Source of the DNA: an uncultured delta proteobacterium
GTDB lineage: Bacteria; Desulfobacterota; Binatia; UBA9968
Direction of reading: 5' to 3'
NCBI GenBank assembly: GCA_963755715.1
Contig: CAVWLW010000054.1
Span: forward strand, 128,001-192,000
Length of the DNA: 64,000 nucleotides
The translations under genes and the position numbers were made by a program. Positions 1 through 64,000 of this stretch are shown piece by piece; position 1 is the first letter of the stretch; every line of letters starts with the position of its first letter. The notes under the pieces are model-generated. The model was not told where the DNA came from. It saw only the letters and a program-made list of their open reading frames with translations, and ran no database searches.

Positions 1-578
1 TAGAAACAGGTCACCAGTGAAAAAATCTTCAGCTTTGACCCCCCGGCAAGACGACGCCGGGCAGCAACGAGCATTTCTAAGTGTCGTTCTACCTTGTTCC
101 ACGGAAAGTGACGAATCCGTTCGAATGCAGCTCCGATACCTTCCAACGAAAAGACGAACTCGTTACATGCCAGCGCGATGAGCTCCGCTCGCTCCTCGTC
201 CATCAAAGTTAGATTTGAAATCACCTCGAGATGGATCGACCCGAGTTCGTGAACTCGGCGGAGAAAACGATTGAAGTGCGGTGATGTCAGTTGTTCCCCC
301 TGATCAGTTCCACCCAACCGCACGCATCGGACGTGGGGCAGCAGATGCTCCATCACATAATCAATGAGCTGTACTGGTGACTGTTGGGCGAGTAGGTCGT
401 ACACTCCGCGAGCGCAGTGGTCACAACGCAAATTGCATTTTCCATTGAGCGAAAACATCAACTTCTTCGGTGGAACCCGCCCGCTGAAATCCTGCAAGTC
501 CGTATCAGCGTCGGCATACCAAAACCCTCTTGTGTCTGGCCGAACTGTGTGCGATTCAACGCCATCCCGGAGAGTCAT
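1..578 (-). CDS. Radical SAM protein (N-terminal part, runs off window edge)
   Basis: Not in the ORF track. Manual translation from ATG 578 (AAGGAG RBS upstream) gives MTLRDGVES...KLMFSLNGKCNLRCDHCARG..., with a CxxxCxxC motif, open to position 1. Confidence 0.85.
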   Translation of the reverse strand, partial: MTLRDGVESHTVRPDTRGFWYADADTDLQDFSGRVPPKKLMFSLNGKCNLRCDHCARGVYDLLAQQSPVQLIDYVMEHLLPHVRCVRLGGTDQGEQLTSPHFNRFLRRVHELGSIHLEVISNLTLMDEERAELIALACNEFVFSLEGIGAAFERIRHFPWNKVERHLEMLVAARRRLAGGSKLKIFSLVTCF

Positions 579-653
579 ACGGAACTCCTTTGTGCAAGGT
601 GAGTAAATTAGTGATGTGTCAAATGGACATGCAGAGCGGGGCGGTATTCTGCC

Positions 654-870
654 TGTTCAGGTTGAGTAATCCTCCGACACCCAACCCCCCTGCCATGCAC
701 TATGCCGCGGGTTCCACTTCCTCTCGTTCAGGACAGACCAGCGGCGGCAGTTCGGCGACCGCGAGGGCGTCGCGGAGCGCCTGCGTCGGCATGCGGCCAC
801 TCAGCGATAGCCCTGGTGGCTGAGGTTGTAGTACTCCAAGAAGCGATCGAGGTCAAGTTGGATCTCCGCT
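654..870 (-). mobile_element. IS481-family transposase C-terminal remnant plus one terminal end
   Basis: Minus strand reads EIQLDLDRFLEYYNLSHQGYR, then a frameshift to SGRMPTQALRDALAV...*, resembling the IS481/IS3-type YN..H.G..GxTP tail. Followed by TGTCGGAGGATTACTCAACCTGAACA ending at 654. Confidence 0.6.
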
Positions 871-1134
871 GGTGTTTTCCTTTTCTGCTTGATGAAAAAC
901 CCATTGTTGTACTGGTCGGCTCGGCCGGAGAGCGGCCCGGAGGGGCGCGAAGTGTTCAAGATCGTACCGCTTGCTCGAACTCAGAGCGAGCGGGCGCCGT
1001 CGGCTTGCGTTGGCAAGCGGTTTTCGGCTCCTCAGCCAACGGAAAAGCCAGCCACCCAGAAATCCGCGATAGTATGAGTCGAAGTCGCCGTGTTCATCTG
1101 CTGCAGAATCGATCTCATCTGGTTCCATTCTCAT
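853..1134 (-). pseudogene. Short ORF coupled to upstream GT2, possibly a truncated gene
   Basis: ATG 1134 overlaps the TGA of the GT2 gene (ATGA). The ORF runs into the IS remnant. No motif recognised. Confidence 0.3.
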
Positions 1135-1838
1135 CGCGCCCGGGCGCCGCTTACGAGATCCAAAAATAACCGCCAGAAAAACAAGTAAGCCTTGCGGTAC
1201 GTCGGAAGCTTCGACTCGCCCCATTTGCGGCAGTATTCGTGGCTCCGGACTTCCGTCACGCGGTATCCACACTTGAGGAATTGCACGATCATGTGCTGCT
1301 CAACGTCGAAATCCACGGCGTGCAGCGGGACCTTCACGGCAGCGCTTCTTCGAGCGGCGCGGAAGCCATTGAGCACGTCCGTCAGATTCGATTTCCAGCG
1401 CGCATTGATCACAACGCTCAGAAACCCGCTTCCCATAGCGCGCAACCACGTGGTAAGATCACCTTGCCACTCGTCGCTGCCGCCACGGTGCCGGGAGCCG
1501 ATTACGAGATCGGCGAGATCTTGTTCGATGGGACGTATGATGTCGGGGATCTCTGCGGGATCATGCGAACCGTCGGCATCCATGAACACCTGGATCTCAC
1601 CGGTGGTTTCCCGGATTCCCACTTGATACGCATCACCCTTGCCGCGGCCGTTGTCCAGGACAACACGAGCTCCAGCTTGCTCCGCCAGTGCTGCGGTTTC
1701 ATCCTTGGAATGACCGTCGACGACAACAATCTCTTCGTAGTATGGTTTGAGGGACGCGATGAGACGGCCGATCCCGCCGGCCTCGTTGCGGGCGCAGATG
1801 ATCACGCTGATCACGCCTGGCAATACACCACTACGCAT
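1131..1838 (-). CDS. Glycosyltransferase family 2 (polyprenol-phosphate mannose synthase-like)
   Basis: SVIICARNE, VVVDGHSKDET, GKG, FMDADGSHDP, LVIGSR, DVLNGFRA motifs. Confidence 0.9.
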   Translation of the reverse strand: MRSGVLPGVISVIICARNEAGGIGRLIASLKPYYEEIVVVDGHSKDETAALAEQAGARVVLDNGRGKGDAYQVGIRETTGEIQVFMDADGSHDPAEIPDIIRPIEQDLADLVIGSRHRGGSDEWQGDLTTWLRAMGSGFLSVVINARWKSNLTDVLNGFRAARRSAAVKVPLHAVDFDVEQHMIVQFLKCGYRVTEVRSHEYCRKWGESKLPTYRKAYLFFWRLFLDLVSGARAR

Positions 1839-2385
1839 GTATCGCTGTCAAGAGACTCGAGCCTTTGCCGGACCCACGTACGGCAAAGAATTCCGCTTGG
1901 CCTCGCGGGCGTGGTCGTGATCTACGCTGTTCAGTGCTCACCCATATTGGTGATCTGATCGATAGCTGGTTGCTCGAACTGAGAAAAGTCGAGCCTAACG
2001 GATAGCTCCATGTAACCCTTCACGACAACACCAGCATTTCAAGAGTTAGAATGAACTCCGTCAGTATTCTCGGGGCCGCTTTCGTGAGAGAAACCAAGAG
2101 CGCGCCCTCGTCGAGCAACGAGGAGGTATGCTGTTGTCAGGCCACCGTTCTCTTATGTGTGCGCCCCTTCGGGGTTGGTGCCAAACGGCTCACCAGACCA
2201 TCAGCACATTCCCTCCATACCCCTCTAAAATTCGGAGTCAATTCAAGATATCATCAACAGGGCATGATTTGCGTCGTGTGTGCTGGGCAGAAGGGGTCGG
2301 ACTTCGCTGTCGGTTCGTATTGTTAGTTTCGTCTAAACTCATCCAATCGGTATCCGTACGCATGGGCCAATCACGAACTAAATCT

Positions 2386-3411
2386 ATGAAGAGTGTATTC
2401 ACGCGAAAAATTAAATCAAGTCTGCAGAGACTACTTGGAGATCTTCCGGCCTTCACAGAGCCCCGACAGCAATTCGTTGAGCTCCGACAGCAAGTCGGTG
2501 ACCTTCAGCTTCAGCTCGTCCACCTACAAGAGGGCCTTCTTACAAATCAATTTGATCACAGCAGCCGGCGCAGGATACTGAACGAGACGGCCGCGATAAC
2601 TCAGTCCGTCCAGCTCCTTTTGCGCCAGAAGTATAGAGACCTGCTCGACAACCACCTCGCTCTGCCAGAGCTGACGGATACGGAGTTCAGGTGCTTCTCC
2701 CAGAACGGTGAGGATGGGATACTCCTCTACATTTTCAGTATCCTGGGAACCACAAACAAACGTGTTGTAGAGATTGGTGCCGGAGATGGGATTGAATGTA
2801 ATTCAGCAAACCTTATCATAAATCATGGCTGGCAGGGGCTTCTGTTAGACTGCGACGAGCAGAACACCTCCCGAGGCAGGGAGTTCTACGCTAAGTGTCA
2901 AGATACCTTTGCTGATCCTCCGACTCAGGTAGCCTGTTGGGTCACTGCCGAAAATGTCAATTCGCTGATAGCGGATACCGGGTTCGCCGGTGACGTCGAC
3001 CTGTTGTCTCTGGACATCGATGGCATGGACTATTGGATTTGGCAGGCAATTCGGTGTATCTCTCCACGGGTGATAATCTTAGAGTTCAACCCCGTATGGG
3101 GTGCCGACCGCGCGGTTTCAATACCCTATCAGGCAGATTATCGGATTGATTACGGGCGGCGCCCTTATTACGCAGGTGCGTCCTTGTCCGCCTTCGTAAA
3201 ATTGGGAAGAGAGAAAGGATACAGGTTAGTAGGCGCTCAGCGGCTTGGATTTAACTCGCTATTTGTCCGTTCGGGCGTGGGCGAGGATCTCCTTCGGGAA
3301 ATATCCCCACGGCAGTGCTTCGAGAGCAATTCAGTCCTGAGAAATTGGGAGCCGAACTGGATTCCGGATGCTTCAGAACGGCCTGAGTGGAAGAATATCG
3401 TTGAGGTATGA
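2386..3411 (+). CDS. FkbM-like SAM-dependent methyltransferase-fold protein with N-terminal coiled coil
   Basis: FSQNGEDGIL...VEIGAGDGIECNS...DLLSLDIDGMDYWIW...LEFNP signature common in glycan loci. Start uncertain (2362 or 2386). Confidence 0.75.
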   Translation: MKSVFTRKIKSSLQRLLGDLPAFTEPRQQFVELRQQVGDLQLQLVHLQEGLLTNQFDHSSRRRILNETAAITQSVQLLLRQKYRDLLDNHLALPELTDTEFRCFSQNGEDGILLYIFSILGTTNKRVVEIGAGDGIECNSANLIINHGWQGLLLDCDEQNTSRGREFYAKCQDTFADPPTQVACWVTAENVNSLIADTGFAGDVDLLSLDIDGMDYWIWQAIRCISPRVIILEFNPVWGADRAVSIPYQADYRIDYGRRPYYAGASLSAFVKLGREKGYRLVGAQRLGFNSLFVRSGVGEDLLREISPRQCFESNSVLRNWEPNWIPDASERPEWKNIVEV

Positions 3412-3590
3412 CTCGACTTCGTTAACAATCCAAGCAGACCTTATCTTCGATCGCAATGTCACTTTGGCCGCTTACTGCCTTAATCGGGCCTACCGTGCAC
3501 CGATACGTTTCTCGACTAACTGTTAGTCTCCTTAGCTACTATAAAGCTACTTCAGACCAAAGACCCGTTTAGAAGTGGATTTCCTTGCAG

Positions 3591-4511
3591 TCAGCCCAGC
3601 TTCCACCACGACTTCAGCCACGCCTCGAAGCGATTACCCATACCGACACTTTGGGTTTTTTCGTTTCCAGATTTAGGTAAAACCTCCTGAACATCTAGTT
3701 TACTGCTTTGAAAACTCTTGAGAGTATACAGTAGTGACAGTTGTTTAATTAAAACCGCTTCTTTCATGAAATCTCTATTCTCAATAACGTTGTTGGGTCG
3801 CGCCCAAATTGAATTTTTGGGAGTGAACACAGAAAAGCAATCAATAAGAAGCTCATCAGTTCCCCAGTTAACTAGCTCTTGGCTAACACAGTGTAAACCG
3901 GACCGATCACAATACTCTGCAAACAACTCCGCTGTCATGCTCTCAGCACGCCAATGAGTCGAGGCCAAAAAAATCCTATTTATTACTAACTCTCTAAATT
4001 CAGTGGGTATTTTATCGATGAGCGAGAAAGCCTGTTGGTATTTCCCTAGGTTCGAGTGATGAATAAACCCAATACCATTTTGGCTGAGTTTCATTGCAAG
4101 TTGATTCAGGTAAGCCTCTATGACCTCAGCTTCCGCATGCACCAAGGAGTCAAAGCTAAAGACAAAATCAATTGACTTGTCTTGAATCATTGCTAATGAC
4201 TTCCCATCGTTGACGTAATAGTTAATGTGTGAATCGGAGGCAAACCTTTGCTGACAGGCTTTGATGCAATCTTCAGTTAAATCGACTACAGCTAGGTTTT
4301 CACAATACTTTTTGAGATAGGTTGTCCATCGCCCGAATCCCGGTGCAATCTCGAGAATTGTGCCGGTTGGAACAAAAGCATGAATGCGCGGTAATATCGC
4401 GCCGAACCATTGAGCTTCGGACCCGCCCCAAACTGCTGACCACTCTTCTCCTTGTTTTGTCCACTCATAATCTTGGTTCCAGTATTCCCTATTTTGTTCA
4501 ACTGTAGGCAT
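3591..4511 (-). CDS. Class I SAM-dependent methyltransferase
   Basis: ILEIAPGFGRWT motif I, DFVFSFDSLVH. Confidence 0.85.
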   Translation of the reverse strand: MPTVEQNREYWNQDYEWTKQGEEWSAVWGGSEAQWFGAILPRIHAFVPTGTILEIAPGFGRWTTYLKKYCENLAVVDLTEDCIKACQQRFASDSHINYYVNDGKSLAMIQDKSIDFVFSFDSLVHAEAEVIEAYLNQLAMKLSQNGIGFIHHSNLGKYQQAFSLIDKIPTEFRELVINRIFLASTHWRAESMTAELFAEYCDRSGLHCVSQELVNWGTDELLIDCFSVFTPKNSIWARPNNVIENRDFMKEAVLIKQLSLLYTLKSFQSSKLDVQEVLPKSGNEKTQSVGMGNRFEAWLKSWWKLG

Positions 4512-4766
4512 TGATAACCTCTGCCATAAAAAAGTTGTCTAACTCAGAGGAGGTCGGGGCGTAGCTGGGGCGGAAGACAGCACCATTGTCGGTTTCCTCG
4601 CGACGAGTTTACCGGCATCCAGTGACGACCGTGATTGGGACTTACCCTGACCGAAGATGGAATCCCTTATATATTTGCCCGCAAAGAAGTGGAAGTTTCG
4701 TTTTCCTCCACTAGTCGCGCTGTTAAGAGACCACCGACTCTTGAGTCAACGTTTTACGATCTATTG

Positions 4767-5825
4767 CTATCTTTCAACTACAGACGGCTGGTCCGTCCAT
4801 TCCTTAGCGGAGGCATCGATGGCGAGGCCTGAATTCCTATTGTTTTCAGTCTTTAATGCGTCTGAACGCCGATTGTAAATTCCCTTAAGCTTGCAGGCCC
4901 TGAAAGCGTTACGGTATGCTCGATGGAGAAAGTCTGTGGTGATGTCGTCGAGGTCTAATCCCAGCTCGAGCTTGAGGTTAGCAATCCGGTCCAGTTCACG
5001 CGCTGAGCGTATAACAGCGTCGTAAACCGTTTCGATTCTTCGCCACTCTTCTTCGGCACCAATCATTTCGGTCCACTTCTGAACTTCCGTGTCCGGATGG
5101 AGTTGACTGAAAACATACTGCGACTCACCCTGCCGTATAAGACGCGTGCAAAATGCATCAAAAGAAATGTCACGGACCATCGTGCTCGCTGCGTGCGCAT
5201 TATACACCACCTTTAAATTGCTCTTGGAAAGGCGGTAAGCGAGCTCAATATCTTCGCAGCCAAAGCGAAACACCGGATTGAAGACCCCGTACTCGATTAG
5301 AAACTTTCGCTTGCAAGAAGAACATCCGCCCCAAAAATAGCTGTAATCGAGCACATCACCATGTTTCAGGTTAGGATAGGAAAATAGATAGCAGCCAACC
5401 TCCGTTACATAATGCAACATCGGTTTCTGCGCTAGGTTGGGATCTAAAGCGACGTAGCCAAGCACCGCGAAATGATTGTCTGGATATTGACGATGTGTTT
5501 TCACGTGTTCTTCGAACAGCTTCGGACTGCAAAGATCATCGTCATCGAGAAACAGAAGAAGCGGCGCCTGGGAACGGTAAATGCCGTGATTCCTCGCGGA
5601 GGCAAGCCCAGCGTTGGCCTGATATGCATAACGGAGAGGGAGACGTCGCTCAAAAGACTCTACGACTTTCCTTGTATTGTCTACTGAGCCATCATCAATA
5701 ACGATTAGTTCAAATTTAGACCGGTCCAGGGTCTGCCCGAGAACACTTTCCAGAGTTTGCGACAACAATTCGGCGCGATTGAAGGTACATAAGATAGCGC
5801 TGAGCAATGGTGAAGACATAGCCAC
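4767..5825 (-). CDS. Glycosyltransferase family 2
   Basis: SAILCTFNRA, VIDDGSVDNT, NAGLASARNHG, FLDDDD, GCEDIELAYRL. Confidence 0.9.
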   Translation of the reverse strand: MAMSSPLLSAILCTFNRAELLSQTLESVLGQTLDRSKFELIVIDDGSVDNTRKVVESFERRLPLRYAYQANAGLASARNHGIYRSQAPLLLFLDDDDLCSPKLFEEHVKTHRQYPDNHFAVLGYVALDPNLAQKPMLHYVTEVGCYLFSYPNLKHGDVLDYSYFWGGCSSCKRKFLIEYGVFNPVFRFGCEDIELAYRLSKSNLKVVYNAHAASTMVRDISFDAFCTRLIRQGESQYVFSQLHPDTEVQKWTEMIGAEEEWRRIETVYDAVIRSARELDRIANLKLELGLDLDDITTDFLHRAYRNAFRACKLKGIYNRRSDALKTENNRNSGLAIDASAKEWTDQPSVVER

Positions 5826-5834
5826 GTGAGACCC

Positions 5835-6575
5835 TCAAGATGTGTAGGACTCTACAATGAAAAAAGCCTCGTCGGGCGACAGGTGCGGTCGAAGCGCAAG
5901 AAATTCTTTCATTTCCGTGCGGGTTTTATCATGTTGATAATAGAACCCAGACTTCCGCAGAGAGTGCGCGATCGGCACCGCATCGATAATGCCCATCTTC
6001 AAGCCGGCGTTTGCAATGATCTGCGGCCAGACAAAGTCGTAGCCCCAGCCCATAGGAGACGCTTCGTCAAAGGGGAAAATTAACTCAAAGGCTCTCTGGT
6101 GAACAGAAAAGATCGGGCCAATTTCAACAAACCGTGTCTGACGCGCTAACAAGCCGTCCAACTGCTCAACGAAAGGGTGACCGCTAAATCCGTCTACGAT
6201 CATGTGAGGACTAAAGCTGTCATGAGTCCTAGCAGGTTGTGCCAGCGCAAAGTCATATCGAGTTACCGAATCAAGATAGCGATCGAGAAAGTGCTCTGGA
6301 AGAACTATATCGTCGTCGCAAGCAACCACAAATTCAAAGCCATCGAGCTTGGCTTCTGCCAACAACTGGTTCAAAAGCGGGAATTTCATGGCCGGCGGGA
6401 TTACTTTTTGGACAGTGACGTCGGCTATTTCCTCGGGAACAGGGCCTGTTCCCAACCCAACCCATCGTTGCTCTACTTCCCATTTGCTGCTTCTGCCGAG
6501 ATCGCTTTTGATTTGACCGATGTAGCTAGGCTTATCCAGCAAATATACCCCAACGATCAGTACGGAATTATTCAT
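5835..6575 (-). CDS. GT-A-like / DUF707-like protein
   Basis: CDDDI (DxD), ALAQPART, TRFVEIGP, MGWGYDFVWP pattern similar to DUF707 proteins. Overlaps upstream gene (ATGA). Confidence 0.65.
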   Translation of the reverse strand: MNNSVLIVGVYLLDKPSYIGQIKSDLGRSSKWEVEQRWVGLGTGPVPEEIADVTVQKVIPPAMKFPLLNQLLAEAKLDGFEFVVACDDDIVLPEHFLDRYLDSVTRYDFALAQPARTHDSFSPHMIVDGFSGHPFVEQLDGLLARQTRFVEIGPIFSVHQRAFELIFPFDEASPMGWGYDFVWPQIIANAGLKMGIIDAVPIAHSLRKSGFYYQHDKTRTEMKEFLALRPHLSPDEAFFIVESYTS

Positions 6576-8809
6576 CCTATCTCAGCGATCGGCGAACTTA
6601 CCCCATCAACCTCGGGGGCGAAAATTCGTGCTAGGTTCGTTTGGACTACAGCTCTCGAAAAATTCAATTTTATGTGCAACAAAGCATTTTGTGACATTTC
6701 TTCCCAAAGTAGATCATCCGTGTAGAGGCGGACGACGGCGCTGGCAAACGCAACAGGAGAATCCGCTATTAGTACATGTTCTCCGTCGATGAGATTCATC
6801 CCCTCGGCCCCTATCGACGTGGTTACAACGGGCAAGCCAACGCCCATACTTTGCGCTATCTTCCCCTTTATCCCTGCACCGTAACGCAACGGCGCCACAA
6901 AAACTCGACAACCGTCAAGATAAGGCATCAGATCCGGCACATAACCTACGGCAACAACATCTCGGCTCGCTAGAGATTGCACTGCCTCTGTTATCTGGCT
7001 ACCTACTATATAAAAGACCACACCGGGTATGTCTTGACGGATCAAGGGAAAAATCTCTTTGACAAAGTAGCTGACGGCGTCCTCATTGGGGCTGTGAGAA
7101 TAATGACCAACGAATAAGAGGTTTTTCCGACCGGCTAAGGGTTTCACCTTGTCAACACAGGCATGAATAGTCGGAATCACCTCCACTTTTGCATTCTTTA
7201 TCTCTTCAAGTATTTGTGACCTCTCCTGATGTGTAACGGCAAAAACAATATCCGCCGCCGCAGCGTTGAACCCCTCCATCTTTCTATAATTCTCAGATTG
7301 TTGGCGCAGAACGTCGTCGTCCTTGATTCCTGATTCGCGTTTCATCCGCAGCCAGTGCAGGTCGACAGGATCGTAAATTACTTTGGCGTTGATCGCATAA
7401 GCACGAACGTAGGAAAAATAACGGTACGCTACTTCTGGATACGACAAGACCACAAAGCGATACTCATAGCCCTTCTCATAAAGGTGACGCAAAACAGCTT
7501 TAGATCCGTAAAGAACCTCAATGTTAAGTCGTTCGAACATTGCTTCAGTTCGATTTAATTCCTGGTTGGAGCCAAAAAGCCAAACATGCTCTGACTTCTC
7601 ACGATCCGCGCCAAAGACTACGATGTAACCTTCTTCACGCAGAATCTGCAGGATAGTAAATGCGCGCAATCCGCCGGCGGATTGATCCATGGCAGGCAGC
7701 CAGTGACCTAGGACCAGCACCGACCGCTCCCCAGTGGAGGGACATTGAAGGCGAGCGTCTGGGGCTAAATCAATTGGAGATGTCCGAATGTCAATTTGTT
7801 CTGTAAGAACGCCCTTAACAGGTTTCGTGAAAAGGAAGTGGAGACGTCTAAGAACCGCTGACTTCTGCCTTGTTTCACGATACTTGTTCAGCACTTTCCA
7901 TCCAATAGTATTCTTAATTGATTCGAGTTCTTGTTCGTGCACCCGCGTCGAGAACTGGAGGCTGTCTCTTAAGCTGTCTCGTTCGGCCGTGAGTTGGACT
8001 AGCTCACGCCCCTTTGCATCTAACGCCTGCTGTTGACGTTTTACCGTTACCTGAAATTGTTTAATCTCCTGGTTCAACCGATCCAGCTCCGGCGCAAGTT
8101 GACCTTGCTCCGCCTTTAGTGTGAGCCGCAATCCGAGTTGAAAGAAGAAATTTCTGATTGCTAAGACCTCTTGCCGTGAAGCCTGCAAGAGTGCTTGAAA
8201 AGCTTCCGGCTGTTCTGGGCCCACTGCAAGCACACCCAGACCGTGGCCATGAGTAAACTCAAAGTAAGGGTATCGCTCTTTCACTTCTTCCCATAGTCTC
8301 CGAACACCAAAATCGGCCGCATTTACATCATGAAAGAGAATGACACCGCGGGAGCTGGTTTTGGGAAGCCACGATTCAAAATCGTGTCTGACGACTTCAT
8401 ATGTGTGATCGCCGTCGATATGTAGAAGATCGATCGAACCGTCGGAGAAGTGTTTCAAACTTTCATCGAAACTGCTCTTGACTAGACTGGAGAAGTGTCC
8501 GTAAAGAGGGTCGTGATGTGCACGAAGATCAGCCAAGACTCCGGGACCGTAAAAACCAGCAGGAGAATCTCCATCCGAGTTATCAATCGCGCAGCAGCGT
8601 GTGCTTAGATCGAGCTCCTGAATAGCTTGACAAAAAGCACAATAGAAATCTCCATAATGCGTCCCCAATTCTACAAAGAGATTTGGCCTCAACAGATCTA
8701 CCAACAACATGGCAACCGGGATATGCTCCTGCCAGGCGGAGAAAGGCGTGAGGCGTCTTGGATTTGAGAAAACAATAGGATGGTCTAGTGGATTGAAAGA
8801 AGCGGGCAC
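6572..8809 (-). CDS. Methyltransferase (Methyltransf_24-like) + coiled coil + GT4 glycosyltransferase fusion
   Basis: FVELGTHYG and IDLLHIDGDHTYE..DFESWLP (MTase); heptad-rich linker; FVGHYSHSPNEDAV, VAPLRYGAGIKGK, GLPVVTTSIGAEG (GT4). Confidence 0.85.
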   Translation of the reverse strand: MPASFNPLDHPIVFSNPRRLTPFSAWQEHIPVAMLLVDLLRPNLFVELGTHYGDFYCAFCQAIQELDLSTRCCAIDNSDGDSPAGFYGPGVLADLRAHHDPLYGHFSSLVKSSFDESLKHFSDGSIDLLHIDGDHTYEVVRHDFESWLPKTSSRGVILFHDVNAADFGVRRLWEEVKERYPYFEFTHGHGLGVLAVGPEQPEAFQALLQASRQEVLAIRNFFFQLGLRLTLKAEQGQLAPELDRLNQEIKQFQVTVKRQQQALDAKGRELVQLTAERDSLRDSLQFSTRVHEQELESIKNTIGWKVLNKYRETRQKSAVLRRLHFLFTKPVKGVLTEQIDIRTSPIDLAPDARLQCPSTGERSVLVLGHWLPAMDQSAGGLRAFTILQILREEGYIVVFGADREKSEHVWLFGSNQELNRTEAMFERLNIEVLYGSKAVLRHLYEKGYEYRFVVLSYPEVAYRYFSYVRAYAINAKVIYDPVDLHWLRMKRESGIKDDDVLRQQSENYRKMEGFNAAAADIVFAVTHQERSQILEEIKNAKVEVIPTIHACVDKVKPLAGRKNLLFVGHYSHSPNEDAVSYFVKEIFPLIRQDIPGVVFYIVGSQITEAVQSLASRDVVAVGYVPDLMPYLDGCRVFVAPLRYGAGIKGKIAQSMGVGLPVVTTSIGAEGMNLIDGEHVLIADSPVAFASAVVRLYTDDLLWEEMSQNALLHIKLNFSRAVVQTNLARIFAPEVDGVSSPIAEIG

Positions 8810-9348
8810 GGACCTAGTTTCCCCCTACTTACTATTAGAGCTGAGACTTGGGACAACGGAAAATCTTACTTTTCCTTGCGGCTAGACCTCTCTTCCACGG
8901 AGCGTCCAACTTTGGGGGGTTGTTTGATTTTCGCTTTCTAAATTCCTCACTGGCGTCATTATTTCGTCATCGCCATCACATCTGATTGGATAATTACTTT
9001 AATTTGGTCATTTATTTGGACATTAACATTGAAACTGCGTATCCTCAAGCAATCCCTCCTTCTGGATTAGTTGACATAATCGTTCGCAATGAATATTTGG
9101 AGGTGAAATAGGTGTAGCCATGCCAGTATGATTCCGGTGGGTCATTCGTGATGTGAAGTGCGGTTCCGTTCGGCGGATCTATTTTCTCGTCTATTACCAC
9201 AACTGGGACTACTTAACGGAGCGTTCGAGCGCGTTCAGGGGCCGCCCGTAACTTGAGCGATCGAAATCGAGCAGCGATCGACGCCGTCATGAATGGTTAG
9301 TTCGATTATTCCAGCGCAATCTTCCGTGTCCGAATCTCATCTCTGATT

Positions 9349-10987
9349 ATGGTACACACATCGCGAATCAACGCTCTTCGGACTCGTTATGGCGAGCCTT
9401 TCTTCATCCTGTGCGTGTGCGTCGTCTTCACCACGGCGTATGCTCTGTGGGTAGGCCAAGACGCGAGTTGGGACCAGAAAAACTATTACTTCTACTCTGT
9501 TTACGCTTGGCTCAGGGGGCGAACGTTCCGCGATGTGGCACCTGGCCAAATAACGACTTGGCTGAATCCGCTGCCATATCTTTTACAGTATCTCCTGATA
9601 CAAAGTGCACCTCCTGTCGTAGCGGGACTTCTCATGGGCGCACTCGCTGGGCTAAACGGGCTCATGCTCTGGCTTCTGGCACGGCGGCTCCAGCGCGGTG
9701 ATCCCACCTGGCAAGGCCGCGGATGCGCTTACGTTATCATCTTGGTCGGTTTGACCGGTTCCATCTTCTTGTCGGAGGTTGGCACTACGTTCTTTGACTA
9801 TCTCAGCAGCGTGTTGGTGCTGGGAGGCCTCATTTCGATCACGCCACCCTCGTCGGAGATGGCCGGCAAGCCCAACGCACGGGACTTCCTTTTGGCTGGG
9901 CTTTGGATGGGCACCGCATGTGGTCTCAAATTGACGAACTTTATATACGCGATCGGACTTGGCGTATCTTTACTTGCACTATGGCCGGTGCTCCTGCTGC
10001 GCGGCCGTATGTTCTTGTCTTATACGATAGGAGCGGATTTGCGGCTTTCTCGTAACAGGCGGGTATTGGGCCGTGCATGTTTGGCTGGCCTTTGGCAATC
10101 CTATGGCTCCGTACTTTAACGATGTTTTCGCGTCTCCCATGTTCGTGCGCACCAGCTTCGCCGATAGAAGATTCATGCAGGGATCGCTGTTTCCCGCGGC
10201 AATCACATATCCGTTCAGGTGGCTTCTCGGCATGCATCCCACCAGCGAAGTACCGTTTCGCGATGCCAGGTTCGCCCTAGTGGCCGTATTCCTACCAGTG
10301 GCCTTGGTCGTCAGTGTGCTTCGACCCGGTCGTGGTCCGTCAGGCGCGGCAAAGACCGGTAGCATTGTTGAATTACGACAGTTCTGGCTCCACGGCCTGT
10401 TCTTCATAGCGTCATACGCAATCTGGCTGAAACAGTTTGGATACCAGCGATACGCTCTTCCGCTTGAATTATTGACCGGTCTGATGTTGTTCCTGAGTCT
10501 GGATCGGCTGCTTCGAAATCGGAAGGAGGTCACCTGCGTGTTCAGCGTGCTCGCCGTGTTTATCGTGATCTGGACTCGGCCCGCCAACTGGGGGCGAATC
10601 CCGTACGGCAACGACTGGTTCGGCATCGAGATACCACGAGACCAGGAACCCCAAACGCTATACGTGATGATGGGCCATGATGAGCCGTTCGCTTACGTGA
10701 TTCCTTTTATGCCAGACACATCCCAATTCATACGCCTCACCGGTAATATGCCTCTCGACCCTAACATGCCGCTCGGACGCAAAGCTCTGTCGATGATACG
10801 CGCACACACAGGGACCATTCGAAGCCTCGCTGTCGTGGAACTCGATGAAGAAAACCGCGCAAGATTGGCGCGCTTCGGTCTAGCCCTCACCCCAGGGAGT
10901 CAATGCGAACGGTTCCGGTCACGGCTCGATACATTTACCACGTGTGCTCTGACAAAGAATCACCAGGAGGGACATCTCGAACGATGA
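9349..10987 (+). CDS. Multi-pass membrane protein, GT-C-like glycosyltransferase candidate (frameshift ~10035)
   Basis: GQDASWDQKNYYFY, GLKLTN, FGNPMAPYFN, YQRYALPLELL and many TM segments. The two ORFs join if one G is removed. Confidence 0.7.
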
Positions 10988-11279
10988 ATTTACTGCGCCA
11001 TGGCGACTCACCGACGTTTCAATGTGAGCCGGCGTTTCCTCACGACCTGACTCTGCATTATTTCGACGCACAGCGCCATAACACTCTAGGAGCCTCGCCG
11101 ACCTGCAGACCAGGGAAGGGCTTTAGTATAATCGTGGTTGGAATCAAGACCTGATCTTGGAGTTAGATCGGAGGGCTAGATTTCAGGTTCAGTTTAACTG
11201 TTTTGGGAACCTTCCCTAACTGCCGCAAGCTTGGGTTTCTTGAAAACTGCGGCGGCTGCCAAGGTGCAAACTACGGCCT

Positions 11280-14200
11280 CTAGGCCTTCATCCATTCAGC
11301 ACAGCGCGTAGCAAAATTCGCTAACAGTTCCTCTCTTTCCGCCGCCGGCACCCGAAGCTCTTCGGCCAAGTAGTTTATGATTTGGCTACCCTCGTTCAAT
11401 TCTAGAACACCGGGAAGTTGAGTGCGCGCATTCGATGAGCGTTGTCTCCAGTAATTCAGCTTCTCAGCCACATAGCCGACATTTGATCGAAGAAGTATTT
11501 TAATCCAGAGAAGCCAATCACCGCATAGCGTGTAGCCCGCGTCCAGTCCATCGATTGATCTTAGGACGCTCGCTCGAAGGAGAACCGCACTAGCATTTGG
11601 AATGGTGTTCTTTTTGGATAAGTAATCCTTGATCTCCACCCGCCCATTATTGATAAAGTTCTTTTTCCAACGCCAAGGATCTAGATCGTCTGTCCACTGA
11701 ACGGCGTCTCCAACGACTCTACTGCTCGGATCAATAAGATAAGATTGACAATAAACGAGACCGAGCGACTTATCGCTTTCAAGAATCGGCAACAATTTGC
11801 TCAAGAAATGGGGAGAAGCGCAATCATCCGACTCGGCAAACCATACGTATTCTCCGCGAGCGTTTTCTAAGCCTATCTGCCATTGTTTGAAGGCAGATCT
11901 GTTACCGGTTTCATTAAACAAGAACCGAAACATGGGATAGTGCGCATAGGTTTGGATGATTTCTCTACTGTTGTCTGTCGAAGCGTCATCCAATACGACT
12001 ACCTCAAGATCACGAAACGTCTGGTTTATGATTGAATCCAATCGCTGCCGAAGATACGGCGCATGATTATAGTTCGGGACTATAACTGAAACCTTTGGCG
12101 CAGACAGACCGCCGACCGATGAAATCGTGCGGCCGGGGCTTGATATTTGCTCGCTTCGGCGCTGCGCAAACTGATCGATGACACTAAAGATCTCCTCACC
12201 GCCGATCGCTACGTCATGATCAGCTCGGACTCTCTGCTGGGCCGTCGCCCCTCGTTGTATTAGTTCCTCCTGATGAGCACACAAGAAAACCACTTTTTCC
12301 GCCATTCCTCTGGTGTCTTCGAACGGAATAACATAGCCAGCATCGTTCTGGACAAAGTCCGGCATTCCGCCAACCTTATCAAAACAGACAATAGGCAAAC
12401 CGCAATCAGCCGCTTCCAAGCAGACGAGCGGAAAGGGATCTTCTCGTGAGGTCAAGAGAAATAGGTCACCGGCAGCAAAATAGCTCCGAGCATCTTGAAC
12501 TTCTCCAAGAAAAACCACCCGGTCTTGAAGACCGAGTTTTCGGACTTTGGTTTGAAGTTGCTCAAGTTCCCCCGTGTCGGTTCCGATCCAAAAGAAATAA
12601 GCGTCTTTCAGACCTAATCTGTTTGCCTGATCTGCCACCTCGATAAAGAGATCAGGGCCCTTTCGCCAATCGGTGGTGCCACATCCAAAGATGTTGAATC
12701 CCTCTTCCGGCAATTGTTTCTGTCTTCTGATAGCGATTCGAGTGAGAGGATTACGATTTTCTTCCCGGCACTTTATAAACTCATACACCGTTGTGATTCT
12801 TTCACGGGAAACACGGTGCACAATTTCTAGATTTCTCGCCACCGGCGGGGAAGCTGCAATAAAATGATCCGTTAGCCCAATCAGATGCTCAAGCTCCTCT
12901 TTTGAACACCACCTCTTTAGCGCATTTTCCAATTCATGCGCGTGGGTGATGACCGGGATTTGCAACTTGGAAAGGTGCGTGGCGATATCACCGGACACAA
13001 GCGTATTGATGTAGACAAGAGAGTTTGAGCTACCGCAGAAGCGAAGCAGCTTTTCCCTGATTCGTTCTCCGTTGAACGAAAACAACGAATCTAACTCCAA
13101 GACGGGACCGAGTTGATAAAAATTCGGCACCAGGGGTCCACCGTGCCTTAAGATGATCTTGGGGCGAATCCCCTTTTTGTCACGAAGCCATTCAATCAGA
13201 GTAATCAAGAGCCGCTGGGCTCCTGCGTTGGCCGCATCATGAGACACAAAAACGATTTCCAGCCCTGGGTTGTCGGACTTTGTGAATTCCTTTAAAGCAT
13301 TTGACGTTGCTTGAAGGTACGCATATCCGTATCTTCTGTCGGGCTCCAAGTAAGCGCCTTCACTCCATTCATTCCAAGCATTAATAAACACCAACCGCTT
13401 ATCCGGATCGGATTCCTTAGCGGCAAACCTGCAAGCTTGAGCTAGCCATTCCTGATACAGTGTAGGGGTTGAATTCTGGTAGGTCATACCCTTTCCGGGC
13501 TTCCTGGCCTCGTTATCCCACGAAGGGCAAACGCCTCTGAACAAAGTAAAGTCCGCGCGCGAGATCTTCTTCGCGGACTCAATCAAATAGGAGTAGTCAC
13601 AAATCACCCCTTGATAATTAGGGTTGACGATCTTCATCTGACCATTCAACACAGGCGCGCCCACTGCTAGCTCATGCGGAGGAAATTCGACAGTGGCATC
13701 GAATCCCAGCGGTCTTGGGTCTTCGGTTTCGGAGGCTTGGACGGCAACCAGATATAAACCCCCCAAACTGTTTCTTGCACAGTAGTCGCGCCACCTTTGG
13801 GCGCTCGCCTCTGGGTCAGGAAGCAAAGACGGCTTGTATATGACGAGCAATGGTCGGCCGTTGACTCTAATATATCGTCTATCACGAAACGCTGGTTCAA
13901 GACTCTGAATGAACGCGAGATCGTCTTCGGGCGAGTGGGCTTGAGCGATCAACACTTCGTGGTCCAAACCATCCCAGCGCCTTGTCCAGTGCTCGTTGGC
14001 CCAGCAGAGACAAAACCGAAAATCCAATTGAGGATTGTTGAGGAACTGCTTTAAAGGCAGATCAAGCAGGCGCTTGCCACCGAACCAGTAATAATGGAAG
14101 CAAAATCCAAAAAGGCCGTATTTCCGGGCAAGTCTTATCTGGCGCTCTTGAATCTCGGGAATACGGAGGTCATAGAAGCCAAGCTCGCCCGGCAAACGAG

Positions 14201-15161
14201 GTTGATAATGTCCGACGAACTGGGGAGTAGCCCTAGAGACATGCGTCCATTCGGTGAAACCCCGTCCCCACCACTCGTCGTTCTCGGGAATGGGATGAAA
14301 TTGGGGTAAATAAAATGCAATTAACTTAATGTCCGATTCGTCAATTTCACAGCCTTCTTTGCAGATGGAGACGTACTCGGGGCTTGGGCCCGCAGATCGC
14401 GCAAAGACTTCTGTAAGATACTGATCGACAACTGTTGTCGTGACACTCGAATCTGGAGACAACGACTCGGATTGAAACTGTCGGGTTGAGGCAGAAAGTT
14501 TCTTCGTTGTCGCTTGGTGACGAATTATCGGGGATGTCCTGGAAGCAATCTTCTTCACAAGCGCTAGGACTCCATGGGCCCTAAGGGCTTTCTTCCCGAC
14601 AGTAATAAGATTGGCAAGGGAGATACGAAACGAAACGGTCGGATCTCCCCAGATTGCCGCAGCGTGTTCAAGAGCTGTTCCGTCCGGAACATACGTAGAG
14701 AGAATAATGTTCGCCTGTCGGTTCGCGAGGCGACCTAGTCCTAGACGGAATTTGATCCACTTTGGATCGCGATTGAAGCGACTCGGACTGATAAACTTTT
14801 GGCGCGTGATCTTGATACCATCTCCGTCCTCAATCACCTCAACTTGGAATGCAATACGTTGATCGTATTTTCGTCGCGCATTAGGCATGAGCGCGATGTA
14901 GCTGATAAACTTTGCCCTGGCCGGGATATAGAGACGATATGCGGCTGAAGAAGGCTGGCTCATGCAGAGAACGTCTCTGGCCCTGCCCCGGACTGCTACC
15001 TCGGATATCCACCAGTTTTTTTGCTCAGTGCCAAGCTGCGTCTGAGAGACCGCACTTAAACCACTGAGAGGAATTGAGTGATATGCCTTCTGACGCCATG
15101 TTTTCCCAATTTTCGAAAGAGAAAAGATTTTCCGTCGCTTGACTTTCTCCCTGGCCCGCAT
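11280..15161 (-). CDS. Multidomain glycan protein: beta-sandwich + WbsX/GH99-like + GT4 + GT2
   Basis: IAFYLPQFHPIPENDEWWGRGFTEW...FINAWNEWSEGAYLEPD (WbsX); VSHDAANAGAQ, TSREDPFPLVCLEAA (GT4); SVIVPNYNHA, WFAESDD (GT2). Start at ATG 15161 avoids overlap with wzt. Confidence 0.85.
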   Translation of the reverse strand: MRAREKVKRRKIFSLSKIGKTWRQKAYHSIPLSGLSAVSQTQLGTEQKNWWISEVAVRGRARDVLCMSQPSSAAYRLYIPARAKFISYIALMPNARRKYDQRIAFQVEVIEDGDGIKITRQKFISPSRFNRDPKWIKFRLGLGRLANRQANIILSTYVPDGTALEHAAAIWGDPTVSFRISLANLITVGKKALRAHGVLALVKKIASRTSPIIRHQATTKKLSASTRQFQSESLSPDSSVTTTVVDQYLTEVFARSAGPSPEYVSICKEGCEIDESDIKLIAFYLPQFHPIPENDEWWGRGFTEWTHVSRATPQFVGHYQPRLPGELGFYDLRIPEIQERQIRLARKYGLFGFCFHYYWFGGKRLLDLPLKQFLNNPQLDFRFCLCWANEHWTRRWDGLDHEVLIAQAHSPEDDLAFIQSLEPAFRDRRYIRVNGRPLLVIYKPSLLPDPEASAQRWRDYCARNSLGGLYLVAVQASETEDPRPLGFDATVEFPPHELAVGAPVLNGQMKIVNPNYQGVICDYSYLIESAKKISRADFTLFRGVCPSWDNEARKPGKGMTYQNSTPTLYQEWLAQACRFAAKESDPDKRLVFINAWNEWSEGAYLEPDRRYGYAYLQATSNALKEFTKSDNPGLEIVFVSHDAANAGAQRLLITLIEWLRDKKGIRPKIILRHGGPLVPNFYQLGPVLELDSLFSFNGERIREKLLRFCGSSNSLVYINTLVSGDIATHLSKLQIPVITHAHELENALKRWCSKEELEHLIGLTDHFIAASPPVARNLEIVHRVSRERITTVYEFIKCREENRNPLTRIAIRRQKQLPEEGFNIFGCGTTDWRKGPDLFIEVADQANRLGLKDAYFFWIGTDTGELEQLQTKVRKLGLQDRVVFLGEVQDARSYFAAGDLFLLTSREDPFPLVCLEAADCGLPIVCFDKVGGMPDFVQNDAGYVIPFEDTRGMAEKVVFLCAHQEELIQRGATAQQRVRADHDVAIGGEEIFSVIDQFAQRRSEQISSPGRTISSVGGLSAPKVSVIVPNYNHAPYLRQRLDSIINQTFRDLEVVVLDDASTDNSREIIQTYAHYPMFRFLFNETGNRSAFKQWQIGLENARGEYVWFAESDDCASPHFLSKLLPILESDKSLGLVYCQSYLIDPSSRVVGDAVQWTDDLDPWRWKKNFINNGRVEIKDYLSKKNTIPNASAVLLRASVLRSIDGLDAGYTLCGDWLLWIKILLRSNVGYVAEKLNYWRQRSSNARTQLPGVLELNEGSQIINYLAEELRVPAAEREELLANFATRCAEWMKA

Positions 15162-15213
15162 AGATTTAAAAAATTTAAGAAAAGCCTTCACAGGACCACA
15201 ACGCCTGCGTCTA

Positions 15214-15960
15214 TTAGTGAAGGAGTTTGTGGTACTCGTCGAGAGCGACGCCGGGTTTGCCGACAAACTTCTGCTTGCCATGATCGAGAACGCAGACGCG
15301 GTCACATAACTTAGCGACTTGGCCTGCATCATGGGATACAAAGACGATCGTTTTACCTTGTGCCTTGAAGCGGTTCATTGTGTCCTGGCATTTTCTCTGG
15401 AATTCTTCGTCTCCAACCGCTAATACTTCGTCGACGATGAGGATACTAGGATTCAGGTTAATGGCGAGTGCAAAGCCCAGACGAGCATGCATACCGGAGG
15501 AGTAATTCTTCATGGTGGTATCCATGAAATCATCTAATTCCGAAAACTCGACGATGGCAGGATAAAGGGCCTCGATTTCCTTACGGCAAAGACCATGGAT
15601 CGAAGCGCCTAAAAAGATGTTTTCTCTTCCTGTTAGCTCTGGATGAAAGCCCACTCCAAGCTCGATCATGGCGCCAACGCGACTATTTTTCGGCATGCGG
15701 ACTTCGCCCGACGAGGGCGGATAAATCCCCGCGATTATTCTTAGCAGGGTACTCTTGCCGGAGCCATTCCTGCCGATGACGCCAAACGACTCGCCGGCCT
15801 GAATAGCTAACGTAATGTCCCGCAACGCCCAGAATGTTTCGACGTCCTCCCGGTAGCGTTTGTGAAACAATCCGATGAATTTCGACTTCAATGAATTGGA
15901 TCGGTTATGGCGAATGGTGAACGCCTTGGACAGATTGACGATATCGATGCTGTCCGACAT
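15214..15960 (-). CDS. wzt: Polysaccharide ABC exporter ATP-binding subunit (no C-terminal CBM)
   Basis: GRNGSGKST Walker A, YSSGMHARLGF, VDEVLAVGD. Confidence 0.92.
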   Translation of the reverse strand: MSDSIDIVNLSKAFTIRHNRSNSLKSKFIGLFHKRYREDVETFWALRDITLAIQAGESFGVIGRNGSGKSTLLRIIAGIYPPSSGEVRMPKNSRVGAMIELGVGFHPELTGRENIFLGASIHGLCRKEIEALYPAIVEFSELDDFMDTTMKNYSSGMHARLGFALAINLNPSILIVDEVLAVGDEEFQRKCQDTMNRFKAQGKTIVFVSHDAGQVAKLCDRVCVLDHGKQKFVGKPGVALDEYHKLLH

Positions 15961-15964
15961 TCGC

Positions 15965-16732
15965 CTAGACCTCCTCGGCAAATCTAGCCTTATAGGAGCG
16001 GTGCACTTTGTAACCGATCAGCAACGAGAATGCAGTGAGCAACATCAGGATCGTGAATCGAGAAAAGTCAGGTACAGCTTGACGATAAAGAATATCTTGG
16101 TAACTGAGAATAAAAAAAGACTGAGGGTTTAGGTAAATAGCCGATTGTAATGACTCCGGAATGTTTTTAACATCGTAGATGATCGGTGTAAGCCAAAAGA
16201 GCAACAACAGCGCGATCTCAATAAAATGACGCACGTCGCGATAAAAGACGGTTGCCGTCGAAATCACAAAGCTCAAACCAAGTGTAAAGAGCATGTGCAA
16301 AATAAGCAGTGGAAAAAACCACAGAGTTACCAAAGACATTGGCACCTGGAAAAAGAGTACAGTCATCGGCACGAATACGATTAATGCAAAACCGAACTGG
16401 GCCAGGTTAAAAAGGACCGTCGCAACTGGAAAAACCTCCATAGGTACGGCGACCTTTCTAATCAGGTTGCCATTTTCGAGGATCGATCCTGTGGACATCA
16501 TCATCGACTGGGCAAAAAAATTCCAAGGCAAAATACCGATCAGCAAAAAATAAGAAAAATTTACTATCGTCGTCTTGAGAATATGGCTAAAAACAAAGCT
16601 ATAGACCAGAATAAGCAGCAAGGGATTCGCGAGAGACCACAGAAACCCCAGTACAGAGTCTCGGTATTTAAGCTTTAAGTCCTTTACAACAAGATTTCTG
16701 ATCAGTTCTCGATATGCAAGGAGAGTACGCAT
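15965..16732 (-). CDS. wzm: Polysaccharide ABC exporter permease
   Basis: KDLKLKYRDSVLGFLWSLANPLL, YRDVRH, WLTPIIY; six TM segments. Confidence 0.92.
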   Translation of the reverse strand: MRTLLAYRELIRNLVVKDLKLKYRDSVLGFLWSLANPLLLILVYSFVFSHILKTTIVNFSYFLLIGILPWNFFAQSMMMSTGSILENGNLIRKVAVPMEVFPVATVLFNLAQFGFALIVFVPMTVLFFQVPMSLVTLWFFPLLILHMLFTLGLSFVISTATVFYRDVRHFIEIALLLLFWLTPIIYDVKNIPESLQSAIYLNPQSFFILSYQDILYRQAVPDFSRFTILMLLTAFSLLIGYKVHRSYKARFAEEV

Positions 16733-16751
16733 AGAGGAAATGTTTACCAGA

Positions 16752-16767
16752 GACTTTTATAAAAGTC
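16752..16767. promoter_or_regulatory. Perfect 16-bp palindrome upstream of wzm (candidate operator)
   Basis: GACTTTTATAAAAGTC is its own reverse complement and lies ~20 bp upstream of the wzm ATG. Confidence 0.5.
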
Positions 16768-16979
16768 ACAACAGTAACGAAAATGGGGCTTCCGCCCGGC
16801 AATAAACTGTAGATGTAAGATTTAATCGCTTTTATGATCACTCAACAGTTGGACTGTCTGAAGGGAGAGAAAATACCAGCACAGTCGCAGACTAGCCACT
16901 AGCCAGATGATTATCTTTTTTCAGCATGCTTGGCAACCTGTCCTGCAGCTTCGGTGACTCCTTTACGCCAATCGGCACG

Positions 16980-17618
16980 TTAGACCCGGGCTTCATATTC
17001 AAAAGAGTTCAGAAATCCCTCAATCACTGATGTACGCGGCACACCGGAGTTGAGCGCTCCAACCCACGCAGAAAACCCGCCAGGGTCGGGGTCGCGACGC
17101 AGCAGGTCGAAGTACAACAGGGACACATCCAGTCGGTTCTGACTCACACTTAGGCTCTGAAACTCCGCCGAGTCCAGAAAGCTTAAAGCCACCTGCGCAC
17201 GCGTCATCTGTCCGCTATTCAACGCGCCCACCCAAGCGTTGAGTCCCCCCGTGTCCGCCGAGCGCAGCAATACGTTCGCGTACATCTTGTCGACAAACTC
17301 CGCGTCGGTCAGATTGCTGCCGAACTTCGCCTTAAATTCACCCGAGTCTAAAAAAAACTGCACGATCTGTTCCCGCGACATCCCGTCCAATAACACCTCC
17401 AACCAAGCCCGAAAGCCGGCATGGTCGGGATCCCGAGTTAGAATCCCCAGATAGGTTCGCGCAATGAATTTCCCTCTAAAATAGAATTCCTCGGAACCCA
17501 TAAACCCCTCAATCAGGCTCGACCTCGGAAGCCCGTTGTTCAGCGCATTGACCCAGGCCGAGGTTTCTACAGACGCAGGCTCTCGATCCAGAAAATCCAA
17601 ATACTGCTGACGAACGAA
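16980..17618 (-). repeat. Shared C-terminal DUF4214-like module, copy 1 (639 bp)
   Basis: FVRQQYLDFLDREP...EYEARV*, near-identical to copies 2 and 3. Confidence 0.95.
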
Positions 17619-18873
17619 GATCGCGTTCTCGGTCGCGGAGTCACTGGACAAAACGAATACCTTGCCCAATCCGAAAGAGAGGATGTACAACAAGCCGTCG
17701 GGTCCAACTTTGAGATCCGTGATGCCGCCAAAGCCAATCCCTAAAATAATTTCTTGAAGCTCTGCGCTGCTGTCGGCCACCCGATCCGCGAGCCCCATAG
17801 TCGTAAAGTCAAGTCCATCACGCGTCGAATTGACTTTGAAATGATAGAGGTTGCCGTTATTGATGTCGCCGGCTAAGACGTCGTTCTGGTAATCGGCGCC
17901 CAAAAGCGGCGATCTCATGAAGACGATCGCCGTCAACCCTACCGGATTGAACCATGAAAATTTGGGGTCGGCATAGTGCGAGCCGGGAAATTGAACCAGA
18001 TCGCCGGTTCCTTCCGCGTCACGGCCAACAGGGCCCATAATCCGCTCCCAGCCGCTATTAAATCCGGGCAGGACTAGATTGATCTCATCGTACCTATCCG
18101 GACCGTTTTCGGTATCCCAAAGTTCTGCCGTGAGCGGATCGAAAGCCAGGCCAAAGCTATTGCGGACTCCGTACGCATAGTACTTTGCCAGCTGGCCTCC
18201 CTGAGAAAAGAACGGATTATCCATCGGAATACTACCGTCGTCGTTGATGCGGAAGAATTACCCCGGTGTCGTCCGGGCCGGCGCCGGCGGGAAAGTTTTG
18301 TAGCTGGCCGTCGCGGTTGAGATCGCCGATGACAATATAGAGCTTGCCGTCGGGACCGAAGGTCATCGCGCCGCCATTGTGATTCGGTCCCGGTGTAACC
18401 GGCAAACTGATAATCAGCGTTGGGTTGATTAAATTGCTGCCGTTCCAGGTGTAACGAACGACACGGTTGTCTAACGGTGAACCGTTATCACTGGCACTGC
18501 TGCTTTGCGTGTAATAAAGGTAGACAAAAAAGTTTGAAGCAAAGTTGGGGTGAAGTGCGACGCCCAGCAGCCCACGTTCTGAAGCGGTGTCTACAGCAAC
18601 ATCCAGTACTTCCCCGGCTTGCAATACGCCGTTGATAACACGTCTAACCCGCCCATCTCCCTTTTGCAGAATAAGAAGATCGCCCGGTCCGATAAACACC
18701 ATGGCTGTAGGCTGACTCAATCCACCCACAACCTCGTTTACCCGAAGCGATGGATCCGTTAGCGTTTGTGCATTGGAGACAGATATAAGAAGAAAACTAA
18801 AGACCCAAAGAATTGCGAGCTCGCATAATTTGAGCTCAACCCGCCCTCTTGAGTGAAACGACAGGAGTGCCAT
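16980..18873 (-). CDS. Secreted PQQ-dependent glucose/sorbosone dehydrogenase-like propeller + C-terminal DUF4214-like module (frameshift ~18250)
   Basis: SERGLLGVALHPNF, HNGGAMTFGPDGKLY, YAYGVRNSFGLAFDP, ENGPDRYDEIN; signal-peptide-like N-terminus; two ORFs join by deleting one base. Confidence 0.85.
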
Positions 18874-18884
18874 GGGATAGCAAT

Positions 18885-18913
18885 TTATAGAACGTCACGT
18901 GCGTAAGAATCAA
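18885..18913 (-). promoter_or_regulatory. Conserved promoter-like motif, copy A
   Basis: TTGATTC-N8-GTGACGTTCTATAA; same motif and spacing at 21185-21213. Confidence 0.6.
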
Positions 18914-19058
18914 CGTCGGTACTTCAGCGTCTTGACTGCGACCCCACGACCCTCACCGCGGGGTGGCTTATAACTTATTAAGAGGGAACCACTCCACGTC
19001 GCTCCATAGTGGCCAGCAGCGGAATCCCTTTCATCGTCCCACTCTCGGCGCGGAGCGT

Positions 19059-19697
19059 TTAGAATCGAGCCTGATATTCACTAGACATCAGAAATCCGTC
19101 AATCACCGATGCGAACGGCACACCGGAGTTGAGCGCTCCAACCCACGCAGAAAACCCGCCAGGGTCGGGGTCGCGACGCAGCAGGTCGAAGTACAACAGG
19201 GACACATCCAATCGGTTCTGGCTCACACTTAGGCTCTGAAACTCCACCGAGTCCAGAAAGCTTAAAGCCACCTGCGCGCGCGTTATCTGTCCGCTATTCA
19301 ACGCGCCCACCCAAGCGTTGAGTCCCCCCGTGTCCGCCGAGCGCAGCAATACGTTCGTGTACATCTTGTCGACAAACTGCGAGTTCGTCAAATTGCTGCC
19401 GAAGTTCGACTTAAATTCACCCGAGTCTAAAAAAAACTGCACGATCTGTTCACGGGACAACCCGTCCAGCAATACCTCCAACCAAGCCCGAAAGCCGGCA
19501 TACTCAGCATCGCGAGTTAGAATCCCCAGATAGGTTCGAGCAATGAATTTGCCTTTAAAGTAGAATTCCCCGGAATCCATAAACGCCTCAACCAAGCTCG
19601 AGCTCGGAAGCCCGTTGTTCAGCGCATTGACCCAGGCCGAGGTTTCTGCAGATCCAGGCTCCCGATCCAGAAAATCCAAATACTGCTGACGAACAAA
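19059..19697 (-). repeat. Shared C-terminal DUF4214-like module, copy 2 (639 bp)
   Basis: FVRQQYLDFLDREP...EYQARF*. Confidence 0.95.
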
Positions 19698-20681
19698 AAG
19701 ACTGTTATTAGAGAGTGGTAAGTTCTGCCACCCCAAATCCGCGAACACCTCTAACGCCAACCCTACGTCCTGGGTTGCACCTGTGTAAAATGGCTCCATG
19801 AGCTCATTTGGTGCAACGGCCGTATCAAAATGTGAAACAGAAGAGCCCGGTTGCTGAGGACTCGGCGCATACATTTGCACGTGGCCGCTTGCATCAACTC
19901 CAGCTGTCAAGTGACCGCTTGCCGCCAGTACATTCGAGCCGACCCAGTGGAGATTTCCGCTATTTCGGCTCGCACTGACCCTTTCCGCGTCGGTCATCTG
20001 AGGATACAGTTTACCGGTACTATGGTTTTCCAAATGGAGCGAAAAAACATCATTCAAACCTGCCAGTTTTGTCCCAGATGCAAGATCGACAAAAGATTGG
20101 AAACCGAGTCCGTGCCCAAGTTCGTGTAAAACGACGCTCACGAAGTCCAAGCTTCCCGCAGGCGGAGCGCCGTCGAGTCCGTAATACCAAACTAACGGGA
20201 ACGAACAGGTGGTGCCTATTGCGCTGTTGAAAGTTGCCCGAATATCGCTAGTCGCGGGATCGCTGTCTATGCCGGTCAGACTATTCGCTAGCGCCTGCGG
20301 GTACCATGTGTTTGGCAACGGTGCACCGGTAAAATCCCTGTGAACCGTCCTAGTGCCCGCCGCACCAAGAGTTGCAGATGTCGCTGAACACGTTAACGGA
20401 TCGAGATTCGCGTCGATTTTAATTTCAATAGGACTCGACAAAAGACTTGCCCAAATATTAGCTGCATATTGAAATGCAATGAGCCGTTGAGCGCCTAGTG
20501 TGGCTCCGCTATTACCGCCGGAAGTGGAAGCTGCATTTGGCGGATTTGGGTCGTTGAAACCTTCGTTCGGCCCATCAACATTGACGACCGTGATAACCGC
20601 TGAATGCGCAGTTTCCGCCGTTAGCAAATCTTGGACGTAAAAACTCGAGCTTATGAGCAAGCATACGAGAACTTGCCGCAT
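19059..20681 (-). CDS. Secreted zinc metallopeptidase-like protein + C-terminal DUF4214-like module
   Basis: Signal peptide, NEGFNDP, VVLHELGHGLGF (HExxHxxG), GSSVSHFD...ELMEP. Confidence 0.85.
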   Translation of the reverse strand: MRQVLVCLLISSSFYVQDLLTAETAHSAVITVVNVDGPNEGFNDPNPPNAASTSGGNSGATLGAQRLIAFQYAANIWASLLSSPIEIKIDANLDPLTCSATSATLGAAGTRTVHRDFTGAPLPNTWYPQALANSLTGIDSDPATSDIRATFNSAIGTTCSFPLVWYYGLDGAPPAGSLDFVSVVLHELGHGLGFQSFVDLASGTKLAGLNDVFSLHLENHSTGKLYPQMTDAERVSASRNSGNLHWVGSNVLAASGHLTAGVDASGHVQMYAPSPQQPGSSVSHFDTAVAPNELMEPFYTGATQDVGLALEVFADLGWQNLPLSNNSLFVRQQYLDFLDREPGSAETSAWVNALNNGLPSSSLVEAFMDSGEFYFKGKFIARTYLGILTRDAEYAGFRAWLEVLLDGLSREQIVQFFLDSGEFKSNFGSNLTNSQFVDKMYTNVLLRSADTGGLNAWVGALNSGQITRAQVALSFLDSVEFQSLSVSQNRLDVSLLYFDLLRRDPDPGGFSAWVGALNSGVPFASVIDGFLMSSEYQARF

Positions 20682-20689
20682 TATTTGAG

Positions 20690-21115
20690 CTACTTTTTGC
20701 CGCTCGAATCTGCTGTCGGAAGGTCGTGTCCAATCCGCACTTTACCGTCTGCATCGATGGTGGCCATCAATGGAGTAAGAAAGCGCTCGTCGAGATGGAT
20801 CATAACTCCGCCGCCGGGAACCGGACTTACTGTTTCTCGTAAGGGCGGCATCGCCAGAGTGTTGATCTGCGGTTGTTGGGTTTGACCAGTTGGCGCAGCC
20901 ATGGGAGGAACCGTAATTTGACCAGTCTGAGGATCGATATGCACGATCGTGGCTTGTCCGTCTGCTGACGGTTCAGTTGCTTGGATAGTTTCAATCCTCA
21001 AATTCCTTGTCTGTGACTCGGCATCAACCGGTCTTCCAATCCAACCAATACAGCCACTTAGAGAGGGTGCAAATAGCACCAGTACAAATCCAATTTGGAT
21101 TGATGTTTGTCGCAT
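20690..21115 (-). CDS. Small putative lipoprotein preceding the peptidase (post-PEP-CTERM-1-like motif)
   Basis: Lipobox LSGC; HIDPQTGQI...GGVMIHLDERF...ATIDADGKV; 8 bp upstream of the peptidase gene. Confidence 0.65.
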   Translation of the reverse strand: MRQTSIQIGFVLVLFAPSLSGCIGWIGRPVDAESQTRNLRIETIQATEPSADGQATIVHIDPQTGQITVPPMAAPTGQTQQPQINTLAMPPLRETVSPVPGGGVMIHLDERFLTPLMATIDADGKVRIGHDLPTADSSGKK

Positions 21116-21184
21116 CGAGGCTCCAATGCGGAAATTTATGATTCCACGATCAAATTTTTCCGTGGCACATCAAGCACACCCAAC

Positions 21185-21213
21185 TTATAGAACGTCACAT
21201 TCGCACGAATCAA
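21185..21213 (-). promoter_or_regulatory. Conserved promoter-like motif, copy B
   Basis: Matches 18885-18913 (14-nt exact block plus a GAATCAA block on the + strand). Confidence 0.6.
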
Positions 21214-21447
21214 GTCATTCCGGAAGACATCTGACGATCGAATCGCTTGATTCGTTTGCTGTTGTGGATCGGACTTGGTGAGGAAACGGCAGGAGGAAAT
21301 CGTAAAAAATTTGCGCGATGTCGTTGCTCCGTGAGTTGGTTGACTAATACTAGATCGCTGAATTTATCCGTTCACGGCTTTAATTTAGAAAACTCACGTC
21401 ATGCCGGCGCCGTGGCAGCCAGATGCTCCACAGGCGGCAACCGCCTA

Positions 21448-22086
21448 TTACCGTTTGGCTCGATATTCGCCAGACATCAGAAAAGCATCAATTGCCATTG
21501 TGAATGGCAGGCCTGAGTTGAGAGCCTCGACCCAAGCGGAAAACCCGCCAGGGTCGGGGTCGCGTTGCAGCAGATCGAAGTACAATAGGGACACATCCAG
21601 TCGGTTCTGGCTCACACTTAGGCTCTGAAACTCCAGCGAGTCCAGAAAGCTTAAAGCCACCTGCGCGCGCGTCATCTGCCCGCTATTCAAAACTCCCACC
21701 CAAGCGTTGAGTCCCCCCATGTCCGCCGAACGCAGCAATACGTTCGCGTACATCCTGTCGACAAACTGCGAGTTCGTTAAATTGCTGCCGAACTTCGCCT
21801 TAAATTCACCCGAGTCTAAAAAAAACTGCACGATCTGTTCCCGCGACATCCCGTCCAGCAATACCTCCAACCAAGCCCGAAAGCCGGCATAGTCAGCATC
21901 CCGAGTTAGAATCCCCAGATAGGTTCGTGCAATGAATTTCCCTTGAAAGTAGAATTCCTCGGAATCCATAAACGTCTCAATCAGGTTCGCTCTCGTAAGC
22001 CCGCCGTTCAGTGCATCGACCCAGCCCGAAAAGCCTCCAGCATCCGGCTCCCGATCGAGAAAATCCAAATACTGCTGACGAACAAA
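21448..22086 (-). repeat. Shared C-terminal DUF4214-like module, copy 3 (639 bp)
   Basis: FVRQQYLDFLDREP...EYRAKR*. Confidence 0.95.
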
Positions 22087-22641
22087 AAAACTATTTGTTG
22101 TGGCTGCACTTAATGCGAAATTCGCGGTGACACTCTTTTGCGAATTCATCGTCAAAGTGCATGAACCAGTCCCGGAGCACGCGCCGGACCAACCCGCAAA
22201 GACGGAACCGGCGGCAGCCGTCGCCGTTAACGTGACATTGGAGTTGCCGGCGAGCTGAACGTTACAATTCACGGTACAGTTAATTCCCGTGGGAGAACTT
22301 GTTATCTGGCCGGCGCCTGCGCCTGCTTTGACCAAACTAAGTGTCGCTTTCGTGAAACCACAGGTTACGCTCGTATAGGGTGAAGCTCCGGCGGAGCTGA
22401 ACGCGTTCACACGGTAGCAAAAGTTTGTCGCCTCCGGTAAATTTGAGTCTACGTAGCTCGTCACATTCTCCCCAACCGCGGCGATTTGGTTAAACGGGCC
22501 CGCGGCGGAAGTTGCTCGCTCGACGTTGAAGCCGGCTTCATTCGTTGAGTTGTCCTGCCATGTAACAGTCAACGAGCTCACCGCATCGGCGGTAGATCCC
22601 CATAGCAAGACAAATAACAGTTGAAGAAAAATACGATTCAT
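21448..22641 (-). CDS. Secreted FN3 + InlB-B-repeat-like + DUF4214-like surface protein
   Basis: Signal peptide; TWQDNSTNEAGFNVER...YRVNAF (FN3); SSPTGINC...VTLTATAAAGSVFAGWSGACSGTGSC (bacterial repeat). Confidence 0.85.
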   Translation of the reverse strand: MNRIFLQLLFVLLWGSTADAVSSLTVTWQDNSTNEAGFNVERATSAAGPFNQIAAVGENVTSYVDSNLPEATNFCYRVNAFSSAGASPYTSVTCGFTKATLSLVKAGAGAGQITSSPTGINCTVNCNVQLAGNSNVTLTATAAAGSVFAGWSGACSGTGSCTLTMNSQKSVTANFALSAATTNSFFVRQQYLDFLDREPDAGGFSGWVDALNGGLTRANLIETFMDSEEFYFQGKFIARTYLGILTRDADYAGFRAWLEVLLDGMSREQIVQFFLDSGEFKAKFGSNLTNSQFVDRMYANVLLRSADMGGLNAWVGVLNSGQMTRAQVALSFLDSLEFQSLSVSQNRLDVSLLYFDLLQRDPDPGGFSAWVEALNSGLPFTMAIDAFLMSGEYRAKR

Positions 22642-22968
22642 TAAAGTTCCCGCCCTCTGACCCGGCGGTTCATTTCTATCCAAGCTCTAGAGAGTCATTC
22701 AAAATACCTCGATGGCAACAAGAAATTCGAATTCCTATATTTGAATCGAATCGGCGCACACGAATGTTAAAAACAAACTGGGCTATTCGCCCATATAGCG
22801 ACATAATCTAGAAAGGCATGCCTCGAAATGAGGCCAGAGAAAAACGCTAATGCAATCCAAAAAATCAGTGGCAGACGCTGCTAAAACCGTGACTCTGCCC
22901 GAGAAAAGAAGCCTTTGGCATAGGATCTCCAACGCTCCCATTGAGACCCTATACCGCATCCAGATTAT

Positions 22969-23055
22969 AACCTCTCTGGAACCGGCTATCAGGCTGTCGG
23001 CCTGACCCGTCGCTTTCGTCCAGCCTCATGACTAGTTTGCTTACCGAGAGAGGTT
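22969..23055 (-). ncRNA. GEMM-I riboswitch aptamer (c-di-GMP-I / c-AMP-GMP class), proximal copy
   Basis: P1 AACCTCTCT/AGAGAGGTT; AAGCAAA-CTAGTC-ATGA-GGCTGG-ACGAAAGC (P2 and junction); GGGTCAGGC...GCCTGATAGCCGG (P3). Recognised by eye. Confidence 0.75.
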
Positions 23056-23078
23056 GAGTACTAAGTGCCGTCGTTTTA

Positions 23079-23095
23079 AGCATCACATATGCCAA
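23079..23095 (-). promoter_or_regulatory. Sigma-54 -24/-12 promoter
   Basis: TTGGCATATGTGATGCT = GG-N10-GC, ~25 bp upstream of the aptamer. Confidence 0.75.
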
Positions 23096-23210
23096 AGCAA
23101 TAGAAGCGATTTTTTGATCCAGCATGGTATTACATTAGCATGCAGTGACATTATTTCGACTTGTATTTACACAATTGATCCCATCCGGAATAGACATTTT
23201 TGTGGAGCAA

Positions 23211-23232
23211 CCTGTCCCAAATTCCGGACAGG
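23211..23232. promoter_or_regulatory. Candidate enhancer (UAS) inverted repeat for a sigma-54 activator
   Basis: CCTGTCC-N8-GGACAGG (TGT-N12-ACA), ~115-135 bp upstream of the -24 element. Confidence 0.55.
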
Positions 23233-23312
23233 TGTCGTGCCTAAAGAATGGTTTTTCCTTCGCCCGTCAGAATCGAACAGAGTTTTAAGCTCATCAAAAA
23301 AACGAAGAACGG

Positions 23313-23851
23313 TCGAATCGGCGCACACGAGTGTTAAAGACAAACTGAGCCTATTGGCCCATATCACGCGACATAATCTAGCAAGGCATGCCTCGAAATG
23401 AGGCGAGAGAAAAACGCTAATGCAATCCAAAAAATCAGTGGCAGATCAGAGCTGCTAAAACCGTGACTCTGCCCGAGAAAAGATACCTTTGGCATAGGAT
23501 CTCCAACGCTCCCGTTGAGACCCTATACCGCATCCACATTACAACCTCTCTGGAGGTATCAGGTTGTCGGCCTGATCGGTCGCTTTGCGTCCAGCCTCAT
23601 GGCTAGTTTGCTTTTACCAAGAGAGGTTGAGTTCTAAGTGCGTCGTTTTAAGTATCACATATGCCAAAGCAATAGAAGCGATTTTTTGATCCAGCATGGT
23701 ATTAAATTAGCATGCAGTGACTTATTTCGACTTGTATTTATACAATTGATCCCATCCTGAATAGAATTTTTGTAAGCAACCTGTCCCAAATTCTGGAACA
23801 GGTGTCGTGCCTAAAGAATGGTTTTTCCTTCGCACGTCAGAATCGAAACAG
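23313..23851. repeat. Tandem direct repeat unit 2 (~540 bp)
   Basis: Copy of 22746-23280 with scattered substitutions and indels; ~32-bp spacer between units. Confidence 0.95.
23543..23628 (-). ncRNA. GEMM-I riboswitch aptamer, distal degenerate copy
   Basis: AAAAGCAAACTAGCC-ATGA-GGCTGGACGCAAAGC with intact P1, but the 3' side of P3 (AGCCGG) is lost. Confidence 0.6.
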
Positions 23852-24180
23852 GGTTATGCCCGCGCTTAATCATCGCAAAACGGCTGTTATCTTGTCCGTG
23901 ACAAACCACGGGATTTGATTTTTGGTAAATCGCACCAAAGACCAGTTTCTTCTTCGAGTTCGCGCAAAGCTGCACTCTCCCCTCCTTAACAAAATCGCGT
24001 GGAATCCCCAGGAGTAGCCTTGGATGGCGTGCCGATATGCCAAAATTAAACCGATTTTTTTATCTCAGAGGGGAAGCCCACCGCGACACCTGTCACAAGA
24101 TTGAACCTGACTTACTTGGGAGCCACCACAAGGCAATCTGAAACAGAGACTGGTCTTTCGATTTAAAAACGAGGAACCGA

Positions 24181-25752
24181 CTATTTTCGCAAGCAAGCGA
24201 CGTTACGCAGAGGAATCAATAACCAGCGATACCGAAGGGCCGAGCCGGTAGCGTACTTCCTCTCAAGCCGATGGGACACCATTTCCTTCATTTCCCGTGC
24301 TGTCTGAACTCCAAACTTCAGAGCGCTCATTTCCAGATATCCGGGATTATTAAAATAAACCTGAAACGCATGATCTCGGAAGCGAAGCACTTCCACCCCC
24401 GGCAGGTGTTTCGTTGGTAGAGGTAAAGTATCAACAGCATGTTGGGAGTAGCCGGACCATTTTTCCGGCAGCGGCCAGCCCTCTTTTAGCGCAAGACTAT
24501 AAAGGTGCGAACCCGGATAGGCCATGGCAGAATAGAAGTTCGCAAACTCGCAGTTCAAATCCAGGGCGAGATCCAGCGTTGCCTGCATGCTTTCCAGATT
24601 GTCCTCAGGCAATCCGAAAATATAATTGGCGATAACGTTGATTCCGGCGGCCCGAACCTTCTCAAGGGTTCGGAAAATCTCTTCTTGTCCAAACCCCTTG
24701 TCGACATCATCGCGCACGCGCTCACTGGCGGCCTCGATACCGAAGGCAAGCCAATTAAAGCCCGCGCGTTTGAGCTTGTCCAACATTTCTTCTTTCACCG
24801 TGTCCACTCGGGCGTAAGCCCAGATATTTAAGTCATAGCCGCGGTCAATGATGGCGTCGCAGATGCCGAGCACATGGCGCGGATTCAAGACAAACATCTC
24901 GTCGGCGATCTTGATGTTTCGCACGCCATACTCTTCGACCAGTTTATCTATTTGCCCAATGACAGCCTGTGGACTCCAGAATCGATAGCTGTTTACGCTT
25001 TCCTTCCAGCCCGCTACTTTTTCGCCACTTTTAAAGGGCGCTTGAATGCAGCAAAAACTGCAGTGATAGGGGCACCCAAAGGTTGTATAGAGCGACGCGT
25101 AAGGTTGGCGCTCAAGATCGCCGAAACAGTGCCAGTTATGCGCGCGATATTTTTTCATCGGCAAAAGATCCCACGCCATCTCCGGCATTTCATGATCCAG
25201 ATCCTTAACCAGTGGTGCCGCCGGGCTCGATCGAACCGCGCCGTCTTCTGTGTAGCAAAGGCCCCGGACTTTAGAATAATCAGCTCGACCAGATTTAAGA
25301 GCTTCCAAAAGCTCAAGAACAGTATATGGGCCCTCGCCGGAGCAGACAAAATCGGCAGCCTCTTCTTGCAACGTGCGCTCCGGCAGCGCTGCGACATGCC
25401 CGCCGACCATAAGCACCTTTCGCTCAGGGTTCATTTGCTTGAGCGCCGCGCAAATCGCACCTGCGGCGGTCATGTTTTGTGTTGAAGCTGACGGCTGATG
25501 GCCGTAAACGACGACTGCAGCCAGAAGCGGATTCATCTCAGCCACTCGCGTCGCTGTTGCTTCCGGGCTCAAGTCATCACCTTCCGCATCCAGCACAGCA
25601 ACGGAAAACCCGCGCCGGCGCACAAAGGTAGCCATCAAACTCGCCCAAACGGGAGGTTCAATGGCCGAGAGCGACGAACCCAACGACTGATAAATCTGCG
25701 TTCGGCTTCCGGGATGGATCAGCACCAAGTCTAGGTCGCGCTTAGAGTCCAT
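24181..25752 (-). CDS. Cobalamin-dependent radical SAM protein (class B methyltransferase-like)
   Basis: N-terminal B12-binding-like region (EPPVWA, GGHVAALP, GEGPYT), CPYHCSFC, IADEMF, FGIEAAS. Confidence 0.9.
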   Translation of the reverse strand: MDSKRDLDLVLIHPGSRTQIYQSLGSSLSAIEPPVWASLMATFVRRRGFSVAVLDAEGDDLSPEATATRVAEMNPLLAAVVVYGHQPSASTQNMTAAGAICAALKQMNPERKVLMVGGHVAALPERTLQEEAADFVCSGEGPYTVLELLEALKSGRADYSKVRGLCYTEDGAVRSSPAAPLVKDLDHEMPEMAWDLLPMKKYRAHNWHCFGDLERQPYASLYTTFGCPYHCSFCCIQAPFKSGEKVAGWKESVNSYRFWSPQAVIGQIDKLVEEYGVRNIKIADEMFVLNPRHVLGICDAIIDRGYDLNIWAYARVDTVKEEMLDKLKRAGFNWLAFGIEAASERVRDDVDKGFGQEEIFRTLEKVRAAGINVIANYIFGLPEDNLESMQATLDLALDLNCEFANFYSAMAYPGSHLYSLALKEGWPLPEKWSGYSQHAVDTLPLPTKHLPGVEVLRFRDHAFQVYFNNPGYLEMSALKFGVQTAREMKEMVSHRLERKYATGSALRYRWLLIPLRNVACLRK

Positions 25753-26956
25753 GAGATCTTTCGTTGCCGGAAAGATTATTTAAGATGCTACAAAGCCGCA
25801 AAATTTTTTCGCGTTCCAGCCCCGGATAGTTGCCAATATAAAAGCCGTAAAAATGAATATGGTTCACAGCCGGATATTTCTCAAATTCTGTCTCACCCAT
25901 GATTTTTTTTAGATACGGCTGTCGGAGCTGGTTGCCTCCCCCGGACGTACCGCGGCGAAATTCAACTCCATGTTGACTCAGAGTCTGCATTACGTTATCG
26001 CACAAGACTGGATCAGCACACTTGAGCACCAACGTAAAGGCGTAGTTGCAGCTTCCCTCAACGGCAAAGTCAGTCTGGTATTTTTCCGAGTCCAAATTTT
26101 TGAGAAACAGACGGAGATTTTCCGTCCTTAATTCATTGTTTTCGTCTAGTCGCTTTAATTGCGAGCGTCCGATCACTGCGCTGATTTCGGTGCTTCGCAT
26201 ATTGTAGCCGGGAAACGCAAAGATAAAATACGGATTGAGGTCCGGGTGCTTCTCTGAGTAGGTTTGGCGGAGTTCTGGTGATTTGGACTCGCGCACCATG
26301 CCGTGAGACCGCAGCATGCGCAGTGTTTCATAGAGTATTTGGTCATTGGTGCATATCATTCCGCCTTCGACCGTGCTCATGTGATGGGCATAATAGAAGG
26401 AAAAATTTGACATCAGTCCGAAAGTCCCGAGCTTTCGTCCCTCAAAAGTAGCGCCGTGCGACTCGCAAGCATCTTCGATCAGGGGCACCTGGCGAGCTTG
26501 GAGTTCCGCTATCAAGTGCGCGTCCAACGCATTATATCCAAGGATATGCGTAAGGAAGACCGCTTTCGTTCGTGGCGTGATTTTATTGAGCACCTGAAGA
26601 GGGTCCATCCCGAGGGTCCGTGGATTGATATCGACGAAGACGGGCTTGAAGCCGCACTGAATTACAGATGCAATGTCGGACACCCAGGTGAGCGTGGGAA
26701 CAATCACTTCGCCCAAACCATAAACTTCTCGAAGTGCTGTGATCGTTAATAGGTTCGCTGATGATCCTGAATTCACGAGGACACTGAAATCGACCCCAAG
26801 CCAACGGGACCATTCCTGCTCAAATGCTTCAACTTGACTCGACTGAGTTAGAATTGGCACCTCGGTTTGGAGGAAATCGATTACCGCCTGAGCGTCGCAT
26901 GGCAGGATGTTATTGCGCATCAGAGGCCAATCTAAATTTTCTTTTGCGCACTTCAT
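25742..26956 (-). CDS. DegT/DnrJ-family PLP enzyme, ColD-type NDP-4-keto-6-deoxysugar 3-dehydratase
   Basis: VNSGSSANLL, EDACESHGA, FSFYYAHHMSTVEGG with His at the position of the usual catalytic Lys. Confidence 0.8.
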   Translation of the reverse strand: MKCAKENLDWPLMRNNILPCDAQAVIDFLQTEVPILTQSSQVEAFEQEWSRWLGVDFSVLVNSGSSANLLTITALREVYGLGEVIVPTLTWVSDIASVIQCGFKPVFVDINPRTLGMDPLQVLNKITPRTKAVFLTHILGYNALDAHLIAELQARQVPLIEDACESHGATFEGRKLGTFGLMSNFSFYYAHHMSTVEGGMICTNDQILYETLRMLRSHGMVRESKSPELRQTYSEKHPDLNPYFIFAFPGYNMRSTEISAVIGRSQLKRLDENNELRTENLRLFLKNLDSEKYQTDFAVEGSCNYAFTLVLKCADPVLCDNVMQTLSQHGVEFRRGTSGGGNQLRQPYLKKIMGETEFEKYPAVNHIHFYGFYIGNYPGLEREKILRLCSILNNLSGNERSHGL

Positions 26957-26960
26957 GGGA

Positions 26961-28007
26961 TTAAAAAGGACCCCTAAACTGAATCTCTTGCAATTCCAAC
27001 TTTTCTTCCGGGAGCCAACCCTTCTCGTCGCCCGTGACAAGATCATAAACAGCCGCGGCAATCGTCCTCGAGTTGGGATAATAGAGATTCTCCAATGGTG
27101 GGGTCGGTGGACAAGTCACCGGTGCAAACCCCATTCGTCGAACGAGCACCGGCCTGATTCCTTGGAGCCGTTCGACGACGAGTGCGATGATTTCCGCACT
27201 GGCTCCGCAAGTAACCCAGTCATTATCGACGACGCATAATCGGCCAGTTTTTCGTACTGATTCGACTATCGTGTCAATATCCAGCGGACTTAACCAGATC
27301 GGATCAATCACCTCGGCTTGAATGTCGGCGGACTCCAGATAACTGCGCGCGCGCAGGCATTCAAGCTGCATGTGAGAAATCCCGACCAGCGTTACATCCG
27401 ATCCCGGCGCAGTGATGCGCGCTTTGCCGGGAGCAACGGTGTAGAGAGACTCCGGCACGGGGCCTTTTTGAAAATGTAAAATACGGTGTTCGACGTACAT
27501 CACGGGGTCGTTGTCGCGAATAGCTTGAACGAGACACCCTTTGGCATCGTACGGCGTCGTCGGCGCAACTACTTTTAATCCCGGCACATGCATAAAAAAA
27601 GAGTAAAGCCCCTGGGAATGCTGCGCGCCCTGGCCCCAACTTTTGCCGATCATCGAGCGAACCACCATCGGCACCTGCACCTGACCGCCGTACATATAGC
27701 GACTCTTGGCCGCGATGTTGATCAACTGGTTCATCGCCAGCATGAGAAAATCCATACGGATATGCACGTGGACCGGACGCAATCCGGCCAGAGCCGCGCC
27801 GATGGCCACACCCGTCATCGCATCCTCGGATAGCGGCGTACCGAAGACGCGCTCCGACCCGTATTTTTCCAACAGTCCGCGCGTCGTACCTTGAATCGCC
27901 TTGGGATCGTCCACGTCGAGACCAAATACGATGACCGACGGATCTCGGGCCATTTCCTGGTCGGTCGCTTCCCGGACCGCTTCGACGTAGGAGAGCTCGC
28001 GCTTCAT
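26961..28007 (-). CDS. TPP-dependent 2-oxoacid dehydrogenase E1 beta-like subunit
   Basis: TPLSEDAMTG, GLRPV, WGQGAQHSQ, PGLKVVAP. Confidence 0.9.
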   Translation of the reverse strand: MKRELSYVEAVREATDQEMARDPSVIVFGLDVDDPKAIQGTTRGLLEKYGSERVFGTPLSEDAMTGVAIGAALAGLRPVHVHIRMDFLMLAMNQLINIAAKSRYMYGGQVQVPMVVRSMIGKSWGQGAQHSQGLYSFFMHVPGLKVVAPTTPYDAKGCLVQAIRDNDPVMYVEHRILHFQKGPVPESLYTVAPGKARITAPGSDVTLVGISHMQLECLRARSYLESADIQAEVIDPIWLSPLDIDTIVESVRKTGRLCVVDNDWVTCGASAEIIALVVERLQGIRPVLVRRMGFAPVTCPPTPPLENLYYPNSRTIAAAVYDLVTGDEKGWLPEEKLELQEIQFRGPF

Positions 28008-28013
28008 ATACTC

Positions 28014-28954
28014 TCAGGCTTCAAAAACATCCGTATAGAGCTCGGCGGCTTGCGGAAACGGGCTGCGCTCGGCGAAAGCAAACGCGTCGCGTATCTCGGT
28101 TTCAACGGCCGCCTCAATTTCGCGCCGCCGTTGCGGGTCAAGGCGATCACCGAGCTGCTTAATCGGATCGGCTTTGATCCACGGTTCGGCCTCTTCGCGG
28201 CTGCGGTATCCGAGTTGGAAATCGTCGTTAGGGTCCGACGTGCTCCTTCAATCGGTAGGTTAGGCACTCAAAAAAGAATGGCCCGGGCTGCCCCGAACGA
28301 AGCCTGCCCAACCGCTTCATTCACTCTTTCATAGATGCGCACCACGTCGTTGTCCGGGATCTGTTCCGCAGGCATGCCATGGATGCGCGCTCGTTCGCAT
28401 ATATTATTGAGCTTTTGTCGCTGCAGTTGGTGGGTATGAATGGCGTATAAATTGTTCTCGCAAACAAAAATAATAGGAAGAGACTTGAGTGCAGCAAAGT
28501 TCAGACTTTCATGAAAGACGCCCTCATCGACGGCGCCGTCGCCAAAAACACTCACCACAACGGAATCTTTGCGTTGCAATTTTAGCGCATAAGCAAAGCC
28601 GACCGCCTGAGGGATGGTCGTGCCTACAACTGCGGATGCGCCCATCACTCGAGCCGCCACGTCGATCAAATGCATCGATCCGCCCTTGCCCTTGGCGCAA
28701 CCATCGAGCTTGCCGTAAAGCTCGGCGATCATTTTTTGGAGGTCACCGCCCTTGGCCAAATACAAAGCGTGACTTCTGTAAGTTCCAAAAACGACATCGT
28801 CGCGACCAAGCGCCTCGCAGACACCGACCGACACAGCCTCCTGCCCTATGGACAGATGAACGGGACTCTTGATCTTGTCCGTCGGATAAACCGCGGCGAT
28901 TTCCTCTTCGACCCGCCGGATCCGATACAGAGCTCTATAAAATCGCTCGATCAT
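28014..28954 (-). CDS. TPP-dependent E1 alpha-like subunit (two +1 frameshifts ~28305 and ~28232)
   Basis: HLSIGQEA, KGKGGSMHL, FGDGAVDEG...ENN (TPP motif); repaired C-terminus TYRLKEHVGP...AERSPFP. Confidence 0.85.
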
Positions 28955-29897
28955 CCGCTTTCCCTTTAGCATCGCCGCAGTGTTTTAGAAACCAATCATA
29001 CGTCAGCATCAGTGCTGTGCGAATAGAGGTACGCGGTTTCCAACCCATCTGCGCCAAACAGCTGGAATCCAGAAGCTTTGCCGGCATGCCGTCCGGTTTG
29101 CTTTGATCGAAGGTCAATTCGCCGGTGTAGCCTACGACGTCGCGGATCATCTCGGCGATCTCTTTAATGGACCAATCGCATCCCACACCAATGTTGATCG
29201 GCTCTTCGCCGTCGTAAACATCCATCAGAAATAAACATGCACGAGCGAGATCTTGAGAGAAGATAAATTCGCGCCGCGGCAGCCCGCTACCCCAAATTTC
29301 CACATGGGCATCGCCGCGGGTCTTTGCCTCGTGCATTCGGCGCATCAGAGCTCCGATCACGTGCGAGTCCTCAGGACTGAAATCGTCGCCCGGGCCAAAG
29401 ACGTTGGCAGGAATCGCGGTAATCATCTGCTTACCGAATTGCTGGCGGTAGGCTCGGCACAGAAAAAGGCCGGCGAGTTTGGCGACCGCGTAGGGTTCAT
29501 TCGTCGGCTCCAATTTACCGGTAGTCAGATACTCGACTTTCATCGGTTGCTCGGAAAACTTCGGGTAAATGCAGGAGCTGGCAAGATAGAGCAACTTTTG
29601 AACACCGTGGCGGTGAGCGCTGTCAAGCACGTGACAATTCACCAACAAATTGTCACGCATTAAATCCGCCGGATAGCGCCGATTGGCCGCGATGCCACCC
29701 GTCCTCCCTCCGATGAGAAACACATAACCGGGGAGGTTACGAGCAAAATACTCATCGACTTCGGCAGCATCGGCAATTTTTGGGCTGTCTTGCTCACCGA
29801 AAAGGTACTCGTAACCCGCTCGTTTGAGCTCGGCAAAAATTTCTCGTCCTACGAGGCCATCGTTGTCAGCCACGTAGATTCTTGCGCTCTTATCCAT
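28935..29897 (-). CDS. fcl: GDP-L-fucose synthase / ColC-like epimerase-reductase
   Basis: GGIAAN, LASSCIYPK, LEPTNEPYAVAK, WGSGLPRREF, KPDGMPAK. Confidence 0.85.
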   Translation of the reverse strand: MDKSARIYVADNDGLVGREIFAELKRAGYEYLFGEQDSPKIADAAEVDEYFARNLPGYVFLIGGRTGGIAANRRYPADLMRDNLLVNCHVLDSAHRHGVQKLLYLASSCIYPKFSEQPMKVEYLTTGKLEPTNEPYAVAKLAGLFLCRAYRQQFGKQMITAIPANVFGPGDDFSPEDSHVIGALMRRMHEAKTRGDAHVEIWGSGLPRREFIFSQDLARACLFLMDVYDGEEPINIGVGCDWSIKEIAEMIRDVVGYTGELTFDQSKPDGMPAKLLDSSCLAQMGWKPRTSIRTALMLTYDWFLKHCGDAKGKADDRAIL

Positions 29898-29939
29898 GCT
29901 ATGGAGCGAACAAACGGAAACCCAACCGCGATTATTTTT

Positions 29940-31034
29940 TCAACTGCCGAAGTGCGATTTGTCTCGGCGGGTCGCGTCGCTAGCCGAACCTTCATCTAAA
30001 CAGTCAAATTCCTCTGAAGCGCGTGCCATTTCCTCGGTGAAATACTCTTCCGCCGGATCAAAAAAGATAATCTGACTACCGGCAAATTCAAAACGGAACG
30101 GCACGTAGATCAGCTTCTTAAGACTTTCTCTCACTACCATTTGCTTCTCCGGGGGCACAAAAAGAAGCATAAACCCTCCGCCGCCGGCGCCCAGCAACTT
30201 ACCTCCTAAAGCGCCTTTCGCAATTGCCACTGCATAAATTTCATCAACATACGTATTGGAGACCTTGGCGCTCAAGCCGCGCTTGGCGTGCCAAGCTTCG
30301 TGCAGCAACGTGCCAAACGCGGAAATATCTTGACCGCCATTCAAAATCGCAATGCTCTCGTCAACCAAGTCTTTCATGATACGCAACTGGCTCTTCTTTC
30401 CATTCAAGTCGGTAATATAACTTTCGGCAATATCGGACGCTGTACGCTCGATCCCCGAGTAAAAAAGCATAAGATGCGAATTGAGTTCTTTCAGCCGGTC
30501 GGCCGAGACGGTAACGGGTCGCACAGAGATTTCTCCATTCTGGGCAAAGACGACATGATTAAATCCGCCGAATGCCGCCAGCACCTGATCCTGCGACCCC
30601 ACGGTTTCTTTGATCAACTCTTGTTCAATGCGGATGCTCTCCAAAGCCAGTTGCCGCTTGCTGGGCATCTGGCCTTGCAAGGCGTAGAGGGCATGAAGCA
30701 ATCCCACTGTGAATGAAGAGCTGGATCCCATTCCGCTGCGCGCCGGAAGATCGCCGTCATGATGAATCTCCATGCCGCGTTCGATGCCCGAAAAACGCAG
30801 GACCTCGCGAACCGCGGGATGAACGATGTCATCGACACTTCGACAATTTTCAATACGAGAATAAACAAGGCGAATTCGATGCTTGAAAAAGGGCGGCAGA
30901 TATCGACAGGTAAGATAACAATATTTGTCGATGGTCGTACCGAGCACCGTACCGCCATGATCGCGGTACCATATGGGATAATCGGTGCCGCCGCCAAAGA
31001 ACGATATACGAAAGGGCGTTCGACTAATGACCAT
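29940..31034 (-). CDS. hddA: D-glycero-alpha-D-manno-heptose-7-phosphate kinase (GHMP)
   Basis: RTPFRISFFGGGTD, PARSGMGSSS, GSQDQ, KLLGAGGGGF. Confidence 0.88.
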   Translation of the reverse strand: MVISRTPFRISFFGGGTDYPIWYRDHGGTVLGTTIDKYCYLTCRYLPPFFKHRIRLVYSRIENCRSVDDIVHPAVREVLRFSGIERGMEIHHDGDLPARSGMGSSSSFTVGLLHALYALQGQMPSKRQLALESIRIEQELIKETVGSQDQVLAAFGGFNHVVFAQNGEISVRPVTVSADRLKELNSHLMLFYSGIERTASDIAESYITDLNGKKSQLRIMKDLVDESIAILNGGQDISAFGTLLHEAWHAKRGLSAKVSNTYVDEIYAVAIAKGALGGKLLGAGGGGFMLLFVPPEKQMVVRESLKKLIYVPFRFEFAGSQIIFFDPAEEYFTEEMARASEEFDCLDEGSASDATRRDKSHFGS

Positions 31035-32303
31035 GGATGATCGTCCTTTCTGCTCCCATTAGGCACCCAATGGAAGCAGTCGCTGCAGCCAAATCATCGA
31101 CGACAAAATCAGCCGCCACGGCGTTTTCAAATTGCGCGCCATAGCCTGTGCGCACGAGAAAGGTCATAGCACCCGCTCTTCGGCCCATGTCGATGTCACA
31201 ATCCTTATCGCCAATCACAATGCTGCCCTCTAGATCAAAGTCCAGTTCTTTGGCCGCTTTTTCCATTAGACCCGTCCCGGGCTTGCGACAGGCGCAAACG
31301 TCGTCGGGCGTGTGAGGGCAAACGTAGATTCCATCAAGCTTAACATTCTCTTGCTGTAACAACTGGGCAAGACGCTCATGAACGAGACCTAGTTGGGCCT
31401 GATCAAAGTACCCACGCCCGATCCCCGATTGGTTCGTAATCATCACCAGACCGAAGCCCATTTGGTGCAGCTTACGAAGCGCAGCTCCAGCTCCTGGAAT
31501 CAATGCAACCTGCTCGGGCTGTGAGAGATATTCGCGTTCCTCAATAATGGTCCCGTCCCGATCAAGAACGACAAATCGGCGTCGCGCTGAGCCATTGAGT
31601 CCAGCAAAAAAACTTTCCGCCAGCGGCAAAGTCATCGGGCGTTCCGATATCGAGAAAAGGGCCGGCACTTACGTAACCGTAAAGACCGCGACCCATCCAG
31701 CGCGGGAAAACCTCGCGTTCCAGGGAGACGTTCACACCATCCGGAATAGATCGAAGCACCTCTTGGCTCAAGAAATATATTCCTGCATTGATCCAAGCCG
31801 CCCCCGAACCCTGTTGCTTTTCAACGAATTCAATAACGCGCGCGTCGGAATCAAGCTTGACGCGACCAAATCTTTCGCTGCGCGCGACCCGTGTCAATGC
31901 CATACTTGCCGTTGCTTGGCGCTGGCGATGCCAATCCCAATAAGCTTTGATGTCGATCGCGCAGAATGAATCGCCGTTCATCACCAGCACAGGATCGGAC
32001 TCAAACCGAGTGATTGCCAACTTCAATGCGCCCGCCGTGCCAAGCGGTTCTTGCTCTCGTGAATAGATAAGCCGGAGCGGTCCGTGGTTTTCCCCGAAGG
32101 TGCTTTCGATCTGGTCCCCTAAGTATCCGGTGCACAATACCACAGATCGACAGCCCGCTGCAGCGACCTGATCCAACAAATAGGTAAGAAACGGCTGCGA
32201 CCGAATCTCCGCGAGCACTTTGGGACGATCCGCGACAACCGAACGCAGACGCGTGCCGAGCCCGCCCGCCAGTAAAGCTACCGACACATTCGAAAGTTCC
32301 ATC
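31024..32303 (-). CDS. Probable HddC nucleotidyltransferase-GmhB phosphatase fusion (frameshift ~31622)
   Basis: LAGGLGTRL...PKVLA, FLDIGTPDD (HddC) continues into LDRDGTI, TNQSGIGRG, CPH..CACRKP, GDKDCD (GmhB) after removal of one G. Confidence 0.8.
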
Positions 32304-32343
32304 GGCAATGTGACTTTTTGACCATGGCAGACACGCAACAGCG

Positions 32344-33282
32344 TTAAGCGTTCTTGAACGGTCCGCATCCGATCATGCGGTAGCCTTTCAATAATTCTTG
32401 AATTCCCTCTTCCAGCGAGCGTCTCGCCTCAAATCCCGCTTCCCGCAAGCGCTGGTTGGACACGATATAATTACGTTTGTCCGGATCTGAGCCGACCTCG
32501 GAAAAATGGACGAAAAAATTGGGCACGAATTCTTTAATTTTTAGCGCAAGCTCTTCTTTGGAGAGGTTGGCGGCGTCAAGACCGACGTTATAAGGTCTGC
32601 CTGTCATTTGTTTGGAATTCTCCATGCAATGAACAAAACAATCGGCGACATCGCGGATATGAATGTAATTTCGCTTGAAGTCTTTCTCAAAAATCACGAT
32701 ATATCCGTCGGTCACCGCGGTATAGACAAAGTGGTTCACTAAAAGATCGAGTCGCATGCGTGGCGACATGCCGAAGACTGTGGCGAGCCGCAGCGTAACC
32801 GTATTCGGGCTCTCTAACAATTCTTGCTCCGCTTGAGATTTCGTTTGGCCGTACAGCGATATCGGCTCTAAAGGCGTTTCCTCGGTACAGAAAACGTCGC
32901 CGGTTTGAGTGCCATAGCCGCTGTTGGTTGTCGGATATACCACAAGCTGTCGAGGACTGCGCACTCTGTTTATAAGTCGAATTGCGTCCAAATTAACTGA
33001 CCGCGCGAACGCTGGGTCGCGGTCACACGCCGGCGCCCCCACGACTGCAGCCAGGGGAACCACCACATCGGCTTGAGCAATCAACCGTTGCATCAGTTGC
33101 TCGTCGCGCGCGTCTCCGTAAAAGAAATCAAAGCGAGGATTCGCGCATAGGTGAAAAAGGCTGTTTTGCCGATAAATCAAACTGTCGACGACAGTGACGT
33201 GCGATCCCATCTCAAGCAGCCGATCGCATAGGACCGACCCCAGATAACCCGCTCCTCCAGTGACGAGCACCCGCGTAATCAT
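32344..33282 (-). CDS. NAD-dependent sugar-nucleotide epimerase/dehydratase (extended SDR)
   Basis: VTGGAGYLG, YGQTK, RLATVFGMSPRMRLDLLVN. Confidence 0.88.
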   Translation of the reverse strand: MITRVLVTGGAGYLGSVLCDRLLEMGSHVTVVDSLIYRQNSLFHLCANPRFDFFYGDARDEQLMQRLIAQADVVVPLAAVVGAPACDRDPAFARSVNLDAIRLINRVRSPRQLVVYPTTNSGYGTQTGDVFCTEETPLEPISLYGQTKSQAEQELLESPNTVTLRLATVFGMSPRMRLDLLVNHFVYTAVTDGYIVIFEKDFKRNYIHIRDVADCFVHCMENSKQMTGRPYNVGLDAANLSKEELALKIKEFVPNFFVHFSEVGSDPDKRNYIVSNQRLREAGFEARRSLEEGIQELLKGYRMIGCGPFKNA

Positions 33283-33787
33283 AATAGAGTCAAAATCAGA
33301 CTAATAACCACAACATCTATAACATACAAGAAAATCGAGCGTAGGGTGGAGAAGCCAGAAAAGTGTTAGCATCGTCGGGAGGAAAACCGCTGGTACTAAG
33401 AGCAACTGCACGAGATTTGAAAAGAACCGATGTAATGAAGAGGAATACTCGAATCGGCAGCTAACCTTTCTTATAAGATTACCCTTATTGATGAGTGCCG
33501 GGTAGGCATCGGTAACCCTGCTGCAAAGAAGGTCCACGTTTCGAATTCCGACCAAAAGAAACATATGCGAAAATCGAATATGTTGGGCGCATGTCATGCC
33601 AAGAATATTGGTCTATCGAGGTTGGCAATGACGTAATCAGGTGTATATTGACGCGTTGCTGAGTGAAAGAGACTGCCCTGGCTTAAAATTTTTGCGGATT
33701 TCTCATTGGGGACTATCTTTCACTCAATAAAACAAGTATGCCTTTTCTTTAGCATAACCTGCTGCAGTTCGTCTAGCGACGACGTCA

Positions 33788-34742
33788 TTGGGAGCTACGT
33801 CTATGAACATCTCGTTGCGTTTCACGATTATCATCCCGACAAAAAATCGACGCCAAATACTAGGGCAACTCTTGGGCAGTATCGGTGCGCTTAATGATAT
33901 AGACAGGATTCTTCCGGAAATTATCGTGGCCGATAATAACTCGGATGACGATACTTGGGAATGCGTCAACTCGATGGCAAAACATTTTCCAACGACGCTC
34001 CGGAGCTTAAAGATCGTACGGGCGGGAAAGTCTGCAGCTATTAATGAAGCCGTAAAAACATCGACAGGTAACGTTCTCGCATTTTTAGATGACGACGTGG
34101 TCGTTGAGAAGGCTTGGCTGGTTGCGGTTAGAGAGTTTTTTCAAGAGGATAATCGTCAGGTCGGGCAGGGATTCATCGGGCTTCAATCGACTCCCAACGA
34201 TCCAGAAATCTTAAAATTAGTAGAAATTTATCGCACGATTCCTAGACTCGAGTACAATCCGAACGTCGGAAACACTGCATTCATTGAACGGCGCTAATTT
34301 TTTCATGTCTCGGGAGCTTTTCAATCGGGTGGGGGGCTTTGACGAGCGGCTCGGCCCAGGGGCTTCAGGCACATCGGAGGATGTTGACCTCGCCCGGCGG
34401 CTGATTCGCTCTGGGGTTTCTATCAGCTACGCGCCCAAAGCTGTGGTTTATCATCGCATCGATCGCGACCGGCTGACCGAAGCGTACTTTAAGCAGAGTC
34501 ATCGGCGCCAAGGGGTGAGCCGATTCTTGATCCGAAAACAAGGTGGGGCAGAAATACTCTTTAATCTCTTGCGGGTTGCCACCCAGTACGGCTATTACAC
34601 GTTGCTTGGACAGGAGCGAAACCGCTACCGCAGCAAAGGGCGGATTTATCATTACTTAGGTATGATCGAAGCCAAGAAAAATGATTCTACGCTAGCTGGC
34701 ACAAAAGAAGACTTGCGGACTCGGTCTCCTCACCTCACTTAA
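33788..34742 (+). CDS. Glycosyltransferase family 2 (frameshift ~34268)
   Basis: IIIPTKNR, ADNNSDDDT, FLDDD; second part GANF, GGFDERLGPG, EDVDL. True start probably ATG 33803. Confidence 0.85.
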
Positions 34743-37095
34743 GCGAACTCTTGGTATTGCCCAATCCGAGTAAACTGAAATCGAAGCTGAAAGATGTCTT
34801 GGCGGGATTGATCGTACGATTGATACTAAGGGTAGCGGTCCAACACTCACAAAAGGACAGGAATTTGGTGATGGCGCGAACACCAAGAAAGCGGCTGTCA
34901 AGTACATCGTAGGTGGTGCCGACATTGACGAGCAGATTGTCGGTGAGGCGATAAAACAGATTTGCACCGACATTGCCGACGGTATTTTTGTTGAAGGGGT
35001 TATCCGGGCAACCCAGAGTGGTGGGTTGGGACGGGCAATTATCAACATTGAAATTGGCATTTTCGGCGAAAATACTATTCGTGACTGGGCCGACGCCATT
35101 GACGGCGATATTCGGGCCGCGGCGTAAAAACTGATAGCCAAGGCTCAGCGCGTTGGTCCGGTTAAAGTCCGGATCCAGCGAGCGGCGTAGCACGGGTCGC
35201 GGATCGAGAATGCTGAAGGTCAACCGCGCCTGGGTGATCTCCCATGCCCCAGGATTGACGCCGCCGTCGAAAGTCATATCTATATACGCGCCAGGAGTTA
35301 CCCTTAAATTGAGATCCAAGTCGGTTAAGCTGTCGCCGCCTTTGCGCGCTTTATCGATGTCGTAGCTCAACGCCAATTTGAGCGACGCCAACTGGCGAAC
35401 GTCGCCGCTTCCCGGTCCAAGCATTTCAACGTTGCTGTCCGACGGCGCGGCGGCGAGCGGGCTTGCGACTTTTCCCCAAAATCGATTGTTCACGGCAAAA
35501 GTAAAAACGTTTCGACGATTGATCCGGTCGACCTCGTCCATAAGGGGAATATTACTTTGATTGACCCCCGGCACGAACAGATAACTTATTTCCGGCTCGA
35601 GGACATGTTTGACGTGGCTCAAGCCCAGACCGTTGAATCCAAAAACTCGGCTCACGGCGCTGCTGATATTGCCGCGGAGTTCAACTAATTCACGGGACAC
35701 ATTTCGGTCCGAAGATTTAACAGGAGTATACAGATGGTAAGCAGTTTCGCGCGGCGCGACGCTCAGCGCGCCGAAAAGACGCGAAGCCAACGAAAAGGGC
35801 AACACGGCCTCGGGCCTTAAATCCATGCGCAGCCCGTCGCCGCCTACTTTGCGGATATAGCTTACGCCGTCCGCGCGCCAGCGAAATTCGAGCGGAAAAT
35901 CGGACAAGAAGCGGCGCCCCCACAAGCCGATGTTCGGGGTTCGTTGCAGCGTGCCGCTAGCGGGCTGAATGAAATCCTGGAAGAAATTGATTTCTCCTTT
36001 GAAAAACGTATCGCCCCAATTCCGAAATACCCCTGTACGCGAGGCGCCAAAGCGGCTTTGGCGAATATCCGAATCTTGCTGGATGGGTAAATCGAAGCGC
36101 TCGATGAGCTCGCGCGTGTACAAGTTATCGCTGTAGACCGCAATATCACTGAACGTAAGCCAGTCGGTAGAAGTCGTGTAGCGATGCGAGCCGACGATAC
36201 TCCCACGGTTGATGGGAATCGTCGGGTTGGCGATGGTGTTGTCAACCACTGAGCGATCTGTCCGCCAAGTTTCGTTGAAATACGCGTTATCCATGCGAAA
36301 ATATGATTCGCGATCGAACAGGGTGCGAAACTCGCTGATAAAGCCAACGCGGGCGGCGGTTTCGATGTCGAATTTGACGGTCGAGTCCGTGCTTTTGGAC
36401 ATCGCCCAAAAAAACGGCTGGATAAATCTGAAACCCTCTTTCGTCGAATGGCCAAACTGAGGAAAAAGAAAGCCGGTTTGCCTTTCGGTCCTGAGCGGAA
36501 AAACACCATAGGGCAGATAAAATACCGGCCAGTCCATGACGTAGAAATAACCGTGCTTGATCGTGCCGACGCCTTCGAGCGCGAGATCCATCTGTTCGGC
36601 GGAAAACTTCCACGACGGCGAGCCGCTCTCGCATAGACAAGTCGTAAAAAAGCCGTCGTCGACATGATAAGTTTGGCCGCCAAACTTTTGCAACCGACGC
36701 CCTGTCATACTGATGTGCCCGTCCTCGAGGAAAAGGTCGCCGTTTTGAATCTCCCCGGTTTCCTTTTCCAGGTTGAATTCGATAGCGTCCGCCGACTTGA
36801 TCTTCCATTCCGGATCGTCGAGGGACACTTTGCCTTTCGCCTCCATGTCCTGAGTGGTGCGGTTGACCCGCACCTCCTCGCCTTTGATCGTGGTGTCACC
36901 GCGCTTGATTTCTACGTTGCCCGCGGCGTCGATCTGGTTTGCACCATCGCCCGTCGAAAGTTTATCCGCTGTTACGTTGATTTCGCTGGTGGAGCTTTGA
37001 GCGCCGCGGGTCATCAGCTGTGCTCTAGACGGGCCGGTAAAGCCCAAAACCACTACTGCGATCGCCGGGAGAAGAAAGCGGTATTCCAATAGCAT
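34735..37095 (-). CDS. lptD: LPS-assembly outer membrane protein LptD
   Basis: Signal peptide, OstA-like N-terminus, FTTC, ERQTGFLFP, HVLEPEISY, beta-barrel-like C-terminus. Confidence 0.88.
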   Translation of the reverse strand: MLLEYRFLLPAIAVVVLGFTGPSRAQLMTRGAQSSTSEINVTADKLSTGDGANQIDAAGNVEIKRGDTTIKGEEVRVNRTTQDMEAKGKVSLDDPEWKIKSADAIEFNLEKETGEIQNGDLFLEDGHISMTGRRLQKFGGQTYHVDDGFFTTCLCESGSPSWKFSAEQMDLALEGVGTIKHGYFYVMDWPVFYLPYGVFPLRTERQTGFLFPQFGHSTKEGFRFIQPFFWAMSKSTDSTVKFDIETAARVGFISEFRTLFDRESYFRMDNAYFNETWRTDRSVVDNTIANPTIPINRGSIVGSHRYTTSTDWLTFSDIAVYSDNLYTRELIERFDLPIQQDSDIRQSRFGASRTGVFRNWGDTFFKGEINFFQDFIQPASGTLQRTPNIGLWGRRFLSDFPLEFRWRADGVSYIRKVGGDGLRMDLRPEAVLPFSLASRLFGALSVAPRETAYHLYTPVKSSDRNVSRELVELRGNISSAVSRVFGFNGLGLSHVKHVLEPEISYLFVPGVNQSNIPLMDEVDRINRRNVFTFAVNNRFWGKVASPLAAAPSDSNVEMLGPGSGDVRQLASLKLALSYDIDKARKGGDSLTDLDLNLRVTPGAYIDMTFDGGVNPGAWEITQARLTFSILDPRPVLRRSLDPDFNRTNALSLGYQFLRRGPNIAVNGVGPVTNSIFAENANFNVDNCPSQPTTLGCPDNPFNKNTVGNVGANLFYRLTDNLLVNVGTTYDVLDSRFLGVRAITKFLSFCECWTATLSINRTINPAKTSFSFDFSLLGLGNTKSSLK

Positions 37096-37107
37096 TTGAA
37101 TTGGCGG

Positions 37108-38418
37108 TTAGCTTTGAGACTGGGTCGTGCGGGCGCCGGCGGTTCTCGCCGCGGCGAATTCTTCGAGCATGGGACGCACCTCGCCGAGCAAATAAAGCGA
37201 ACCCGCAACGACGATCATGTCGTCGGCCTGCGCTTCAATGAGAAGTGTGCGCAAGGCCGCTCGGGAATCTGAAATGACGCGATGGCCGATCGGGTCGGCT
37301 ATTTTTTGCGCCATTTTTTGCGGATCGGCGCTCCGCTCCATCTCCACTCTGGTGAAAACCACCTCATCGACCACCGCCGTCAGGCCGCGCAACATGATTT
37401 CCCACTCTTTGTCAGCCATAGTTGCAAATAGCAGCTTGATTTTGCGATGCGCGCGCGCATTGCTCAGTTCGTCGACAAGAGCCCTGACCCCTTCGGGGTT
37501 GTGCGCACCGTCCAAAATGACCCGCGGTTGTTCCAACATGACTTCCAAACGGCCGGGCCAGCGCACTGTTTGTAAACCTCGCCGGATAACGCGCTCACTT
37601 ATGGGAAAACTCCCCTCTGCCAATTCTAGCGCCGCGAGGGCCAAGGCCGCGTTGGCTCGTTGATGTCGGCCACGAAGCGCCAAATTTAATTCAGAGAAAT
37701 GTTGTTTTATCCCTCTATAATCGAAAAGCCCCTCATTTTTCAAGAAAAAACTGAAGTTTGTCCCAAGAAAATACGCCGGCGCGTGGCGTTCGCGGGCGAT
37801 TTGTGCCAGCAGCTCGGCAACTTCTGTGGAGATCTTGCCACAAACCACGGGTACGCTCGATTTGATGATTCCACCCTTTTCACGAGCGATCGATAGCTCG
37901 TCGGGACCGAGATAAGCCTCGTGATCTTTGGAAATCGTCGTAATCACAGAAACCAGGGACGTGACCAGATTGGTTGCGTCAAGCCTGCCGCCCAAACCGA
38001 CTTCGATAACAGCGACATCGACGTGGCGCCGGGCAAAATAGACAAACGCCATGACCGTGATGAATTCAAAAAAAGTCAGCGCTACGTCGGCTGCGGCCGT
38101 GCGCTGCCAGATCTCATCGGCGAGCCCGACGACGTCGTCTTGGCTGATCTCCTCATCGCCGACGCGGATCCGCTCTGTAAATGAAACCAGGTGGGGTGAT
38201 GTGTAAAGGGCGGTTCGGTAACCTGCCAATGACAGGATGCGATGCAATATCGCTGCGGTCGAGCCCTTGCCGTTCGTGCCGGCGATGTGAAACGAGCGAA
38301 ACCTATCCTGCGGATAGTCGAACAACTCTAGCGCGCGTTTCATTCGATCCAGGCGCAGATCGATCACCCCGCCGCGCAAATTGTAAATTTTCTCTAGGGT
38401 ATCGGAATATGTATCCAT
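37108..38418 (-). CDS. folC: Folylpolyglutamate synthase / dihydrofolate synthase
   Basis: HIAGTNGKGST, YTSPHL, EVGLGGRLDATN, WPGRLE, LDGAHN. Confidence 0.95.
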   Translation of the reverse strand: MDTYSDTLEKIYNLRGGVIDLRLDRMKRALELFDYPQDRFRSFHIAGTNGKGSTAAILHRILSLAGYRTALYTSPHLVSFTERIRVGDEEISQDDVVGLADEIWQRTAAADVALTFFEFITVMAFVYFARRHVDVAVIEVGLGGRLDATNLVTSLVSVITTISKDHEAYLGPDELSIAREKGGIIKSSVPVVCGKISTEVAELLAQIARERHAPAYFLGTNFSFFLKNEGLFDYRGIKQHFSELNLALRGRHQRANAALALAALELAEGSFPISERVIRRGLQTVRWPGRLEVMLEQPRVILDGAHNPEGVRALVDELSNARAHRKIKLLFATMADKEWEIMLRGLTAVVDEVVFTRVEMERSADPQKMAQKIADPIGHRVISDSRAALRTLLIEAQADDMIVVAGSLYLLGEVRPMLEEFAAARTAGARTTQSQS

Positions 38419-38489
38419 GCGGCGCCCAACCCGTTCGTGCGGCAAAGCTGCGCTTGCGGGCTGGTTATTTGGCGGGCCAAGTTGCCGAG

Positions 38490-39302
38490 CTAGTGAGAGC
38501 GCGCGACTTGTCTGAGCGCTTGTTTGAGTTGTGCGACGAAGGCTCCCGCCTGCTTGGCCTTTTTGTTGTTGCCCTTGGTTTTTTCGATCCGCTCTACCAG
38601 GGCGCTGCCGACTACCGCCGCGTCGGCAAAGCCGGCGATCCAGGCGGCCTGTTGCGGCGTCGAGATGCCGAAACCGACACCCACCGGGAGAGCAGTCACT
38701 CGGCGCACCCGGTCGACTTGCGCACGCAAGGTATCGTCGAAGGAACGGCGCGCGCCGGTCACGCCGGTCACCGAAACATAGTAAACGAAACCTCGGCTGG
38801 CGCGGCCGACCAACTCGATCCGATCGGCGCCGCTCATCGGCGAAAGCAAAAAAATCAAGTCCAATCCGACTGCGTCGGTCCACTGTTTTAGCTCGCCGCT
38901 CTCTTCGGGCGGCAGATCCACGCACAGCACGCCGTCCGCGCCCGACGCCGCGGCTTGGCAAGCGAAGCGCTCCAGGCCGAAGCGAAAAAGCGGATTGAAA
39001 TAGCCGAACAGAACCACCGGCACCTGCGACGACTGGCGAAACATATGCACCAAGCGAAAAACCGCCGGCAAAGACACCGGCCGCTTGAGCGCGCGCTCGG
39101 AAGAGCGTTGAATCGTCGGCCCATCGGCGGTTGGATCGGAAAAAGGGATGCCGAGCTCGATACAGTCGGCGCCGCCGGCGTCGAGAGCGCGCAGGATCTT
39201 GAGAGTCGTTTCCAGATCGGGATCGCCCGCCGTGATAAAGGGAATCAGCGCGGCTTCGCCGCGTTTTTTCAGTTCAGCGAATGTTTTTTTAATACGGCTC
39301 AT
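38490..39302 (-). CDS. trpA: Tryptophan synthase alpha chain
   Basis: ELGIPFSDPTADGPTIQ, GVTGAR, VGFGIS. Confidence 0.96.
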   Translation of the reverse strand: MSRIKKTFAELKKRGEAALIPFITAGDPDLETTLKILRALDAGGADCIELGIPFSDPTADGPTIQRSSERALKRPVSLPAVFRLVHMFRQSSQVPVVLFGYFNPLFRFGLERFACQAAASGADGVLCVDLPPEESGELKQWTDAVGLDLIFLLSPMSGADRIELVGRASRGFVYYVSVTGVTGARRSFDDTLRAQVDRVRRVTALPVGVGFGISTPQQAAWIAGFADAAVVGSALVERIEKTKGNNKKAKQAGAFVAQLKQALRQVARSH

Positions 39303-39395
39303 GGACTTACGAGTAGCTCAATAGTTTAAAAATTTAAGCGTTCAAAGGAGTTCATCTCAGGCACACTCTTTTACTTTTAACCCTTTGCAACCTGC

Positions 39396-40616
39396 CTAGA
39401 GTTTTACGCCGAGGTAATCGCCGACGGTCATCATGTCCTTGTCGCCGCGACCGGAAAGATTGACGATAACAGTCTGCCGCTTAGTTAGCCGGCGCGCCAA
39501 TTTCGTTACGGCGGCGATCGCATGGGCGCTTTCAAGCGCCGGAATGATGCCTTCGACTTCGGCAAGTAATTTGATCGCCGCGATCGCTTCTTGATCCGTT
39601 GCCGAATCGAATTCAGCCCTGCCCGAGTCGCGTAGGTAGCTTAATTCCGGGCCAACTCCCGGATAGTCGAGCCCGGCCGCGATCGAATGGGTCTCGGTGA
39701 TCTGTCCTAGTTCATTCTGCAACACGTAGCTCTTGCTGCCATGCAGCACGCCCACCGTCCCGCCCTGGATCGATGCCGCATGCTTGCCCGTGCGAAGGCC
39801 CCGGCCGGCCGCCTCGACGCCGAGCATTTTGACGCTGAGATCGCGCACGAACGGATAGAAAAGCCCCATCGAGTTGCTGCCGCCGCCAACACAAGCGACC
39901 AAATAGTCCGGCAGCCTTCCCTCTTTTTGGCGGATCTGGCGGCGCGCTTCGCGGCCGATGACCGATTGAAAATCGCGCACCATCATCGGATAGGGGTGCG
40001 GTCCCGCGACCGAGCCGATCAGGTAATACGTGCTGCGCACATTGGTCACCCAATCTCTCAGCGCTTCGTTCATCGCGTCTTTGAGCGTCCGGCTTCCCGC
40101 CTCTACAACCCGAACCTTAGCGCCGAGTAGCTTCATGCGAAAAACGTTTAGCGACTGGCGCCGCACGTCTTCCTGGCCCATGAAAATTTCGCACTGCAGG
40201 CCGAAACGCGCGGCCACCGTCGCGGTCGCGACGCCGTGTTGGCCGGCGCCGGTCTCGGCAATAATGCGCTGCTTGCCCATGCGGCGTGCTAGCAAAATCT
40301 GACCGATCGTGTTGTTGATCTTGTGCGCGCCGGTATGGCACAGATCCTCGCGCTTCAGATAAATTTTCGCGCCGCCGGCCTTTTCGCTTAACCGCTCGGC
40401 AAAATAGAGCGGCGTTTCGCGGCCGGCGTACTCGGTCAAATAGAAATGGAATTCTTTCCGAAATGCCGTATCGCGCCTGGCTTTGGCGTAAGCTTGCTCC
40501 AGCTCGGTGAGCGCCGGCATCAGCGTTTCGGCGACGTAGCGCCCGCCGTACGGACCGAAATGGCCGCGCCGATCAGGCACTTTTGGCTGCAATGATAAAT
40601 TCTTTGAGTTTCTCAT
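39396..40616 (-). CDS. trpB: Tryptophan synthase beta chain
   Basis: [42 protein letters not shown]. Confidence 0.97.
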
Positions 40617-41202
40617 GATCCTTGATACCCGGACGCGCTTCCACGCCGCTGCAAACATCGATGCCGAAGGGATGGATGCGTTTGATCGCCGCAGCCACGT
40701 TGTCCACCTCGAGCCCGCCTGAAAGAATCAGCTTGCTGGCATCGAGCCCGTCGAGCCATTCCCACGGAAACGCCGTCCCCGAACCGCCATAACCTGCCGA
40801 CCACGAATCGAGCAAATAAAAATCCGCGGAAAAATCGGCCAACGCCGCGAGCGATGCTTTGTCTTTCAAACGAAATGCTTTGATGACCTTCAGGTCCCAG
40901 CCGCGACAATAATCCGCGCTCTCTTCGCCGTGAAATTGCAGCGCGCTGTAGGCTTGCCGTCCGTCCGCGAACTTTTCCCCAGGGGCGATCACTTGCATGA
41001 CATTTTCTCTGGCCGCGTTGACAAACAACGCAATGTTGAACGACTCACGCGGCAAGCGCGCGATTATCGCGCGGGCTTTCGCTGGCGCGATCGCGCGCGG
41101 GCTCGGCGCATAGAAATTAAACCCGAGCATGTCCGCGCCGAGCTCGAGCGATTTTTCCGCGTCGAGTAAGCTCGTGATACCGCAAACTTTGACTTTAACC
41201 AT
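40573..41202 (-). CDS. trpF: Phosphoribosylanthranilate isomerase
   Basis: [30 protein letters not shown]. Confidence 0.95.
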
Positions 41203-41276
41203 TTCGTGCTCGTCGGCGTGCTCGTACTTACAACTCGTGCCTGCGCTCAATCACGATCACGAGCCACGAACACGAC
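41203..41276. repeat. Intergenic TCGTG/CACGA short-repeat palindromic element
   Basis: TCGTGCTCGTCGGCGTGCTCGT ... CACGATCACGAGCCACGAACACGAC. Confidence 0.55.
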
Positions 41277-42054
41277 TTACATTAAAAGCTCTCTTAGCTT
41301 TTGTCCCGGCGCGGACGCGCGCATGAGCGACTCGCCGACCAGAAAGACATGCACGCCGAGCTTTTCGACCCGGCGGATCTGATCGAGACTATCGATGCCG
41401 CTCTCGCACACTACGGGCGTGCCGGCGGGCACGAGCGGCGCCAGGCGCTCGGTCGTCGCCAGGTCGACCGCGAAGGTTTTAAGATCGCGGTTATTGATGC
41501 CGATCAGTTGCGCGCCAGCGGCGACGGCGGCACGCCAATTCTTTCTCCGTGTGCACCTCGACCAACGCATCCAACGATAACGCGGCGGCTTGCGCGCAGA
41601 ACTCACGCAGCAAGGCCGGTTCGAGCAGGGCCGCGATAAACAGCACGGCATCGGCGCCGTAGCTCTTCGCCTCGACAATCTGGTAGGGGTCGAGCATGAA
41701 ATCCTTGCGCAACAGCGGCACGCTCACCGCGTCGTGAATTTCTTCCAGATAAGTCAAACAACCCTTAAAAAAACGCTCCTCGGTTAATACGGAGATCGCG
41801 CTCGCCCCGCCCGCGGTGTAATCCTTGGCAATCGACACCGGCTCGAAGTCAGCGCGAATCAGTCCTTTCGACGGCGAAGCTTTCTTGATCTCGGCGATAA
41901 TTCGGCGCGCTTGGCCGGTTAAGCTGCGCGCGAAGCCGCGCCTCGGCAAATGGAATAGCGGCCGATCACGCAACATTTCGATCGGCGCCTCGCGCCGCCG
42001 CCGCTCGACGACTGTGCGCACATGCTCGGCGATGGTGGCGAGAATTTGAGCCAT
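41277..42054 (-). CDS. trpC: Indole-3-glycerol phosphate synthase (frameshift ~41535)
   Basis: IAEIKKASPSKG, LLRKDF, GINNRDL, ESGI, LVGESLMR. Confidence 0.93.
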
Positions 42055-42060
42055 GCAAAG

Positions 42061-43083
42061 CTAGGCGGCGTTGGTCATTTCAACCAGTTGCGCAAGTTTC
42101 TGCCGCGCTTTCCCCGAATCGATGGATTCCGCCGCGAGCTGGATGCCGTCTTGAATCGTCGCGGCACGGCCGCTGACGTAGAGCGCGGCGCCGCCGTTAA
42201 GCAAGACCACTTCCCGGGTCGAACCTTTGTTGCCGTCCAATATCGCCTTTACGATCAGCGCGCTCTGCTCGGGATTGCCGCCGTGCAATTCTTCCAGGCG
42301 ACACCGCTTGAAGCCATATTGCTCCGGCTCGACGGCGTATTCTTTCACCGCGCCGTCGCGTAACTCCGCGACTTTCGTCGGGCCGCAAAGGGAGATTTCG
42401 TCCAATCCTTCCAAACCGTGCACGACCATCGCGCGTGCGCTGCCGAGGTTCTTGAGCACTTGCGCGATCATGCCCACCATCTCGCCGCTGTAGATGCCGA
42501 TCAGTTGATGTGTGGCCATGGCTGGGTTGGTCAGGGGACCCAAAATATTGAAGATCGTACGGATGCCGATGTCGCGGCGCGGCTGCACGGCGTACTTCAT
42601 CGCTTCATGGAGCAGCGGCGCGAAGAGAAAGCCGATACCGATTTTGGCGATGCATTGCTCGACCCGCTCTTTCGGCGCGTCGACCTTGACGCCCAAAGCG
42701 CCCAAGACATCGGCGCTGCCGGATTGGCTGGAAACCGAGCGATTGCCGTGTTTGGCGACGTTCACGCCGGCGCCAGCCAACACGAACGCCGTGGTCGTTG
42801 AGATATTGAACGTGCCTTTCTGGTCGCCGCCGGTGCCGCAGGTATCGAGCACCGTCTTAGCGCCGACGTTCACCCGGTGCGCTTTTTCGCGCATGACGCG
42901 CGCAGCTCCGGTGATTTCCCCGACGCTTTCCCCTTTCATGCGCAGGGCGGTGAGAAAAGCGGCGACTTGCAGCGGCGAAGCTTCACCGGTCATGATTTGG
43001 TTCATCACGTCGATCGTTTCCGCTTCGGAAAGGTCGATCCGATTCACCAATTTTTCAATCGCTTCGCGAATGTTCATGCCCAT
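42061..43083 (-). CDS. trpD: Anthranilate phosphoribosyltransferase
   Basis: DTCGTGGD, AKHGNRSVSS, FNILGPLTNP, GLDEIS. Confidence 0.96.
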   Translation of the reverse strand: MGMNIREAIEKLVNRIDLSEAETIDVMNQIMTGEASPLQVAAFLTALRMKGESVGEITGAARVMREKAHRVNVGAKTVLDTCGTGGDQKGTFNISTTTAFVLAGAGVNVAKHGNRSVSSQSGSADVLGALGVKVDAPKERVEQCIAKIGIGFLFAPLLHEAMKYAVQPRRDIGIRTIFNILGPLTNPAMATHQLIGIYSGEMVGMIAQVLKNLGSARAMVVHGLEGLDEISLCGPTKVAELRDGAVKEYAVEPEQYGFKRCRLEELHGGNPEQSALIVKAILDGNKGSTREVVLLNGGAALYVSGRAATIQDGIQLAAESIDSGKARQKLAQLVEMTNAA

Positions 43084-43093
43084 GACCGCCGAT

Positions 43094-43798
43094 TTACTTG
43101 GTTGCCGCAAACGCCTTCGGATAACTTTCCTTCGTGCGCAGCGTCTCCACCATCTTGTCCGCGTCGTCGCGCGAACCGAACTTACCGACACTGACGCGAA
43201 ACCATGTTTTGCCGTTGTTCTGGACCTCCGTAACATAGGCGTTGTAGCCTTTATTCTTAAGCCGATCAACTATTTGCTGAGCCGAGCGCTCATCCGGAAA
43301 AGCATTCACCTGGGCACGCCAAGTCTTGCCCGGCTCTTTCGATTCCGCAGAGGTTGTTCCCGGTTTTTTTGGTGCGTCTTCGACTGCGATTTTCTTCTCG
43401 GCTATTCTTATCGCCGGTGCTTCCGTTTTGGCAACAACGGTTTTTACTTTCGGCTCCGGCTTAGCGACTTTTTCGACCAGCTTTGTCTCACGAGAATTTT
43501 CTTCCGCTGCGGCCAGTGAATTGGCGACTCCAGATAGAGAATCATTGAAGGTGATCTCATCTCTAGGTTGGGAGGGAGGCGCCGGTGCGGCGCTCGGTTC
43601 CGCGCTTCCTGGTTTGACCGGGATCTTGACCAACGGCTCTTCCTTTTTCAGCAGTTTTCTTTCTTCGATGCTCTTGCCGACGAAAATCCCGAGAAAAAAA
43701 ATGACCACTGTCGCCAGTGTGAACGCCGCGCCGAGCAACACCATTTGCCCTCGGCTGAAGTAGAAGCGATTTTCCTTGCCTCTGCGATTTTCCGCCAT
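43094..43798 (-). CDS. SPOR-domain membrane-anchored protein (FtsN/DedD-like)
   Basis: N-terminal TM helix, Pro/Lys/Glu linker, QVNAF...WFRVSVGKF; downstream of argS. Confidence 0.85.
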   Translation of the reverse strand: MAENRRGKENRFYFSRGQMVLLGAAFTLATVVIFFLGIFVGKSIEERKLLKKEEPLVKIPVKPGSAEPSAAPAPPSQPRDEITFNDSLSGVANSLAAAEENSRETKLVEKVAKPEPKVKTVVAKTEAPAIRIAEKKIAVEDAPKKPGTTSAESKEPGKTWRAQVNAFPDERSAQQIVDRLKNKGYNAYVTEVQNNGKTWFRVSVGKFGSRDDADKMVETLRTKESYPKAFAATK

Positions 43799-43826
43799 GA
43801 GTTTGTCCTCGCGCTTCGTTGGGCGA

Positions 43827-45509
43827 TCAACTATCCGTTTCCGGGCGAGTCGCCATTTTCATGGGCGCGTCGACGCCCAGGATTTCCAGCCCCCGGCGGA
43901 CCGTTTTCTGCACGTTTTCGATCAACAACAGGCGCGCCCGGCTTAAATCGCTGTCCTCCGAAATAACCCGCGTGCGATTGTAGTAGCGATGAAACTGGCC
44001 GGCCAGATCCAACAGATAAAAAACCAGCCGATGCGGTTCGAGCTCGCGGACGCTTTCTTCCAAGACATCGTTGAACTGGATCATCGCGCGGATCAACTCC
44101 AGCTCTTCGGCGAGTTCCAGTCGCTCCACCGGGATGGCATGACGGTCGCCGAACTGTACGCCGCTTTTCGTCGCTTGCTCGAAAATGCTGGCGACCCGGG
44201 CATGGGCGTATTGGACGTAAAAAACCGGATTCTCGCTCGACTGTTTCTTGGCAAGATCCAAGTCGAAGTCCAGATGGCTGTCCGATTTGCGCATCAGGAA
44301 AAAAAAACGCGCCGCGTCCCGCCCCACTTCCGCCAAGACTTCTTCAAGGGCGACGAACTCGCCGGTGCGCTTGCCCATGCGTACGGGCTCTCCGCCGCGG
44401 GTGAGTTGAACCATTTGCACCAGAACAATCTGTAGAACATTGGGGTCGTAACCAAGCCCCTGCATCGCCGCTTTCAAGCGCGGCACGTAGCCATGATGAT
44501 CCGCGCCCCAAACGTTGATCAGTTTTTGAAAATGACGCTCGAACTTATTCCGATGGTATGCGATGTCGGCGGCGAAGTAGGTGAGCTCGCCGTCGCTTTT
44601 GACGACCGCGCGGTCTTTGTCGTCGCCGAACTGCGTCGATCTATACCATTCGGCGCCGTCCTGCGAATAGAGCAAGCCGCGCGTGCGCAATTCGTCCATC
44701 GCGCGCTCGACTTCGCCGCGCTCGCGCATCGCCTTTTCACTGAAGAAGGAATCGAACTCGATGCCAAAATCTCGCAATTGGGCGCGGATGGTGTCAAGCA
44801 AAGAATCGCCGCCATACTCGCGGAAAAACATTACCGCCGCTTCTTTCGGTTCGGCCAAGAATTGATTGCCGTGCTTTTGCCTCACTTCAGCGGCGATCTC
44901 CATGATGTAATCGCCCGGATAACCGCCTTCGGGGAAATCGACTTTTTCCCCGAACGACTCGCGGTAGCGCGCCAAGATAGAGAGGCCGAGATTTTCCATC
45001 TGATTGCCGGCGTCGTTGACGTAATATTCGCGCTCGACATCAAAGCCGGTGGCTTCGTGCAGGCGCGCCAGTACGTCGCCGATCACCGCGACCCGGCCGT
45101 GACCGACATGCAGCGGGCCAGTGGGATTGACGCTGGCGAACTCGACTTGCACACGCTCGCCGTGGCCGAGATCGAGTCGCCCATACTCTCCACGGGCAAG
45201 CGCGCGCAATTGCGCGTAATAAAATTTCGCCGCGAAGGTGAAATTTAAAAACCCTGGCCCGGCAATTTCCATGCGCGCGAGAATGCCGTCGGGATCCTCA
45301 ATGTTCTTGAGAATCGTCTCAGCGATCGCGCGCGGCGGCTTTTTCGCGCTCTTCGCCCAGAGCATGGCAACGTTGCTCGAGAGATCGCCGAACTCGCGCT
45401 GCTTCGGCGGCTCAAGAAGCAAAGGGGGGAGCTCTGACGAATTCAGCCCTCCCCCCTTCGCCGCTTTCTCAATGGCTTGGGTTAAAAGCTCCCTAAGATG
45501 TTTTCGCAT
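43827..45509 (-). CDS. argS: Arginine--tRNA ligase
   Basis: EFASVNPTGPLHVGHGR, WGADHHGY, MGKRTG, YVQYAHAR. Confidence 0.97.
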   Translation of the reverse strand: MRKHLRELLTQAIEKAAKGGGLNSSELPPLLLEPPKQREFGDLSSNVAMLWAKSAKKPPRAIAETILKNIEDPDGILARMEIAGPGFLNFTFAAKFYYAQLRALARGEYGRLDLGHGERVQVEFASVNPTGPLHVGHGRVAVIGDVLARLHEATGFDVEREYYVNDAGNQMENLGLSILARYRESFGEKVDFPEGGYPGDYIMEIAAEVRQKHGNQFLAEPKEAAVMFFREYGGDSLLDTIRAQLRDFGIEFDSFFSEKAMRERGEVERAMDELRTRGLLYSQDGAEWYRSTQFGDDKDRAVVKSDGELTYFAADIAYHRNKFERHFQKLINVWGADHHGYVPRLKAAMQGLGYDPNVLQIVLVQMVQLTRGGEPVRMGKRTGEFVALEEVLAEVGRDAARFFFLMRKSDSHLDFDLDLAKKQSSENPVFYVQYAHARVASIFEQATKSGVQFGDRHAIPVERLELAEELELIRAMIQFNDVLEESVRELEPHRLVFYLLDLAGQFHRYYNRTRVISEDSDLSRARLLLIENVQKTVRRGLEILGVDAPMKMATRPETDS

Positions 45510-46115
45510 CCGACCCTAGGCCCATTCTCTCCTGCTCCCGGCGCTGTTGCCGCCGCAGGACAGCAGTTTTGCAAGTGAATTTTGGGGAAATACTGTTGCT
45601 GGAGTAATTTAACGCAATGATTTCGCATGCGCAAACCAACGAGCCTCGCCCTTAATCACGCGACCCGTGTGACGGCTAGTCATATCCGACGGCAATATTT
45701 TAAGTATAGAATCTTGGAAATCGATCAGAATCTTGCAATCGAGTAGCGGTCGAGTTTCGTCGACGGGGTAATCGATGTCGAGCGATTAACGACACGTGCT
45801 GATTCCATACGCGGCGCGTGCTTGGAATAGAAGATTGACGGGGCGACCCACGCTTGTCGATACCCCCCGCGACGATGGCTGACGATTTGCGCAACAATAG
45901 ATCCGCCCTAAAAACCGAACAGAGTTCAATTGTGACTCCGATGGTCTCGATATCGGCTGGGACGTTTGCTTGAGACCATAAGAGCGGCGCGTGTAGACCC
46001 GGATCGCGTTTTGCGCATGGTAGGGCTAGACTCATTAACGGACGCCCGAAGCGGGACTCAGATTGAAGGCCGATGGGAAGAGACCCTGGAAAAGGGCTGC
46101 TAGGGCTCGAAGAAT

Positions 46116-46431
46116 GTGCCGGTCGGATCAAAAGAACTTCGCCGGCAACGTGAAGATCTTCTGAGCCGCAGGGTCGAATTGCAAAAAAAGTCTCGCGCTC
46201 AGGCAAGGGTCTTACCGATACCGACTCGGCTAATGGACGAGTATATCCGGCAGATGCGGCTACGAGAGAAGAAGCTTGGCTACAAAAAAGAATTTCTCAG
46301 GGAAATCTTGAAAGAAGTAAGAGTCCGTGGAAGTGAGGTAAGGCTGACTTACAGATTGCCGATGACAGTGAGAACTCCTCCATCCAAAGGCACAAACCCT
46401 CGGACAGGGGAGTTCTTTACACTGTATCAAA
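46116..46431 (+). mobile_element. C-terminal remnant of a large serine recombinase abutting the tRNA 3' end
   Basis: Coiled coil followed by KKEFLREILKEVRVRGSEVRLTY; ORF reads through the tRNA 3' end in antisense (MVEPMGVEPT); no catalytic domain seen. Confidence 0.6.
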
Positions 46432-46507
<76 letters not shown>

Positions 46508-46509
46508 GA

Positions 46510-47371
46510 TTATTTGGTCGTCTTTAAATACTCGAGCAGTTTATCTTTTAAGTCCGGCCTTTTCAACGCGTAGGCGACAGTGGCGCGCACGAAACCGAAC
46601 TTGTCACCGATATCGTAGCGATCACCGAGAAACTCGCAGCCGTAGACTTTGCGTTCACGCACCAGTTGAGCAAGACCATCGGTCAATTGAATCTCGCCGC
46701 CCTTGCCCGGCGGAAGCTTCTGCAGAATGGAAAAAATTTCCGGCCGCAGCACGTAGCGGCCGATGATCGCCATCCTCGACGGCGCGTCTTTCGCCGATGG
46801 CTTTTCCACAGTCGCCTCGATCTGGTAAAGCCGCTTCCTTGAGGACCTTGCCCTTGATAATTCCGTACTGTTGCACTTCCGTCTCGGGCACTTCCATGAG
46901 CGCGACCACCGACTCGTCGGTACGCTCGAAGATGTCCGATAGCTGACGGATACAAGGCGTCTCACTATCGATGAGATCATCGGCGAGCATGACGGCAAAG
47001 GGTTCGGCACCGACAAGATCCCGAGCGCACAGCACCGCATGACCAAGTCCCAGCGGTTTTTTTTGCCGCACCGACACGACCTCGGTCATTTCGGCAATAC
47101 GTCTAAGCATCTTGACCATTTCTGGCTGGCCGCGATCGGCGAGCACCTGCTCCAACTCGGGCGCGTCATCGAAATGATCTTCGATGCCATCCTTGCCACG
47201 GCCGGTGACGAAGATGATCTCCTCGATACCCGCATCCACCGCTTCCTGCACGACGTATTGAATCGATGGGATATCGACGATCGGCAAAAGTTCTTTCGGT
47301 ACGGTCTTTGTCGCGGGGAGAAAGCGAGTTCCCAAACCCGCCACGGGTATGACTGCTTTTCTAAGCTTCAT
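46510..47371 (-). CDS. galU: UTP--glucose-1-phosphate uridylyltransferase (frameshift ~46838)
   Basis: KAVIPVAGLGTRFLPATK..PKELLP, LGLGHAV, VEKP, GEIQLTD. Confidence 0.93.
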
Positions 47372-47388
47372 GGATTTTTCCAGTACGA

Positions 47389-47754
47389 TTAAACAACTCT
47401 CTTGGCTTTTCGCTCGGCGATTTCTTGACTGGACTTACAACTGATGCAGAGCGTCGTCACGGGACGTGCCTTAAGCCGTTCGATGCCGATCTCTTCGCCG
47501 CAGTCTTCGCAGATGCCGTATTCGCCTTTTTCGAGACGCTGCAAAGCTTCCTGAATTTTAAAAATTAGCTTGCGGTCACGATCGCGCATGCGCAGCATCG
47601 AATTGCGGTTGGACTCCATAGAAGCCCGGTCCGTGGGATCGGGGAAATTGCCGTCTTCGTCCATGTTCTCCACGGTTTTGCCCGCTTCCATTCGAAGCTC
47701 GGCGATGCGCTGGTTCAAAAGCCGACGAAAGTATTGTGCATCCGTTAAATTCAA
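47389..47754 (-). CDS. dksA: RNA polymerase-binding protein DksA
   Basis: DPTDRA coiled-coil tip, CEDC...RLKARP..LCISC zinc finger. Confidence 0.92.
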   Translation of the reverse strand: MNLTDAQYFRRLLNQRIAELRMEAGKTVENMDEDGNFPDPTDRASMESNRNSMLRMRDRDRKLIFKIQEALQRLEKGEYGICEDCGEEIGIERLKARPVTTLCISCKSSQEIAERKAKRVV

Positions 47755-47861
47755 TTTACACCCATCGCGAGGGCAAAACTATAATGGCGGTTATTATAGG
47801 TGAAAGCTGATAAACATCAACCGCGCAGGGATTCGACGAACTCCGCCGATCCGCCTATGAG

Positions 47862-48683
47862 TCACTCGCTGAAGGCAACGGGCCGGGGATGGGCCAGAAC
47901 GTAAATCTCCGTCGACTTCGGCAGCATGCCGCGATTTAAAATCAACTGAGATTGGGTGATTCTTTTGACCGGATAATGTTCTTGGGCGAAGGCGGCAAAA
48001 AGTTCGGCTTGCCGTGCCACATCGTAATGCATCGGGATCACGATCGGTGGTTTGACCTGCTCGATCACTTTGATGATGTCGTCAAAACCGAGATTGGTCA
48101 TAGCGTCGATCGGCATCATGATCACGTCGACGTGTTGCAACACCTTCACCTGTTCCGGGGTCAGCAGATGACCAATGTTTCCCAGGTGGGCAAGACACAA
48201 ACTGCCCATCTCGTAGACAAAAATCGAATTGGCGATCGCGCCCCAATTTTCACTGCGCTGACTCGGGATATTGACAATCGTGATGTCCTTAACGCTGGTG
48301 CGGATCGGATTCCAGGTTTGCTTGAAGGTGATGCCGCGGAGAATGACGGGATTGCCCGTCACCGCCCCGGTATTGTTGTGCGTAAAGTGGTCATTGCTAA
48401 CGGTCACTGCGTCGGCTTGAATGCCTGGCGTCACGTTGAAATTGGGATCGGCGACGATCTTGGTTTGACTCCCTGATTGGATCAAGAAACTCGAGTGCCC
48501 ATACCAGTTGACGAAGTATGAGCCCAAGGAAGGCGACTTCAGGCCATTGCCGCGCGCCTGAATGAATTGACGTCCCTGATGGAAGAGATGGACCAAAGAA
48601 GGATTGCAGATCGCATCGGCGATGCCGCGTAACGGCAAAAATAACGCCGCGCCCACCACACCGAGAAAGCCGCGTCGCTTCAT
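47862..48683 (-). CDS. Tat-exported MBL-fold metallo-hydrolase
   Basis: MKRRGFLG twin-Arg signal; WYGHSSFLI, DP, SNDHFTHN, HLGNIG, IPMHY. Confidence 0.82.
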   Translation of the reverse strand: MKRRGFLGVVGAALFLPLRGIADAICNPSLVHLFHQGRQFIQARGNGLKSPSLGSYFVNWYGHSSFLIQSGSQTKIVADPNFNVTPGIQADAVTVSNDHFTHNNTGAVTGNPVILRGITFKQTWNPIRTSVKDITIVNIPSQRSENWGAIANSIFVYEMGSLCLAHLGNIGHLLTPEQVKVLQHVDVIMMPIDAMTNLGFDDIIKVIEQVKPPIVIPMHYDVARQAELFAAFAQEHYPVKRITQSQLILNRGMLPKSTEIYVLAHPRPVAFSE

Positions 48684-49249
48684 TTTTCCTCCTCGATGAT
48701 CAAAGCCGTAAAGCTCGACACTGTCGTGTCCGGCCGGCGCCAGGCATCCTTCGCCAACCCCGCTTTCAGACAGGTTTGTTGCAAAAAAGTTTCTATGTCC
48801 CAGCCGTATTCTACGGCGACCTGCGGCAAGAGCACGCCGCGCTTCCTGGCGCACGCCACGTGAAGCCCGTGTTTGCCGACTTCCAGAGACAACGGCACCG
48901 ATGAACGCGTCAACGAAGAAATGACGGAAATATCGATGTGAATTTGCTCGATCTCGTCGGCGCGCACCGGCTTGACTCGGCGGTCGCGCGTCGCCGCGGC
49001 CTCGGTCATCTCGATCACGACCTCGCGCAGCGCGCTCGACGGCGTGCAAATACCGACGCAGCCGCGTAGATTTTTTTTATTGAACAGACTGACAAAGGCG
49101 CCGTAGCCGATTTTTTCCAAGTGAGGATCGCTCGTACAGGCGCCTTCAAAAGAGCGCGCGCACGCGACCCTTTCAAGCGTCAGTCTGGCAATTTCCATCA
49201 GACGCCGCTGGGAATCGGCCGGAAGGTTTACTTCGACCATGCTCGCCAC
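48680..49249 (-). CDS. AMMECR1-domain protein (AmmeMemoRadiSam protein A)
   Basis: GAFVSL...LRGCVG, GKHGL, GVLLPQVA, CLKAGL. Confidence 0.88.
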   Translation of the reverse strand: MASMVEVNLPADSQRRLMEIARLTLERVACARSFEGACTSDPHLEKIGYGAFVSLFNKKNLRGCVGICTPSSALREVVIEMTEAAATRDRRVKPVRADEIEQIHIDISVISSLTRSSVPLSLEVGKHGLHVACARKRGVLLPQVAVEYGWDIETFLQQTCLKAGLAKDAWRRPDTTVSSFTALIIEEEK

Positions 49250-49314
49250 CGAATCAGGGCGGAGTCTATCGCCGCGGTGACGGGATTACAAGAAATGAGG
49301 AATTGTAAAAACGG

Positions 49315-49713
49315 TCAGGAAGAGCAGTGCTTGCAAGTGCCGTAGAAGGCCAGTTGGTGCGAGGTCACCTTGAAGCCTTCATGGGGCAATTTGAATGGCT
49401 TAATTTCTTTTTGATTATCGACCAGCACATCATAGACGCGGTCGCACGTCTCGCAAATAAAATGTTGATGTCGTTCGACCAGCGGATCGAAATGTTGTGA
49501 ACGCCCGCGCATTAATACCTGAAGCTTCTGGTCGGCGACTAATTTTTGCAAATTGCGATAAACCGTGCCGAGGCTGATGTTCGGCAACTTTCTGCGCACC
49601 CGATCGTAGATTTGATCGGCGGTCGGGTGCGATTTGTCTTCCCTGACAGCGTCCCACACCACTTCGAGCTGTTTGGTCGTTCTTGGTTGTTTGCGCGCTT
49701 TCGACACGGTCAA
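49315..49713 (-). CDS. perR: Fur-family regulator, PerR-like
   Basis: SHPTADQIY, ISLGTVYRNL, HQHFICETC, GTCKHC; linked to rubrerythrin. Confidence 0.8.
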   Translation of the reverse strand: MTVSKARKQPRTTKQLEVVWDAVREDKSHPTADQIYDRVRRKLPNISLGTVYRNLQKLVADQKLQVLMRGRSQHFDPLVERHQHFICETCDRVYDVLVDNQKEIKPFKLPHEGFKVTSHQLAFYGTCKHCSS

Positions 49714-50285
49714 GCCACCAGATCTTCCGCCAGGGATTGTTGCGCGTCGGGAGCCAACACGGCCCGGGCCTTATAATTCGGATGATCGATGATCAGCTCG
49801 GCGCGCTCGCCGGCGCGGAACGCCTGGCGGGTTTGCGGATCGAACGGAAACCGCACATATTGCACGGCGCTGATTTTATCTTCTTTACTGTGGCCTTCTT
49901 CGAAGCGTCCCTGTATGGAGCGTTCGCCGACTTTCAGAAAGACCGCTTCGTCGATGCCCAAGAATTTCAAGAGATCCTCGCGTAAATGGGATTGGTCTTC
50001 GATCTCGAGAAAAAGCGTGGCGCTCAGCTCATCGGTGTCCGGGATAAGCTCGTTGTAAACGGCGATCTCTTCGCGAATCTTATCGAGATCGGTGATTTTC
50101 TCGGCGCGCAGCATTTCCTGAATTTGAAATGTCACCGTGTCGCGGTTCTCAAATACCACCGAAACACGGTCGCCCAGCGCGATGCGCCGCTTTTTCTTTT
50201 TGTCGATGATGTCGTTACGAAATTTCTCGCGCACCTGCTCATAGGCGGCAAAACCGAGAATGTCGTCGAGAACAATCTTTTTCAT
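49710..50285 (-). CDS. DUF3501 family protein
   Basis: FENRDTVTFQIQEMLRAE, YNELIP, KISAVQY; typical rubrerythrin neighbour. Confidence 0.85.
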   Translation of the reverse strand: MKKIVLDDILGFAAYEQVREKFRNDIIDKKKKRRIALGDRVSVVFENRDTVTFQIQEMLRAEKITDLDKIREEIAVYNELIPDTDELSATLFLEIEDQSHLREDLLKFLGIDEAVFLKVGERSIQGRFEEGHSKEDKISAVQYVRFPFDPQTRQAFRAGERAELIIDHPNYKARAVLAPDAQQSLAEDLVA

Positions 50286-50388
50286 ATCTACTACTGCAGC
50301 TTGATCCTAGGTCACTGAATCTGCACCCGTTACTTAAACGGAAGATATTTCAAGTATATTTAAACGCGCCGAATCCGGCTATTCAACC

Positions 50389-50429
50389 CTGGCGGATAGA
50401 GCGCAACCAGAGCCGGCTCCATCCGCCAG
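50389..50429 (-). terminator. Hairpin downstream of rubrerythrin
   Basis: CTGGCGGAT...ATCCGCCAG inverted repeat; no clear U tract. Confidence 0.4.
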
Positions 50430-50450
50430 TTTGTGACTGCTCGCGTAAGA

Positions 50451-50876
50451 TTAGCTGCCTAGCGTATCGAGTCCTTTAGTAAATCTCCCGGCATGAGATT
50501 TTTCGGCTTTGGCTAAGGTTTCGAACCATTCGGCCAACTCCGACAGACCCTCGTCGCGCGCGGTCTTGGCAAACCCCGGATACATTTCGGTGTATTCATA
50601 GGTTTCACCCTCTACCGCCGACTTCAGGTTCTTCGAGGTGGTGCCGATGGGCACGCCGGTGCAGGGATCGCCGACTTCTTTCAGAAAGTCGAGATGCCCG
50701 AACGCATGGCCCGTCTCCGCCTCGGAGGTGTCGCGAAATAAACCGCCGACATCGGGATAGCCTTCGATATCCGCCACCCGTGCGAAATAAAGATAGCGTC
50801 TGTTCGCTTGAGACTCACCCGCGAAGGCATGCTTCAGATTGTCATGACTCTTCGTGCCAGATAAACTTTTTGCCAT
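50451..50876 (-). CDS. Rubrerythrin (short, no rubredoxin domain)
   Basis: [38 protein letters not shown]. Confidence 0.93.
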
Positions 50877-50890
50877 AAAACTCCTCCTTC

Positions 50891-50916
50891 TTATTAGTAA
50901 TAATTACTACTAATAA
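50891..50916. promoter_or_regulatory. Fur/PerR-box-like palindrome
   Basis: TTATTAGTA-ATAATTAC-TACTAATAA immediately upstream of the rubrerythrin RBS. Confidence 0.75.
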
Positions 50917-51008
50917 AATGCTCGCGCCTAGTCAAGCGCGGCTTTGCTTTTTTTGGTGGCGCAGTTCTGTTATTTTTGCTCTATGCGATTGTGCTTTCAG
51001 CGTAAGGA

Positions 51009-51335
51009 ATGCTCATGATCTCCATCGACGATTTTCGCAAAGTCGAGCTCAAGGTTGCCACGGTAAAATCAGCCGAGGCCCATCCCAACGCCGATAAGCT
51101 GATCGTGTTGCAAGTGGACTTGGGCTCCGAGCAGCGGCAGATTTGCGCCGGCATTAGGAATCATTACACGCCGGAAGAACTCGTCGGGAAACAGGTCGTG
51201 GTGGTCGCCAATCTGGAAACCGCCAAGCTTCGCGGGCTAGAGAGTCAGGGAATGCTTTTGGCAGCGTCGGACGATGGCCGCGTGATTATCCTGACGCCGG
51301 AAAAACCGGTGCTCGCCGGCGCGCAGGTAAAATAA
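51009..51335 (+). CDS. Stand-alone tRNA-binding OB domain (MetRS C-terminal / Trbp111-like)
   Basis: ISIDDFRKVELKV, HPNADKL, VVANL..AKLRGLESQGMLLAA. Confidence 0.9.
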   Translation: MLMISIDDFRKVELKVATVKSAEAHPNADKLIVLQVDLGSEQRQICAGIRNHYTPEELVGKQVVVVANLETAKLRGLESQGMLLAASDDGRVIILTPEKPVLAGAQVK

Positions 51336-51365
51336 TTCCCCATCGCGAACCGGCCCTCACCTCAC

Positions 51366-52499
51366 ATGATCAAGTTTCTTAAAGGTCGTCCGACGCACTG
51401 CCGCATCGACCACGCCGCGGTTCGCTGGAATCTGCGCCAAATTAAGAAAACCATCGGACCGCGCGTAAAAATTCTCTCGATGGTTAAGGCCAATGCTTAC
51501 GGGCATGGAGCGGTCGAAGTCGCGCGAACTCTAGCCAAGTCGGGAAGCGATGCTTTTGGCGTCGCCACCGTTGAGGAAGGCATCGAACTCCGACGCGCCC
51601 AGATCACCCAACCGATTCTAGTGCTGGCCGGTGTCTATCTCGGACAAGTCGATCAGTTTTTGCGAAACAGGTTGACGCCAGTCATTCATGAAGCGGCAAC
51701 GCTGAGAGCATTGGACCAAGCGTTACGAGCACGCAATGCCAAGCTCAAGATCCAACTTGAGATCGACACTGGCATGGGCCGGATCGGCTTTCCTACTTCT
51801 GAGATTGACGCCTGGCTGCCGCTGGTTAGCCAACTCAAAGCCTTGACGGTGGATGGCGTATTCTCCCATTTTTCCGATGCTGAATCCGCCAACGAAAAAT
51901 ACACTCAGAGACAGCTGGCGCAATTTCACCAAGTGCTCAGTCGTCTTAAGAGCACGAAAATTTTTCCTGCCGCCAGCCACATGGCAAAGAGCGCCGCGTT
52001 GGTCACAATTCCGGCATCCCATCTCACGATGGTGCGGCCGGGACTTATTCTTTACGGCATGTATCCAGCGCCCCAGATGAAAAAGCAAATCGCGCTTAAA
52101 CCGGTGCTGAGCTGGCGCACTCGAATCATTCAGTTAAAACGCTCTCCCGCCAGAACGTACATCGGTTACGGCCGCACCTTCGTTACTAAGAGAAATAGCC
52201 TGATAGCGACCTTGCCGGTCGGTTACGCCGACGGTTACCGACGGCTTTTGTCGAATCATGCTGTGGTTCTCGTGCGCGGCAAACGTGCGCCGGTGGTGGG
52301 TCGAGTGAGCATGGATTTGACTACCGTCGATGTTACCGATATACGAAAAGTACAACAGGGAGATGAGGTTGTTCTCCTCGGTCGTCAAGGCGCCGCGGAA
52401 ATTTCCGCCGACGAAATGGCCGCCTGGGCAAACACAATCTCTTACGAGATCTTTACTTCCATCGGCGCTCGAGTTCCCCGCACTCACATCAATTTTTAG
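51366..52499 (+). CDS. alr: Alanine racemase
   Basis: MVKANAYGHG, DTGMGRIG, VRPGL.LYG, GYADG, GRVSMD. Confidence 0.96.
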   Translation: MIKFLKGRPTHCRIDHAAVRWNLRQIKKTIGPRVKILSMVKANAYGHGAVEVARTLAKSGSDAFGVATVEEGIELRRAQITQPILVLAGVYLGQVDQFLRNRLTPVIHEAATLRALDQALRARNAKLKIQLEIDTGMGRIGFPTSEIDAWLPLVSQLKALTVDGVFSHFSDAESANEKYTQRQLAQFHQVLSRLKSTKIFPAASHMAKSAALVTIPASHLTMVRPGLILYGMYPAPQMKKQIALKPVLSWRTRIIQLKRSPARTYIGYGRTFVTKRNSLIATLPVGYADGYRRLLSNHAVVLVRGKRAPVVGRVSMDLTTVDVTDIRKVQQGDEVVLLGRQGAAEISADEMAAWANTISYEIFTSIGARVPRTHINF

Positions 52500-52513
52500 G
52501 AGGAATACCGGCA

Positions 52514-54088
<1,575 letters not shown>

Positions 54089-54099
54089 CCAGTTTTTGG

Positions 54100-54146
54100 T
54101 CGAGGATCGACGATCGCGATCCTCCATCTTCCATCCTCGATCTTCG
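54100..54146. repeat. Intergenic heptamer repeat array with inverted arrangement
   Basis: CGAGGAT CGACGAT ... CTCCATC TTCCATC CTCGATC. Confidence 0.55.
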
Positions 54147-54153
54147 AAAACTT

Positions 54154-55428
54154 ATGAGAATTCTCGTCATCGGCAGCGGCGGACGCGAGCACGCCCTGGT
54201 TTGGAAAATCCGCCAAAGCCCGCGTGTGACAAAAATTTACTGCGCGCCCGGCAGCGCGGCGATCGGCGAGCTCGCCGAGCCTGTGGCAATCCAACCCGAG
54301 CAAATCGAACAGCTCGCCGATTTCGCGACCAAAGAAAAAATCGATCTCACCGTCGTTGGACCGGAGCTGCCGCTGACCCTAGGCATCGCCGATCTGTTCG
54401 AGTCACGCGGCCTGAGAATATTCGGACCAAACAAAGCCGCCGCGCAGCTGGAAGGCAGCAAAGCTTTCGCCAAAGAAATGCTTCAGGAAAATAATATTCC
54501 GACGGCTTCTTCGGGAACATTCACCGAGGCAATTTCCGCGTTTCAGTATCTCGCGCAACAAAGAGCGCCCTACGTCATCAAGGCCGACGGTCTTGCCGGC
54601 GGCAAAGGCGTGATTATTTGCCAGAGTCTCGCCGAAGCGCAAAGCGCCGTCGAAGAGATCCTCGTGCGCAAGGCCTTTGGCAAAGCCGGCGACAAAGTTG
54701 TCATCGAAGAGTTTTTGGACGGCGAGGAAGCTTCGTTTATGGCGTTGACCGACGGCGCGCATATTCTCCCACTGGCATCGTCGCAAGATCACAAGCGTGT
54801 CTTCGACGGCGATCAAGGTCCCAACACCGGCGGCATGGGCGCCTACTCTCCAGCGCCGGTCGTGACAGCGGCGCTGCACGAGAGAATCCTGCACGAAATC
54901 CTCACGCCTTTGCTCGCCGGCCTGAAGAAAAAAAACATCGACTACCGCGGCGTGATCTATGTCGGTTTGATGATTACCGAAGCTGGACCCAAGGTTTTGG
55001 AATTTAATGCGCGCTTCGGCGACCCGGAGTGTCAGCCGATCATGATGCGGCTAGAAAGCGATCTGCTTCCGTTGCTGGAAGCGGCCATCGACGGTAAATT
55101 GGCGACGATTCAATGCGAATGGTCCAACGAGCCGGCGGTTTGTGTCGTCCTAGCCGCGGACGGCTATCCAGGCTCTTACGGCAAAGGCAAAGAAATTCAC
55201 GGGCTGGAGAAATTAAAAACCTGGCAAAAAGGTTTTGTGTTTCATGCCGGCACGGTCAAAGACAACGGCCGTTGGCTTACTTCCGGTGGACGGGTTTTAG
55301 GTGTGACTGCCCGTGGCCTAAACATTGCGGAAGCGGTTAATGAGGTTTATCGAGCGGTGCATGAAATTTCCTGGGAAGGCATGCACTACCGCAAGGACAT
55401 CGCCCAACGGGCGTTGAAGACGGAATAA
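54154..55428 (+). CDS. purD: Phosphoribosylamine--glycine ligase
   Basis: GSGGREHAL, KADGLAGGKGV, GPNTGGMGAY, EFNARFGDPE. Confidence 0.97.
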   Translation: MRILVIGSGGREHALVWKIRQSPRVTKIYCAPGSAAIGELAEPVAIQPEQIEQLADFATKEKIDLTVVGPELPLTLGIADLFESRGLRIFGPNKAAAQLEGSKAFAKEMLQENNIPTASSGTFTEAISAFQYLAQQRAPYVIKADGLAGGKGVIICQSLAEAQSAVEEILVRKAFGKAGDKVVIEEFLDGEEASFMALTDGAHILPLASSQDHKRVFDGDQGPNTGGMGAYSPAPVVTAALHERILHEILTPLLAGLKKKNIDYRGVIYVGLMITEAGPKVLEFNARFGDPECQPIMMRLESDLLPLLEAAIDGKLATIQCEWSNEPAVCVVLAADGYPGSYGKGKEIHGLEKLKTWQKGFVFHAGTVKDNGRWLTSGGRVLGVTARGLNIAEAVNEVYRAVHEISWEGMHYRKDIAQRALKTE

Positions 55429-55445
55429 CTTCGGAGGAATTTATC

Positions 55446-55961
55446 GTGGCAGACAAAAAAGCCAAAGTCGGCATTTTGATGGGCAGCGATTCAGATCTCG
55501 AAGTGATGCGCGAGGCGGAAAAACGACTCGATTCTTTCGGTATCGGTTATGAAACCCGGATCATGTCGGCGCATCGCACGCCGGATAAGGCGGCAGAGTA
55601 CGCCGCGACCGCAGAGCAGCGCGGCTTGGAAGTGATTATCTGCGGCGCCGGCGCTGCGGCGCACCTGGCCGGCGCAATCGCCGCGAACACGACCTTGCCC
55701 GTGATTGGAATTCCGATCGATTCTTCAAGCCTCAAAGGTCTGGATGCGCTGCTGGCGACGGTGCAAATGCCCGCGGGTATTCCCGTGGCGACAATGGCGA
55801 TCGGCAAAGCTGGCGCTGCCAACGCGGGCATCTTCGCCGCGCAGATCGTCGGGCGCAAGGATTCCGAAGTCGCCGCCAAGCTTGCCCAAGCGAAAAAGGA
55901 GATGGCCGCCGGTGTCGAAGAGCGCGACCGCAAGCTCCAGAGTGAAAGAAAGAAAAGCTGA
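55446..55961 (+). CDS. purE: N5-CAIR mutase
   Basis: MGSDSD, SAHRTP, AAHLAG, VQMPAGIPVAT. Confidence 0.96.
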   Translation: MADKKAKVGILMGSDSDLEVMREAEKRLDSFGIGYETRIMSAHRTPDKAAEYAATAEQRGLEVIICGAGAAAHLAGAIAANTTLPVIGIPIDSSSLKGLDALLATVQMPAGIPVATMAIGKAGAANAGIFAAQIVGRKDSEVAAKLAQAKKEMAAGVEERDRKLQSERKKS

Positions 55962-56568
55962 AACACTTTTAGCCGCTGTCGCCGCGCTCCAGCGTGGCGA
56001 CGTGATCGTTTTTCCCACCGAAACGCTTTATGGCTTGGGCGCAGACGCGCTCGACTCCGCCGCGGTTGATAAAGTCTTTCGACTCAAAGATCGGGATTCG
56101 GTCAATCCGATCCCCGTGCTTGTCAGCGACCAAGCCATGCTGCGCATTCTGGTAGCCGAAGTCCCGGCACTTGCACAACGATTGATAGAGCGGTTCTGGC
56201 CCGGGCCGTTAACATTGGTGTTGCCCGCGCGCGCGGAAGTGCCGCAGCCGCTTTTGAATTCGACCGGCGGGGTCGGCGTGCGCATTTCCAGTCAACCGAT
56301 CGCCACGAAGCTCGTCAAATCCCTCGGCCGTCCGCTCACCGCGACCAGCGCGAATCCATCCGGCCACGCTTCGGCGCATACCGTCGAGGAAGCAAAAAAT
56401 TATTTTGCCGGCCGGGTCGAGATCTTTGTCGACGGCGGCGTGCTCACTTCGAAAACCGGCTCCTCCGTCGTCGAAGTTATCGGCGATACGGTCCGCATCC
56501 TACGCGACGGTGAGATCGGCAGGAGAGAATTGCAAACCTGCGCCGGACGAGGCAGAGTCGTGCCATGA
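55942..56568 (+). CDS. tsaC: L-threonylcarbamoyladenylate synthase (Sua5/YrdC)
   Basis: FPTETLYGLG, FWPGPLTLV, TSANPSG. Confidence 0.92.
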   Translation: MKERKAETLLAAVAALQRGDVIVFPTETLYGLGADALDSAAVDKVFRLKDRDSVNPIPVLVSDQAMLRILVAEVPALAQRLIERFWPGPLTLVLPARAEVPQPLLNSTGGVGVRISSQPIATKLVKSLGRPLTATSANPSGHASAHTVEEAKNYFAGRVEIFVDGGVLTSKTGSSVVEVIGDTVRILRDGEIGRRELQTCAGRGRVVP

Positions 56569-56777
56569 AACCAACTATGTCGATTCTTTTGCTGCTCGCC
56601 CTTGTATTGTATTACGGCTGCGAATCGAAATCCGACACGGTGAGTCAAGGCCGAGAAGCCGTCAAAGAGGTTGTCACGCAGCCTTTCAATACTTTGGACA
56701 GCGCGAAGGATTCGCTCAAGCAGAGTGAGGAAAAGGCCAAGGCCGCGCTGGAGCAAGCCGATAAGGAATCCCAATAG
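56565..56777 (+). CDS. Small putative lipoprotein
   Basis: Hydrophobic signal with YGC lipobox-like site; ATGA coupling to tsaC. Confidence 0.65.
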   Translation: MKPTMSILLLLALVLYYGCESKSDTVSQGREAVKEVVTQPFNTLDSAKDSLKQSEEKAKAALEQADKESQ

Positions 56778-56802
56778 CGCTGCAACGGACCCACTATCGG
56801 CC

Positions 56803-57342
56803 TCACGAGCGAGACGCCGATTTGATAATCCTTGCGATTTCTTTCCCGTCCTCGCCATCATAGTAGTTGACGTTCTGGTCTTTTATATAGAGCGCGCGAA
56901 GACCTACTTGCGGTCCGGTCGCCGCCGTGCCATAGGCGCCAACTTTATTGGAGTCGGGATATTCGCAGAGATCGGGAAAATCCATCGTGCTTACCACCAG
57001 GTAACGAAGCTCGTCCGCGCCTGTGTTAATCAGCTGGTGCGGATATTCAGCACCGACCGGGCAAGCGACGATCGTCCCTGGCACGACGGTAAGTTCCTCT
57101 TTGCCGAATCGCAAAACGCCCTCGCCTTCGATGACGTAAATCATCTCCTCGTTGCCGGTATGCGTATGCAAAGGGAAAGCGGCTTTACCCGGCGGCACGT
57201 AGAAAAAACTGTATCCCAATTTTTGCGCGCCGGTGTGCGCGCCGACCCGCCGGCGCGTGCCGCCGAACACCGAGCCGTCCGGCGCATTGATCTTCTCAAA
57301 CGGAACTTCGGAAAGATTGATGATGTGTTTATGTTTCGCCAT
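56803..57342 (-). CDS. Cupin-domain protein
   Basis: VPPGKAAFPLHTHTGNEEMIYVIEGEG, HQLIN, YPDSNK. Confidence 0.88.
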   Translation of the reverse strand: MAKHKHIINLSEVPFEKINAPDGSVFGGTRRRVGAHTGAQKLGYSFFYVPPGKAAFPLHTHTGNEEMIYVIEGEGVLRFGKEELTVVPGTIVACPVGAEYPHQLINTGADELRYLVVSTMDFPDLCEYPDSNKVGAYGTAATGPQVGLRALYIKDQNVNYYDGEDGKEIARIIKSASRS

Positions 57343-57400
57343 GGCTCCTCCTCGTCGTAACACGTGTGAATCCTCACGTTCTGTGCTATCTGAATGAATC

Positions 57401-58378
57401 ATGCTGGTGCTTTCGGAGCAACAAGTTCAGAGCCTCATCGATATCGACGAACTCATCGACGCCTTGGCACAAGCGCACGTCCAGTACTCCACGGGCAAGG
57501 CCGTTATGCCAGTGCGTTTGGTCGTGCCGCTACCGCAGATTCAAGGACGCATCACCAGCATGCCCGGCTTTCTGACTGAAGATAAAGCCCTCGGCATGAA
57601 GGTTGTGACCTATTTTCAGGACAATCCCAAAAATAACCTGCCGGCAATTCTCGCAACTATCATGCTGTTCAGCGCCGAGACTGGCAAGATCATCGCGACC
57701 CTGGACGGCAGCTACATCACAGCGATTCGCACCGCTTGTGCTTCGGCTATGGCAACCAAAGCTTTGGCCAACCCGCAAAACGGAGTGCTAGGAATTTTGG
57801 GCGCAGGCGTCCAGGCACGGACGCATATCCAAGCGCTGACCCGTGTGCGCAAGATCGAAAAGATCAAGCTCTACAGTCCATCCGGCGCCAGTGCGGCGGC
57901 CGTCAAGAAAGAAATGGAATCGCAAGTTAAGTGCGCTATCGACGTCGCTAACAGCGCCGAGGAAGCCGTCCGCGGCGCCGATCTCGTCGTCACCGCGACA
58001 ACTGCCAAAGAACCGATCCTAAGATCCGCATGGCTCAAGCCCGGCGTGCACATCAACGCCGTCGGCTCGCACCGGCCGGATCTACGTGAAATCGACGGCG
58101 CGACTCTGGCACGCGCGAAAATTATCGTCGATTCCCGGGATGCGATTATGGCCGAATGCGGCGACATCCTGCTGGCGCTAAAAGAGAAAAGCATTGCCGA
58201 GAATGCCATCCACGCCGAGATCGGCGAAGTGCTCGCCAAGGTTAAGCCCGGACGAACTGACCAGGATGAAATCACGCTCTACAAGTCGGTCGGTATTGCG
58301 ATCCAAGACGTCGCCGCGGCCAATCTGGTTTATCGCAAAGCACTCGATAAAGGCGTGGGTACAACGGTCGAACTTTAA
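57401..58378 (+). CDS. Ornithine cyclodeaminase / mu-crystallin family protein
   Basis: ITAIRTA, ILGAGVQA, HINAVGS, YKSVGIAIQD. Confidence 0.9.
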   Translation: MLVLSEQQVQSLIDIDELIDALAQAHVQYSTGKAVMPVRLVVPLPQIQGRITSMPGFLTEDKALGMKVVTYFQDNPKNNLPAILATIMLFSAETGKIIATLDGSYITAIRTACASAMATKALANPQNGVLGILGAGVQARTHIQALTRVRKIEKIKLYSPSGASAAAVKKEMESQVKCAIDVANSAEEAVRGADLVVTATTAKEPILRSAWLKPGVHINAVGSHRPDLREIDGATLARAKIIVDSRDAIMAECGDILLALKEKSIAENAIHAEIGEVLAKVKPGRTDQDEITLYKSVGIAIQDVAAANLVYRKALDKGVGTTVEL

Positions 58379-58407
58379 TTTAACCCGAGACGCTAAATTT
58401 TAAGAAC

Positions 58408-60213
58408 ATGCCCTGGGATCTCACGAGTTACTTTCCGGCCTTCAACGGCCCGGAGATGCTTCAGTTCAAAGCAGCAATCCACAAGGATATTGCCGCGCTG
58501 CGGCAACGCGCCGCCGGCCTTGCGACTTTGAACGATGAATCAGCTTCAGCTTGGGAAGCTATTTTGCTCGATAGCGAAGATCTATCGCGGCGCATGTCGC
58601 ACCTGAATTCTTACGTCAGTTGCCTCGCTTCCTCCGATGCCCATAACGAAGCTTACCGGAACGAAGAAGCGGAGCTCACGCGCAGCCGCGCCGAGCTTGC
58701 CAAGGTTCGCATCGAGCTGTTGCGCGCGTTAAAAAATATCCCGGAGCAGACGTTTGCCGATTTTCTGAAAAAGCCGTCGCTCAGCGACGCTCGGAACTAT
58801 TTAAATCGGCTGCGCGAGGAAGCGGGCCGCGCCATGTCCAGCGACAAGGAAGCACTGGCGACCGATCTCGGCATCGACGGCATTCAGGCCTGGGGCCAGC
58901 TGTACGACACGGTGTCGTCGAAACTAGAGTTCGACATGGTTTTCCCGGACGGTACGCGCAAAACAATTACCGATGTCGCAACGCCGCTCGCTAATGGATA
59001 ATCCCGACCGGCGCGTGCGCAAAGCCGCCTTCGACGGCGGCAACGCGGCGTGGCAAACGATCGAGGATGCGGCGGCGAGCGCGCTCAACGCCATCGCCGG
59101 GACTCGATTGACGCTCAATCGCCACCGCGGCGTCAACCACTTCCTCGATATCGCGTTATTCCAAGCCGCAATTACGCGTCAGACGCTCGACGCCATGTTT
59201 GAAGCGCTTATACGCGAACTTGGAAATTCCCCGGCGTATTCTTCGCTTCAAGGCAGGACTGATGGGGCGGCAGTCGCTGAGTTGGTACGATCTCGGCGCG
59301 CCGCTGGATTTGCCCAATGCCGAGAAGCTTTCCTGGGAAAAGGCCAAGTCCATGGTCGGCGCATCGTTCAGCCGCGCCTATCCCGCTCTCGGCGATTTTT
59401 TTCAAGGACAAGTGATCGCCAAAAACTGGGTCGACTGGGAGCCGCGCGCGGGAAAGAGACCCGGTGGTTTTTGCACCAGCTCGATGCTGAGCAAGGAATC
59501 GCGAATCTTCATGACCTATAACGAATCGCTGGGCGACGTGCTCACCTTGGCTCATGAGTCGGGCCACGCCTATCACGGCTTTCTGATGCGCGACCTGCGT
59601 CCTTTCGCGCGCGGCTATCCGATGACTTTGGCTGAAACCGCTTCGACCTTCGGCGAGCAAGTGCTGATGAACGGTTGCCTCGACGATCCGACCCTAACCG
59701 ACCAGCAAAAAGCGCTCATGCTCGACGTCGAGGTCGGTCACGGCGCCATCTATCTTTTGGACATTCCCGTGCGCTACGAATTTGAAAAAGCCTTCTACGA
59801 GGAGCGCGCAAAAAATCCCGTGAGCGTTTCACGCCTCAAACAATTGATGATCGACAGCCCAACGGCGCGTGCTCGGCGACACTTTGGAATCAGGCGGAGA
59901 AGATCCTTACTTCTGGGCTTCCAAGCTGCATTTCTATATCACGGGTCTTACTTTTTATAATTTTCCTTACACCTTCGGCTATCTTCTGAGCCGCGGCCTT
60001 TACGCCCTGTTCAAAAAGCAGGGAGCGAGTTTCCTAACGAAATACGAAGAATTTCTCCGCCTTGCCGGCAGCGATACGGCGGAGAACGTCGTCAAGCGAG
60101 CGGTCGGCGAGGACATCGAACAAGTGACTTTCTGGACTGAGGCGATTCGAAGCTTAGAAGAACCGTTGAATCGTTTGCAGGCCCTCGCACCGAAGGTTTT
60201 ACCTGGCAGCTAA
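58408..60213 (+). CDS. pepF: Oligoendopeptidase F (M3B), three +1 frameshifts
   Basis: WDL, KRPGGFC, TLAHESGH, LAETASTFGE, FYNFPYTFGYL spread across four ORF pieces. Confidence 0.88.
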
Positions 60214-60261
60214 CGGCATCATCTCAACTCGAAACCAGGAACCGTAAACTAGAGACTCCGC

Positions 60262-61513
60262 CTACCCCATTCCTTCGATCAGCGCCGTGCGCACGAAGAT
60301 CGATGGCATTGAGCGTCATGCGCGAGCGGTCGTAAGCGCCGCGCCCGGCGCTGGTGCCCTCGCGTTGCAGGAATCGCCTGCCGTCTGTGAGCGAGACATA
60401 AGTCTGGCCGCTCGCGAGATTTTGCAGCTTGCTGTTAGGGTCGGCGATGGCGTGCAACGCCAGGCCTAAATTGCAGCCGGATTGTTCGCGCGCAGCCCAG
60501 GCCAACTCATTGGTCAATTCGACCGGATCCTTTAGCAACGAGTCGACCTTCTGCGGATCGCGCGCATGCTTCAGCAAGGTGCGCACGGCCGCTTCGTTGT
60601 TGCAGATGAAGCCGGCGCCGAAGTGTTCCGTGCTCGCTGTCTGCAGCCGCTCTGCCAACTGGCCGCCGGTTAAATCTTCACACGTGGCCACGGTCTTATT
60701 CTGCTCGCGCAACAACCGGCCGACCACCTGCTCCATGTTCTCGTCGTCCGCCGCAAATATCGCGTTGCCCAACAGGCCGCGCACTTCCGCCTCCACTGGA
60801 GCGATCATTTTCATCGCCTCGTCTCGATTGGCAGCCTTGGCGGCGATGCGCACGTCGACCTGGCCGGGCAGGGCTAGAACTCCGACCGTGGGATTGCTCG
60901 AGTTGGCGATCAAATGACCGACCTTGTCGTCGACGGCGCTCTCGCCGATGCCGACGATCTTGAGCACCCGATAGTGAATCACTTCCGCCAGGTTGAACTT
61001 CTTGCGCAAATAAGGCTCGACCTCGTTTTCGAACAGCCACTTCATTTCCACGGGCACGCCGGGAAGACAGTAAATCACGCCGCGCGGCCCTTCGACGATG
61101 AAACAGGGCGCCGTACCGTTGGGGTTTTTGATCGGAATCGCTCCTTCCGGCATATAAGATTGTCTAATGTTGTTCGGCGTCATTGTCCGACCGCGGCGGC
61201 GAAAGTGTTCTTCGACTTGGGCCAACATTCCCGGATCTTGCACCAACTTGCGGTCGGTCACTTCGGCAACGATCTCGCGGGTGAGATCATCCTGCGTCGG
61301 ACCGACGCCACCGCTGGTGATGACGATATCGGCGCGTTCCAACGCGCGCGCAATCACTTCCTTCATGCGTCCGGGATTGTCGCCGACGACGGACTTGAAG
61401 TACAGATTCACGCCCAGCGCCGTCAGCCGCTGCGCCATCCAAGCCGAGTTGGTATCGACGATCTGTCCGAGCAGGAGCTCGGAGCCGATTGCCACGATCT
61501 CTGCAGTAGCCAT
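60262..61513 (-). CDS. cinA: CinA-family protein (molybdopterin-binding-like + degenerate PncC domain)
   Basis: AEIVAIGSELLLGQIVDTN, GGVGPTQDDLT, GTAP, LPGVP. Likely +1 error near 60298; as read, the ORF ends at 60224. Confidence 0.88.
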
Positions 61514-61627
61514 AAAAAGATTCTCCTCGATCCAACCAAAATTTATACCGCAGCCCGAGCGCGAGACACAAGTCGAGACGGTCGCGCCGCGCTTGTCCGC
61601 ATCGCCGTTCTTTGCCAGAATGCGCCC

Positions 61628-62377
61628 ATGATCATCCTGCTTTGCAATGACGATGGCATCTATTCCGAAGGGCTCACCGCCGTCGAGGCCGCTCTGCGCG
61701 AGGTCGGCGAGATTTATACGGTGGCGCCGGATCGAGCGCAAAGCTCCATGAGCCATGCCCTGACCCTACATCGCCCGCTGCGCGTGCAAGAACTGGCGCC
61801 GCGGCGCCTGGCAGTGGACGGCACCCCCGTCGATTGCGTGAAACTCTCACTGACCGGTCTCTTGCCGGTAAGACCTAATTTGGTGATTTCGGGGATCAAC
61901 AAGGGACCGAATCTCGGCGATGATATCATTTATTCCGGCACCGTTTCAGCCGCTATCGAAGGCGCGCTGCTGGGTATTCCGGCGATCGCTGTTTCCCTCG
62001 TAACGTTTAAGGATTTTGATTTCCGCGCCGCGGCGGAATTCACCGCCGAACTGGTCGAGCGCATCGCCGAGCGCGGCATTCCGGCAAAAACGCTGCTCAA
62101 CGTCAACGTTCCGCCCGGCTTAAAAAATAATCTCAAAGGCTGGCGCGCGACGCGCATGGGCAAGCGCCATTACAGCGAAACGATCGTCGAGCGAGTCGAT
62201 CCGCGCGGCGGCAAATATTACTGGATTGGCGGCGACGATCTGGGATTCGCCGACGAGGAAGGAACGGACTGCAAAGCGGTGAGCGAAGGCTATATTTCAG
62301 TGACGCCGTTGCAGGTCGACTTGACCGATTACAAGTTATTACAGAACAGCACCCTGCCGAAATTTTCCTGGCCATAA
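61628..62377 (+). CDS. surE: 5'/3'-nucleotidase SurE
   Basis: LLCNDDG, GTPVDCV, SGINKGPNLG, YSGTVSAA. Confidence 0.95.
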   Translation: MIILLCNDDGIYSEGLTAVEAALREVGEIYTVAPDRAQSSMSHALTLHRPLRVQELAPRRLAVDGTPVDCVKLSLTGLLPVRPNLVISGINKGPNLGDDIIYSGTVSAAIEGALLGIPAIAVSLVTFKDFDFRAAAEFTAELVERIAERGIPAKTLLNVNVPPGLKNNLKGWRATRMGKRHYSETIVERVDPRGGKYYWIGGDDLGFADEEGTDCKAVSEGYISVTPLQVDLTDYKLLQNSTLPKFSWP

Positions 62378-62399
62378 ATTTCTGCGCGTAGCAGTTTCC

Positions 62400-62807
62400 A
62401 TGGACGGCGACAAAAATCGTGATGCGGACGTCAGAGTCGACAAATGGCTCTGGGCCGCGCGCTTTTTCAAGACGCGATCCCTGGCGGCCGAGGCCGTGAG
62501 CGGCGGTAAGATTGAAATCAACGGCGAGCGAGTGAAGCCAAGCCGTGTAGTCCGCATCGGCGACAAGGTCGGCATCCGACGCGGCCCGTACGAGTGGACA
62601 ATTATCGTCAAAGCCACGGCGCGGCTGCGCGGCCCCGTGGCTCAAGCACAACAACTCTACGAAGAAACCGAAGCAAGCCGGCGCAAACGCGAAGCCGCGA
62701 TTGCGCAACTAAGGCTCGAGCGGCCGCCAGAGCTCGACATCCCTGGTCGGCCATCGAAGAAAGATCGGCGCTCCATCCAACGTTTTACGAAACGAGGCTG
62801 GTCTTAG
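62400..62807 (+). CDS. hslR: Ribosome-associated heat shock protein Hsp15 (S4 domain)
   Basis: RVDKWLWAARFFKTRS, GRPSKKDRR. Confidence 0.93.
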   Translation: MDGDKNRDADVRVDKWLWAARFFKTRSLAAEAVSGGKIEINGERVKPSRVVRIGDKVGIRRGPYEWTIIVKATARLRGPVAQAQQLYEETEASRRKREAAIAQLRLERPPELDIPGRPSKKDRRSIQRFTKRGWS

Positions 62808-62888
62808 CGCCCGCGCGTGATTTCAATTCGCATTGATTTAAAAGGGTGGAGTGATAAGGCACTAGCACTTCAATTAACGAGGGCTTGG

Positions 62889-63947
62889 ATGATGCAAAAA
62901 CTTCCCGTCGCCGTAGGTACCATTATCATCGCCTTGCTGGTCTGGGCGCCGCTTTTCGCCCAGTCCGCGCCTTACTTCCAAGGCAAAACCATTTTGCTGA
63001 TCCAGGGGCGCGAGCCCGGCGGCACCGGCGCGCTGCGCGTCCAGGCGGCGATTCCGTTTCTCAAAAAATACCTGCCGGGTGAGCCGATCATCGTCACCCA
63101 GTTTATGCCGGGCGGCGGCGGCCGAAAGGCGACGAATTACGTTTATCGCAACGCCAAACCCGATGGTCTCACCCTCGGCAACGTAGGTTCGGGGTTGGTC
63201 GCCAACGCCGTGCTCGGTTCGATCGGCGTCGAGTATGATATCGACAAGATGATTTATCTTGGCGCATCGAACAGCACGGCGCAGTACGTCTTCGGTTCCG
63301 TGGCCAAGCTGGGCCTGGACAGCTTGGAAAAATTGCGCGCTCGTCCAGGGGTTCGCGTCGGCGCGCAGACCGTCGGACACGACATCTATATCAACGGCAG
63401 GCTCTTTTCCTGGATACTCGGCCTTAAGGATCCGAAGTTTGTCACGGGCTATTCCGGGCCGGAGCTCGATCTCGCAATGGATCGGGGAGAGCTCGACGCG
63501 CGCGCGAATATTCCTGACACGGTCTTGCAGCGATCCGCCGACCACGTGGAGAAGCGGCTCATGAATTATCATGCGATCATTCAGATCCCTAAAGACGATC
63601 GCCATCCTCATCCGGCCTTTAACAGATTGCCGGAATTGGAAACTTTCGCGAAGAGCGATAGAGAACAAAAAATCATGACGATGTTTCGTACTTTTCGACT
63701 CGTTGGCTCGCCCTACATTTTGCCGCCCGGCACGCCGCCGGAGGCGATCCATCTCTGGCGCGAGGCGATGCGCAAAACTTTTAAAGACCCGGCGTTCTTA
63801 AAGGAATTCAAAAGGCTTTCCGCCGACGATGCCACGCCGCTCTTGCCCGAAGCGCAAGAAAAAGTGATCAAAGACATTCCGCGCGATTCTGACGTAATCG
63901 CGCTGTTCAACAAGATCGCCGGCAGCGAGCCCTTGCCGCCGCGCTAG
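62889..63947 (+). CDS. Tripartite tricarboxylate transporter substrate-binding protein (TctC/Bug-like)
   Basis: Signal peptide, YFQGKTI, MPGGGG, KPDGLTL, GYSG.E..LA..RGELD, PPGTP. Confidence 0.85.
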   Translation: MMQKLPVAVGTIIIALLVWAPLFAQSAPYFQGKTILLIQGREPGGTGALRVQAAIPFLKKYLPGEPIIVTQFMPGGGGRKATNYVYRNAKPDGLTLGNVGSGLVANAVLGSIGVEYDIDKMIYLGASNSTAQYVFGSVAKLGLDSLEKLRARPGVRVGAQTVGHDIYINGRLFSWILGLKDPKFVTGYSGPELDLAMDRGELDARANIPDTVLQRSADHVEKRLMNYHAIIQIPKDDRHPHPAFNRLPELETFAKSDREQKIMTMFRTFRLVGSPYILPPGTPPEAIHLWREAMRKTFKDPAFLKEFKRLSADDATPLLPEAQEKVIKDIPRDSDVIALFNKIAGSEPLPPR

Positions 63948-64000
63948 AACCTCGGAGCTTGCGGCGCAGCGCTCGTCGGAGAATCGCTCGGGCCGAACGG

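Follow-up and report, generated by a model that had tools for sequence, protein, structure and literature searches.

A nine-gene operon predicted to remodel GDP-heptose into a 3-deoxy, two-carbon-extended surface sugar

Which sugar could be made by an operon that sets a pair of thiamine (ThDP) enzyme subunits and a radical SAM enzyme among the genes for an activated heptose? The question is raised by nine tightly coupled genes on the minus strand, at positions 24181-33282 of the window, the 64,000-nucleotide stretch of DNA from a soil bacterium analysed here, which were characterized by Pfam, NCBIfam and PDB sequence searches. Between one gene and the next there is either an overlap of 11-38 nt or a gap of 4-42 nt. 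Every gene listed in an earlier note on this DNA was found in place on that strand. Literature searches found no published account of this cassette. The genes, and those near them that bear on export, are as follows.

32344-33282, minus: NAD-dependent SDR, predicted Cj1427-like GDP-heptose C4-dehydrogenase (PDB 6VO6/6VO8, Pfam)
31562-32368, minus: HddC-like sugar-1-phosphate guanylyltransferase, NTP-transferase (Pfam, NCBIfam)
31024-31668, minus: GmhB-like heptose-1,7-bisphosphate 7-phosphatase, HAD-IIIA (Pfam, NCBIfam)
29940-31034, minus: HddA-like GHMP kinase, predicted heptose-7-phosphate 1-kinase (Pfam, NCBIfam)
28935-29897, minus: Fcl/ColC-like epimerase-reductase (match to E. coli GDP-fucose synthetase)
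28014-28972, minus: PDH-type E1 alpha, ThDP-binding subunit (Pfam, NCBIfam)
26961-28007, minus: PDH-type E1 beta (PDH E1 beta match, Pfam)
25742-26956, minus: ColD/E1-type PMP-dependent sugar 3-dehydratase, DegT family (ColD 2GMS)
24181-25752, minus: B12-binding and radical SAM enzyme of an uncharacterized family (Pfam)
15214-16732, minus: ABC-2 type transporter pair (Wzm-like 15965-16732, ATPase 15214-15981)
11280-15341, minus: 1353-aa multi-domain glycosyltransferase, WbsX + GT4 + GT2 (Pfam)

The nine genes likely constitute a single operon, whose enzymes would assemble a GDP-linked heptose and modify it, in a seven-step pathway, for use in a surface polysaccharide. The most likely product is a 3-deoxy, two-carbon-extended cell-surface sugar derived from an activated seven-carbon sugar. 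Starting from GDP-heptose, the SDR would oxidize C4 while retaining the C6 hydroxyl, its bound NADH being recycled by 2-oxoglutarate (step 2), and the ColD-like enzyme, with its His in place of Lys, would take off the C3 hydroxyl to give GDP-3-deoxy-4-keto-heptose (step 3). The orphan E1 alpha/beta pair would then decarboxylate pyruvate and attach the two-carbon unit to the ketone at C4, to yield a nine-carbon 4-C-acetyl tertiary alcohol (step 4). The B12-domain radical SAM enzyme would rework this intermediate through hydrogen abstraction (step 5), the Fcl-like enzyme would carry out C5 epimerization and/or the last keto-reduction (step 6), and the nearby multi-domain glycosyltransferases and ABC-2 transporter would polymerize and export the product (step 7). 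Steps 1 to 3, through C3 deoxygenation, rest on homology to characterized enzymes, and step 4 on genetic precedent in the literature together with strict synteny; steps 5 to 7 we infer. The transporter pair (Pfam ABC2_membrane 1.8e-19, ABC_tran 6e-21) is probably the exporter of the glycan, a tie to the sugar operon suggested by its position. The 1353-aa protein (Glyco_tran_WbsX 4.9e-134, Glycos_transf_1 2.2e-24, Glycos_transf_2 2.2e-27) is a candidate polymerase, with this sugar as its putative substrate.

Predicted heptose activation and C3 deoxygenation

The SDR matches PDB 6VO6/6VO8 with E 1.8e-107 over residues 3-311, whereas the next-best PDB matches reach only ~1e-20; its Pfam family is Epimerase (4.5e-30). 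The PDB entry, titled 'putative sugar-nucleotide epimerase/dehydratase', is one that we take to be Campylobacter jejuni Cj1427, a C4-dehydrogenase that retains the C6 hydroxyl. The window enzyme is predicted to be a C4-dehydrogenase of this kind and not a generic dehydratase, which amends the first reading of the gene. In PMC10680097, Cj1427 is reported to require alpha-ketoglutarate and to yield L-2-hydroxyglutarate, and together with the HS:5 C3-dehydratase to convert GDP-manno-heptose to GDP-D-glycero-3-deoxy-4-keto-heptose in vitro. The same cassette on plasmid pDMC1 of Solidesulfovibrio magneticus RS-1 includes both lhgO and a SIS gene.

GDP-heptose had been proposed in the earlier note as the starting point, and the kinase, bisphosphate-type phosphatase and nucleotidyltransferase that this calls for are all present. 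The HddC-like protein matches Pfam NTP_transferase (1.4e-29); against NCBIfam HddC it scores 129.6 bits, short of the required 300. The GmhB-like protein matches Pfam Hydrolase_like, passes the cut-off of TIGR01662 (119.7 bits) and, at 176.8 bits, falls just short of the 178 set for NF006506. The HddA-like protein contains GHMP_kinases_N and _C, and its best NCBIfam match is HddA (147.8 bits against a cut-off of 600). The substrates of HddA, HddC and Fcl are assigned putatively, since all three proteins score under the NCBIfam equivalog cut-offs. As the note had also observed, gmhA lies outside the window. SIS_2 matches in the genome are located at G000:C64:30827-31228 and, as a broken copy, on contig C68, and the cassettes of two relatives (L011 and L055) hold a GmhA-like SIS_2 gene of their own.

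The DegT-family enzyme matches ColD (2GMS, E 3e-50) and the CDP-hexulose 3-dehydrase 3BCX (E 8e-33). Its motif FSFYYAHHMSTVEGG aligns with FSSFYSHHIATMEGG of ColD, placing His at the lysine position, and the first His of the window motif is the residue altered in the ColD mutant entry 3B8X (SNH). This His, already recognized in the note as a replacement for Lys, is kept in 63 of 64 dehydratase homologues from radical SAM cassette loci, and such a ColD/E1-like enzyme backs the C3 deoxygenation that had been proposed. The Fcl-like enzyme (NCBIfam Fcl 384.7 bits, cut-off 500) matches E. coli GDP-fucose synthetase 1BSV with E 3e-83 and, in the alignment, retains the residues at E. coli positions 107, 109, 136, 140 and 179, the full reductase and epimerase set. 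Because this set is complete, the enzyme could reduce the C4 ketone in competition with the two-carbon addition, which makes the order of steps uncertain.

Synteny and the proposed radical SAM step

A cluster search and enzyme phylogenies had been proposed as checks on the original reading. The search found the same gene order in dozens of unrelated genomes from many phyla. Among the 76 loci with full flanks around the radical SAM gene, a ThDP enzyme is present in 75, the His-type dehydratase in all 76 and HddA in 72. The 25 loci of the window type have 24 ThDP enzymes, 25 His-type dehydratases, 22 HddA and 19 SDR genes; the 51 sister loci have 51, 51, 50 and 47, respectively. In the sister cassette, a split transketolase-type ThDP enzyme occupies the position of the E1 pair. 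This suggests that ThDP function, rather than lineage, is conserved. Some gaps in this pattern count against the proposed pathway: 20 of the 76 loci have no Fcl-like gene, one locus (L072) lacks the ThDP enzyme, and on a plasmid of Azospirillum lipoferum 4B the radical SAM, kinase and Fcl-like genes are present with no E1 or ColD match within 29 kb. Five of 33 genomes of the genus Trinickia carry a variant cassette in which the ThDP enzyme is of the split transketolase type and the radical SAM enzyme is only 41-43% identical to that of the window. Most Trinickia genomes have only ~28%-identical radical SAM matches, which may be HpnJ.

The window radical SAM enzyme contains B12-binding (1.1e-14) and Radical_SAM (1.3e-20) domains and has relatives of 60-80% identity in many phyla. 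It reaches no NCBIfam cut-off, the best scores being HpnJ (163 bits, cut-off 578) and BchE (147 bits), and its top PDB match is the diol-dehydratase AprD4 (6FD2, E 4e-17). Ring closure between C7 and C8, which would give a cyclopentane-fused, caryose-type nonose, is ranked as the most likely reaction for step 5, followed by C-methylation.

C-methylation, the choice of the earlier note, is not supported in the form given there and is better treated as one possible reaction among at least three. The product of a cobalamin-dependent C-methyltransferase would be a heptose derivative of ten carbons that is 3-deoxy, C2-branched and C-methylated but not ring-closed. A B12-binding domain with a radical SAM core is typical of class B, many of whose members are methylases, and there are weak matches to the P-/C-methyltransferase families Sden_1168 (88 bits), Mmp10-type (88), PhpK (80) and HpnR (80). 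TsrM is the third PDB match (E 3e-9), and a variant locus in Azospirillum argentinense holds an extra 'cobalamin-dependent protein' and a SAM methyltransferase. All methylase family cut-offs are missed, however, and the highest-scoring families, HpnJ and BchE, are non-methylases, as is the nearest structure. We know of no bacterial sugar with this ten-carbon pattern and a 3-deoxy group. Methylation at this step is on balance unlikely.

The AprD4 match also raises a different chemistry, in which a radical diol-dehydratase acts on the exocyclic C6-C7 diol to create a new carbonyl, and a DXS-like thiamine extension yields a linear deoxy-nonose. E1 and transketolase-type enzymes share a superfamily with DXS, and both E1 alpha and the Trinickia transketolase half give weak DXP_synthase_N matches. 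The NCBIfam rSAM_AprD4 score of 84.6 bits is nevertheless well under the cut-off of 500 and under HpnJ and BchE, and the only invariant cysteines in 154 sequences of the family are those of CxxxCxxC. Furthermore, this route would leave the strictly co-occurring C4-dehydrogenase and 3-dehydratase with no reason to make a 4-ketone, and we regard it as quite improbable.

Frame breaks and the thiamine enzyme pair

Two sites in the operon, neither of them remarked on in the earlier note, are broken in the assembly. E1 alpha contains two single extra bases (~28305-28307 and 28231-28234), its C-terminal third lies in two other frames, and its E1_dh match (3.9e-51) spans only profile positions 4-212 of 300; the ThDP motif GDG...NN is intact. 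The HddC/GmhB junction has one extra base at 31622/31623 and encodes a single protein only if read through. The read-through product is collinear with a 431-aa fused ORF in L002, and an HddC-GmhB fusion, with the HddC-like ORF as its N-terminal half, is probable. Taken as given, these breaks would mean that both sites are pseudogenized in a decaying operon that makes no special sugar, and the cassette is indeed patchy in the genus (5 of 24 other genomes), as expected of a dispensable serotype locus. There is little chance that this is so. Near-identical Logan contigs from independent soil metagenome runs (4 of 4, from four studies) differ by lacking exactly the three extra bases, and what lies out of frame still reads as fully conserved peptide; intact E1 alpha homologues of 315-320 aa occur in L002, L004, L011 and L015. 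At least four more split genes in the same 64 kb (housekeeping trpC, GSDH, GT2 and NTP-transferase genes) indicate systematic indel errors. Given their absence from the contigs of four other soil metagenomes, the three breaks most likely arose in assembly, which leaves a probably working operon in the source organism.

E1 beta contains Transket_pyr and Transketolase_C domains and matches PDB 3DUF_B (E 2.8e-62). In the tree, where it was the member of the pair included, it falls within a cassette-linked clade (61 sequences, drawn from many phyla; SH-aLRT 99) that leaves out the six other E1 beta paralogues of the genome. No E2 or E3 was found among the scanned window ORFs, in agreement with the earlier note, and E2 (2-oxoacid_dh) matches in the genome are confined to contigs C30, C74 and C6, with none on the window contig C54. 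These results support the proposals that the pair works outside a dehydrogenase complex, on a keto-sugar, and that it adds two carbons from pyruvate. It is scarcely credible that the pair serves routine catabolism, as part of a pyruvate or acetoin dehydrogenase, and merely sits in a sugar operon: its nearest named families are PDH E1 alpha TIGR03182 (237 bits) and beta NF006667 (278 bits) and its PDB match is to PDH E1 beta (E 3e-62), but both family cut-offs (394 and 321) are missed, the paralogues on C74 and C6 each lie within ~2 kb of an E2 whereas this one does not, the beta clade is purely cassette-linked, and dozens of genomes keep the pair between an Fcl-like and a ColD-like gene. The parallel that had been drawn with YerE stands as one of function, but YerE belongs to a different thiamine-enzyme family. 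AviB1/AviB2 and Pau11/Pau12, PDH-like pairs presented in PMC4425429 as the route to C4 two-carbon branches, are by analogy the nearer published precedent.

Comparison with known systems

The capsular GDP-heptose pathways of C. jejuni (GmhA/HddA/GmhB/HddC, Cj1427, HS:5 dehydratase and C4-reductases; PMC10680097) share the activation module with the window, and a PLP/PMP 3-dehydratase and a member of the Fcl family occur in both systems. The product of Cj1427 and the C3-dehydratase is the very intermediate proposed for the window. The C. jejuni pathways contain no thiamine or radical SAM enzyme and end at seven carbons, and by the account in that paper their 3-deoxy D-glycero-heptoses come only from enzymes mixed in vitro, whereas the window holds both genes together naturally.

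The logic of the yersiniose A route (RfbH/E1 3-dehydrase, ThDP carboligase YerE, reductase YerF; relatives ErwE, MMAR_2332 and MyGE) is the same: a ThDP-borne acyl anion is added at C4 of a 3-deoxy-4-keto sugar nucleotide, followed by reduction (PMC9306805). YerE-type enzymes have a TPP_enzyme_N/M/C architecture (as in L382), while that of the window has two subunits and is of the PDH-E1 type; the yersiniose route uses a CDP-3,6-dideoxyhexose where the window would use a GDP-heptose, and the window adds a radical SAM step. AviB1/AviB2 (avilamycin eurekanate) and Pau11/Pau12 (paulomycose; PMC4425429), likened here by their setting, are orphan E1 alpha and beta pairs in sugar clusters without E2/E3, as in the window. 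They belong to actinomycete antibiotic pathways that act on dTDP-hexose-derived or already attached sugars, and are not known to work with a heptose, a ColD-type enzyme or a radical SAM enzyme.

As in colitose synthesis by ColD and ColC, the window pairs a His-for-Lys PMP dehydratase with an Fcl-like epimerase/reductase, and the latter retains the catalytic residues of E. coli GDP-fucose synthetase. The window substrate would retain the C6 hydroxyl and C7, because a C4-dehydrogenase replaces the 4,6-dehydratase, and two more carbon-carbon or radical enzymes would intervene. The B12-binding-like N-terminal domain and radical SAM core also occur in HpnJ (hopanoid cyclitol ether), BchE and calditol synthase, radical SAM enzymes that form carbocycles; HpnJ and calditol synthase are described as converting sugars to cyclopentane carbocycles (PMC9092360). 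Scores far under the family cut-offs place the window enzyme outside the HpnJ and BchE families, and its substrate would be a nucleotide sugar.

The closest likeness at the level of the product is caryose. We know of no described biosynthetic route to it. Its nine carbons equal a heptose plus two, its 3-deoxy position corresponds to the ColD-type enzyme and its 9-methyl to the methyl of pyruvate. The quaternary C4 joined to C8 corresponds to ThDP addition onto a 4-ketone, and the C7-C8 bond to radical ring closure. C2 and C6 are as in D-glycero-D-manno-heptose, and C5 is inverted, which is possible for an Fcl-type epimerase. Caryose is a 4,8-cyclo-3,9-dideoxy-nonose found in the caryan of Trinickia (Burkholderia) caryophylli LPS (PMC9092360). 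Caryan is a homopolymer O-chain, and the window and Trinickia-genus cassettes each adjoin an ABC-2 exporter, although the Trinickia-genus variant differs in its ThDP enzyme and divergent radical SAM enzyme. The enzyme set of the cassette fits caryose, which is perhaps its product.

The operon and its reading frames

The gene set proposed in the earlier note is present as a tightly coupled run of nine coding regions on the minus strand, extending from 33282 down to 24181 of the window, in which neighbours overlap by 11–38 nt or sit 4–42 nt apart. A promoter and terminator scan of 22500–34000 gave nothing usable, with 17 promoter-like matches against 9.5 ± 3.1 expected and 19 terminator-like matches against 13.5 ± 4.1 expected.

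Coding regions of the operon (window coordinates, strand, assignment and its source)
32344–33282, minus: NAD-dependent SDR; PDB 6VO6/6VO8, E 1.8e-107 over residues 3–311, next match 3e-20
31562–32368, minus: HddC-like NTP-transferase; Pfam, NCBIfam
31024–31668, minus: GmhB-like HAD-IIIA phosphatase; Pfam, NCBIfam
29940–31034, minus: HddA-like GHMP kinase; Pfam, NCBIfam
28935–29897, minus: Fcl-like enzyme; E. coli GDP-fucose synthetase, E 3e-83
28014–28972, minus: PDH-type E1 alpha; Pfam, NCBIfam
26961–28007, minus: PDH-type E1 beta; PDH E1 beta 3DUF, E 3e-62
25742–26956, minus: DegT-family enzyme; ColD 2GMS, E 3e-50
24181–25752, minus: B12-binding and radical SAM enzyme (rSAM); Pfam

E1 alpha and the HddC/GmhB junction are broken as assembled. 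The E1 alpha ORF ends after 234 residues and its remainder lies in two other frames, as the segment GPFFFECLTYRLKEHVGP followed by NDDFQLGYRSREEAEPW... up to the TGA at 28014–28016; relatives carry a single intact ORF of about 315–320 residues. HddC and GmhB lie in different reading frames and share 107 nt. The closest relative, locus L002, has one fused HddC-GmhB ORF of 431 residues, and other relatives have two genes. Logan contigs covering 27900–31800 from all four soil metagenome runs, which belong to four studies, are without one base at each of three sites: 28231 or 28234, 28305 or 28307, and 31622 or 31623. Removing those bases leaves E1 alpha intact and joins HddC and GmhB in an in-frame fusion collinear with L002. 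At least four further window genes are split, trpC among them.

Other split genes in the window
16980–18873: glucose/sorbosone dehydrogenase, with an in-frame TAA near 18227
33788–34742: GT2, in two frames
41250–42054: trpC, frameshifted
46510–47371: NTP-transferase, in two frames
58408–59521: oligopeptidase-F-like, which may also be split

Because the three operon breaks are absent from the four metagenome runs and other window genes are also split, they most likely reflect single-base errors in the assembly (7.4 Mb, 76 contigs, 93.6% complete), and together with the other split genes they point to frequent errors of this kind across it. Slippage in a run of seven T (31606–31612) as the HddC/GmhB break was dropped, since the metagenome contigs place the extra base at 31622/31623. 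At 28011–28012, in the gap that separates the stop codon of E1 alpha from the start codon of E1 beta, two bases are missing in three of the four runs; this difference is a non-coding length change of a short TA repeat.

Three adjacent proteins with four DUF4214 repeats each (16980–18224, 19059–20681 and 21448–22683) lie in the interval separating the sugar operon from the ABC-2 exporter, and could be secreted or glycosylated surface proteins. The same glycan region encodes a 745-aa fusion of a Methyltransf_24 domain and a GT4-type glycosyltransferase (6572–8809). In ABC-transporter-dependent O-antigen systems, methyltransferase-glycosyltransferase fusions can cap or terminate chains.

Distribution of the cassette

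A scan with the radical SAM protein over one genome per species finds at least 564 relatives. The best 80 of these are 58–80% identical and come from Binatia, Myxococcota, Planctomycetota, Cyanobacteriota, Chloroflexota, Nitrospirota, Omnitrophota, Poribacteria, Verrucomicrobiota and Acidobacteriota; the enzyme occurs also in many Pseudomonadota and others. When the nine window proteins are searched by tblastn, the same genes surround these relatives, often in identical order, and form what is here called the cassette. A sister-type rSAM, 41–43% identical to that of the window, heads a second cassette version in many Pseudomonadota, Nitrospira and Chlorobiaceae, with a split transketolase-type ThDP enzyme at the position of the E1 pair. 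Synteny is strict in both versions at loci with 10 kb present on both sides.

Cassette genes at full-flank loci
Window type, 25 loci: ThDP enzyme 24, His-type dehydratase 25, HddA-like 22, SDR 19, Fcl-like 20
Sister type, 51 loci: ThDP enzyme 51, His-type dehydratase 51, HddA-like 50, SDR 47, Fcl-like 36

Within the window's genus the rSAM occurs in 5 of 24 other genomes, and it occurs in none of 16 genomes from two other families of the order. Such patchy spread within a genus is the pattern of a serotype-type locus. Plasmid pDMC1 of Solidesulfovibrio magneticus RS-1 holds the whole set along with lhgO, the gene for L-2-hydroxyglutarate oxidase, and a SIS gene; other carriers are Gemmata sp. 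IIL30, Floridaenema fluviatile, Tumidithrix elongata, Methylomonas, Methylobacter tundripaludum, Azonexus hydrophilus and Piscinibacter defluvii. Because the gene set is strongly conserved across many phyla, between which the rSAM keeps 60–80% identity, its sugar product may be common on environmental cell surfaces. Literature searches, with most subscription journals outside their coverage, found no paper describing the cassette.

Several loci carry variations. Next to the HddA-like kinase, a gene for a small NUDIX hydrolase is found repeatedly (L011 4091–4567, L209 15494–15973 and L207 16735–17373, the loci being a cyanobacterial cassette, S. magneticus RS-1 pDMC1 and A. lipoferum 4B p6), and none lies in the window. 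Plasmid p5 of Azospirillum argentinense Az39 (L208) combines the rSAM, SDR and kinase with a split transketolase and holds a further "cobalamin-dependent protein" and a SAM methyltransferase, with insertion sequences around; this locus may represent a mobile or rearranged cassette. The split-transketolase cassette of the sister type also occurs in some Bradyrhizobium records (L345, L347 and L350) and in Rhizobium sp. Leaf262 (L303).

Predicted functions of the cassette enzymes

The earlier note read these genes as a pathway to a branched, deoxygenated, C-methylated sugar derived from GDP-heptose. What it observed holds, including the E1 pair with no E2/E3 and the PLP enzyme with His in place of Lys; its interpretation is supported in part, C-methylation becoming one option among three.

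The heptose-activation enzymes are predicted from their domains and from NCBIfam matches that stay under cut-off. The best NCBIfam match of the HddA-like kinase is HddA (147.8 bits, cut-off 600), and both Pfam GHMP domains are present. The GmhB-like phosphatase stays under the cut-offs of NF006506 (176.8 bits, cut-off 178) and TIGR00213 (130.6, cut-off 149.6), and its HAD-IIIA subfamily domain scores over its own. The HddC-like protein reaches 129.6 bits with NF049965 (cut-off 300) and a higher score, likewise under cut-off, with a mannose-1-P guanylyltransferase model (187 bits). As noted earlier, gmhA is not in the window; a SIS_2 (GmhA-like) match over cut-off lies elsewhere in the genome (G000:C64:30827–31228), GmhA-like SIS_2 genes lie within the cassette at L011 (cyanobacterial) and at L055 (Chloroflexota), and the SIS gene of the S. 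magneticus cluster is a further case.

The SDR resembles 6VO6 over its full length, far above its similarity to other SDR sugar enzymes (1.8e-107 versus 3e-20 for the next match). The tool title of 6VO6/6VO8 reads only "putative sugar-nucleotide epimerase/dehydratase"; a literature search on the two entries gave nothing relevant. We take these entries to be C. jejuni Cj1427, and the SDR is predicted to be a Cj1427-type GDP-heptose C4-dehydrogenase. The lhgO gene in the S. magneticus RS-1 cassette indirectly fits the recycling of tightly bound NADH with 2-oxoglutarate by such an SDR; no lhgO was found in the 64-kb window. Cj1427 and the HS:5 PLP C3-dehydratase are reported to yield GDP-D-glycero-3-deoxy-4-keto-heptose together in vitro (PMC10680097). 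In contrast to C. jejuni, the predicted C4-dehydrogenase and C3-dehydratase types are here encoded together naturally.

Alignment of the DegT-family enzyme to ColD sets the window motif FSFYYAHH opposite FSSFYSHH. The first His falls on the residue altered in a listed ColD mutant entry (His-to-Asn), which bears out the earlier claim of His in place of Lys. His occupies the lysine position in 63 of the 64 DegT-family homologues in the first 80 rSAM loci, the sole Lys-bearing match lying outside the cassette. The enzyme scores 199.8 bits against the RfbH model NF011936 (cut-off 423) and does not reach equivalog level; because of this score it is placed in a separate subfamily, yet it is predicted to work like ColD or E1. 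The residues found at E. coli positions 107, 109, 136, 140 and 179, presumably the reductase triad and the epimerase acid/base pair, are conserved in the Fcl-like enzyme. With these five residues the enzyme could both invert C5 and reduce a ketone. Its gene is the least constant member of the cassette.

The E1 pair has the Pfam domains E1_dh, Transket_pyr and Transketolase_C and keeps the ThDP motif GDG...NN. It is an orphan pair amid predicted 4-keto-sugar enzymes, in the order Fcl-like, E1 alpha, E1 beta, ColD-like. No E2 or E3 was found among the window ORFs scanned, as first claimed, and the contig of the window (C54) gave no 2-oxoacid_dh match, the genome's matches lying only on contigs C30, C74 and C6. 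Both PDH models score under their cut-offs (TIGR03182 237 bits, cut-off 394; NF006667 278 bits, cut-off 321). In a quick maximum-likelihood tree built from 67 E1 beta sequences, which stopped short of a careful search and has several long outgroup branches, the 61 cassette-linked sequences (60 loci and the window) form a single clade (SH-aLRT 99). The genome's six other E1 beta paralogues fall outside this clade, two of them (on C74 and C6) within about 2 kb of an E2 gene. The grouping with catabolic PDH that would have spoken against the proposed pathway did not appear, and the cassette E1 pair is, judged from sequence, not a catabolic dehydrogenase. Such cluster-borne "E1 alpha/beta" pairs should not be annotated as pyruvate dehydrogenase.

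Orphan E1 pairs in sugar clusters have published precedents in AviB1/AviB2 and Pau11/Pau12 (PMC4425429). YerE and its relatives are reported to catalyse this chemistry too, using proteins of another family (PMC9306805). YerE-type enzymes are single-chain TPP_enzyme_N/M/C proteins of the acetolactate-synthase-like kind, whereas the window enzyme is of the two-subunit E1 type and so is not a member; it may nonetheless work like YerE. From these precedents and the strict synteny we infer that the pair would add a pyruvate-derived two-carbon unit to the C4 ketone (step 4 of the proposed pathway).

The rSAM combines an N-terminal B12-binding domain (PF02310, 1.1e-14) with a radical SAM domain (PF04055, 1.3e-20). 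Among 154 sequences drawn from both types, identity reaches 97% or more in 109 columns, and the only invariant cysteines are C227, C231 and C234 of the CxxxCxxC motif. The domain architecture is that of class B (cobalamin) methylases, and the protein falls in no characterised family of that class. All 21 of its NCBIfam matches are under cut-off. HpnJ (163 bits) and BchE (147 bits) lead, the methylase families score 46–88 bits, and AprD4, also the best PDB match, scores 85 bits. Since the enzyme reaches no family cut-off and scores best with HpnJ and BchE, the C-methylation first proposed is not borne out as stated: ring closure, methylation and dehydration are three candidate reactions.

Caryose as a candidate product and comparison with known systems

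Caryose, in (1→7) linkage, makes up a homopolymer O-chain of Trinickia caryophylli (formerly Pseudomonas/Burkholderia caryophylli). Its biosynthesis is unknown according to a review that places it with the cyclopentane products attributed to HpnJ and calditol synthase, both radical SAM enzymes (PMC9092360). It is possible, and on present evidence somewhat unlikely, that the cassette is the biosynthetic pathway for caryose-type carbocyclic nonoses; the evidence is suggestive and is not proof. In such a pathway, GDP-3-deoxy-4-keto-heptose would gain an acetyl group at C4 through the thiamine enzyme, the rSAM, which resembles HpnJ and BchE, would then abstract a hydrogen from C7, and closure of the C7–C8 bond would produce a cyclopentane ring fused to the pyranose. 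The cassette would fit the structure of caryose atom by atom.

Features of caryose and their proposed origin in the cassette
Nine carbons: seven would come from heptose and two from pyruvate
3-deoxy position: would be made by the ColD-type enzyme
C9 methyl: would be the methyl group of pyruvate
Quaternary C4–C8 bond: would arise by ThDP addition onto the 4-ketone
C7–C8 bond: ring closure, possibly via hydrogen abstraction at C7
C2 and C6 configuration: would be the same as in D-glycero-D-manno-heptose
Inverted C5: would be reachable for an Fcl-type epimerase

Some genomes in the genus of the caryose producer carry the sister cassette. T. caryophylli is not among the matches listed in a scan with the back-translated ColD motif, and the family of one "Burkholderiaceae" MAG, which is not the Trinickia family, has a match in 2 of 232 genomes. 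The Trinickia genus was reached via a recA primer pattern matching a named Trinickia record, and five of its 33 genomes have the sister-type rSAM gene (E about 1e-122 to 1e-125). Gene order in all five is rSAM, HddA-like, Fcl-like, split transketolase, His-type dehydratase, HddC-like and SDR, where the split transketolase is shown by Pfam in genome G239 and by tblastn matches to its halves in the other four. Four of the five are MAGs under other names; G239 has a complete 4.29-Mb chromosome, in which the dehydratase motif was checked (FSFYYAHH), the SDR is followed by Wzm and Wzt, and an acyltransferase adjoins.

Only G239 among the 33 has, in addition, an RfbH-type 3-dehydrase that scores above the cut-off of its family (754 bits). 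This enzyme is encoded in a separate cluster, L382 (G239:C1:1359200–1379199), together with a CDP-glucose-4,6-dehydratase-like SDR, a single-chain ThDP enzyme resembling YerE, a GT2 and an ABC-2 permease. G239 thus appears to have two O-chain loci for branched sugars, the number expected if it made both caryan and caryophyllan, which is suggestive; T. caryophylli is reported to produce two homopolymers of this kind.

Bradyrhizose, a ten-carbon bicyclic, carbocycle-fused O-antigen sugar from the genus Bradyrhizobium, was considered as a product, and no connection to the cassette was established. The available part of the paper on its locus names a dTDP-glucose 4,6-dehydratase cluster and lists no other genes (PMC4743980).

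If the caryose assignment is true, sugars with a fused carbocycle, so far known from a single plant pathogen, would be widespread among bacteria of soil and water in many phyla, and the cassette would encode the first radical SAM cyclase to use a nucleotide sugar as its substrate. The question of how caryose is made, open since the 1990s, becomes concretely and cheaply testable, and the sugar could be sought in cultured carriers such as S. magneticus RS-1, Methylomonas, M. tundripaludum, Gemmata sp. and F. fluviatile. New here are the evidence that other metagenomes do not share the frame breaks, the His count, the E1 beta tree that includes the genome's other copies, the finding that a transketolase-type enzyme takes the place of the E1 pair in sister-type cassettes, and the feature-by-feature comparison with caryose together with what was found in the Trinickia genus.

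How nucleotide sugars are tailored is well charted for hexoses and, through work on Campylobacter, for heptoses. We know of no described pathway in which GDP-heptose is combined with a thiamine enzyme of the PDH type and a radical SAM enzyme carrying a B12 domain. The cassette is a variant of the known nucleotide-sugar tailoring pathways, with novel features.
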